A stretch of DNA of 34,640 nt from Candidatus Bathyarchaeota archaeon (GTDB taxonomy: Archaea; Thermoproteota; Bathyarchaeia; Bathyarchaeales; Bathycorpusculaceae). The notes beneath the pieces were generated by a model, which had not been told where the DNA came from, ran no database searches, and was given only the letters and a program-made list of their open reading frames with translations. Shown one piece after another: positions 1 through 34,640 of the stretch. Where the stretch lies: positions 1 to 34,640 of the forward strand of contig CAVYHV010000003.1 in the NCBI GenBank assembly GCA_963768425.1, written 5' to 3'. Position 1 is the stretch's first letter, and every line of letters starts with the position of its first letter. Made by a program: the position numbers and the translations under genes.

Positions 1-18
1 TATTTTGGACGCCTGCTG

Positions 19-1629
19 ATGCCGGAAGAAAACATCCCGGTGACTAAAGCGGAAGAGGAAAAAGGCTCTTACAGCTTGGCAAGCAGCAAAAAAGGCCTTG
101 GTGAACTGGATGCCGTTAAAGTCGACAAATTCGGAAACGTTATCGATGGCTTCCACAGACTGGGAGAAAACGTGAATTGGCGCCGCGAAGTACTCGACTG
201 GATAGACACGCCAGAAAAGCTTGAAGCAGCACGGTTAGCCGTGAACTTTGCCCGACGAAGCATGGCTCCTCAAGAAGTTACTGAACGCATCACCAATCTT
301 TTGAAGGCAGGGATTAAAGCTGCTGAAATCGCCGAGTTAACTGGCATAAGCGAGCGAACAATCGCCAAGTACACGCCACAGGAGTTCAAGAACCCGCAAA
401 AAGTTGAAGCTGGAAAGGCTTCTAAGCTTCAAAATAGTGCTGAAGCGCTTCAGCAGACTGTTAATACTTCAGATACCAAGACGGACCGTGACAGACTCGT
501 TGAGGCCGTAGACACAGCCACCTACACTACCTGCCCAGTCTGTCATAGCGAACCCGTTCAAATCAGCAGTTTGGGTTTGCCGTACGTTGTCTGCATCAAC
601 GGCCACGAGTGGCACCTGCAGAAAGGCCCCATAACCCTTCAGCAGCCCAAGAAAGCCGCGCTCAAAAACGTCTGTGAAGGATGTATCAAGGACCGCACTT
701 GCGACCACAGCTACAAGTACCAGAACAAAGACGGCACCGAAGAAGTCTGCCACTGCAAGCGCGTAGCCGTGGCCACCGGCAGCTACCTGGACCGCATGAA
801 AGAATGCGGCGACTGCGGACTGATGTTTTTTGACACAAGCCTCGAAAACGGCCTATGCGACAAATGCAGCGCGCGCTGCAGAACAAAGACCACGGAACCT
901 GAGAAAGCAATCACCCAGCCAGAGTTGGTCCCTGTCGACGAAGAACCAGCCAAAGTTGTGATTCTGTCGCCGATTACTTTCCTGGTGAAGTTTCCGAAGG
1001 AAATCAAAGTGGACGCGCAGAAACTTGCGGCGCTATTAACCGAGTGCGACTATGACGACACTTTGCCAAACCGTATCATCAAGGACGTAGACCAGGGCGT
1101 AACCGTGAGTTTTGACCTCAACGATTGGCACCGCGCAAACATGGAGGATGGAGCACCCGACCACACAAGCGCCGAGATCTTCAAGGAAGAACTGATCAGC
1201 ACATTGGAAAGCGAGCAGTTGGCAACTTGGACTGAAGCAAACGGCATTGTTGTGCTGCAGCTGTGGCCTAAAGCGGAAAAGCCGAAGCCGGTTAAGGAAA
1301 TTGATTTTGAGCACGTTGGCAGATCGTGCCCTTGTTGCCTCCGTCCATTGACTGAAGAGGGTTACCAAAGATGCGAGAAAAGGCTTGGCGAAAAGTACCC
1401 TGACCTCTTCGGCATAGCACCAAAGCAGAAAGCCATCAAATGCGAATGCGGCCAAGAAATCCTGGTGCTGCCAGACATCGCTAAGATGAGCAAAGCCATC
1501 GAGGAACACGCCAAAAACGCCTGCATATACGGAAAAGAAGGAAGCGTAGTTTCTAAACAGACGGTTATTCTGCATCTTACCCAAGATCTGCTTCGGGTGG
1601 TCGCTGGTCCACAGGAGGCGGCAGAGTAA
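19..1629 (+). CDS. ParB/Srx-like N-terminal domain protein with HTH and multiple Cys-rich zinc-binding modules
   Basis: GNVIDGFHR ParB-type motif; AAEIAELTGISERTIAKY HTH; Cys clusters CPVC, CEGC, CGDC, CDKC, CPCC, CECG. Confidence 0.7.
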   Translation: MPEENIPVTKAEEEKGSYSLASSKKGLGELDAVKVDKFGNVIDGFHRLGENVNWRREVLDWIDTPEKLEAARLAVNFARRSMAPQEVTERITNLLKAGIKAAEIAELTGISERTIAKYTPQEFKNPQKVEAGKASKLQNSAEALQQTVNTSDTKTDRDRLVEAVDTATYTTCPVCHSEPVQISSLGLPYVVCINGHEWHLQKGPITLQQPKKAALKNVCEGCIKDRTCDHSYKYQNKDGTEEVCHCKRVAVATGSYLDRMKECGDCGLMFFDTSLENGLCDKCSARCRTKTTEPEKAITQPELVPVDEEPAKVVILSPITFLVKFPKEIKVDAQKLAALLTECDYDDTLPNRIIKDVDQGVTVSFDLNDWHRANMEDGAPDHTSAEIFKEELISTLESEQLATWTEANGIVVLQLWPKAEKPKPVKEIDFEHVGRSCPCCLRPLTEEGYQRCEKRLGEKYPDLFGIAPKQKAIKCECGQEILVLPDIAKMSKAIEEHAKNACIYGKEGSVVSKQTVILHLTQDLLRVVAGPQEAAE

Positions 1630-2480
1630 TGGCAACTACAGATATTCTTCCAGCTGGGACCGCACCAGTCGCACCCCTTGTCACAGCCGAACAAGCTGTC
1701 AAGCAGTGGGCTCTCTTCGAAGACCTCAAAGGAAAACTCCTCAATGAAAGCGACTACCAAGAAATCTCGGGGAAAAAATACATTAAACGCAGCGGTTTCC
1801 GCAAACTCGCAGTGTTCTTCGGCATCAGCGACCAAATAATCAAAGAAGAACGGCAAGACCGCCCAGACGGCAGCTTCATCTGGAGAATAGAGGTTGAGGC
1901 ACGCGCACCGAACGGCCGCATTTGCATCGGCGTGGGTGCCTGTGACAGTAAAGAAAGACGTTTCGCCCATGAAGAACACGACGTTTACAGCACAAGTCAC
2001 ACTAGAGCGAAGTCAAGAGCGATTTCGGATCTGGTGGCAGGCGGCGCCGTCAGCGCGGAAGAGGTTAGCGAACCAGATACGCAGGATACACCGGAAGAAG
2101 CGCCGGCAAAGGCGAGTCCAGCAACAGGAGTACCTACCACTAAAGAGGCTGTATCGCGTGAAGGGCTTCGGCAATTTCCCCTCACAGACGGCTTAGACCC
2201 GGTAGGAATGTTAAACGTCACGGAAAAAGAAGCGTCTTTGATTCCTGAAAGGCCAGTGAAGAAAGAAAGCGGCGCCATCAGCGGGTTCTTGATTCCGAAA
2301 ATCCTTGACGCGATGAAAGCCAAGAACGGCGGCTTCGACTACTCAATAGTCGAGAACGTGAAAGGCGAAGTAGCATACATCCTCATCACAGGGACTCTCT
2401 CAGAACAACAGATCAAAGATCTCCAGTCAGGTGCACGTTGGGCCTTCATCAAAGCCCTTGCTCCATCAACCCCAGCTTAG
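1629..2480 (+). CDS. Putative single-strand annealing protein (Rad52/Sak/ERF-like)
   Basis: KKYIKRSGFRKLA...GVGAC...HTRAKSRAISDLVAGGAVSAEE resembles phage annealing proteins; lies next to a Holliday junction resolvase. Confidence 0.5.
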   Translation: MATTDILPAGTAPVAPLVTAEQAVKQWALFEDLKGKLLNESDYQEISGKKYIKRSGFRKLAVFFGISDQIIKEERQDRPDGSFIWRIEVEARAPNGRICIGVGACDSKERRFAHEEHDVYSTSHTRAKSRAISDLVAGGAVSAEEVSEPDTQDTPEEAPAKASPATGVPTTKEAVSREGLRQFPLTDGLDPVGMLNVTEKEASLIPERPVKKESGAISGFLIPKILDAMKAKNGGFDYSIVENVKGEVAYILITGTLSEQQIKDLQSGARWAFIKALAPSTPA

Positions 2481-2676
2481 GAGACTCAGCCGATGTTTTC
2501 ACCTCAAGCAACACATGCGCCCACTTGTTCAATGTGCAAGTAACCGTGGAGGAATGACGCCTGAACAACGCAGTTCCTTATTACATCGCGGATAATTGCA
2601 TGAGGTCGAAAACGCGCATGCCAGTTAGAAAACACGAAGTAACTTGCAGTTGAAAAATCGGAGGCGCTCAAAAATA

Positions 2677-3049
2677 ATGCCTGACTACAGCGCCAAGACG
2701 ATGCGGAGCAAATACAGACGAGGCGCCAGTTTTGAGCAGCGGGTGAAAAGGTACTTGGAAGGCGCCGGCTTTTTCGTTGTGAGAGCGGCGCAGAGTAAGG
2801 GCTTAGCAGATCTTGTTGCATTGCGAGGCGGCGAAGGCTCAGCAGACTGTGCACAAGGTCAACGTGAAGTTGAGTTTGGAAGTTCGGCTTGTCAGCTGCA
2901 GGCTACATGGCGTCTGGGGACTACAGGAAAAGAAGGACCTGTACGCTTTAGTTGAGAAGCTGGGTCCTCAAGTCAACGCGTTTCTGGCTTCCCGCGGGGC
3001 ACCACCACATTTCCTAATCAAAATGGAGCGTCTGGAGGCGCCACAATGA
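2677..3049 (+). CDS. hjc: Hjc-like Holliday junction resolvase, split by a frameshift near 2830
   Basis: N-half KYRRGASFEQRVKRYLEGAGFFVVRAAQSKGLADLVAL is typical archaeal Hjc; the C-half (EVRLVSCR...) is in the 2813-3049 frame and its stop overlaps the next ATG. Confidence 0.7.
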
Positions 3050-4389
3050 AGTCGCCGACTGAAGAGGAGCAGGATCAGCAGCTGAAAGAGCTGCTTAAAC
3101 CGTACTGCGACGAGAAAGACGTTAGCAAAACCCCGATTGGCTGGCTGATAAAACCGCGCAAGAACTTGCCGCCGGCGATGCTTGTGGTAATGACAAAGAA
3201 ACTTGAAGCTTTAGGCGCAGCTTTCTCTGCAACCGCCGGCACGTTTTTGCTTAAGGAAATGTCGTCTGGACAACGTAAAGAACACGAGAAATACGTGGAT
3301 ATATCGCTTAACGACTTGGTGCTGGGTCCCACCCCACGCCTAAACGTCGACGACATAAGCATCGAGCCTTTATTCCTGGACCTAAAAGTGAACGGACAGA
3401 AAGAACACATCATCGTTAGGCCATCCCCCAAGATCGAAGGCAAATACGAAATTATCGACGGCAACCGACGCAAAAGAGCGGCGGAAGCACTTGGGTGGCC
3501 AACTCTAAAGGCAGAGATCCGGGACCTCACCGACCAGGAAGCGTTTGAGCTCGCCTTCATACTTTTTAACCGCAAGGAACTCTCGCAGTTTGAGATGGGA
3601 CGCTACTTCAAAAAAGGCATGGAACTGTATCCTGAAACATACCCAACACAGAAGGCAGTTGCAAAACGGTTCGGCAAAAGCGAATCCAGCATATCCGAAC
3701 TTATCAGTTACTACGAAGAAGAACAGGCGAGAATTGATAGCCTGAAACAAGACCAAGACTCTCCTGCTGAAGCACCAGAAAAGCCAAACGCCGCCGATTT
3801 GACGCAAAAGACAACTGACCAACCTGACCAAGCACCAGAAAACCCCGATTTAGGGCAAAAAACAGAGGAAAAATTCGGGCGCCCGAATTTTTCGGGAAGT
3901 CAAGGGGCGGACGACACAAAGAAACTGCCGATACCTTCGCCGACGCATGCCGCAATAATTCGGAGGGCGCCAGCTGAGCTTCAGCCTGAACTGAGGCGGA
4001 TGGCAGCCACTGGAAAATCAACCAGAGATCTAGAAACGTACATAACCGCTGCGCAGCAGCCGCCGGCGTCCGCCAAAGACTGCCTCGCAACCGCTGGAAA
4101 AGAATACGCCCGTGAAGCAAAGATTGAGGAAGCAAAGAAGCAGGCGCTTATAAACAGCCTCAAAATGGTCTTTCCCGAACGGCTCCTGCAGAAGCTAATT
4201 GAACACTTCAACCCGGTGAGTTTCGGCGGCATGACCAACATGAAGTTGGCGACCCTGGCGGCGAAGCTGATATCGCTAGAAGGCGCGGATCTGAAGGGGT
4301 TCCTGGCTGCTTGTGACAGACTTCATGAAACAGCGGAGCAAAACGGCCAGCTGGAGGCATACCTCCGAACAATCGAGGAGGACCTCTGA
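3046..4389 (+). CDS. ParB/RepB/Spo0J family protein
   Basis: IIVRP...YEIIDGNRRKRAAEALGW ParB motif followed by TQKAVAKRFGKSESSISELI HTH. Confidence 0.85.
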   Translation: MKSPTEEEQDQQLKELLKPYCDEKDVSKTPIGWLIKPRKNLPPAMLVVMTKKLEALGAAFSATAGTFLLKEMSSGQRKEHEKYVDISLNDLVLGPTPRLNVDDISIEPLFLDLKVNGQKEHIIVRPSPKIEGKYEIIDGNRRKRAAEALGWPTLKAEIRDLTDQEAFELAFILFNRKELSQFEMGRYFKKGMELYPETYPTQKAVAKRFGKSESSISELISYYEEEQARIDSLKQDQDSPAEAPEKPNAADLTQKTTDQPDQAPENPDLGQKTEEKFGRPNFSGSQGADDTKKLPIPSPTHAAIIRRAPAELQPELRRMAATGKSTRDLETYITAAQQPPASAKDCLATAGKEYAREAKIEEAKKQALINSLKMVFPERLLQKLIEHFNPVSFGGMTNMKLATLAAKLISLEGADLKGFLAACDRLHETAEQNGQLEAYLRTIEEDL

Positions 4390-4670
4390 TGAAGCTCGTA
4401 ACGGTGTATCTACCTCAAAGCTATATCAAAGCGCTTGACCAACTCGTCGACCTGCATTTTTACCCTTGCCGCGCGGAAGCGATCCGCGTCGCAATCAAAG
4501 ACCTGATCAAAGATGAGGTCTGGACTCGGACGCCTTTGCCCTGTGAACAGAAAAAAGTTGTGGTGTCAGAGGAAGCCCAAAGGGACCTGCGGAAGCCACC
4601 CAGCAAACTGATTCGACCGCAACAGTATCCAACTCAACGAAAACCCAGAATGGAGGAAAAAACAAATTGA
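4389..4670 (+). CDS. Ribbon-helix-helix transcription factor, CdrS/aCcr1-like
   Basis: MKLVTVYLPQSYIKALDQLVDLHFYPCRAEAIRVAIKDLI matches the archaeal RHH pattern. Confidence 0.8.
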   Translation: MKLVTVYLPQSYIKALDQLVDLHFYPCRAEAIRVAIKDLIKDEVWTRTPLPCEQKKVVVSEEAQRDLRKPPSKLIRPQQYPTQRKPRMEEKTN

Positions 4671-5242
4671 GTAAAAAGATTTTCACAGATGATCCAAGAG
4701 TAAAATATGTAACTACCTCAATCGCCCCAGAGCGTACCCGTGAAGAAATAAGTGAAAAACTCCGCGCCTACGACACCTACGATATTTACTGGCATTGGCG
4801 CCCTGAGCAGAACGACGTTTACGTGCAGTTCATTATCGAGGAAGTTATCGATGGGGTTCCGGCTAAAGTAGGCGCGAAGGTTGTTATGCCTATTATTTGG
4901 GATAAAGCGGTTTCGAGGAGCCCTGATCCTAAACGCAGAGTTGAACAGGTTAACTTGAAGGTTTCTATGCGGGCGTTGTTCTGGTACATCAAAGCTAACT
5001 TGGAGAACGCTTATGCAATGCAAAGTAGCCGAGTAGCCGCTTTCTTGCCCGATACGATTCAGCCTAATGGTAAACGGTTCTTTGATAATTTGAAGTCTCG
5101 GATAGATCAATTCCAAGCGTTGCCAGATGTGCCAAAGGAAAAACCTGTTGAAGTTGTTGTTCCAACTGAGGACCAGCGGAAACGTGAACGAGTCAACGTA
5201 ACTAATGGGTACCCTGAGGACCATGTGAAGGAGGCTCCATAA
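4667..5242 (+). CDS. Hypothetical protein
   Basis: 191 aa ORF coupled to both neighbours by start/stop overlaps. Confidence 0.7.
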   Translation: MSKKIFTDDPRVKYVTTSIAPERTREEISEKLRAYDTYDIYWHWRPEQNDVYVQFIIEEVIDGVPAKVGAKVVMPIIWDKAVSRSPDPKRRVEQVNLKVSMRALFWYIKANLENAYAMQSSRVAAFLPDTIQPNGKRFFDNLKSRIDQFQALPDVPKEKPVEVVVPTEDQRKRERVNVTNGYPEDHVKEAP

Positions 5243-5346
5243 TGCCGAAGTTCAACAGAAAGAAAAACAAAACTGGTGAAACACTACGCGAACATGAGTT
5301 GCTTTTAGCTGAAGAAGAATTTTACCAGAGAACGGAGGCTTAACGG

Positions 5347-5481
5347 ATGGTTCAGGTTGAGCAGAAAGGCAACGGATGCGTCGAATGCGGCAACATAATC
5401 CGCGACCCTGAAACAGGCGAAGACATCTGCACCAGCACAAGAAATGATCCAATCGAATGCCTGAGGGAGACGAGTCCATGA
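5347..5481 (+). CDS. Small TFIIB-type zinc-ribbon-like protein (44 aa)
   Basis: Read by hand: MVQVEQKGNGCVECGNIIRDPETGEDICTSTRNDPIECLRETSP; stop overlaps ATG at 5478. Confidence 0.5.
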   Translation: MVQVEQKGNGCVECGNIIRDPETGEDICTSTRNDPIECLRETSP

Positions 5482-5741
5482 CAACGTCACAGGTCGAAAA
5501 AGACGAGCGCCTCACACAGCTGGTGGCCCTCTGCATCAAAAACCACAAAACCCCAGCGTCCAACGTCTTCGCAGATTTCGTGATTATGGTCTGCGCGCGG
5601 TTCGGCGTTAACCGCCGCACCGCCCGCAGCTACATAGACTCACTCATCAGCGTCTGGCGCCTCGACAAGTGGAGGAGCCGCGTCAAAGAAAACCCATACA
5701 TGACAGAGGAGGCCATCAGCGAATGGATCAGTCAACATTAG
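5478..5741 (+). CDS. Hypothetical protein, possible HTH
   Basis: ATGA overlap with upstream ORF; ARFGVNRRTARSYIDSL looks like an HTH recognition helix. Confidence 0.55.
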   Translation: MTTSQVEKDERLTQLVALCIKNHKTPASNVFADFVIMVCARFGVNRRTARSYIDSLISVWRLDKWRSRVKENPYMTEEAISEWISQH

Positions 5742-5929
5742 CCAGCATCATCTACACCACCGCAGCCTCCGACAAAATGAACGGGAAAGGCAGAATAATC
5801 CTGTCGGACCTACGCATTGACTTGCCGGGTGTAACTGCTGAAGAAATCATGGCAGCGTGGAAGCTAAAGTTTCCCGAGTACCCCATTGAACAACCGAACC
5901 GAAAACACGTTGATAATCGAGCTTGGTAG
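5723..5929 (+). CDS. Hypothetical protein
   Basis: MDQSTLAS... fills the gap between the previous gene and MCM. Confidence 0.5.
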   Translation: MDQSTLASIIYTTAASDKMNGKGRIILSDLRIDLPGVTAEEIMAAWKLKFPEYPIEQPNRKHVDNRAW

Positions 5930-5935
5930 AAAGAA

Positions 5936-7980
5936 ATGACGCAGGAAACTAAAACCGTGGATCCGCAGCAGTCATTCCAGGATTTCTTCAAATCCGATAA
6001 GTACCGCAACGCGCTTCAACAGATGGCGGTGCAGGGAAGAAAAAGCTTCGCCGTCGACTTCACAGACCTCCATGTCTTCAAAGAGGAATTGGCCAGGGTG
6101 CTGCTTGAGAAACCCGAAGAATACCTCAAACACGCTTCCCACGGCGCCTACGAGCAGCTACGCATCGAAAACAGCGAATACGCCGAAAAAATAGAGCCTG
6201 AAGACCTCACGGTGCGATTCTCTAAACTCTACAATGTAGAGCAGTTGAGAACCTTAGGCGCAGAGCACCTGGCAAAACTCGTTATGATCGAGGCAATCGT
6301 TGTCAGCGCAACGCCTATCCGCCCAATCATCATGAAGGCAGCGTATAAATGCAGGGCCTGCGGAAGCATAAACTACATTGTCCAAACCGAGCAGATGATA
6401 AATCCACCGGTGGAATGTTCTTCTCCGGATTGCCAGAGGAATGGCAAAATCTTCACTTTCAACATGGAACGCAGCATCTTCAAAGACAGCCAGGACCTGC
6501 GGCTGCAGGAACGGCCCGAGGACCTGCCTCCTGGGCAGATGCCAAGGACCATCGCGGTTAAATCGTCGGCAAAGAATTGGTGGAGCTTGCGCGACCAGGC
6601 GACCACGTGGCAATCGTTGGGATTCCAAGGGCGTTCTCGCTGGACGTGAAAGGCGTCGGCAAATCCAGAACCTTCACCATGCTCATCGACGCCAACAACA
6701 TACAAGTCCTAGGCAAGGAACCCGAAAACAACCCGCCTTCCCCGAAAGAGGAAGAAAAAATCAAGGCGTTGGCCAGGGACCCGGATATTCACCGCAAAAT
6801 CAGGGATTCCATTGCACCCTCAATCTACGGTTACGAACACGTTAAAGAAGCAGTGATGTACCTGCTTTTCAGCGGAGTCAGCAAAACCCTTCCCGACATC
6901 ACCATACGCGGCGAACTCAACGTGCTAGTCGTTGGAGACCCTGGAACCGCCAAGTCACAGATCCTCCAGTACATCCCACGAATAGCGCCCAGAGGCCTCT
7001 ACACATCGGGACGCGGAACAACCGCGGCGGGTTTGACTGCTTCGGTGTCCCGGGACAAAAACGGAAGCATGACACTGGAAGCCGGGGCACTTGTGTTGGC
7101 CGACAAGGGAATTTTGAGCATCGATGAAATGGAGAAGATGAAGCCTGAGGACCGCGTAGCCATCCACGAAGCCATGGAGCAGCATACGGTAAGCGTTGCG
7201 AAGAGCGGCATAATTGCAACTTTGAACGCCCGAACCAGCATACTGGCTGCGGCTAACCCCACGTTTGGCAGGTACGAGCCCTGCAGGACAGTGGCAGAGA
7301 ACATTTCCGCGTTGCCCATCACGGTTCTAAGCCGGTTTGACCTCATCTTTATCCTGCGGGATACACCGGAGAAAAACAAGGACGCAAAAATGACAACACA
7401 TATTCTGGGGCTGCATCAGACAAGCGCCACGTCAAATGAACCGCCGATCAAAGCGGATCTGCTACGCAAATACATTGCCTATGCTAAAACATTTAAGCCG
7501 CGGCTAACCAGCGAGGCACTTGGAAAACTCAGCGAATTCTATTTGGCGATGAGGTCTTCCAGCGAAAACGAAGGCAGCCCAGTAGCCATAACAGCCCGGC
7601 AGCTGGAGTCGCTGGTGCGGATCGCTGAAGCAAGAGCAAGGGCGGCATTAAGAGACGTAACAGTGGAAGACGCGGAAGCAGCTATCAAAATAACCAGGAA
7701 ATCACTTGAAGAAGTAGGCATCGACGTGACCTCCTACAAAGTCGACATAGACCTGATCATGACGGGCAAACCCAAGTCGATGCGGGACAAAATCAACTTG
7801 GCAATAGACGCTTACGGGGAACTGGCGAAGCTAACGGGCAACATGGTTTCGAAGGCAGACCTCATTGCGAAGCTGGAGGAACAGAAGATACCGGCGTCTG
7901 AAGCGGAACGGCTGATTGCTCAGCTGCTTAGGGACGCAACATTCTTTGAGCCAAGGGAGGGGTTCCTAAATAAAACGTAA
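5936..7980 (+). CDS. mcm: MCM replicative helicase (one frameshift near 6560)
   Basis: N-domain with zinc finger and QERPEDLPPGQMPR; Walker A GDPGTAKS, Walker B IDEMEKM, arginine finger LSRFDL, ITARQLESLVR. One extra A in gttaaatcgtc joins the two ORFs. Confidence 0.95.
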
Positions 7981-7984
7981 AGGA

Positions 7985-8117
7985 TGTGTGCACGCGTTTC
8001 CGAGGGGGCACTTAGCGCACACAAAAAAATCGGGTTATATATATTATATTATATATATTATATAATCAAAATAATAATAATACCGCACGTGCGCCCCCGT
8101 GCATACCTCCGTGCGTG
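7985..8117. other. Candidate replication origin of the element
   Basis: 48 bp almost pure A/T tract (8035-8082) flanked by GCAC/GTGC motifs and oppositely oriented G5/C5 strings, directly after mcm. Confidence 0.55.
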
Positions 8118-8177
8118 TTTTCGCCGCTGTTTCTTTTTTCTATTAATTTCTATTAACCGATTTGGAGATGAGAGAAC

Positions 8178-8687
8178 ATGATCAACGACGAAAAAAACTA
8201 TTTGAAACCGAAACTTAAGAAACTTTTAGCTGAAAAAATCACGGAGAACCTGATGCTGCCTCGCAAACTCACTTCTTACGAGATCAACCCCGAAGTCATG
8301 GACACGTTTTTTGAGGTTACGCATGCCTCCGGGCTTATTACGCGTCGGCAAGGAGTAAACCGTGTTATCGAAGCTTTCATGATGATCTGCAACGAACTCT
8401 ACGCAGAGGACGCAAAACAAGTTAACCTTTTCTACCAGCCAACCATCAACCACAACGTCGTCAACAAAACAGTCAACATAACTGAACGCATCGAGGTGAA
8501 GCTGGTTAAAGAAGAGCTTGAGAGCATCCTCCGCGGGTTCCAGAAGAAAGATGCACCTGCAACCTACGCTAATTCTCTGAGTAAACGGCTGAAGAACACG
8601 TTGCCGAAGGCGATCCGGGTCCAGGGTAAAGTGCAGGATCCTGAGCTTGAGAAGCTTCTGCTGCAATGTGAGCAACACCTGAAGTAA
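8178..8687 (+). CDS. Hypothetical protein
   Basis: 169 aa ORF with upstream GGAGATGA and a downstream T-rich tract. Confidence 0.7.
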   Translation: MINDEKNYLKPKLKKLLAEKITENLMLPRKLTSYEINPEVMDTFFEVTHASGLITRRQGVNRVIEAFMMICNELYAEDAKQVNLFYQPTINHNVVNKTVNITERIEVKLVKEELESILRGFQKKDAPATYANSLSKRLKNTLPKAIRVQGKVQDPELEKLLLQCEQHLK

Positions 8688-8705
8688 TCTCTTTTTCTTT
8701 TTTTT
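8688..8705 (+). terminator. Oligo-T archaeal terminator
   Basis: tctctttttcttttttttt-type tract immediately after the stop at 8687. Confidence 0.55.
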
Positions 8706-8743
8706 AACGTCGCCTTTTAGCTTCCCCAGCAACTTAACCCTTT

Positions 8744-9238
8744 TTAACTGTTTACGCCCTTCACTTGGTTACCGCATTTTGGGCACTCATAAAAGAACGG
8801 CGACGGATCGTTGGGTTCTGATTCTTCAGGCAACAAGATACCTTTGACACATTTTGGGCAGTTTATGGCTTCTCTGATGTCCACTGTGATGTTGGTGTTG
8901 TTTCTCGACATCTTTAAAACGGAGCTTTTCCAGTTTTGGCGTTCAGCCATGGCGAACAGGTCAATTGTAATTCGGGTTAAGATCAGCGAGTAAAATATCA
9001 TGCCTACACAAAGAGCATAGGCAGCGGCTAAGAGAATTGCGTCTGCTGCTGAGTACACTATCAGTGGGCGAGTTAGCGACCCGTAGAAAATGGCGCCATC
9101 CACCTTGACAGTAAAGAAAAGAAACAACGCTGTGATGAAAACGAAAAATACAGCTCCGAACTTTGGGGCACCAAGCACGGTTTTTTTGAAGCTCATGCCC
9201 GTGCGGTCAATGAACCAATCAACTATTGGAATATTCAA
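8744..9238 (-). CDS. Membrane protein with C-terminal zinc ribbon
   Basis: Probable TTG start at 9238 after GAGGGAG; two hydrophobic segments; CPKC...CPKC. Confidence 0.65.
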   Translation of the reverse strand: MNIPIVDWFIDRTGMSFKKTVLGAPKFGAVFFVFITALFLFFTVKVDGAIFYGSLTRPLIVYSAADAILLAAAYALCVGMIFYSLILTRITIDLFAMAERQNWKSSVLKMSRNNTNITVDIREAINCPKCVKGILLPEESEPNDPSPFFYECPKCGNQVKGVNS

Positions 9239-9264
9239 GTTTTCTCCCTCTAAAAGAAAAATTG

Positions 9265-9639
9265 TCAGCGGTGTCCCAAAATTGCCAACAGGAAAACCGA
9301 CGCGGTCACTGAGAAGGCAATCGCTAGTATCAGCGTGTAGGTGTTGATTACGAACAGCGTCACCGGCATGTGAATGTTTGGGTAATGATGCACGGTGTTG
9401 TGCAGCAGCCAAGGCCAAACGAGGAAATAGTACAATGCCGGTCCGATGCCGAAGGGGAGGAAGCCTACGAGGCTGAAGATGGATCCAAGCAGGACCAAGA
9501 CAGCTGCGAGGCCTACACCGAGGAAACTGTGTGACTCCATGAAGACGAAGATCATGCAGCCGATCGTTAATGCCAGTGTTGTGGTGCCGCCGATTATGCT
9601 GATTGATTTCAGGTGGTTTCTGCGTTTTTTGCCTGGCAA
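9265..9639 (-). CDS. Small polytopic membrane protein
   Basis: TTG start after GGAGG; three to four hydrophobic helices. Confidence 0.65.
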   Translation of the reverse strand: MPGKKRRNHLKSISIIGGTTTLALTIGCMIFVFMESHSFLGVGLAAVLVLLGSIFSLVGFLPFGIGPALYYFLVWPWLLHNTVHHYPNIHMPVTLFVINTYTLILAIAFSVTASVFLLAILGHR

Positions 9640-9640
9640 T

Positions 9641-9802
9641 TTAGCGTCCTCCTTTGAGTTTGCCCATGCCGCAGTCGGGACATTTGATTTCGGTTTCTGT
9701 CTCAACTACTTTTGTGCTGCCGCAGTTGCCGCAGAACTTCAGTTTCATTCCGGATATGAATTCGACGGGTCCATTACGTTTCTTTTTGCTTGGAGGCTCC
9801 AT
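9641..9802 (-). CDS. Small zinc-ribbon protein (53 aa)
   Basis: Read by hand: MEPPSKKKRNGPVEFISGMKLKFCGNCGSTKVVETETEIKCPDCGMGKLKGGR. Confidence 0.65.
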   Translation of the reverse strand: MEPPSKKKRNGPVEFISGMKLKFCGNCGSTKVVETETEIKCPDCGMGKLKGGR

Positions 9803-9901
9803 AGCTCTTCACTTAAAAGAAAAAGATTGGAGTCTTGGTGTTTGTAGTGCGCCCGCGTTTGGCAATCACGCGCCTTGTTCTTCGGTCTTCGGTCACTTAC
9901 A

Positions 9902-10210
9902 CTCGGGCAATATCAAAGGTTAATAGGATTGAAGGTCAACCCCCAATCATGGGGTCCGAGCCTCTGCCCAAGACAATAGAAAAAGAAAAAATGAGAGTTG
10001 TCGGGACCCTCAGAAGATAAAGAAAAAAGGTGGCGGAGCGCCTTTGAGGGGGAAGAGAGAGAGTAAAAAGGTTTTTGCGCCCCGCCGCCCAGAAGAAAAA
10101 CCGCAGAAATCGTTGGGTTTACCGCAAAACCGAGAGGTCGCTCGAAAGCTTAAATACACATTCGTGTAAATTCGGAATTAAGGAAAAGCCCCGGGTTGGG
10201 CGCCCGGGGC
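9902..10210 (-). ncRNA. Candidate structured RNA or leader region
   Basis: Five stem-loops in an intergenic region; three contain a mismatch that becomes a G-U pair only on the minus strand. Confidence 0.35.
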
Positions 10211-10343
10211 AAAGTGGTGGCTGTAGTGTATCTACTAATAGAAAAATAGTGAGTGTGCTGTACATGGTAACTGAAGATTTGAAGAAACTGTTTAAAATCA
10301 AGTATCTGGATCAGGTACTGACCCAGCGTTAATCGCCCAAGAA

Positions 10344-11330
10344 ATGAATTTACCTGAAACCGAGCTACAACAACTAAGCACTGACTTAGATCAACACTTG
10401 ATCTCTGTGCTTCTTCCGTTGGCGCCGGAGCGGCAAAACCCCCTTAGTTTTGAAGGCCTCCAAAGGATCTGCCCCGAATGTTTGTTGCCTACCCTGATCT
10501 CCGACATTGAAAACGACGAAAAAGTCTGCAACAGTTGCGGCGCCGTCCTTCCCGAAAGCGGAACACCTGATGAAAATTTGCCTTTCGGCGAAGCCTTCAA
10601 GCCTACAAGCGATTTGGCCAGCGACCGCAGTTTAGGATCCTGTTTAACCGCGACGTTTACGCCGAAGGCCCAGTATGAATTCCAGAAAAAAAGCGGCAGC
10701 ACCAGCATGTCCCTTCGAGCATTCCAGAAACTGCATCCTGACTTAGCGCAGAAGCTAACTCAGGGGGAACCAGCCTACAACGGAGACTTCGCTTACCTGC
10801 TTGAAAAACCCGGCGACATCGTCTATTGGGCATCCAGCAAAGACATCGCCACTTACACACTTAACAAAAACCTCCTGTCGCATGGAGAACTCAAAGAAGT
10901 GTTCCACATGAATGATTTGCCACTGCGTTTCTACCGTTTCCGCATCTTGTCCTCAACCGAAAACCCAGAGTTGGATCAGCTTTTGAAGGAGGCATTCGGG
11001 CTCAGCATCCGCTACGGCCTCGGCGGCAGCAAAGTTTTCAACAATAATTTGGGACGCAACCTTCGCCGTGCATATTTGCTTGTGCGTGAACTGAGGCTTA
11101 AGGTGCCAAAACACAGTATTCCCGGAACAGCTTTCTACTACACTGTTGCAGTCGCCAACGATTTTAGCGGCCAAACTTTGAACATCACTTTAAACGCGGC
11201 GGCCGACAAGTTGGACAAAGACAGTTTTCTTGTTGCTGTCCTGATGCATTTTAACGAGTTGCTTTCCGATGTACGGAGGCTGGCTGAGCAGGAACCAAAA
11301 GCAGTTCTGCGCATGACTGCCAACCACTGA
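10344..11330 (+). CDS. Protein with TFIIB (TFB)-type zinc ribbon
   Basis: CPECLLPTLISDIENDEKVCNSCGAVL fits the TFB zinc-ribbon pattern; the remainder is not recognisably TFB. Confidence 0.6.
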   Translation: MNLPETELQQLSTDLDQHLISVLLPLAPERQNPLSFEGLQRICPECLLPTLISDIENDEKVCNSCGAVLPESGTPDENLPFGEAFKPTSDLASDRSLGSCLTATFTPKAQYEFQKKSGSTSMSLRAFQKLHPDLAQKLTQGEPAYNGDFAYLLEKPGDIVYWASSKDIATYTLNKNLLSHGELKEVFHMNDLPLRFYRFRILSSTENPELDQLLKEAFGLSIRYGLGGSKVFNNNLGRNLRRAYLLVRELRLKVPKHSIPGTAFYYTVAVANDFSGQTLNITLNAAADKLDKDSFLVAVLMHFNELLSDVRRLAEQEPKAVLRMTANH

Positions 11331-11496
11331 CAGCATTGGTGAATGGCAAAGGCTTTTCCATAGCTGGAAATGATAATCCGCCATTTGCAAACGTAAAGGA
11401 GAAAAACATGTTTGGACAGCCGTTTTTTGGCTGCTGACCTTTTTCAGAAAAAATTCATTTTCTCACTTTTTCAGCTAGCTTAAAAAAGCAGATTTT

Positions 11497-11643
11497 CTAC
11501 AATTTTTCTTTTTCTTCAAGCAATGCGTCTTCCAAATCGCTCAAAAGATTTAGAGCCGTTCTAGCGGCCAGCCAAGTCCTAAGGCAGTTTGAAAGGGAGC
11601 ACTCCCGATCGGCGTCGATTACGCGGCCGTCCGGGAGAGTCAT
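11497..11643 (-). CDS. Small hypothetical protein (48 aa)
   Basis: Read by hand: MTLPDGRVIDADRECSLSNCLRTWLAARTALNLLSDLEDALLEEKEKL. Confidence 0.35.
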   Translation of the reverse strand: MTLPDGRVIDADRECSLSNCLRTWLAARTALNLLSDLEDALLEEKEKL

Positions 11644-11688
11644 TGAAGACGCGCAGTCTTCAATAGAGAAAAAAAGATTTGTATCTTG

Positions 11689-11740
11689 GGTTCTGTGAAG
11701 TCTTAGGTTGATGGTTTTTGCTGTGAAAAGTCGGTTGATA
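11689..11740 (+). repeat. Left terminal inverted repeat of cargo transposon
   Basis: GGTTCTGTGAAGTCTTAGGTTGATGGTTTTTGCTGTGAAAAGTCGGTTGATA. Confidence 0.85.
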
Positions 11741-11744
11741 TTTT

Positions 11745-12662
11745 TTACGGGGTTTTATACGGAAAAGTACTTGGGAAATTAGGCAAGTTTGCTTGCCCTT
11801 TCTCAGACATTAGTTGTTCAATAAATTTTATAGATAGACGTTCAAATTGCTCTAAATTCCTTGTAACCTTATAACCCTCTTTGCTCTGAATTACACCTAG
11901 CGACTCCATTAGAGCTTTTTCCGCAAACACTCTTCGAGTGACATCACCAATCTTGGCTTTCAGCGCTTTTTTTTGCTCCTCTGATAATACCTTCCAAATA
12001 TAGTTAAACTTAGTCGCTAGAATATCGTCAAGAGCCACAAAACTGTTTTGTAGTTCTTCCAAGTTATCAATCATTGCCATCTTGTTGTTTTTTTGCAAGA
12101 TAGAGACAATGGTTCTAATGACATGTATAGCTATGTATGCTTGGTCATCCTCTTCTGAAAAAGGATAATATGAATATGGTTGTGTTTTTCCCTCTAAGCT
12201 AATTGGTTCCTTAAATAGTTCATTCAGCTTTTCAATCCGAAAATTGCCTTCTTTTTGTAAGATTGTATCATTAAATATCAAAGTCGGAAACACGGTGTTA
12301 ACTTGTTTAATTGCGAAATGGTTTTCCTCGAAATCACACAAACAAACATCCATTCTCAAATGAGCTTTATCGTAAACAGTAACCCATCGCAAATCACTCG
12401 GTTCAAGATTTGTATATCTCTCCAACTGTTCCTTCTTGATTGATGTTCCACCTTTCATCTCAAAAACAAGGGCATGTAAAAGTATGTTGGATGCGGCAAC
12501 AATATCGGGTTTAACATAACCATCGCCTTTTTCCGTATGCATGGTTTGTTCAATTATCTGAACTTCGTAACCCCATTTGTTAAGGATTGGAATCCATTGT
12601 TTGCTTTCTTTACACATACCGATGATGTAGTTCATCAGTATAGTATGCTTTGATGGTTGCAA
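11745..12662 (-). CDS. PD-(D/E)xK restriction-endonuclease-like protein
   Basis: VKPDIV...VFEMKGG...EQLERY active-site pattern; low-GC cargo. Confidence 0.65.
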   Translation of the reverse strand: MQPSKHTILMNYIIGMCKESKQWIPILNKWGYEVQIIEQTMHTEKGDGYVKPDIVAASNILLHALVFEMKGGTSIKKEQLERYTNLEPSDLRWVTVYDKAHLRMDVCLCDFEENHFAIKQVNTVFPTLIFNDTILQKEGNFRIEKLNELFKEPISLEGKTQPYSYYPFSEEDDQAYIAIHVIRTIVSILQKNNKMAMIDNLEELQNSFVALDDILATKFNYIWKVLSEEQKKALKAKIGDVTRRVFAEKALMESLGVIQSKEGYKVTRNLEQFERLSIKFIEQLMSEKGQANLPNFPSTFPYKTP

Positions 12663-12677
12663 TTTGTTTTCCTCGGT

Positions 12678-13826
12678 TTATTCGCCCTCTGGCTCCTCTT
12701 CTTCGTTTAATCTAACTTTAGAATCGTAATAGTGTTGAAGATTTGTGAATAACCTTAGTATAGTGTTACCGCAAGAATTTGCTGGCAAATAGACCCTCAG
12801 AAGATAAGGAGTAATTTCCATATCTATAGAATCACCTGTGTGCAAATCAACGCCAAAAACCTGATAGACATTATTCACCAACTTGTTTTTGAGTCCCCAA
12901 ATACGGAAAGGTTGCTTACAGTTCAGAAGAACATCAAGGAACTGGGGAATACTAAGTATTTCACGGTCAAAGTTAAAATCGAAAGCTCGTCCTTCAATCA
13001 ATGTTCGCCCTTCTACATCTTTTATCCCCAGACTGTTTCGTTCAATGGATTCTATGAGATTACGATATTTTTTAGTGGTAATCTCAATCAAACTAGTATA
13101 AGCATCTATCGAACTACCGCCTCTTGCGCTAAAACGTCCATCATATGCTAGTTCATCATAAACGAAATCCTGTTTGTCTCCCCTTTTAACTCGAATGACT
13201 GATGTTGCAAGGGAATTTTTGAGACGTTTTTCGGTTGAAAGGGCATTTAAGGCAACCATTGAACTTGAACCTGATACACGCATTGTCAATTCTTCAAGTG
13301 CCCTTTCCTCTTGGTCAAGTTCGAAAAAATCAACATAGTCTAACCCAAACCCTCTAAACTCGTTTCTCGGTAAATCTCGAATTTCATGCATCATGTGTTT
13401 AGGGAGCCAAATTTTGTCAAAAGTTGCTTTGGGTGAATAAACCAACTTGTCATAAAGCTGCCTTGCATCCTCAGCTAGAGCGTTTGTATGTAATAACCAG
13501 AATCTTTGATCTGACATATCTACCAAAAATCTTGCTGATTTCGGATTCGTTTTCGCTGTGGTAGCCAATGTAATCCATGTTACATCACGCAGTCCCGTAT
13601 CTACTGGTTGTATAAGAACATCAAGTGACTCTCTATTGCTAGGTAAACCTCGGTTTGCTTCCATTACGTAAGTCTTTAAAAGTCGTGGTCTGCCTCTTGT
13701 TTCACCAAATAATTCCTCGCTTTCCTCCTCATCTTCGGCAGTTACCATCATTCCCATGAGATAATCCATGTACTCTTTTCTTGTCTCGAACTTGGGTAAT
13801 GAAGAGGTTTCAGTTTCGCTCGTCAA
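12678..13826 (-). CDS. Uncharacterised 382 aa protein, operonic partner of the nuclease
   Basis: Long intact ORF ending 15 bp before the nuclease; motif-like segments PFRIWG, VDLHTG, SCGNTILRLFTNLQHYYD. Confidence 0.75.
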   Translation of the reverse strand: MTSETETSSLPKFETRKEYMDYLMGMMVTAEDEEESEELFGETRGRPRLLKTYVMEANRGLPSNRESLDVLIQPVDTGLRDVTWITLATTAKTNPKSARFLVDMSDQRFWLLHTNALAEDARQLYDKLVYSPKATFDKIWLPKHMMHEIRDLPRNEFRGFGLDYVDFFELDQEERALEELTMRVSGSSSMVALNALSTEKRLKNSLATSVIRVKRGDKQDFVYDELAYDGRFSARGGSSIDAYTSLIEITTKKYRNLIESIERNSLGIKDVEGRTLIEGRAFDFNFDREILSIPQFLDVLLNCKQPFRIWGLKNKLVNNVYQVFGVDLHTGDSIDMEITPYLLRVYLPANSCGNTILRLFTNLQHYYDSKVRLNEEEEPEGE

Positions 13827-13863
13827 ATTTCACCTTGTTACCTATGGCGAGGATTGCAACTAC

Positions 13864-14037
13864 TTATTTTGTCTTCTCCTTACTCTTAATATTTTGCATA
13901 TATTCTCTTAGCGCAGTCTCTATTTCTTCGCTTCCTTTTCGCCCTTTACCTGTTTTGCCTATAACAAAGATTTGCCACTCTTTCCAAAGGTTTTCATCAA
14001 TCGTTATTGAGGTTTTTATCCTTGCCATTTTTACCAT
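13864..14037 (-). CDS. Ribbon-helix-helix regulator (57 aa)
   Basis: Read by hand: MVKMARIKTSITIDENLWKEWQIFVIGKTGKGRKGSEEIETALREYMQNIKSKEKTK. Confidence 0.75.
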   Translation of the reverse strand: MVKMARIKTSITIDENLWKEWQIFVIGKTGKGRKGSEEIETALREYMQNIKSKEKTK

Positions 14038-14044
14038 TTATCAC

Positions 14045-14126
14045 TATACCGTTATCGGTATAAATGCTTTACGGTATAACGGTAAAGAATAAATAACACG
14101 AATACCTTTATACCTATAACGGTATA
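14045..14126. promoter_or_regulatory. Repeated (A)CGGTATA operator-like motifs
   Basis: TATACCG-TTAT-CGGTATA palindrome at 14045-14062, ACGGTATAACGGTAAA at 14071-14086, TATAACGGTATA at 14115-14126. Confidence 0.6.
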
Positions 14127-14127
14127 A

Positions 14128-14340
14128 GGGGAAATCCGTGACCGCGAAAAGACTATGAGAGGGCTAAAGACAGATACTACCGCTATACTCAAAGGATACC
14201 AAATCTTCCACAATTACATCCGACCCCATGAGGCATTAGACGGCAAAACCCCAGCCGACGCATGCGGTATCACGATTGAAGGCGAAAACAAATGGAAAAC
14301 TTTAATCCAAAACGCAAGCAAAGCAAAAACTAAAAACTAG
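14128..14340 (+). pseudogene. C-terminal remnant of a DDE (IS6-like/integrase-core) transposase
   Basis: GEIRDREKTMRGLK...YQIFHNYIRPHEALDGKTPA; in-frame stop immediately upstream, so the N-terminal part is missing. Confidence 0.8.
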
Positions 14341-14405
14341 ATACTGTTAAGTCTTTTGTCATGAATCCTTTTAAGTAGTTTTGGGGGAACTTCTCTTTGA
14401 AAATG

Positions 14406-14744
14406 TTAATGACGCCACACTACCTCTAGTATTTGCCACAAAATTGTTACGAAAATTATCGCAATACCAAGGTTCATCATAAAAGCAATTGCGATACCCC
14501 AAGGGATGCCCGCAAGCGGAAACGATGGCACAGGTCCCGAACTTGGACCAGTAAAGGAATATTGAATATATGTGTACACTACCTTTCCGAGGAAAGTGAC
14601 AACGAACCCTTGCGACCAAGTGGAATTTCCTGCACCCGTATCCGTTACTGTAAATATGTTGTGGCACCCTGCTGGAACCTCCAAGGAAGTCATCGGTAAA
14701 GCTAATATTATCCCTACCAGCAAAACGAAAACGAAAGCTCTCAT
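14406..14744 (-). CDS. Small secreted/membrane-anchored protein (transposon cargo)
   Basis: Signal-like N-terminus MRAFVFVLLVGIILAL and C-terminal hydrophobic helix. Confidence 0.55.
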   Translation of the reverse strand: MRAFVFVLLVGIILALPMTSLEVPAGCHNIFTVTDTGAGNSTWSQGFVVTFLGKVVYTYIQYSFTGPSSGPVPSFPLAGIPWGIAIAFMMNLGIAIIFVTILWQILEVVWRH

Positions 14745-14815
14745 TCTTGCCCAGACCAAGACTGTCAGTAGTTTTCCAGAGAATAGTTAAGGGCATCCAA
14801 TAAAGATTTTACGAT

Positions 14816-14868
14816 CATCAACCGAATATTCACATGAATGCTATTTCAACCGAGAACTTCACAGAACC
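14816..14868 (-). repeat. Right terminal inverted repeat of cargo transposon
   Basis: Reverse complement reads GGTTCTGTGAAGTTCTCGGTTGAAATAGCATTCATGTGAATATTCGGTTGATG. Confidence 0.85.
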
Positions 14869-14913
14869 GTATTTTGTTGTTTTGTTATTTTGCTAACATT
14901 TTATATTAGTCTC

Positions 14914-15278
14914 TTGAGGGAAAACATTCGACTCAAGACTCTGAAAACGCTGAAAAAGCAACTGAACCGTTTAACACTCGACTGCCTAAAACTCTTCACA
15001 CCGCCGTCGAAGTCCAAGCTGCAAGAGACGACTCGTCCCTTCAGAAGCTTTCACATGGCGCCTACAGGCTTTATCTCTACATCAGGGAAAACGAAGACTG
15101 GAAAGACATACCTGAAGTGCAGAAGAAAAAGGAAATCGAGAAGAAAACAATGTCGCTGCGTTGTCTTCTTGCTGCTAGAAATGACTTGGCTAAGCAAGGC
15201 ATGGATGTATCCTGGCTAGACGTGGGCGTACAGAAAACCGAGGTGTTCCTGCTTAAAAAATTGGAGCTGCCGGCATGA
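14914..15278 (+). CDS. RHH/HicB-like DNA-binding protein, start probably frameshifted
   Basis: Open frame 14910-15278 encodes PFNTRLPKTLHTAVEVQAARDDSSLQKL and ends with an ATGA overlap on the next gene; TTG at 14914 is one base out of frame. Confidence 0.55.
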
Positions 15279-15760
15279 ACAAGTCACTGCTTCTTGTTCT
15301 GCTTGCAGTCTCCGCAGCAGCGTTCAGTTTCTGTGGAGTCTTCTTCATCTTCCAGAAATCCCCGGTCTTAGCGGACTGCAGTTTACTCGGGTTATTTATC
15401 AGTGCAGTCTCAACGGTGACGGCGACCAGTTTTATCTGCCGCGGCATGCCCTCGGAAAAGTCGGAAAAGAAGAAGGCGGCGCCGAAAAATCCGCAGGTTA
15501 AGCCGGCGTCTGAAGCCGTTGAACCTGAGTCCGAGCCAAAATTGCGCAGCACGATGCTTAAGGCCTCTGTGCTGTTAGAGGGCGCAACCGTTCTGTTTGA
15601 TGAGTCACAACTGGATCAGGTGGCTCAGATAGTGGTAGATCGCAGCAGCCAGCTTCGGCTGCAGATCATGCCTGAAACTAAACCTACTGATGTGGCGCCT
15701 GAAAAAGTTGAAGCCCCTCAGCAACCTGCAGAAACAGAGCAAGAAAGCAGAACCGGCTGA
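15275..15760 (+). CDS. Membrane protein (two N-terminal helices)
   Basis: Two hydrophobic segments followed by a charged, Pro-rich tail. Confidence 0.7.
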   Translation: MNKSLLLVLLAVSAAAFSFCGVFFIFQKSPVLADCSLLGLFISAVSTVTATSFICRGMPSEKSEKKKAAPKNPQVKPASEAVEPESEPKLRSTMLKASVLLEGATVLFDESQLDQVAQIVVDRSSQLRLQIMPETKPTDVAPEKVEAPQQPAETEQESRTG

Positions 15761-15801
15761 AAAGACGCCTCTACCCCTGGTTATGCATAGGAGAACCAAC
15801 A

Positions 15802-16068
15802 ATGACTGAAAAAGCTAAGAAACCCGTTGCATCCAACAGAAACCTTCACAGTGGATCCGTAATCGCGTCAACAATCCTGTTTTTCGCAGCGTTAGCTGCC
15901 TTAACATTGTCTTCTATTCTGTACCCTGGCGTTTCCCTGTTTAGCCTGCAGAACCCAATGTTCTTTCCAATCTGGGGATTAGCTGGCTGCACATCAGCAA
16001 CCGCGCTGGTTGCCGAAGGCTCTGCAGTAAAAGCGCCCAAACCGGAGGAGGCTTCTAAAGTTGAGTAA
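15802..16068 (+). CDS. Small two-helix membrane protein
   Basis: AGGAGA RBS; 88 aa with two hydrophobic segments. Confidence 0.7.
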   Translation: MTEKAKKPVASNRNLHSGSVIASTILFFAALAALTLSSILYPGVSLFSLQNPMFFPIWGLAGCTSATALVAEGSAVKAPKPEEASKVE

Positions 16069-16741
16069 GAAAGCTACCACGTTGATTTTGCTTCTCTGCC
16101 TAAGCTGCTTATCAACAGCTTTAGTAAATGCGCAGTTGCTTTCGCCCTCAGCGCCGTCAATTTACCCCGTGAGTTTCCCAAACTTTGACATGTACGCGCC
16201 AGCCGAAATCGTCGTTACCTACACATACACTCAGAGCTACCAGGTGACTGTATCCGACTTTGGCCAAACCCTGCATCAAGAGCTCAGCAGCCCAACATCA
16301 ATGACTTTCAACACGACCGCCGACGACGTCTACAACATCACCTTCGCAGTAAACTACGACGTCTACGTCAACCAAACAGTCGCGGTAAGCCTCTTCGAAA
16401 CGGGACTTGGCGTCGCCAAAACCATGGAGCTCGGCATGGACAGCAAAGGCTTCATCATCAACATGATCGTAAGCACAAGCACTCCCCCGACGTTTCCCAA
16501 CGCAAACCAGATCGCCCAGCAAATCAGCGCCCTATTCACCAACCAAGTTAACATGCTGCAGAGCAGCAACAACAACACCATAAACAGCGTTATGACCGCT
16601 GTAACCTTCAGCTGCGCGCTCTCAGCAATAGCCATCGGCATAACAGTCGGCGTTCTGCTGCTGTTTATGCGTGGAGCCGTCAAAAAAGCGAAAATCGACT
16701 CTTTGCTACATAAGAAACCTGACGGAGGCAAGCAGGCATGA
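16061..16741 (+). CDS. Secreted, C-terminally anchored surface glycoprotein
   Basis: Signal peptide, beta-rich ectodomain with NTT/NIT/NQT/NNT sequons, C-terminal TM and basic tail. Confidence 0.75.
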   Translation: MSKKATTLILLLCLSCLSTALVNAQLLSPSAPSIYPVSFPNFDMYAPAEIVVTYTYTQSYQVTVSDFGQTLHQELSSPTSMTFNTTADDVYNITFAVNYDVYVNQTVAVSLFETGLGVAKTMELGMDSKGFIINMIVSTSTPPTFPNANQIAQQISALFTNQVNMLQSSNNNTINSVMTAVTFSCALSAIAIGITVGVLLLFMRGAVKKAKIDSLLHKKPDGGKQA

Positions 16742-17826
16742 TGTGGTTCATCAGCTTCATGACTTACTTCGGCGTAACCGTGATGGTGGCCCTTATGGGC
16801 TTAATCTTTTTTGTTTGGTATCGGCAACGAGCAGCGCCCGGTCCAGGCGTAGTCCTCGGCGAATACGAGGTAATCGGTTGCTACGCCGGCCAAAAAATCC
16901 ACACGCGAATAAAAGGCATGATGGTTGACGCAACCAGTTTTTTCTGTGCCTCAGACCTAACAGAACCTTTCAAGGACCTACTGTACGGCGACATCGACCG
17001 TTTAATCACCAAAAAACCCGCTGAGAAAGCTCCCGTGGAAGACGACAACGAGAAGCCTGAACAGATGAAACCGGATCCTGCATTAGCTGCGGAACAAGGC
17101 ATGCTTGAAAAAATCAAGAAGCAACTTAAAACTTTTCCCCTCGACAAGATCGCCACAGTAGCCATTATCCGCAACGGAGTTTTCGGCGAGAGACACTTAC
17201 TCATAAAATTCGACGAAATCAACGGTAATGGACCGCGCAGCCTCACCGATTACGCGAGCAACGAGGAAGAAAGCCACTTCACATTTGCCTTCGGACCCGT
17301 AAACAAAGGCCTCATCAAAGGCCGAATGCAAACTTTAACCGAGCCCTGGGAGTTTTCAAACGAACGTTTTCCACTTGGCGACTTCCCCGTTGGCACCGTC
17401 CACGTTCTTGTACCTGACGACCCAGTTACCAACCAAAAAAACGAAAAAACCGAAAAAGCCGCCTGGAACCTTAACGCTGCCAAACTGCTTCTCCACGTGC
17501 CAAACGTAGTTCGCCAACAAGAACACATGAAGAGCATCATGCAGCAAGTGAAAGACAAAGACTTCGCCCTCGCCCAAATGGGCGTTAAATACTCTGCGCT
17601 GGCAACAGAAACAGATGTGCTCCGCAGAGCAGTTAAAGGCTTCATGACTGAAGGCCAGAAACTTGAAGACTTGTTTCCGAAGAAACTTGACGTGCTGGAT
17701 TGGCTTTGCATCGGATTGTTCCCAACCGTGGGCTGGGCTGCTGCAGGCGCCCTGGGCATAACCTCTTTAGTAGGCGTAATCGTCGGCGAAGCATGCGCAG
17801 GATTCATTATTTACTGGCGGAAGTAG
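16738..17826 (+). CDS. Membrane protein with N- and C-terminal TM helices
   Basis: Hydrophobic N-terminus, coiled-coil-like segment, two C-terminal hydrophobic helices; ATGA coupling. Confidence 0.75.
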   Translation: MMWFISFMTYFGVTVMVALMGLIFFVWYRQRAAPGPGVVLGEYEVIGCYAGQKIHTRIKGMMVDATSFFCASDLTEPFKDLLYGDIDRLITKKPAEKAPVEDDNEKPEQMKPDPALAAEQGMLEKIKKQLKTFPLDKIATVAIIRNGVFGERHLLIKFDEINGNGPRSLTDYASNEEESHFTFAFGPVNKGLIKGRMQTLTEPWEFSNERFPLGDFPVGTVHVLVPDDPVTNQKNEKTEKAAWNLNAAKLLLHVPNVVRQQEHMKSIMQQVKDKDFALAQMGVKYSALATETDVLRRAVKGFMTEGQKLEDLFPKKLDVLDWLCIGLFPTVGWAAAGALGITSLVGVIVGEACAGFIIYWRK

Positions 17827-17836
17827 AGGCTGAACC

Positions 17837-18682
17837 ATGTCTTATGAAACCTACACGTACCAGGGCCAGCTGGACCAGCTTAAAAAAAACCGAGAAGACA
17901 TGATTGACGCTCACAAGCAAGCCCGCGAATTCATTAATGGACCGAAATTCATTGATCCATCTAACCTCTTGCCAAACAAGAAAACTTTTGACGACTTGAT
18001 ATCGAAGCTCGAGGCGCACCTGATAACTTTAACTGAGGAAACACAGCAGCCGATGCCTACTGTACCCGGAGGCAACCAGCAGATCCTGCCTTTCCCCGGA
18101 TCACCAAACGAAAACGGCGGTAACCGCCAAACAACATTAGACGAACACTTAAACGGGTCCGCCGCTGCATCATCCGGCTTCAGCCTCCCAAAAGTAATCG
18201 CGTTAAGCGTAGCCTTCGTCATATCAGGTTTGCTTGCGTGGAGCCACGTGATTCCGCCAGACTGGTTCGCAGGTGTACTGATAGTCGGCTTCGTTTTCCT
18301 CTTCTTTGACCAAATAAAAACCACGTTCGTCGACTTCTTCAACAAAACCAAGGAGCACGAGGAAACAACCCGGTCTAACCAACTTGAAAACTGGATCACT
18401 GAAAGCTTCCAGTGGATCCGCGAGAGATACACAAGCGCCGTCCTGCTTGTGCAGATACAGACAAACAGCAAAAAAACGTTGCCTGACGAATGGGCGTTGC
18501 CTGACACAGCCGAAGTCCTCAACAACCGGTCAATCTACTTCACAACAACGTTGCCCACTGAATTTCTAACGCGCATCGACAGAATCATAATAAGCTGCGA
18601 AAAAAACGTTTGGACCCGGCAACAAGTGCTAATTAACGCTATCGCAGTGACGAAGTCGGCGGCGGCCAGAGGGCCGACGTAA
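17837..18682 (+). CDS. Membrane protein with central TM hairpin
   Basis: VIALSVAFVISGLLAW and WFAGVLIVGFVFLFF helices; stop overlaps ATPase start. Confidence 0.75.
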   Translation: MSYETYTYQGQLDQLKKNREDMIDAHKQAREFINGPKFIDPSNLLPNKKTFDDLISKLEAHLITLTEETQQPMPTVPGGNQQILPFPGSPNENGGNRQTTLDEHLNGSAAASSGFSLPKVIALSVAFVISGLLAWSHVIPPDWFAGVLIVGFVFLFFDQIKTTFVDFFNKTKEHEETTRSNQLENWITESFQWIRERYTSAVLLVQIQTNSKKTLPDEWALPDTAEVLNNRSIYFTTTLPTEFLTRIDRIIISCEKNVWTRQQVLINAIAVTKSAAARGPT

Positions 18683-20826
18683 TGACTGCCACTGAGGCTG
18701 AGGCGCCCCAAGGCCTCGCGCCATCCGTCCAGTTCTCGCTTGGCTTCAACAGTTTAGTCTGGGTTGAATCACTTTTCAAACGCATAATCGACGGCGTAAG
18801 CGGCCGAGGCGGAGTAGAAGCCTTATGCAGCTACATGGACAACATCGACTTCATACCCGAACTTGTTCCCCTGCGGCAGCAGATGAAGGTAGACAGCATC
18901 TTCTTCGAAACAGCCCTGTCAAAATGCAACAAGGAAATGCTCAAGAGGCCTGAAAGCCAGCGGGAACAAGACGTCCAAGACATAATGGGCTTCGAATGCA
19001 GCGGCTGCCACCGGCAAGCAAGCCTGCTAACGATGGCCTCCGCCCATGGAACCTGCACATGCGGGGGAAAATACGCGCCTGCATACGTCGACGGCTTGCT
19101 TAAGCTTCTGGCCAGGCACATGGCGCCGTCGCCTGAAGCCGTTTTAATGAATGTGGCGTATGACCGAATCGCCAACGCCTACGTAAAAGCCTACGAAGCG
19201 CTTAAGCTTGTGATGGATCAAACAGCCGGGTTCTTCGGTTGGGACCGCTTCCGCATTGAAGATCCACAGCTTAGAAACTACCTGGACCAGTTCTTCCTGG
19301 GAAAAATGACTGGGGAAAGCAAGATTCCACGGGAAGAAAAAGAGGTCCTGCAATTCCTCATCAGAGCCAACTTGGCGGGCGTGGATCTTAAAACTGCAGG
19401 GAAAATCATTCGCTTAGCCATTGACGCGGTAAAATACGGTTACCTCTACGAAGTCCTCGGCTGCGCAGGAGCCTATCCCCTTTACGCGGAGACACTCGCC
19501 AACTTCAACCCCCTATACGACGAAGTTAACATGCGGATTCGCCAGGCGCTTTCGTCGGACCAGCATGAAGGCAAACACATGAAAATCCACGTTAAAAAAA
19601 CGCTTGGCGGCTACTATGCACCGTGCCTTCTGATGCCAAGGAACTGCTGGGAATCAGGGAAAATCGCGCAGGACATAGAAATGGAGCCGATCACCAGGTT
19701 CCCGATTTTTCCAAAAGCAGACTTCGGCGCCCTCCAAACAGTTTATGCGCCAGTCGGCGGCGGAAAAACCGTCCTGTTGAGCGCAGTCGCCTGCTACTCT
19801 ATTAGAGCCCGGGAAGAACTGATTTTCAGCCCGCTGGGCGACAAAAGCAACAGCTTCAGCTTGGCATGCATGCCACTCTTCGCCTATGACGACCGAACCA
19901 AAAAGCTCCTGCATCGACTAAAAGACACTTTAGGAGTGGAACCCGCGCCAGTTCCAGTCTTAACACTGAACATCCTCCAAAAAGGCGACAAAATCACAGA
20001 CGAAGACAAGAATCCCCCCACAGTCTTCGACCGAATAGTGGAAGTTGACGACCCAAAATCCTTTGACTTGGACTTCAAAGAAGTAATGGAAGAACTCAAA
20101 AAAAGCGGCGAATTTCTGGATTTAGGGTACAAGTCAACAACCGGCATCATCGTCGCCCGCAACTTGGACAGGTACTACGGCAAAGCAAACGTCAACATCG
20201 ACGTGCAAAACGCAATCACCCTTCTCCAGCAGTTCGACGCCTACCGAAAAAGCCATCTAAAACAGGCCTCACGAGTCTTCATCGACGAAATCAGCTACCT
20301 CGCCTCGGCCCAGGTCACCCTGTACGGCAGCGACGCCCTCAAAAGCGGCGCCACAATCAGCGACTTCATAAAAGAATCCAGACGAAACAAATCCAGCGTC
20401 GATACCGCCACCCAGCTTCCCCTGGAGGTGCTTCCGGAAATACGTGACTCCGCAACAAACGTTTTCTTCCGGGACCTGGCGCAGAGCAAAGACAAAAGCC
20501 GCAGCCAAATAGACTTCCTACTTGAAAGCTTAAAACTTAAGGAACCCACGATCAGGCCAGTGATCAGAGACATCAACGAACGCGGCCTGCTGCCGAAAGG
20601 CTACTGGTTCTGGTACCACAGGCCAGACAGAGAGATCCAGGTGATTAACCCTTGCCCACCAACCTTCTGTCTGCAGGATCCAAACAAGACGCCCAAGCAG
20701 CTCTTCAAAATGTGGCATAAAATCTCTGGGCAAAACCTGCTACTGGAAAGTTGGAAGGATGTGCCGCGCCTCAGCGTGCACCAAGGCGATAAACAAGAGA
20801 GGAAAAAAGTCAAAGGTTACGCATAA
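18682..20826 (+). CDS. P-loop ATPase, FtsK/HerA superfamily (packaging- or VirB4-like)
   Basis: Walker A APVGGGKT, Walker B VFIDE, then ESRR and TATQ motifs; N-terminal CSGC...CTCG zinc site. Confidence 0.75.
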   Translation: MTATEAEAPQGLAPSVQFSLGFNSLVWVESLFKRIIDGVSGRGGVEALCSYMDNIDFIPELVPLRQQMKVDSIFFETALSKCNKEMLKRPESQREQDVQDIMGFECSGCHRQASLLTMASAHGTCTCGGKYAPAYVDGLLKLLARHMAPSPEAVLMNVAYDRIANAYVKAYEALKLVMDQTAGFFGWDRFRIEDPQLRNYLDQFFLGKMTGESKIPREEKEVLQFLIRANLAGVDLKTAGKIIRLAIDAVKYGYLYEVLGCAGAYPLYAETLANFNPLYDEVNMRIRQALSSDQHEGKHMKIHVKKTLGGYYAPCLLMPRNCWESGKIAQDIEMEPITRFPIFPKADFGALQTVYAPVGGGKTVLLSAVACYSIRAREELIFSPLGDKSNSFSLACMPLFAYDDRTKKLLHRLKDTLGVEPAPVPVLTLNILQKGDKITDEDKNPPTVFDRIVEVDDPKSFDLDFKEVMEELKKSGEFLDLGYKSTTGIIVARNLDRYYGKANVNIDVQNAITLLQQFDAYRKSHLKQASRVFIDEISYLASAQVTLYGSDALKSGATISDFIKESRRNKSSVDTATQLPLEVLPEIRDSATNVFFRDLAQSKDKSRSQIDFLLESLKLKEPTIRPVIRDINERGLLPKGYWFWYHRPDREIQVINPCPPTFCLQDPNKTPKQLFKMWHKISGQNLLLESWKDVPRLSVHQGDKQERKKVKGYA

Positions 20827-21461
20827 TGTTTTTGCCAGCTACCTTCTACGCTTACGGCGCAAAACACCGACGCATCGCCCTGCACACAATAAAGAAAGCC
20901 AGTGAATGCCCCACAGACTGGGCGCAACTCAAGTTGCTTGTCACCAACGACTGCGTCCCCGTTCTTTTCTACGAGCACAAGTTAACCTCCGCGATCATGA
21001 CGTTTGAAACTCACCTTTCAGGAAAATACACGGTGCACACTGAAGGCGGAGTCAGAGTAGCCAAGGGCGGATACGGCGACATGCGTCTTCGCTTCCAACG
21101 TGGCGTCGAATGGACCGGCAAAGTAGTTTTGAACCCAAAGAACATGAAAGTCACAATCAGCAACTGCCAGTTTGGACCTAACATTTGGCTGCTGACCGCC
21201 GACTACTATGAGGAACGAGGCGTAAAATACAGGTCTCCAAACATTATTCCCCGACAGCTGCCGAAGCCAGGCGACCCCAAAGGCCTGCTTATGGATCCAA
21301 GCGCTTCCCGTTACGCTGACTACTCCAGGCAGCCCAAAGGACCATACGATTTCGAGCAAACAAAAAATGTGGACCTCAGTTACCGCATGGAAGCCGACGT
21401 CAGAACATATTTGCCTGAAGGCTTCTACATCCACGAAGAAAAAGAGAAAAAAGTTAGTTAG
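20826..21461 (+). CDS. Hypothetical protein
   Basis: 211 aa ORF coupled to the ATPase stop codon. Confidence 0.7.
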   Translation: MFLPATFYAYGAKHRRIALHTIKKASECPTDWAQLKLLVTNDCVPVLFYEHKLTSAIMTFETHLSGKYTVHTEGGVRVAKGGYGDMRLRFQRGVEWTGKVVLNPKNMKVTISNCQFGPNIWLLTADYYEERGVKYRSPNIIPRQLPKPGDPKGLLMDPSASRYADYSRQPKGPYDFEQTKNVDLSYRMEADVRTYLPEGFYIHEEKEKKVS

Positions 21462-21622
21462 TCAGGTTGCCCCTTAACTTTTCCCTGCTTCTCAAGGTCC
21501 GTTAAGCTATCCAACACGTCGATGATGTTCAGCTTAAGGTCCTCAGCGATCTTCTCTTCTGTCTCGTTCGGGTGCTCTCCAATGTAGTCAAGGATCCGCT
21601 CGTTATTTTCCTTATTCGCCAT
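21458..21622 (-). CDS. Small acidic winged-helix protein (54 aa)
   Basis: Read by hand: MANKENNERILDYIGEHPNETEEKIAEDLKLNIIDVLDSLTDLEKQGKVKGQPD. Confidence 0.7.
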   Translation of the reverse strand: MANKENNERILDYIGEHPNETEEKIAEDLKLNIIDVLDSLTDLEKQGKVKGQPD

Positions 21623-21633
21623 TTCATCCCCCT

Positions 21634-22467
21634 CTAGAATAATGATGGAACCACTGGTTTGTTGGGTTTCTGTTTGCTTGGACCCGGCTCAGCAAGCATC
21701 CATCTTCGTCTCTGCCGCTTGTTCTCTGCCAGCATGATTTCAACGCCGAATTTGCTTCCGTCCTTGCTCATTATGGGGCGCAGGAAACCAACGTACATTT
21801 TGCCGTAGCCATGGCTGAATTCTTTGATCGCACCCACTTTCCCAGTTTTGATAAGGTCCGCACCCATTTTGCGCAGGCCATCCTCGTCAGATTCGCCTTC
21901 TCCCCAAACCTCCAGGAAACTGTAGGGCAGAAAGTTCGAAGGCACATCAGCATCAACCGGCTCCACTTTAATGTCCTTGGTCTTTGAGATCTGAACCGGC
22001 TGCAAAGTGCCATCCGGCATCTCCTGAGCTGTGCGAACATCGGCTTTAGCGACTTCGTTACCTTTCTCATCAAACCACTTCTCAACTTTAGAGGGCCCAA
22101 TCAACTCTTTATGCACGATCTCGCCCTGCGGCCCGATATGCTTGATTTTCACAAGTGAATCCGTCTTCTCCGTTTCGTAGCGGACATCTGCCGAGACGCT
22201 TATGCCGATGTTCTTGTACTCCAGCTTCGCCTTGAAACCCGGCGGCAACTTCTCCTCAATAACTTCAGCTGCTGCAGCTGTCTGAGGCATCTTAAGAACC
22301 ATAGTCTTCTGTTTAGGCCTAGTAGCCGCTTTAACAGGCTGAATTTTTTTAGCTGCTGCCTGAGCCTGTTTGGTCTGGGTCTGCTTCTTAAGCTTCGCGG
22401 AAACAACGTTTTTAACTGTAGATTTCCGCTTCAAAACATACTGCTGCTTACTGGCTGGCTTCTTCAA
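21634..22467 (-). CDS. Divergent Ku-like DNA end-binding protein with basic N-terminal extension
   Basis: GNEVAKADVRTAQEMPDG, KTKDIKVEPVDAD and LIKTGKVGAIKEF...VGFLRP follow, in order, the prokaryotic Ku segments GEEV.YEDIVKGYE, TKTIEIEEFVD and L..TGKVAIAKF...ALRP; DNA ligase two genes away. Confidence 0.6.
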   Translation of the reverse strand: MKKPASKQQYVLKRKSTVKNVVSAKLKKQTQTKQAQAAAKKIQPVKAATRPKQKTMVLKMPQTAAAAEVIEEKLPPGFKAKLEYKNIGISVSADVRYETEKTDSLVKIKHIGPQGEIVHKELIGPSKVEKWFDEKGNEVAKADVRTAQEMPDGTLQPVQISKTKDIKVEPVDADVPSNFLPYSFLEVWGEGESDEDGLRKMGADLIKTGKVGAIKEFSHGYGKMYVGFLRPIMSKDGSKFGVEIMLAENKRQRRRWMLAEPGPSKQKPNKPVVPSLF

Positions 22468-22497
22468 TACTCAACACTTCTTACAAGAAAAAACAGA

Positions 22498-22776
22498 TTA
22501 TTCCAGGTTTTGGCCGATCCGCAATTCCCATTCGTTATCAAAATTGCTCATCAACGAAAACAATTCGCCTTCGTCAGTGTCTTCCACAGGAACCGCGAAC
22601 CATTTTCCGCCTTTACTTAAAACTATACGTTGACCCTCGTCAGTATCCTGCGTTCGTGCTGTGACACCCATCAGGATTGTCCTCTTCTGCTTTGAATCTA
22701 AAACCTGGCCAAGTCGCTTCATAGGGCATATTCGCGGTCTTCGCCCATACGTTTTCTTGCTCTCTTTCCTATACAC
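22498..22776 (-). CDS. Hypothetical protein with basic N-terminus
   Basis: GTG start after GAGG; lies between ligase and Ku-like gene. Confidence 0.6.
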   Translation of the reverse strand: MYRKESKKTYGRRPRICPMKRLGQVLDSKQKRTILMGVTARTQDTDEGQRIVLSKGGKWFAVPVEDTDEGELFSLMSNFDNEWELRIGQNLE

Positions 22777-22806
22777 TTGAGACGCCTCAAAAGAGAAAAA
22801 AGAAAC

Positions 22807-23826
22807 TTAGTCCGGCAACTTGACTTGCGCCGCCGGTTTATCTGGTCTTTCCCTCAAAAAGTCAGGCATGCGTAGGATCCCGTTTGGCGTGCGATTAAGA
22901 AATTTTACTTCAATAACCATTTTAGGCTGCACCCAGCCCTGCACGTTGACGTCACCGGGAACAACAACCTGCGGCGCCTTCGCCTGCATCGATTTCATCT
23001 TCTTAAGCATCGCGCCTAACTCGGAGTTCTTCAGCGCCGCCGTTCTGCCGACGTAGTGTAGTTGGCCTTTCTTGTCTCGCTGCGCCAGGATCAGGGAGCC
23101 GAAGGTTGATGCACGTGCGCCTTCACCTTTAGTGTAGCCGACGACGATTGCTTCGTCGCTTTTCCAGTTTTTGACTTTTATCCACTCCGGCGTCCGAGCA
23201 CCTTGCCGGTAGGGGCTGTCAAGGTCCTTGAGGACGACGCCTTCCAGTTTTCTCTTCTCAAGTTCCTTGAACTTGTTTTCCTTCGCTTGGACGCCTCTTA
23301 CGCTATCTGGAACAATGATGTGCGGCGTGTTCTTGGGAATAATGGTTTTGAGGATCTCCATGCGGTCCTTGTATGGTAGCCCCTGCAGGTCCTCGTCGTC
23401 GACGTAGAGAACATCGAAGATAACCAGCTTCGCCTCAACGCCTTCTTCCTGGATCTTCTCGTCGTTGGCCAACGCATTGAGGAAATAGTCCCGGTCCGTG
23501 CCCTTCTTGAAAAAGGTGAATTCGCAGTCGAAGATTGCCCGGTCAACCGGCAACGTTTTGACTTCAGCAAGTATTTCGGGGTGTTTGAGGCCGTAGTCGT
23601 TTACCCAGTTTCTGCTTCCGATCAACTGCACACTGTCGTAGTCTTTGATTCCTGCGGTTCTGCTTCCATCGTATTTTCTTGTCTCGTCTTTTTTGGGGTC
23701 TTTAATGTCGGCTTTGGTGCCGTCTTGAACCAGCATTGGAGTGATTTTCTGATGGTAAATCGCTGGTGCCGGAGGCCGCTTTTTTCTGGCGCCATATTGA
23801 GAAGTCGACTTTGGGTTGTAGGGCAT
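22807..23826 (-). CDS. ATP-dependent DNA ligase (LigD/LigC-like minimal ligase)
   Basis: Motif I KYDGSR, III FDCE, IIIa IFDVL, IV EGVVLK, V WIKVK, OB domain with LRMP.F.RERPDK. Confidence 0.92.
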   Translation of the reverse strand: MPYNPKSTSQYGARKKRPPAPAIYHQKITPMLVQDGTKADIKDPKKDETRKYDGSRTAGIKDYDSVQLIGSRNWVNDYGLKHPEILAEVKTLPVDRAIFDCEFTFFKKGTDRDYFLNALANDEKIQEEGVEAKLVIFDVLYVDDEDLQGLPYKDRMEILKTIIPKNTPHIIVPDSVRGVQAKENKFKELEKRKLEGVVLKDLDSPYRQGARTPEWIKVKNWKSDEAIVVGYTKGEGARASTFGSLILAQRDKKGQLHYVGRTAALKNSELGAMLKKMKSMQAKAPQVVVPGDVNVQGWVQPKMVIEVKFLNRTPNGILRMPDFLRERPDKPAAQVKLPD

Positions 23827-23901
23827 GGCTATCGGAAGAAAAATGATTTTTGTTACGCCGGCAAAAAAAGGTCTCCGACTGCGGTTTCTAGCGTAACATT
23901 T

Positions 23902-24471
23902 TTAGAACGCCCAAACCAGTTTGGGTACGCCTAAAGCTTTGGCTGCTTCGTCTCTGGCCTGGTCGGTGCCCACGTTTCCCAGGTTCTTTAAGCCTTGAGG
24001 CGTAACCAGCTGATAGGACCTGCCATAATAGTTGTGTTCTCTGCCTCCGCTGGCCTGAGAAACCTCCAGTACGGATCCGACTGGGTAGCTTCCGCTGAAC
24101 TTGAACTTCATCAACGTTTTGGTTTTCTTTTCTGCTTCCTTCTTTTCCTCTTCGGTTTTGGCTTCGTCAATGGCTTTTGTATCCTTGATTTTCCGCCAGA
24201 TCTTCGCTATGTCGATGAAGGACCGTGTTACTCGGCCCTGAGAGTCAACTTTCAACTGGGCTGCCCAGCTTTTTCCTTCCCGCGGATCCAGAAACGCGCT
24301 TTCAAAATTAACTTGCGTAATCTTCTGCACCGGGGCGGCTGGAGGCGGAGCAAGATGCGGTTTAGCTGGAGACTTGACTGGAGACACAGGTGTCTTCTTC
24401 ATGGTTAAGTTTGGAAGAAACGTTTGGCGTCTGACGCCGTATTGAGATGTCTTTTTAGGGCTGTAAGACAT
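23902..24471 (-). CDS. Hypothetical protein sharing its N-terminal peptide with the ligase
   Basis: 189 aa ORF; MSYSPKKTSQYGVR, Pro-rich linker, then a globular domain. Confidence 0.7.
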   Translation of the reverse strand: MSYSPKKTSQYGVRRQTFLPNLTMKKTPVSPVKSPAKPHLAPPPAAPVQKITQVNFESAFLDPREGKSWAAQLKVDSQGRVTRSFIDIAKIWRKIKDTKAIDEAKTEEEKKEAEKKTKTLMKFKFSGSYPVGSVLEVSQASGGREHNYYGRSYQLVTPQGLKNLGNVGTDQARDEAAKALGVPKLVWAF

Positions 24472-24594
24472 GGTTCCACGATAGAAAAAGAAATCAGTCG
24501 TTTTTCGGCTTGATTGTTAACGTGATCAGCTGAAAGTTCGGGTTCCGCGACCTTCTTGTTAAACGAACTTTCTGTTTTTCTTTCAGTGACTGAC

Positions 24595-25559
24595 ATGACA
24601 GTGTTTGACCCCCAAACTGAAGAGTTCCTGGCTGCCATGGGCACCTCCGCCAAAACGTACCGTCCGGCCCTAACAAAATTTCAAGCGTTCCTTGTGAATT
24701 TGCCGGATCCTTCCTGGAAAGATTCTGCTGCGCCGCTGCAGCTGTTCCTCGACAAAGTCGAAGAAGACATGACAAGGCCAAAGCGGCAGCGGCTGAGAAT
24801 AGCGCGGAAAACCCTCCAGGGCTTTGTCGACTACTTAAAAAGCAGCGGCAAATCGGGGAACACCGTGAACACTTACGTCGCCGCCGTCCAAAGCATGGCA
24901 TCTTTCTCCGAAACAGAGTTAACCCGAAAATTCGTTGACATACCTAAACCGAAAGCCAAAACGAAAGCGTATCCCTGGGGAGTGCAAATGCTTGAGAAGT
25001 TCATCAAGCTCGAGAAGAAACCACTGTACCAGGTGATCACAGGGCTTTACTGGCAAAGCGGATTAAGCGTCGGCGACGCAACAAGAATCCTGTATGGCGG
25101 CATAAAAGACGAGTTTGAAGCGGAAGTCTGCCCTATCTGCCTGGACTTTACCAGTGAAGGCCGACATAAAACAGGCGTGGAGTTCCGAAGCTTCTTTGGC
25201 GCAGAAACCATCGAGTTATTCAAACGTTACTTCAAAGCTGAAGGAACCCCTGAAGCTGAGGATCCCGTTTTCCAGTGGGTGAACGCGCCATCCAGAAGAA
25301 CTACGCGAGCATAGCTGAAGAGATCATTGGGTCATACGAGGGACGCAACCCAATGGCGGAGCACACGATCCGCAAAAAGTTCCGAACCAACATCGTCAAC
25401 GCCGGCTGCCCCGAAAGCTACGCGGAATATTTTATGGGCCACAACCTAGGCGGTGACCTGCGGAAAACCTACACGTTGATGAGCAACGACCAGTGGCGTG
25501 TAGAATACAAGAAAGTCATGCCTGCAACAGCGTTCAAACTGCCCAAAGTGGCTGTCTAA
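24595..25559 (+). CDS. Tyrosine recombinase/integrase (frameshift near 25270)
   Basis: SAM-like SGNTVNTYVAAV, SGLSVGD, RHKT, HTIRK, MGH and KTY; one extra T in gttttccagtg joins the halves. Confidence 0.88.
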
Positions 25560-25679
25560 TGCTCGAATTGAGGGAGCCACCCGAGAATGTTGGCGGCTAA
25601 TCAAAATTCTTGTGGCTGCGATAGCACAATCACAATAGTACATGTAGCATGATTCCCTGCCTATTCTCGGTGCAAAGTT

Positions 25680-25853
25680 TTGTCAAAAGCTCAACCTCAT
25701 CCAGGTCATGAAAAACACCTCTGCAAAATGGTAGAGGACAAAGTACCCATAGAGAAGATTAAGCCACTTGTGAAAGATGCGAAATACATCTGCAAAGGCT
25801 GCATGCGAACTGCTGCCAAAGCAGAAAGCCTCTGCGCCCCAGAACCTCTCTAA
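25680..25853 (+). CDS. Small His/Cys metal-binding protein (57 aa)
   Basis: Read by hand: MSKAQPHPGHEKHLCKMVEDKVPIEKIKPLVKDAKYICKGCMRTAAKAESLCAPEPL, followed by a T-run. Confidence 0.65.
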   Translation: MSKAQPHPGHEKHLCKMVEDKVPIEKIKPLVKDAKYICKGCMRTAAKAESLCAPEPL

Positions 25854-26129
25854 ACTCTTTTTTTGAAATTGGAATAGCTAATTTAGGATTGCTTTTTTCT
25901 ATCACACAATTTCGATTCTTGGTAACAGTAGGTCATTAGAAAAAGTTAGTTCTTTGGGAGATACTTGAAGTACTCCACTACGCCGCTTGCTATTCCGGTT
26001 AGGTTGTTTCGGCTTGCAGCAGTATGTCCGTCCACGAGAACACGGTCGTACTTCACGCCTTTCCTAACAACAATTCTCGGCCAGGCAGCCGCACCTGTGT
26101 TTGTTTTGGTCTCTTTTGCCGGTAACCCA

Positions 26130-26336
26130 CTAAGTCTCCTCCTCTTCGTCTCGGTCGTCAGTAGACGTTGTGTTGCCAGTTATGCTGTCTTCAATATCCG
26201 CTTGCACACATTCCTCGCGCAGCAGGATCCTGAGCTTCTCTTCTAGAGACTCGGCGTGGTCAGAGAAAATAGGTTCCCTGAGTTTTATCTTGAAAACTTG
26301 AGCTCTCTTCCTTCTTCGCTTCTCTTGATAACTCAA
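26130..26336 (-). CDS. Small hypothetical protein (68 aa)
   Basis: TTG start after AGGTGA: MSYQEKRRRKRAQVFK...DEEEET. Confidence 0.5.
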   Translation of the reverse strand: MSYQEKRRRKRAQVFKIKLREPIFSDHAESLEEKLRILLREECVQADIEDSITGNTTSTDDRDEEEET

Positions 26337-26994
26337 CGCTGCTTCACCTACAAGAAAAAACTTCAAGAAAATTATTTCCAGTTTTCTTTGCCATTGAAAA
26401 CGTAGAGCTTGCCGTCTGGGCCCAAGTCGCTGATTACTTCAGTGTTAACTGGCAGCGTCACCTTGGACACGGCGCCGGTGCGTTTGCCAGTTTCCAGGTC
26501 CCGGCCGTAATGGTCTCGTGCTTCAGTTCGGCTGTCGCATAGCCAGATTATAATCGCTAAAACAGAATTAAATTATTAACAACTTTAAAGCTTTTGCAGA
26601 AGAAGTAACCATTAAAGTGCCCTATGTGTGGTGGAGAGTTTAGTTGAAGAATGAGCCTAATTGTGATTGTTTGACAGTGTTTTTCGCTTTTGCTTTCTTA
26701 TTTACATGGTTTTGGAGTTGGCTTCGGAGTTGGTTTTGGAGGACACGTTGGTGTAGGGGTTGGTTTCTGTGTTGGTTTAGGCGTTGGTGTCTGTTTCCGT
26801 TTTTGGATTTACAAATCAAGTTTGGTGTTTTCCGAGAAATGATTTGGTGATTCTTTTTTGGTTCTGGGCTTCTTCACCTGCTTTCTTCTGGAAACTCCTA
26901 GTTAGCCTCTGGAAACTAGAGGTATGGAATAAGTGATTGGGCCCGACAAAGACGTTCCAACTGGAATTTCAAGGAAGACTTACAGCTCTGAGGC

Positions 26995-29451
26995 TCAAGT
27001 TATCTTACGTTTTCTTGCTGTTGCCATTAAGCATAATGACACTGCAATAAATAGTATAAAAATTGCCAGTAATGATGGAAACTCTGGAGTTATCGGAGAT
27101 GGCGTATTAGCTGTACTATAAACGGTTGCCAATTGAGCATTACTGTTAAGCTCAATAGCTTGTTCATCTAAGTCCATTCCATTATTGCTGCTTTCTAAAA
27201 CTATTGTATTGTTGCCGTGGGAAATGTCGATTGCAGGTATGTCAAAAGTATATGTTTGGCCAATAGTGCTCATGTAAATGGTGTCGACAGGGTTTCCTTT
27301 GTTTTGCGAAAATGAATCGTAATCGCTTACAATATTTGGAATTGAGTAAGCGGTTACATATGTTGGATTGATTACGGCTTCCGTTTTTACCGTTAGGGTA
27401 TAGTAGTTTGATTTTGCATTGGTCGGTATAATGGTAGTGTCAAAGGTGTAAAAACAGACTATTTTTACTCCGTCACTGAACATTATCATCGGTGTTCCAC
27501 TGGCACCGCCTATACTTTCAAATCCACCATAGGACAGCGGAAACATTGTTACAGAGGTCACAAGTCCATTTTTGGAGATTATTGGTGTCGGAACAGGCGT
27601 TGGTGTTGTTTGTGATGGTGTTGGCGATGAAGTAGGATTTGTAGTTGGTTGTTGAGTAGGCGTTGGTGAAGGAGATGGTGAAGGGCTTGGGCTTATGGTT
27701 GGCGTTGGCGTAGGTGTTTGTAATGGAGTAGGTGTGGCTACAGCAGTGGGTGAAGGTGTTGGAGTTGGCGTGGGGGTTGCAGTTGGTTCAGGAGTAGGGG
27801 TTGGTGTGAGCGTTGGATTAGGAGTGGGTGTTGGAGTAGGCGTTGGGCTTGGTGAAGGAGAAGGTGTAGGAGTTGCCGTGGGGGTTGGAGTTGGAGCTGG
27901 GGTAGAGGCACTTATGCTTCCAACCTGCATCGTGCTGTCGTATGTTCTGAGCCCGATTGCGCCCGAAGCAAAAGTTGAGTCTGTCGTGGTTAAAACAAGA
28001 ACATTGTTTACATTTAATGTAATAGTGCTTCCTTGAGCAACAACCTGTAAGGAGTAAGTTCCAGCGCCATTAGATGATGCAGTTCCAGAACCTTTTATTT
28101 CAGAGTATGTTCCGCCAACGACTTTACTTATACTGTATTGATGCCCCCAGTCACCTATGCCTGCCCAATAGAAATCGTTTGAATCGCTGAATCTGAAAAC
28201 AATGCTGGCTTCTCCTCCTGCAGATATGGTAACAGGTGTAGTTATTTGATAGTCTGTCCATGAACTGGGACCAGCATACATTAAAGCCTCTGCAGAACTT
28301 GACCCTTGCACTCCACCGCTTGTTGGTGTCCATGTGCCGTCTACAATAGTCCAAGCATTCAGATTAGCAAAGTTATCATTAAACGGCAATGTTGGAGTTG
28401 GCGTTGGAGTAGGTATTGACGTTGGAGTGGGTGTTGGTGAAGGCGTTGGTGTCGGTGTAAAGGTTGCTGATATTGTAGTTACCCCCCGAACGTTTTGGAT
28501 ATTATAGGAGCTAACTGCGCCAACGGAAGTTCCGTTAACCGCAACATCAAGGATATCATAATCAGTGTTAGGTGTTATAGTGAAGCTTTTACCGCCGCCA
28601 TAATTAAGGCTAAAAATTCCACTTGGAGAAATAGAACCACCGGCACCAGCAGAAGCATTAATGCAAATTGGAGCCTCAAAGTTAGGTTCGGTTAAAAATG
28701 GAACAAAATTAATGACACCGAAATTAAAATCATCCTTAAAATCATACATTGTTTGGTTAATTGCCTGAGAATCAGTTGCACCCCACCAATTATTGGGTAC
28801 ATCAATGTTGTTTGAGATACCGTTGTATACATTGTACTGATTGTTATAGATATTGTTGTAAAATATACTAGCCGATGAACTATCTACCTCTATCCCTGTA
28901 CCTGTTGGGTTACCAATAATAGTGTTGTTTTCTATCGCTGGGCTTCCTCCTGCAGAAATGCCTAGCGAACAATTATAAATTAGATTATTGGTAATTTGGT
29001 CGTTGTCTCCTGTTTCAATACCACGACCGCAGCCTGTTAAGATGTTGCCAAAAATTTCAGCGGCTGCATTAGTATTTTCATAATCGGCACAAAGGATTCC
29101 ATCGCCTCCCTCTCCTTGGACTCCAAATCCCTCAATTGTATTATTTGAAATAATCGGAGAACCTGAAACTGGTAATTCTGAATAAACTGAGATTCCCGTT
29201 GGGGCAGGTATATTCAATGCCGTTGATTGAAGCAAAATATTGTTATTTGATATTATTGGTGATCCTCCGCTTATTTGTATTGCACAACTTTGATAATTGT
29301 CATCAATGCAGAATACTATAGTATTATTATCTATCTTAGGCGACGCATTTTGTATGTTAATAGCATAGGTTCCTCCATGTTGTACTGTCATGACTGCATT
29401 TTCGATAATGCAGCCAGTTCCACTCTGTTCATTCCAACTGTTACTCAAGGG
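26995..29451 (-). pseudogene. 5'-truncated cell-surface protein (beta-helix repeats, beta-sandwich domains, Pro/Thr linkers, PEF-CTERM anchor)
   Basis: ISNNxI repeats, NNWWG motif, long PT repeats, C-terminal PEF + TM + basic tail; no signal peptide, and the ORF's first 15 codons lie inside the IS end. Confidence 0.8.
27585..27905 (-). repeat. Pro/Thr/Ser low-complexity coding repeat
   Basis: Degenerate 6 bp repeats encoding (PT)n and (PS)n linkers. Confidence 0.85.
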
Positions 29452-30577
29452 GGCTTTGGGACAAAAGTTCTTTGAGCTAATTTCTTCGTTGCCCATTGAG
29501 TGAATGTTCAGAAGATAAGATATGCTTTTTGTAATCTAGAATCACACGAAAAAAGACTATGATAACCTTATAACTAGCTCAACGCTTTAGCGTTTCAACC
29601 ATGAAGCTGATGGTCAAAAGCGCTAAAGAAATGCTAGCAGTTCTTGACGAAACCAAAGAAGACATTCTTTAAAGATAGAAAATGCACCTACCCCTACACC
29701 GAGTGGGAACACAAACGAGCCCAAGTCAAAGAGCGGCTCCACCGCCTCCCAGAATACATCCACCAAGCCGTAGAAGCCATAAACAGAGAAGAGCAGAAGA
29801 TGGGCAGGCCGCCAAAACTTGACCTGGAAAAGAAAGTTAACCTGTTCATACTGGTGAGGTTTCTCAATAAATCTAACCGTAACGCAGAGGAATCACTGCA
29901 GTATTTTCAGCCCCTCTTCGGAGTTGACGTCAGCTACAAGTACATAGAACGCCTCTACAGCGACCCAGAAGTCAAACTGGCACTTCATAACTTGTTTGTT
30001 TTGCTGCTAAAAGAAGAGGGAGCCAGCGGCGATTTAGCTGGGGATGGAACAGGCTACTCTGTTAGCGTTGAAAATCATTACCGAAGTGACCCCAAAAAGT
30101 ATGGTAAGAAGTATGTTCATTTCTTCTCGCTGATTGATCTTGCAACAGGGATGTATGTTGGCTGCGGCGTATCGCGGCTGTCGGAGTGGGATGCTTTCTC
30201 TAAAGCGGTCGCAATGATTAAGACGATTGGGGTAGCGGTGAAGTCAATTCGTCTTGATAAGTACTTTAGTACACGAAAGGTGATCAGAATGTTTGATAGG
30301 TCGGTTTCTTTGTTTTTGATTCCTAAGAAAAACATTGCAAGGATCGGTGCTTGGGCTGATATTTTAGCTAGGATGATGGCTTCTCCGGTTGATTTTCTTA
30401 TCGGAATATTTTCATAGGAATGTGTGTGAGAGCGGTTTTTCAGCTGACAAAGGACGATTTGGAAGAACAATCAGGCAGAAAAGAGAAGACAGGCAACAGA
30501 CAGCGCTCTTCTCAAACGCCTTTTTCCATAATCTCTACGCCATAAGAATTAACCCAAAATAGTTTTGTCCCAATGCC
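29452..30577 (+). mobile_element. Insertion sequence, ISNCY/ISA1214-like
   Basis: 17 bp TIRs GGCTTTGGGACAAAAGT (29452-29468) and GGCATTGGGACAAAACT (reverse complement of 30561-30577); no TSD seen. Confidence 0.85.
29601..30562 (+). CDS. DDE transposase, ISNCY/ISA1214-like (two frameshifts)
   Basis: VSYKYIERLYSDPEV, GDGTGY, RLDKYFS, and RNVCESGFSADK in the downstream frame; shifts near 29655 and 30400. Confidence 0.85.
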
Positions 30578-30877
30578 GACTGCTGATTGATAGGGAGACT
30601 GCAAGTCAAAGTTCATAAGCGCCGCTAAAACAAGATAATATTCACGAAAAATAGAAAAAGAAAAGAAAAAAATAGTCTTTTAAGATGCTGGAGCAGCTGC
30701 AGGAACTGAGGAAGGCGGAGTTGGAGATGCGGGTGTTGGATCCGAAGCTGGTAATTGTTTCGAGGCTTCTGTGACGATGCTTTCTATTTGTGATAGTAGT
30801 TGGGTTGGGACAACTCTAATTCAGATTTGAAAATTGAAAAAACAAAAAAGAAAGGGAAGGTTTGTTGCTTCTTTGGT

Positions 30878-33692
30878 TTATGGCCGTTTTCTTGTGACGA
30901 GAATTGCGAGAACTGCGCCGATTATGATTATGACGATGATGATGGCGATGCCTATGTATTCAAGTGTGGTTTGTGTGGCAATCCGCTGAGCGGTGTTGCT
31001 GTCGGTGCTGGTGTTGCTGCTGGGGAGCTGGCGTAGAAGCCTGTTGAAGCGGTAGATCCGTAGTATGATTGTGTGCCTGCGAAGGTGGCATAGACTGTGT
31101 AGTTGCCTTGGATATCTGGTTTCCATGTGAATGAGTAGTCGCCTAAGCCGTTGGTGGTGGTGGAGCCGATTGTTCGGTAGTTGCCGTTTGCATCTATGAC
31201 CGAAATGTCACTGGGACACCGGTTACGTTGTGTGGCTCTGGCTGCTGCATGTAAACAGACTCCATGAACTGCGTCATGCTTGCGTCGGAAACGCATGGTA
31301 AGCCATTGGGGAAGTTCGCCGCAACTGCCTGTTGTGATGCGCCTGCAGAGATGTCGGTGACTGAACCAGTCATTGTGATCGGTGTTGTGGTGGTTACGCC
31401 AACGTTGAGGTGCGCTAACAGTTGTTTTGCTTGGTCCCTTGCCGTAAGCGTATATCTGGTTGTCATAAGCGTTTAGTGTTGTCATGACGCCGTCTGAAAT
31501 AGCTGGGGCACTCGTAACGTCAAAAGCCAGTATGCTCCAACCAGTTTCCCATTGGTGCAGTTTATTGCCAGTTGACTCGCTCCAGTAATAAGCGGTGGAC
31601 TGTACTGATGACCTTCAGGAACGAACAGCATTCCATCAGCAACATGTTCCTACGGTGAAGGTCCATAGTGGCCATACTCCATAAGGAGTGTTAGATCCAG
31701 CAAGACCGCTTAATGTGTTTGTATTCGTATACCACAAGACGGCTCCTGTTGCCATGTTTATAGCCCATACGTCTCCTCCGAAGCCCCACGTATAAAGTAC
31801 GCCGTTAGCAAGAACAGCCATATATCCGCCATTGCTATCAAAGGCATTAGCAGGACCTCCATTGGCACCTGTGAGAGCAGTTGTCCACACTTGCGAACCT
31901 GTGTTGAGACTGTAACCAGTAAGTGTAGCCGTCGCTAAGTTGACCTCAGCGTAGTCTCCATCTCCGATTCCAATCAATTCCAGCCTCGTAAGGGGTGTTT
32001 CAGTTCGGTTTGCTATCCATAGCTGTTGTCCTGTAGTTGCGCTGTAGCCAGCTTCAATCTGGAATCCAGTGGTGAAGCCTGTCGCAGGTGCTACTGCAGA
32101 AGTCAAAAGACATACACCACTATCGATAGAGCCAACATTGAGAACAGTGTTGGAAAACGAAAGTGTGCCTGGTAAAGAAGCACCTGAAATGTTATTAGCT
32201 AATGGCGCAGCCCACATTATTCCATTTGAGAATGGAAGGAGGCAATTTAGTGCAGGTCTCCAAACCCACAATGAGAATCCTGAAGGTTGACCGCTAGGGT
32301 ATTCGATACATTGTGTCGAATTCCAACATTCTAGTAAAGCGCTGCCTGGGGGGTTAGTTACCGGTTTACCCTGGATTATTTGTGTGCCAGCAGTAGCGTT
32401 AACGTAGTAGCCTATCAAGTCTCCACCTTGATCTTCCGTAAGCGTCATTGAAGTGCCGTTGACTATGCTGAGTACATAGTTCCCCGTCCGCGCATCATAC
32501 ATGTTCCATGTGGTTCCAGTAAGAGTGTTGGTCGTTAGCGCGGTGGTGTATGTGGATCCAGTAATTGTGTATCCCGTTGCTGTTATTATTGAGTCCGTGG
32601 ATACTTGTGGGGTATCCGGTGGTCCATAGGTATGTCAGGGATCCATACTGGTTAGGTGATGTGTAATCAAGGATTTGTCCGCATTTTAAAATCGGAGTTG
32701 TGAATCCTGTGGGTGGAGTGTCTGTCCAAACTGTTTGTCCGGTTTTCAAGTTTACAGCCGTAAAGCCTGTTGGGTCTTGTATGCTTCCTGGATACAGTTC
32801 GTAGTAGAGGATGCCGTCTATGATTATTGGTGCAAATTTAGGCTCATACTCAGAAGTTGAATAGAAATTGCCTGTGCTGGTTCCTCCGAATTCTCCACCG
32901 ACTACGCCTCCAGCTGCGACGGGCATTGTCCACAGAATGTGAGAGGTGGTTGGTGCTAAAGTATAGGGATTATAGTTTGCGCTGGCATTGTACCCTCCGG
33001 TTGTCGCAAATGAATCTACACCGAGACCAAGCCAGTTACCGCTAATACTATACCATAAGCCGTTAACTGATTCTATTGGACGAGTCCAGTAGCTTGTTGC
33101 AAGTGGAGTTTGGGGATACCGAATATCGGGGTCTGTTGCACAGTGACCGTTGCTATATTGCTAGTGGAAGGTTCCATATAGTCGCCGACGTAAGAGGGAC
33201 CGTTAATGTCGTAGGGTAATGTAGAGAGCAGTGATAGACCTTGAGCCGCGCGTTGCTGGTTTTGAGAACGGCATATCCCGTGCCGCCTGTTAAAGTTTGT
33301 CCTGGATAGCTCATCTGGAAAGTGTAATTGCCGAGCACGACTAGGGGTAAACTGAGTAGTTGTTCCTCCCGTATCATCAGAAGTGAATGGTCCCAGCGTC
33401 TGAGTGGTTCCATCTGGCTTTGTAACAGTCACCTTAAGATTCTGATATCTATCGCCCAAACGATGTTTGCGGTTGGCGGTGGTAAATCAATCCAGAAGTC
33501 AACAGTAACTGATCGGCCGATACCTGCGGGATTAGGATTTACAGTAATGAAAGCGTAAGTAGGGATTGATATTTTACCTGGTGATAGAGTTTGCGCGTTA
33601 GCGTTTGGTATTAGCATCATTGAAGCTGACATTGAAATTGTTAAGAATATCGCAATCACAATTGTTCCAATTCTGTTTTTTGTTTTTAACAT
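30878..33692 (-). CDS. Large PQQ-type beta-propeller surface protein, broken by several frameshifts
   Basis: Signal peptide, PNPAGIG, LGPFTSDDTGG, propeller blades (AINMATGAVLW), NAYDNQIYAYGKGPS, C-terminal TM with RKR; pieces are collinear across frames. Confidence 0.85.
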
Positions 33693-33893
33693 TTTTTTCT
33701 TTCCTTCTTCGATGGAAAGACCACGTTCCAAGTTATATTTAATATTTTCCAGTCCTACCGCTCATCAACTGTTTTTATTTTGTTTTAAAGCGTATTAAAG
33801 AAATATTTGCTATATCACTCCTCAAAAATCAATTTTCGGATTTGAAAACAACACTTATTTATCCATAATAGGCATTATAGTGAAAGACCAGTT

Positions 33894-34640
33894 ATGCCTT
33901 TAAAGAACACAATTGATGACATTGACCTCCAAATCTTAAAGCAATTAGAAGCTGATGTAGAACTGATTTGAAAGACATAGCTGAGAACTGTTATCTTACG
34001 TCAAGTACAGTTCTAAAAAGAGTTGAAAAACTCAGAGACAAGAAAGTTATCGTCGGAACGGAGCTCGTGCTCAAAAAGGGCGTTTTGGGATACGCGTTGG
34101 ATGCAACGGTCGCAATTTCGGCAGAAAACTCTAAGGTCGATCAAATTGCCCAAAAAGTAAGATCCATCCCAAATGTCATGGTCTGTACAAAAAGCATTGG
34201 AAGATACAACCTGTTTTCACATGTGTTCGCAAAGAATCTGGCTGATATGGATAACGTAACTCATAAAATCAAGGACATAGACGGGGTAAAAGCGGTCTCA
34301 ACTAATATTTATATCGATGATTCGTCTGAACCAAATGAAATTTACTCTCAAAACCCATTCGATTTAGACGACATCGATTTAAGAATAATTGACGAGCTGT
34401 TAAAAGATGCCCAAGCGCCGTTTATTAGAATCGCCAAAACTTTAAGTATTTCTCCTGAGACGGTTCGAAAACGATTTGAAAAATTAAGAAAAGACGGCAT
34501 AGTCATAAGGTGTTCTATAGTGGTTGATCGCTCCAAAATAGGATATCAGGGAGCATGCTTCATCCTAATTTCTTGCTCCAAGAATGAATCCGTTCAGTCA
34601 ACGATGAATACTTTGAAAGGATTACAAATATTCAAACATG
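33894..34640 (+). CDS. Tandem-domain Lrp/AsnC regulator (frameshift near 33960; runs off the window)
   Basis: IDDIDLQILKQL...STVLKRVEKL and a second LDDIDLRIIDELLKDAQAPFIRIAKTLSISPETVRKRFEKL domain. Confidence 0.85.

Follow-up and report, generated by a model that had tools for sequence, protein, structure and literature searches.

Ku is a ring-shaped protein that takes hold of broken DNA ends. Proteins of the Ku type act at DNA ends in several described systems, some cellular and some borne on mobile elements. Phage Mu Gam is a small Ku-related end-binding dimer that acts alone as a nuclease inhibitor. In bacterial NHEJ, as in M. tuberculosis and B. subtilis, a Ku homodimer is paired with LigD. 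The mycobacteriophages Omega and Corndog bring their own Ku and borrow the ligase of the host, as described in PMC12848934. Among the archaea, a survey of 243 genomes recorded Ku together with a LigD ligase domain in only 10 (PMC7719229). Our literature search on archaeal viruses and mobile elements, Bathyarchaeia, Ku and ligase found, among the papers listed, no description of a module like the one reported here, and the main text of a paper on Bathyarchaeia viruses (PMC10848311), whose supplementary gene tables could list such genes, contains no occurrence of ligase, Ku70, end joining, NHEJ or HerA. The locus described here represents a whole family of Ku relatives that escapes the Pfam, PHROG and NCBIfam models applied to it. 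Archaeal integrative elements carry this family together with a LigD-type ligase of their own.

The locus was found in a window (the whole stretch of DNA analysed, 34,640 nucleotides) from a peat-dwelling archaeon of the class Bathyarchaeia, where an operon runs on the minus strand from 24471 to 21458. We consider it reasonably probable that this operon belongs to an integrated mobile element and encodes a minimal, self-contained end-joining or end-protection module. Its features, with the divergently transcribed integrase, are as follows.

24556-25559, plus strand: tyrosine recombinase (integrase), transcribed away from the module and split into two frames
23902-24471, minus strand: 189-aa protein, the first gene of the operon, with an N-terminal tag (MSYSPKKTSQYGVRR) and the C-terminus VPKLVWAF
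22807-23826, minus strand: ORF of the predicted LigD-type ATP ligase, 339 aa, with nucleotidyltransferase and OB domains
23776-23826, minus strand: N-terminal tag of the ligase, residues 1-17
23674-23676, minus strand: motif I lysine of the ligase, Lys51
22498-22776, minus strand: 92-aa accessory protein with a weak version of the tag (VYRKESKKTYGRRPR)
21634-22467, minus strand: ORF of the Ku-like protein, 277 aa, with a TTG start immediately after a stop
22252-22467, minus strand: tag and basic K/A/Q-rich region of the Ku-like protein, residues 1-72
21718-22251, minus strand: barrel core of the Ku-like protein, residues 73-250
21973-22170, minus strand: inserted arm of the Ku-like protein, residues ~100-165
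21637-21717, minus strand: basic C-terminal tail of the Ku-like protein, residues 251-277, ending in VPSLF
21458-21622, minus strand: 54-aa winged-helix protein, directly 3' of the Ku-like gene

The contig that carries the module also encodes the integrase, an MCM, ParB and a TFIIB-like gene, and a 97%-identical copy is present within a 109.7-kb Bathyarchaeia contig, where insertions and deletions of cargo distinguish it from the window. The integrase was recognised by two Pfam families (Phage_int_SAM_1, 1.2e-3; Phage_integrase, 9e-4) and is intact in the related locus L004 (324 aa), while the window copy is short of one C in a C-run near 25272. The MCM of the window copy is likewise split into two frames, and together the two split genes suggest that this copy of the element may be decaying. 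Searches of the contig for terminal direct or inverted repeats, and for tRNA genes as attachment sites, found none. Contigs from four runs compared with positions 15000-34640 gave no circular and no empty-site junction; the only breaks, at 24532/24557, and the replacements at 25598-25941 and 26082-26367 match the L004 variant. No RNA data for the locus were listed among 24 runs.

By sequence, the Ku-like protein belongs to no family in Pfam, PHROG or NCBIfam, and PF02735 was absent even at E <= 1. Some of its relatives lie closer to known Ku. A phmmer search over 1.84 billion representatives returned 43 relatives; PF02735 was matched at E <= 1 by 12 of the 34 that were scanned, and three distant ones exceeded its 25-bit cut-off (P0073, 32.6 bits; P0070, 27.8; P0072, 27.0). 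An HMM built from the 21 most distant relatives found the window protein at 3.2e-35 and reached five of 12 canonical Ku sequences at 15-18.6 bits (E 0.06 at Z = 1e6). The sequence-only reading of this DNA had described three Ku-like segments in the right order, and an hhalign comparison between A2, the extended family alignment, and the 12 canonical Ku sequences bore out the order over 134 colinear columns, at a weak signal (E 0.003, probability only 10%); the core family (A1) gave 24 columns at E 0.2. Against PDB sequences, the A1 profile found no Ku, its top match being the ATP synthase b subunit at E 0.16, and the A2 profile found Ku at E 0.088-0.089, ranked below ribosomal protein L9 at 0.005. 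The canonical Ku HMM (12 sequences) did not match the Ku-like family at Z = 1e6. Ku clusters took the three top places among language-model neighbours, at a score of 0.81 that counts just as a lead, and no fused forms turned up among proteins of 486-2000 aa, which is weak evidence. The Lys/Ala/Gln-rich N-terminal extension noted earlier is present, with 16 K, 12 A and 9 Q in residues 1-72 (51% K/A/Q, net charge +15), and it is not the sole extension: the protein ends in 27 further basic residues (+6), and a basic C-terminal segment, ENKRxRRRWM ... VPxLW, is conserved in the family.

The sequence-only reading had named the absence of a Ku beta-barrel/bridge fold as grounds to reject it; the predicted structure gave no such grounds. 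In the AlphaFold (AF2) model, with a core pLDDT of 75-90 and extra strands within residues 108-157, the protein has the Ku core fold, a beta-barrel with an inserted bridge or arm. The best 47 of 92 Foldseek matches in the PDB at E <= 1e-3 were all Ku entries, led by 9ig8_A (MtbKu, 3.8e-7), 1jey_B (7.1e-7) and 9vnq_A (B. subtilis Ku, 1.3e-6), with low TM-scores to Ku (0.33-0.46) and rmsd of 7-15 Å. Against the BFVD viral library just two matches reached E <= 1e-3, both phage Ku (Mycobacterium phage Dylan, 9.6e-7; a COG1273 homologue, 2.8e-5), the next standing at 1.7e-2. VIA-align against 48,161 chains gave M. tuberculosis Ku 9i91_A at Z 10.8 (rmsd 3.0, 113 aligned) and 9vnq_A at Z 10.5, with SPOC domains nearly as high at Z 8.8-10.1 (top 6ic8_A, Z 10.1). 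SPOC domains share the barrel fold class, but they are monomeric peptide binders of eukaryotes that are not known to bear an arm or to bind DNA ends; the Ku-like model has an arm of ~65 residues that forms the predicted dimer interface. The 277-aa protein is, by fold match and remote homology, a very divergent relative of Ku.

The homodimer prediction scored 0.65, the best of three controls 0.00. Among solved proteins, 20 of 30 one-chain pairs and one of 23 single chains reach the dimer-score mark. Contacts agreed between runs to at least 96%, and partner pLDDT was at least 84. Residues 100-149 dominate the predicted interface, whose cross-strand pairs include 130:121 and 147:109, so that the Ku-like protein is predicted to homodimerise through its inserted arm. 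Since Ku dimers have already been solved, the pass may reflect likeness to those structures.

The partner gene is a clear minimal ligase, as first read: PF01068 (1e-27) and PF04679 (1.3e-16) are the only domains in its 339 aa, and motif I reads K51-Y-D-G. It matched TIGR02779 (NHEJ_ligase_lig) at 2e-49 with 168.5 bits, under the curated cut-off of 227.75, and its closest solved relative is the LigD ligase domain of M. tuberculosis (1vs0, 9.7e-29, residues 26-335). Judged from these matches, the element ligase is a stand-alone enzyme of the LigD type and not of the replicative type with a DNA-binding domain. The initial observation that polymerase and phosphoesterase domains are missing also held, as PF21686 and PF13298 were absent from all 35 window ORFs scanned against Pfam and from 156 scanned ORFs of related loci. 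The window contains no nuclease to accompany the pair. With polymerase, phosphoesterase and nuclease all absent, only directly ligatable ends would be joined.

The ORF order on the minus strand places the Ku candidate two genes downstream of the ligase, as had been stated, and related loci keep the two genes together. Of the 14 loci whose sequence extends 2.5 kb or more upstream of the Ku-like gene, 12 have a ligase homologue (upstream of that gene in 11 of the 12; missing from L017 and L072); with the limit lowered to 1.5 kb, the count is 17 of 24. Identities of the Ku-like proteins across these loci range from 39 to 97%. The family comprises 36 clusters at 90% identity and 74 metagenome loci. 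It occurred in one of 401 sampled genomes of the phylum, the archaeon's own, and in IMG/VR viral contigs eight pattern matches yielded no confirmed member. Linkage of the Ku-like gene with the LigD-type ligase is thus conserved, and the distribution is sporadic and element-borne. The original proposal that the element brings a Ku and ligase module gains from the conserved gene pair, from the LigD type of the ligase and from the relatives that pass the Pfam Ku threshold.

The host itself offers one comparison, since another contig of the same genome carries a complete canonical PrimPol-Ku-Lig/PE operon (PF21686 PrimPol, 4.4e-78; PF02735 Ku, 2.6e-38; ligase with PF13298 phosphoesterase), an archaeal NHEJ operon of the Methanocella type cited in PMC7719229. 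The pathway logic is the same, and the element ligase has 35% identity to the host LigD over 208 aa, but the host operon has the polymerase and the phosphoesterase that the element is without, and BLASTP at E 3.2 found no similarity between the element Ku-like protein and the host Ku. What the element contributes is therefore a second set, unrelated in appearance, and no pathway that the host was missing. With bacterial NHEJ the module has in common a Ku-fold protein of ~270 aa, a predicted homodimer and an adjoining LigD-type ligase. It differs in that PF02735 misses its Ku-like protein, that its ligase has neither the polymerase nor the phosphoesterase domain, that the Ku-like protein has a 72-aa basic N-terminal extension with a tag common to the ligase, and that the module sits sporadically on an archaeal mobile element. 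The mycobacteriophage Ku of Omega and Corndog is likewise borne on a mobile element, and mycobacteriophage cluster O includes Dylan, source of the best viral structural match; Omega and Corndog bring Ku only, whereas the archaeal element brings its own ligase.

On these findings, the element probably has its own means to protect DNA ends and join them again. The Ku-like homodimer, formed through the beta-arm, would bind double-stranded DNA ends as Ku does, given its fold and predicted dimer, and the ligase would seal the ends, as its domain content and conserved gene linkage suggest. The basic N-terminal region and basic C-terminal tail may add contacts to DNA or to partners. We infer the cooperation of the two proteins and their biological role: the module would most likely act on the element's own DNA, holding, rejoining or circularising linear copies on entry or after excision, or mending breaks made by host nucleases. 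If active, the pair would be among the smallest self-contained end-joining systems and would open a way to study how archaeal elements persist in linear form; it would also mean that Ku is undercounted by surveys based on PF02735.

Another feature links the two proteins to their surroundings. The Ku-like protein, the ligase and many unrelated neighbours begin with a common peptide, M-S-Y-(R/K)-(K/R)-x(3-5)-Q-Y-x-x-(R/K)-(R/K), which forms the first ~17 residues of the Ku-like N-terminal extension. Other carriers are LPD29 proteins, small proteins whose C-x-C...C-x-H pattern looks SWIM-like by eye, MoxR-type AAA+ ATPases, VWA proteins and several proteins without a family. On visual inspection, many tagged genes are preceded by a T-rich box (ATTTTTCTTT-like) at a distance of 10-25 nt. 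The window shows no enrichment of this box, with 15 matches against 8.4 expected and 15 reached in three of 100 shuffles. A literature search found no peptide resembling the tag. Tentatively, the Ku-like protein and the ligase could be two of a larger set of functionally unrelated element proteins that share one address peptide, which would gather them in one place. The peptide might dock them on a common hub at DNA ends, by analogy with eukaryotic NHEJ factors, which carry Ku-binding motifs. Or it might load them for co-delivery into a new cell along with the element DNA, and the set would then parallel, in "distributed" form, the polyvalent proteins known from phages and conjugative elements. 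If the address-peptide reading is true, end protection and ligation would act as soon as the DNA arrives. The shared peptide offers a testable signal for recruitment or delivery.

The fold and the predicted dimer would suit any end binder of the Ku/Gam type, and the protein might just cap linear element ends against host exonucleases in the manner of Gam, itself a small Ku-related protein of a mobile element. The ligase would then serve element replication or nick sealing, as the element's own MCM helicase would allow, and the two well-flanked loci that have the Ku-like gene without a ligase agree with this, as does the absence of end-processing enzymes. We hold this to be unlikely: the ligase adjoins the Ku-like gene in most well-flanked loci, while the MCM is ~15 kb from it in the window, the ligase appears LigD-type rather than replicative, and both proteins carry the same tag. 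Gam is also shorter, and the Mu Gam family was not matched in Pfam at E <= 1.

Less probable again is that the end-joining pair is cargo for defence or exclusion, aiding the host by repairing chromosome breaks from other defence systems, or excluding competitors, for instance when the ends of linear viral DNA that enters the cell are joined with errors. Related loci do set the module among defence-type genes (AbiEii, GmrSD, Schlafen/AlbA_2, methylases, PLD nuclease), and host NHEJ has been described to restrict a mycobacteriophage by imperfect repair at cos sites (PMC12848934). The host already has canonical NHEJ, however, and the module's transcription away from the integrase, its place beside conserved backbone genes (p211 and p714 homologues) and the tag it shares with LPD29 proteins, a domain family described from proteins that are brought in with invading DNA (PMC5512222), point to the element's own establishment. 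Quite improbable is a Ku/SPOC-fold scaffold that binds peptides or proteins such as the shared tags, organises its neighbours and resembles Ku in structure only: the near-Ku SPOC Z-scores, the weak sequence links to Ku and the need of so widespread a tag for a receptor speak for it, but Foldseek, which aligns the arm too, gives Ku alone among the matches listed, the arm and predicted intertwined dimer are features of Ku and not of SPOC, some relatives exceed Pfam's Ku threshold, and the conserved neighbour is the LigD-type ligase.

The smaller genes of the operon were also followed. Homologues of the 92-aa protein lie between the ligase and the Ku-like gene in L004-L008 and L035; its AF2 model (pLDDT 77.9) has a helix, four strands and two helices, and fold searches gave no convincing match (Foldseek best E 0.32, a PUR repeat; VIA-align best Z 5.2). 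The 189-aa protein had no match in Pfam, PHROG or NCBIfam and, among related loci, is present only in the near-identical L004 and L005; its VPKLVWAF end resembles the VPxLW of the Ku-like family. Its likeness to LPD29 proteins goes no further than the tag, the 15 residues of which are all that aligns with an LPD29 alignment (E 0.21). The 54-aa protein has homologues in 46 of the 56 related loci whose sequence continues for 250 bp or more downstream. It showed sub-threshold winged-helix matches in Pfam (DprA_WH, 1.4e-3; HTH_24, 3.4e-3) and in PHROG (the MarR-type phrog_1687, 6.6e-5), and is probably a DNA-binding regulator or accessory. The p211 and p714 homologues adjoin the module in L006, L027 and L029. 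Defence-type genes near it include AbiEii (L019), GmrSD (L009) and Schlafen/AlbA_2 (L035), with restriction-modification methylases in L002, L012, L046 and L054, and a PLD nuclease with a DUF1156 methylase in L003.

The module occupies the minus strand of a contig of 34,640 bp, which is taken up whole by the window and is one of the 33 contigs of a 2.96 Mb source genome. Five closely spaced ORFs run from 24471 to 21458, and the ORF map of the window bore out the coordinates and gene order of the sequence-only reading.

23902-24471, minus strand, 189-aa protein (ORF)
22807-23826, minus strand, ligase, 339 aa (ORF)
22498-22776, minus strand, 92-aa protein (ORF)
21634-22467, minus strand, Ku candidate, 277 aa (ORF with a TTG start, one codon after an in-frame stop)
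21458-21622, minus strand, winged-helix protein, 54 aa (ORF)

The Ku candidate has no match in Pfam, PHROGs or NCBIfam, and none of the 36 clusters (E ≤ 1e-3) that make up its compact family contains a Pfam domain or is informatively named. An exhaustive phmmer search returned 43 related representatives, 10 of them below 1e-30, and in a 31-member alignment conservation is seen at the N-terminal peptide, in the core and in a C-terminal segment of basic character (ENKRxRRRWM ... VPxLW). The AlphaFold model built on this alignment has a mean pLDDT of 68.8, with values of 75-90 in the core (residues about 75-250) and below 50 in the first 70 residues. When the model was compared with the PDB by Foldseek, 92 matches reached E ≤ 1e-3 and the best 47 of these 92 were all Ku, led by the apo Ku of M. 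tuberculosis (3.8e-7), human Ku (7.1e-7) and B. subtilis Ku (1.3e-6). Among predicted viral structures two matches reached 1e-3, both of them phage Ku, with a third at 1.7e-2. VIA-align, a fold comparison that is independent of Foldseek and covered 48,161 chains, also placed bacterial Ku at the top (Z 10.8, rmsd 3.0 over 113 residues, and Z 10.5), together with a human Ku chain (Z 10.4). SPOC domains came just behind at Z 10.1, and the modelled barrel alone would not tell Ku and SPOC apart. What was counted for Ku over SPOC was the extent of the Foldseek alignments to Ku, which cover about 200 columns, an insert of about 65 residues in the model with strands in 108-157, and a predicted symmetric homodimer in which this insert makes up the interface. 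This homodimer was predicted with a score of 0.65 (best control 0.00), a pass that is no proof of self-binding and may mirror likeness to Ku dimers, since these have already been solved. Among proteins of solved structure, 20 of 30 one-chain pairs and one of 23 single chains attained the mark used. Contact agreement between runs was at least 96%, with pLDDT of at least 84, and the predicted pair makes 280-330 contacts, including cross-strand pairs such as 130:121 and 147:109.

The link to Ku at the level of sequence appears to be indirect yet consistent. Direct profile searches of PDB sequences with the Ku-like family profiles gave nothing significant for Ku, and the candidate shows no pairwise similarity to the Ku of its host. 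Of 34 distant relatives that were scanned, 12 list the Pfam Ku family PF02735 at E ≤ 1 and three lie above its cut-off. An HMM made from the 21 most distant relatives finds the candidate at 3.2e-35 and reaches five of 12 canonical Ku proteins at 15-18.6 bits, and hhalign of the extended family alignment against canonical Ku is colinear over 134 columns (E 0.003) with a probability of only 10%. Ku clusters were also the three nearest to the candidate in a language-model comparison (0.81), which serves as a lead only. We regard the protein as very probably a distant homologue of Ku that shares its architecture.

The ligase was recognized by its ATP-dependent adenylation domain (PF01068, 1e-27) and OB domain (PF04679, 1.3e-16); no other Pfam domain was found in it. 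Motif I reads K51-Y-D-G, and about 25 additional N-terminal residues precede the core. The top NCBIfam models are those of LigD and NHEJ ligases, PRK09632 at 9.7e-50 and TIGR02779 at 2e-49, with scores under the curated cut-offs of both, and the closest solved relative is the LigD ligase domain of M. tuberculosis (1vs0, 9.7e-29, residues 26-335). Because only the two ligase domains are present and the best matches are LigD models and 1vs0, the protein is a stand-alone LigD-type ligase core.

Comparison of 77 related loci, three from Bathyarchaeia genome assemblies and 74 from metagenome contigs, established that the pairing of Ku-like protein and ligase is conserved. A ligase homologue is present in 22 of the 77, the majority being too short to show one. 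Among loci whose flank upstream of the Ku-like gene measures at least 1.5 kb, 17 of 24 have it, as do 12 of the 14 with at least 2.5 kb; it lies upstream in 11 of these 12. L017 and L072 have long flanks and lack it. Of the 56 loci that extend at least 250 bp downstream, 46 have the winged-helix gene after the Ku-like one. Ligase and Ku-like gene are direct neighbours in L024 and L078, and elsewhere the 92-aa protein, LPD29-domain proteins, small C-x-C...C-x-H proteins or a methylase come between them. No primase-polymerase or phosphoesterase domain was detected among 156 neighbouring ORFs of the related loci. Metallo-beta-lactamase/beta-CASP nucleases, the enzyme class of Artemis, the eukaryotic NHEJ nuclease, lie near the Ku-like gene in L002 (2720-4552) and L078 (329-1723).

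The reading we favour, with moderate confidence, is that these genes provide the element with end joining of its own. The Ku-like dimer would take hold of linear duplex DNA at its ends, which the LigD-type ligase encoded alongside would then close, so that the element could hold, protect, rejoin or circularise its own DNA. Because neither a polymerase nor a phosphoesterase is present, joining would be limited to directly ligatable ends unless host enzymes assist. Set beside the conserved pairing, it is unlikely that the Ku-like protein is a Gam-like end cap to which the ligase is unrelated. Cargo for defence or exclusion would be in keeping with the defence-type genes among the neighbours of related loci, and host NHEJ is described in PMC12848934 as able to hinder a phage, but we consider this reading rather improbable. 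That the protein is a non-DNA scaffold of the Ku/SPOC fold is very improbable.

The proposed end-joining module would operate, by analogy, in the manner of bacterial Ku-LigD. It differs in that its ligase is without end-processing domains, either lost or never had, in that its Ku escapes the family model and carries a basic N-terminal extension and a shared tag, and in its residence on archaeal elements. In contrast to the mycobacteriophages Omega and Corndog, which supply Ku and rely on the ligase of their host (PMC12848934), it includes a ligase of its own. According to one survey, Ku and a LigD ligase domain occur together in 10 of 243 archaeal genomes (PMC7719229). Among the papers listed in searches of the literature, none describes such a Ku-like/ligase module, and in the main text of the Bathyarchaeia virus paper (PMC10848311) ligase and NHEJ are unmentioned.

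Another feature of the module is a motif with which its proteins begin: ..KKPASKQQYVLKRK in the Ku-like protein, MPYNPKSTSQYGARKKR in the ligase and MSYSPKKTSQYGVRR in the 189-aa protein, with the consensus M-S-Y-(R/K)-(K/R)-x(3-5)-Q-Y-x-x-(R/K)-(R/K). The 92-aa protein (22498-22776) starts with a weaker version, and, in addition, some of the tagged proteins have a common ending, (V/I)-P-x-L-W/F, at the C-terminus.

24427-24447, minus strand, tag of the 189-aa protein (motif)
23782-23802, minus strand, tag of the ligase (motif)
22426-22449, minus strand, tag of the Ku-like protein (motif)
23905-23930, minus strand, C-terminal ending of the 189-aa protein, VPKLVWAF (by comparison)
21637-21660, minus strand, C-terminal ending of the Ku-like protein, family form VPxLW (by comparison)
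L074 1207-1818, L062 653-1063 and L076 2627-3037, related loci, tagged proteins with C-terminal endings PNLW or LPLW

The pattern was not set blind and the tag counts are therefore descriptive: the strict form gave three matches in a six-frame translation of the window, in each case at the N-terminus of the Ku-like protein, the ligase or the 189-aa protein, and a relaxed form tagged 124 of the 1,730 mechanical ORFs from the window and 77 loci, compared with 27 of 13,136 across the entire host genome. Only the three of this module and three on another host contig, C19, look genuine among those 27. The C19 genes belong to an AAA_5 cluster (L091, C19:28000-41216, with an AAA_5 gene that is apparently split) resembling one beside the module in L004, the near-identical Bathyarchaeia copy. 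The tag is found in nearly all Ku-like proteins of related loci and, among 14 ligases whose 5' end is complete, in all 14 by eye and 10 by regular expression. Other bearers include LPD29 and small C-x-C...C-x-H proteins, VWA proteins (recognised in L024, L052 and L060), many proteins without a family, and MoxR-type AAA_5 ATPases, which recur as neighbours of the module in L004 (1-1413), L024, L029, L041, L052 and L060. Up to five or six successive genes may be tagged, as in L041 and L042. Since synonymous codons within the motif vary freely, selection acts on the peptide. The tag points to a gathering of the Ku-like protein, the ligase and their variable companions at a single site. According to PMC5512222, the proteins in which LPD domains were defined are believed to be delivered alongside invading DNA, and because of this tie and the sharing of the tag, co-delivery or a common docking of the tagged proteins may be put forward as a tentative possibility.

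The contig also encodes an MCM helicase, a ParB-like protein and a TFIIB-like protein, and an integrase lies next to the module.

5936-6649 and 6577-7980, overlapping ORFs in different frames, MCM helicase (N-terminal and OB domains, then AAA+ and lid)
24556-25559, plus strand, tyrosine recombinase (integrase), divergent from the module

The split of the MCM gene could be a frameshift, a programmed shift, decay or an assembly error. The integrase is divided into 252-aa and 94-aa frames, with an intact 324-aa gene in L004, relative to which the window is one C short in a C-run near 25272; decay or an assembly error could account for it. Three proteins with membrane- or signal-like N-termini, judged by eye, are encoded at 16061-18682. 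After them comes a P-loop protein of 714 aa (18682-20826), for which a language-model comparison placed clusters of HerA/FtsK/TraG-type ATPases nearest (0.92, to be taken only as a lead). Both it and its 211-aa neighbour have homologues that occur with the module in L006, L027 and L029, and the genes at 16061-20826 hint at a DNA-translocating apparatus for transfer or packaging. A 103-aa ORF at 2644-2955 gave a borderline match to Hjc, the archaeal Holliday junction resolvase, at 21.1 bits, exactly at the cut-off.

The copy in L004 is 97% identical and lies within a 109.7-kb Bathyarchaeia contig. The two are colinear over 14869-24532, their differences being insertions: a block of 3.2 kb found in the window only (11688-14869, low GC of 0.36-0.43, three ORFs without a family) and, in L004 only, a rubrerythrin gene (between 24532 and 24557) and, past the integrase, a DprA gene. 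Of 401 sampled genomes of the phylum, only that of the module itself yielded the Ku-like family, and canonical Ku turned up in 12, concentrated in the host genus (six of 10). The host has a complete NHEJ operon elsewhere (C14:352914-356453), with a LigD PrimPol (4.4e-78), Ku (2.6e-38) and a ligase fused to a 3'-phosphoesterase. Because of this distribution and the separate canonical operon, the module is accessory and sporadic; it is carried with integrase-bearing elements and is no duplicate of the host system. In contigs of four runs over 15000-34640, junctions indicative of a free form of the element were absent, and no RNA run was among the 24 runs listed. A G/T-rich repeat with a periodicity of 6/12 nt occurs in 17 overlapping copies at 26704-28470; it sits within the gene of an 833-aa NosD/beta-helix surface-type protein (26995-29496, minus strand) and has length variants in contigs from other samples.

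Follow-up and report, generated by a model that had tools for sequence, protein, structure and literature searches.

A short N-terminal leader peptide common to unrelated proteins of a bathyarchaeal mobile element

The two similar N-termini encoded in the DNA analysed here (the window, 34,640 nucleotides of a Bathyarchaeota contig) both represent a modular leader peptide, the mark of a class of soluble proteins encoded by a mobile element. The leader, or tag, has about 16 residues, is predicted to be disordered and stands at the start of at least 17 protein families that are not related to one another. It begins with Met, most often followed by a small residue (Ser, Thr, Ala, Pro or Gly), then Tyr and three or four Gln, Arg or Lys residues; a second part reads Lys, Gln or Ser, Tyr, any two residues, Arg, Arg, with the second Tyr 8-9 residues after the first. 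A linker rich in Pro, Ala and Lys joins the leader to an unrelated folded domain. The carriers include a DNA ligase, a Ku-like protein, a protein with the LPD29 domain, an AAA_5 ATPase and about a dozen uncharacterised proteins. The tag is probably a client peptide, that is, a sorting or docking signal recognised by some common partner.

The likeness was noted in an initial annotation of the window, which proposed that the peptide was a packaging or delivery signal. Recomputed from the stored sequence, the N-termini of a 189-aa protein (complementary strand, 23902..24471, ATG start) and of the ligase (complementary strand, 22807..23826, ATG start) were indeed identical at 10 of 14 residues. 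Both tags, the first 14 codons of each gene (24430..24471 and 23785..23826, complementary strand), have Tyr at positions 3 and 11. As reported, four of the identical residues are encoded differently in the two genes: Pro5 (CCT/CCA), Lys6 (AAA/AAG), Thr8 (ACA/ACT) and Tyr11 (TAC/TAT). The tag DNA is identical at 32 of 42 bases, with 12, 11 and 9 matches at the first, second and third codon positions, respectively. A six-frame scan of the whole genome (2.96 Mb) with the strict pattern, its core pentapeptide and three looser patterns matched only these two N-termini, so that chance is excluded as the source of the likeness of the pair. The Pro-rich segment described after the tag was present in both ORF translations.

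The 189-aa protein is composed of the tag, a Pro/Ala/Lys-rich linker and a beta-rich domain. It had no family match in Pfam, PHROG or further family searches, and three homologues were found. The best AF2 model had a pLDDT of 72.8, while the remaining four were near 40; residues 1-38 had values below 50 and are predicted to be disordered. The model gave generic beta-sandwich matches only, with Z of at most 5.7. The tag of its own orthologue in a related element (L010) was identical at only 3 of 14 residues, so the general motif must be looser than the pattern first proposed: the shared motif exists, but in a less strict form, and the 10/14 likeness of the window pair is lineage-specific. An unrelated 136-aa protein has 8 of 14 tag residues in common with that same orthologue; tags have been exchanged between genes. 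In another copy of the 189-aa family (L009), the tag codons are in frame and ACG occupies the expected start position.

The tagged set comprised 55 distinct N-termini from 17 families. The first Tyr was at residue 2-5 in 52 of the 55 and the second was within the first 16 residues in 43, with a spacing of 8 (33 cases) or 9 (8 cases). When the first 25 residues were removed from the 17 family representatives, BLASTP found nothing in common among them (best E=0.16). The composition of residues 2-18 was basic and nearly free of acidic residues (Lys 18%, Arg 14%, Gln 13%, Tyr 11%, Asp+Glu 1%). The residue preceding the first Tyr was most often Ser (0.44, family-weighted), then Thr (0.13), Ala (0.09) and Gly (0.09). 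In 5 of the 17 families, the tag consists of the first half of the motif alone. Both tags that were modelled, those of the 189-aa and Ku-like proteins, are predicted to be disordered. A 189-aa tagged protein of a different element (L016) matched LPD29 (PF18847, E=5.3e-12) above the cut-off; it thus has a domain of the polyvalent-protein toolkit, although the carriers are encoded by separate genes rather than as a multi-domain fusion.

The ligase is a minimal ATP-dependent enzyme of 339 residues (Pfam; PHROG 114), with an adenylation domain (DNA_ligase_A_M, PF01068, E=1e-27) containing the Lys-x-Asp-Gly motif and an OB domain (DNA_ligase_A_C, PF04679, E=1.3e-16), and with neither a DNA-binding domain nor a polymerase domain. 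The catalytic Lys51, Asp53 and Gly54 were invariant among 20 aligned ligases, and so were Tyr3 and Tyr11 of the tag, over a range of 46-100% identity. The linker that follows is variable, with a majority-residue frequency of 0.47 over residues 17-29. Among 75 ligase homologues, 23 had the two-Tyr start and 26 were untagged; the latter start at the Met of a conserved Pro-Met-Leu that opens the ligase domain and may be truly tagless or have miscalled starts. A comparison with chromosomal ligases, suggested at the outset, showed that these lack the tag. It was absent from the chromosomal Pol-Ku-ligase operons examined, and the stand-alone archaeal ligases adjoining Ku had no such extension. The ligases of two chromosomal operons (L017, L020) were untagged and 31-32% identical to the element ligase, compared with at least 46% identity within the tagged clade. 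Assignment as a LigD-type end-joining ligase was rejected, there being no close kinship with the operon ligases; the name 'LigD' on homologues in the source records is automatic.

The other genes of the array bear weaker versions of the tag. The basic, Tyr-containing starts that had been reported for the 92-aa and 277-aa neighbours and for an ORF at 26336 are real but degenerate. The 92-aa gene (complementary strand, 22498..22776, GTG start) has Tyr2 and Tyr10, and its orthologue in L010 starts with Met, Thr, Tyr and then basic residues. In the 277-aa protein (complementary strand, 21634..22467, TTG start at 22467), only the second half of the tag is retained, and about 60-70 disordered, Lys-rich residues come after it, but the full two-Tyr tag was found in 5 of the 8 distinct N-termini of its close relatives. 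Its description as Ku-like was upheld by the fold. The AF2 model (pLDDT 76 overall, above 90 in the core) supports the Ku core fold of beta-barrel and bridge, and the top Foldseek matches in the PDB were all Ku (best E=1.6e-8, probability 1.00, TM about 0.4). No Pfam Ku match was obtained at E up to 0.1, and a profile of the family (43 homologues) placed Ku at the top of the PDB matches only at E=0.006; the protein is therefore a very divergent relative of Ku. The last gene of the array (complementary strand, 21458..21622) encodes an untagged 54-aa winged-helix protein with weak wHTH matches, and also follows the Ku-like gene in L016.

The tagged genes belong to an integrase-bearing element of about 31 kb, which is contiguous in a second Bathyarchaeia MAG and is split here between the contig of the window and a second contig, C19. 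They are separate genes of 61-515 aa that lie in three co-directional arrays. In the contiguous copy (45 ORFs, 9942 residues), the two-Tyr/basic motif occurred seven times, always at the N-terminus and never internally. A genome-wide regular-expression search placed 7 of 18 matches on the two contigs of the element (P=4e-10 to 2e-7), and the tag is restricted to element-borne proteins. As had been anticipated for a functional signal, it is retained in related elements on unrelated proteins; a third MAG has a tagged ligase/LPD29/Ku array and an ATPase homologue on one contig. The integrase, MCM, ParB_N protein, RHH, TFIIB-like protein, wHTH, a 714-aa ATPase and all membrane proteins of the element are untagged.

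That ATPase (forward strand, 18682..20826), the hallmark gene of the element, has an N-terminal zinc ribbon and a P-loop. It had no match in Pfam, PHROG or NCBIfam, nor in the PDB even with its profile; leads from a language-model atlas (0.90-0.92) pointed to HerA/FtsK/DUF87/AAA_10/TraG-P-loop clusters, and the assignment to a superfamily comes from these leads only. Inteins were present in 4 of its 79 homologues. Five untagged genes upstream of it (forward strand, 15275..18682) encode membrane proteins, secreted proteins and one soluble protein. The module of membrane genes and ATPase is syntenic in distant elements, with the same order in L123 and L124; in these two, no tagged gene was present in the available 6.8 and 13.5 kb. 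With Pfam, PHROGs and NCBIfam, which leave many genes of the element without annotation, the window and C19 yielded no recognisable capsid, portal, prohead protease, terminase, relaxase or type IV secretion protein.

Selection acts on the peptide. Synonymous sites vary freely: Ser2 is encoded by TCT, TCC, TCG, AGC and AGT, Arg by both CGN and AGR codons, and Tyr by both TAC and TAT. A Shine-Dalgarno-like motif (-4 to -16) precedes the start codon at the tag in 20 of the 29 tagged genes for which DNA was available, and 19 of the 29 have a T-rich motif within 40 nt upstream. Such a T-rich motif lies in the upstream regions of both the ligase gene (complementary strand, 23827..23866) and the 189-aa gene (complementary strand, 24472..24511), the latter with GTGG before the ATG. 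The two regions were alike at 14 of 40 bases in an ungapped comparison. None of the three outcomes that the initial annotation had named as contrary to its proposal was observed, namely absence of the motif from homologous elements, a translation start downstream of it, and conservation at the DNA level.

Several established signals were compared with the tag. Sec, Tat and class III signal peptides were rejected because none of the 55 N-termini has a hydrophobic run of 8 or more in its first 30 residues. The usual C-terminal placement of type IV (conjugative) translocation signals does not hold for the tag, all seven of whose occurrences in the element are N-terminal. Four explanations other than a client peptide were considered.

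The alternative that survives best, although we consider it unlikely, is that the tag is a DNA- or nucleoprotein-binding arm, a basic, Tyr-bearing disordered tail that would tether its carriers non-covalently to the element DNA. Like histone-like tails and the arms of capsid proteins, it would give extra grip to a domain-poor ligase and a Ku-like ring, and any co-packaging would be a passive result of riding on the DNA. The basic, nearly acid-free composition of the tags, their disorder, the lack of a DNA-binding domain in the ligase, the further Lys-rich stretch of the Ku-like protein and the fact that several carriers work on DNA are all in accord with such an arm, and a disordered tail that is basic and aromatic might attach to nucleic acid or membranes with no need of a protein receptor. 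However, 1) both Tyr residues and their 8-9 spacing are conserved far beyond the need of an arm driven by composition, 2) the integrase, MCM, ParB_N protein, RHH, wHTH and TFIIB-like protein have no tail, 3) the AAA_5 ATPase has one, 4) the AT-hook core (R-G-R-P) occurred in 0 of 55 tagged N-termini and the SPKK core ([ST]-P-[KR]-[KR]) in 2 of 55, and 5) DNA binding does not require strict N-terminal placement.

Somewhat more doubtful is a short linear motif that recruits the carriers to one hub of the host or element inside the cell, with no export; the Ku ring at DNA ends, the sliding clamp or a replication/repair 'factory' could serve as the hub. In end joining, unrelated repair factors typically have short terminal motifs in common, and entries of Ku with PAXX, XLF and APLF motifs were among the PDB fold matches of the Ku-like neighbour. 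A ligase without a polymerase domain needs a route to Ku, and an extended, Pro-containing tag with two anchoring Tyr residues resembles a groove-binding peptide. But the close relatives of the Ku-like protein are themselves tagged, which makes Ku a client rather than the receptor, and chromosomal stand-alone ligases beside Ku do without the extension. Neither the PIP box (Q-x-x-[ILM]-x-x-[FYW]-[FYW]) nor APIM ([KR]-[FYW]-[LIVA]-[LIVA]-[KR]) was found in any of the 55 tagged N-termini, and neither the AAA_5 ATPase nor the LPD29 protein is known to act at a clamp or a DNA end.

A turnover or processing signal, such as an N-terminal degron or a site of proteolysis or modification that imposes the same short life or maturation step, is improbable. 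Methionine aminopeptidase removes Met before small residues, so that the small residue before the first Tyr in most families predicts Met excision, and the motif does depend on its extreme N-terminal position. Against this, no conserved cleavage site follows the tag in the ligase alignment and the linkers vary, the element has no recognised protease gene, and a degron leaves the second Tyr and the basic block unexplained. A feature of the DNA or RNA, either a translation-initiation context or 5' ends recently duplicated or converted along with their promoters, is very improbable and largely refuted: the pair is closer to each other (10/14) than to an orthologue (3/14), which does indicate past conversion between neighbours, and the upstream motifs (19/29 and 20/29) and A-rich codons after the start are compatible with it, but synonymous sites are free to vary, Ser and Arg switch codon families, third codon positions show the lowest conservation within the pair (9/14), the upstream 40 nt are mostly unlike, Tyr is invariant down to 46% ligase identity and the tag is missing from many of the element's genes whose upstream motifs are similar.

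The client peptide accordingly remains the preferred reading. One common receptor would recognise the leader on all carriers. The tagged proteins may also be co-delivered with the element DNA, a plausible outcome that we hold with less assurance, leaving the cell inside a particle or by way of the conserved module of membrane proteins and ATPase. The existence and nature of a receptor, and co-delivery as the destination, are inferred. Once delivered, the carriers could act at once in the next cell, where re-joining of the incoming DNA would fall to Ku and ligase, and host defence and establishment to the other carriers. The tagged set would then be a 'polyvalent protein' split into individually addressed pieces. 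More speculatively still, the tag may be a previously undescribed address peptide of archaeal elements, with tag and receptor co-evolving as lineage-specific dialects and short conversion tracts swapping tags between genes. Related lineages have a second N-terminal motif, GF[FY]x[KE][GN], in 2 of 75 ligase, 5 of 43 Ku-like and 0 of 79 ATPase matches; it is the same phenomenon repeated in another 'dialect', and would represent a different leader on the same Ku-like and ligase families. If the reading is correct, the tag would be a sequence handle for predicting which proteins of elements in uncultivated archaea reach new hosts, and a portable loading signal.

A close precedent is the capsid targeting sequence of phage T4. 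Passages in PMC3012670 describe the T4 internal proteins as diverse proteins with this sequence alone in common, packed and injected with the DNA, several of them having anti-defence functions. Here too, diverse proteins have nothing but a short N-terminal peptide in common, but the likeness is an analogy, not homology. The host is an archaeon, the carriers include Ku and ligase, no scaffold, prohead protease or HK97-type capsid was recognised, and there is no conserved cleavage site. LPD29 comes from the polyvalent proteins of Iyer, Burroughs, Anand, de Souza and Aravind (2017), which are argued, in passages of that essentially bacterial collection (PMC5512222), to be delivered with phage or conjugative DNA. 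Both sets are toolkits of unrelated activities proposed to enter a new host with DNA; polyvalent domains make up a single giant polypeptide that often includes a processing peptidase, whereas here separate small proteins have the same leader. Ku carried by the mycobacteriophages Corndog and Omega is thought to help re-circularise the incoming genome by end joining, as stated in a passage of PMC4351075 citing Pitcher et al. 2006. The bathyarchaeal element likewise brings its own Ku. To our knowledge, the two phages rely on the host ligase and have no shared tag, whereas the element encodes both Ku and ligase, each tagged. Like the Ku-binding motifs of APLF, XLF and PAXX, which are short basic/aromatic terminal peptides on unrelated end-joining proteins, the tag is terminal, basic and aromatic, but it is also found on the Ku-like family itself and on proteins without an end-joining link. 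Short disordered terminal peptides suffice to address unrelated cargo in encapsulins (cargo-loading peptides) and in type III (N-terminal) and type IV (C-terminal) secretion, and the tag resembles these in kind; however, neither an encapsulin shell nor any component of a secretion system was recognised here, and we know of no encapsulin, type III or type IV signal motif like it.

A frameshifted remnant of a 61-aa family (complementary strand, 26053..26130; rest of the gene, 25946-26056) has the first half of the tag, and intact copies are present in L001, L013 and L010. At 26336, a TTG codon within a longer ORF opens a 68-aa ORF (complementary strand, 26130..26336) whose tag resembles the first half but has one Glu. 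The 3' fragment of a 137-aa tagged family (complementary strand, 26372..26548) marks the break point of this copy of the element, and the end of C19 carries the 5' part of a gene of the 137-aa type. The untagged tyrosine-recombinase integrase (forward strand, 24556..25559) is in two ORFs in the window and intact in L001 (324 aa); contigs from two runs have one extra C in this region, at 25268 or 25271.

The ORF listing of the window placed the 189-residue protein at 23902..24471 and the 339-residue protein at 22807..23826, both on the minus strand, with the second ORF 75 bases downstream of the first. The initial annotation had reported that these proteins begin with a common peptide; the two N-termini it quoted matched the ORFs exactly, and the 10/14 identity was reproduced on recomputation, as were the four identical residues that are encoded by differing codons. 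Over the first 14 codons of the stored sequence 32 of 42 bases were identical (12, 11 and 9 by codon position). The window is the entire contig C3 of an assembly of 2.96 Mb in 33 contigs, and a six-frame translation of this genome showed no occurrence of the strict motif, of its core pentapeptide or of any of three looser forms outside these two N-termini. The likeness of the two tags is confirmed and is not due to chance. By its domain matches (PF01068, 1e-27; PF04679, 1.3e-16; PHROG 114), the 339-residue protein is a minimal ATP-dependent DNA ligase. The 189-residue protein had no match to any family; its fold gave no Foldseek match below E=0.3 and only generic Ig-like sandwiches in VIA-align (Z up to 5.7), and the protein atlas held no usable match. 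Single-sequence PDB searches with this protein, its 277-residue neighbor and the 714-residue ATPase of the window returned nothing useful, and NCBIfam searches with ten proteins gave matches to AAA domains only.

The tag was found on many more proteins when the genome was scanned from all start codons with a regular expression calling for a start, at most three residues, Tyr, seven or eight non-acidic residues, Tyr and at least four Lys/Arg. There were 18 matches, two in the window and five on C19, the other element contig of the same genome, and the probability of at least seven matches by position alone was 4e-10 to 2e-7. In G001, a second Bathyarchaeia MAG, the element is contiguous over about 31 kb and the tagged genes form three co-directional arrays. 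The first encodes proteins of 136, 68, 172, 282, 515 and 354 residues and a 472-residue AAA_5 ATPase (PF07728, 1.3e-9 for the C19 copy), of which the ATPase domain alone matched actinophage ATPases in the phage collection; the second encodes proteins of 137, 100 and 61 residues, and the third the 189-residue protein, the ligase, a 90-residue protein and the 277-residue protein. The gene that follows the ligase in a third MAG, PLTA01, encodes a tagged LPD29 protein (PF18847, 5.3e-12).

In all, 55 distinct tagged N-termini were read from the stored sequences. The first tyrosine lay at residue 2-5 in 52 of them and a second tyrosine within 16 residues in 43; the two were spaced by 8 in 33 N-termini and by 9 in a further 8. 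Asp and Glu together accounted for 1% of positions 2-18. Weighted by family, the consensus was Met, Ser/Thr/Ala/Gly/Pro, Tyr, [Gln/Arg/Lys/Asn], [Lys/Gln/Arg], [Lys/Gln/Arg], x, x, Lys, [Gln/Ser/Lys], Tyr, Ala/x, x, Arg, Arg, [Arg/Lys]. The tagged proteins fell into 17 families, and when the first 25 residues were removed from one representative of each, BLASTP found no pair with E below 0.16. At least one member had both tyrosines with a spacing of 8-9 in 11 of the 17 families; the tyrosines were 10 apart in one family, and five had the first half of the tag alone. A word-indexed search found almost no 5-residue words in common between the tags of different families. The G001 element, with its 45 ORFs, contained the motif seven times, always at the N-terminus and never internally, a placement that holds after correction of one over-long ORF call. 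Elsewhere in the genome, on the minus strand of contig C9 (95567-96046), a lone ORF of 154-159 residues would begin like a tagged protein if its start were an internal TTG; it adjoins a SWIM-like zinc-finger protein in an apparently chromosomal context.

Codon usage and upstream sequences were analyzed for 29 tagged genes. Ser2 was encoded by TCT, TCC, TCG, AGC and AGT, arginine by both of its codon families and tyrosine by both of its codons. Judged from this codon choice, selection acts on the tag peptide. A Shine-Dalgarno-like motif preceded the start by 4-16 nt in 20 of the 29 genes, among them the AAA_5 gene with AGGAGG before its TTG start, and a T-rich motif lay within 40 nt upstream in 19 of the 29. 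The upstream motifs support the called starts at the tag, short of proof. The T-rich motif resembles TTTTTCT, lies 12-25 nt before the start and is followed by GGTGA or AGGAGG, as at 23827-23866 and 24472-24511 in the window and on the element loci L010, L012 and L013; it may terminate the preceding gene, form part of a promoter or act as a regulatory site. In the copy of the 189-residue family on the metagenome contig L009 (1010-1060), the tag codons followed a stop codon in the same frame; ACG occupied the expected start, and the next ATG came after the tag. Loss of the tag, a non-canonical start and a sequencing error are all possibilities for this copy.

The tag of the window 189-residue protein was identical to that of the neighboring ligase at 10 of 14 positions and to that of its own orthologue on L010 at 3 of 14, so that its likeness to the ligase tag is best explained by an old leader exchange or homogenization between neighbors, followed by synonymous drift. 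Outside the tag the two orthologues were about 50% identical. The L010 tag (L010, 52-585) in turn agreed with that of the 136-residue protein (L012, 2792-3202) at 8 of 14 and 9 of 26 residues, and the body of the latter was unrelated to the 189-residue family (BLASTP E=20). The tags behave as modules. A different N-terminal motif, GF[FY]x[KE][GN] with basic residues around it, was present in 5 of 43 Ku-like matches (P0083, P0085, P0091, P0093 and P0101), 2 of 75 ligase matches (P0031 and P0049) and none of 79 ATPase homologues. It started at residue 6-40, and all seven carriers were devoid of the two-tyrosine leader. The presence of a second N-terminal peptide on two unrelated families in other lineages suggests that the phenomenon has been repeated independently.

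Contig 1 of G001 carries a near-identical element in which both tags are kept. The window from 9273 to 26548 was 94-98% identical to it, except for a low-GC insertion of 3.2 kb in the window and one of 1.46 kb in G001. The former (11689-14868) has 36-40% G+C and is read as an insertion within the element, and its ORFs of 305 and 382 residues had no family match; nothing on the G001 contig corresponded to the first part of the window (1-9272). The metagenome contigs L009 and L010, two PLTA01 contigs and a collection of 5.8 billion proteins yielded more distant copies. The element is also present in sequencing runs of peat samples. The strict tag DNA pattern matched only the near-identical element among genome contigs and nothing among viral contigs. 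Among the viral contigs searched, the ligase alignment retrieved only distant ligases of 24-30% identity, and the 137-residue family had no relative. The 189-residue family was found only in the window's own genome among the 401 Bathyarchaeia-class genomes searched. The window copy of the element breaks off inside the tagged 137-residue gene (26372-26548), and the 5' part of a gene of this type lies at the end of C19 (40076-40411), the contig that holds the other tagged array. Since both parts are contiguous in G001, C3 and C19 probably represent a single element that was broken in two by assembly or by rearrangement.

The two-tyrosine leader was present at the start of 23 of the 75 ligase matches (E up to 1e-20), 20 of them recognized by the regular expression and three, with Glu between the tyrosines, by eye. 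Throughout the 20 aligned tagged ligases (46-100% identity), Tyr3 and Tyr11 were invariant, like the catalytic Lys51, and the residues between the tyrosines and the linker behind them varied. In another 26 of the 75 the first residue was the Met of the conserved Pro-Met-Leu that opens the ligase domain; these may be tagless or have miscalled starts. No tag was found on ligases of 38% identity or less, nor on those of two chromosomal Pol-Ku-ligase operons from archaeal MAGs.

The 277-residue protein had no Pfam match, and a search of 1.84 billion representatives gave 43 homologues. For a profile built from 33 of them, the best PDB match was bacterial Ku (E=0.006). The AlphaFold model had a pLDDT of 76 overall and above 90 in the core, with residues 1-70 disordered, and bacterial and eukaryotic Ku chains topped its Foldseek list (best E=1.6e-8); the protein is, on this model, Ku-like. 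Of the tag, the window copy keeps the second half alone, and five close relatives carry the full two-tyrosine leader. The Ku-like fold together with the tagged relatives indicates that the element encodes its own Ku-plus-ligase pair and that both families are clients of the tag.

The tagged proteins were all soluble and mostly had no assigned function. The tag was absent from the integrase, MCM, ParB_N, RHH, TFIIB-zinc-ribbon and wHTH proteins, from the 714-residue ATPase and from every membrane or secreted protein that the two structural modules encode. This partition argues against the tag being a general feature of the genes of the element. It also argues against a general DNA-binding tail, which is disfavored because obvious DNA-binding proteins are without it. 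A client peptide read by one receptor would account for the extreme N-terminal position, the predicted disorder and the flexible linker, for the two invariant anchors at a fixed spacing within an extended, often Pro-containing stretch, and for the modular exchange, the lineage-specific dialects and the restriction to one class of proteins. The broader claim, that the tag has a common partner, we regard as probable.

The cargo hints at the destination, since Ku and ligase are the activities that an element requires when its DNA arrives in a cell in linear form. The Ku encoded by the mycobacteriophage Corndog has been proposed to serve this role (PMC4351075). LPD29 is a domain of polyvalent proteins, and the authors who described these argue for their delivery together with the DNA (PMC5512222). 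The T4 literature describes an N-terminal peptide that can be the sole common part of diverse injected proteins (PMC3012670), and the present tag resembles it in that a short N-terminal peptide is the only part common to a diverse set of proteins. Co-delivery of the tagged proteins with the element DNA is favored by the Ku and ligase cargo, the LPD29 carrier and the T4 precedent, and we put it forward as a tentative reading.

The principle of a common terminal address peptide is already known. A search of open-access papers and preprints found no description of this motif, its archaeal setting, its breadth of 17 families, the Ku-ligase pair or the second dialect, nor of any cargo-addressing peptide of an archaeal mobile element, and we know of none. 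To our knowledge, the way in which viruses and plasmids gain a foothold in a new cell is unknown for Bathyarchaeia, as it is for most uncultivated archaea. The motif, with its 16 residues and two invariant tyrosines on 17 unrelated families, provides a direct experimental handle, and N-terminal scans could show which proteins of an element are clients. The element also carries a self-sufficient Ku-plus-ligase pair, which bears on the handling of linear DNA at entry. A shared leader marking out one functional class among the proteins of an element would be new for archaea even if the destination were DNA-bound or factory-bound rather than export.

The element may be either a virus or conjugation-like. 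Bathyarchaeia viruses have been surveyed and include tailed, filamentous and spindle-shaped forms, of which the spindle-shaped have an AAA+ ATPase and an integrase; the main text of the survey does not contain the word 'ligase' (PMC10848311). PHROG searches with ten membrane or large proteins gave one weak match. The 714-residue zinc-ribbon P-loop ATPase (18682-20826) represents a large uncharacterized family without a Pfam domain, and had no Pfam, PHROG, NCBIfam or PDB match even as a 26-sequence profile. In the protein atlas it lay near HerA, FtsK, DUF87, AAA_10 and TraG-P-loop clusters (0.90-0.92), which is a lead and not a test. The family comprised 79 homologues, which were 36-86% identical in the ATPase half, and one additional fragment; inteins were present in four homologues (P0150, P0185, P0194 and P0198). 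The ATPase gene forms part of a conserved seven-gene module with small membrane proteins (window 15275-18682 and 18682-20826), which was also found on two distant Bathyarchaeia MAG contigs (L123 and L124). A complex prediction for the ATPase (26-row alignment) and ligase residues 1-45 (20-row alignment) scored 0.01, a control-free value that gives no verdict. In PLTA01, the ATPase and the ligase/LPD29/Ku array lie on one contig with restriction-modification and nuclease genes between them. The intervening segment (locus L016 of PLTA01000046, 2720-9882) encodes a 610-residue metallo-beta-lactamase/RMMBL nuclease-like protein and an 1109-residue protein that, by eye, looks like a fused restriction-modification enzyme.

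Two genes of the window were each found as a pair of overlapping ORFs. The integrase (24556-25559) is intact, with 324 residues, in G001 (locus L001, 2953-3927), and contigs of two public runs had an extra C at 25268 or 25271 that would restore the frame (window 25268-25314); the split may stem from a genuine deletion of 1 nt or from a mistake in the assembly. The MCM helicase (5936-7980) consists of one ORF with the MCM_N and OB domains (5936-6649) and another with the P-loop and lid (6577-7980), which may reflect a frameshift or a split gene. Just past the broken end of the element, the window encodes an 833-residue protein (26995-29496) that is rich in Pro, Thr and Ser over long stretches and has a membrane anchor at its C-terminus; it is probably a host surface protein.
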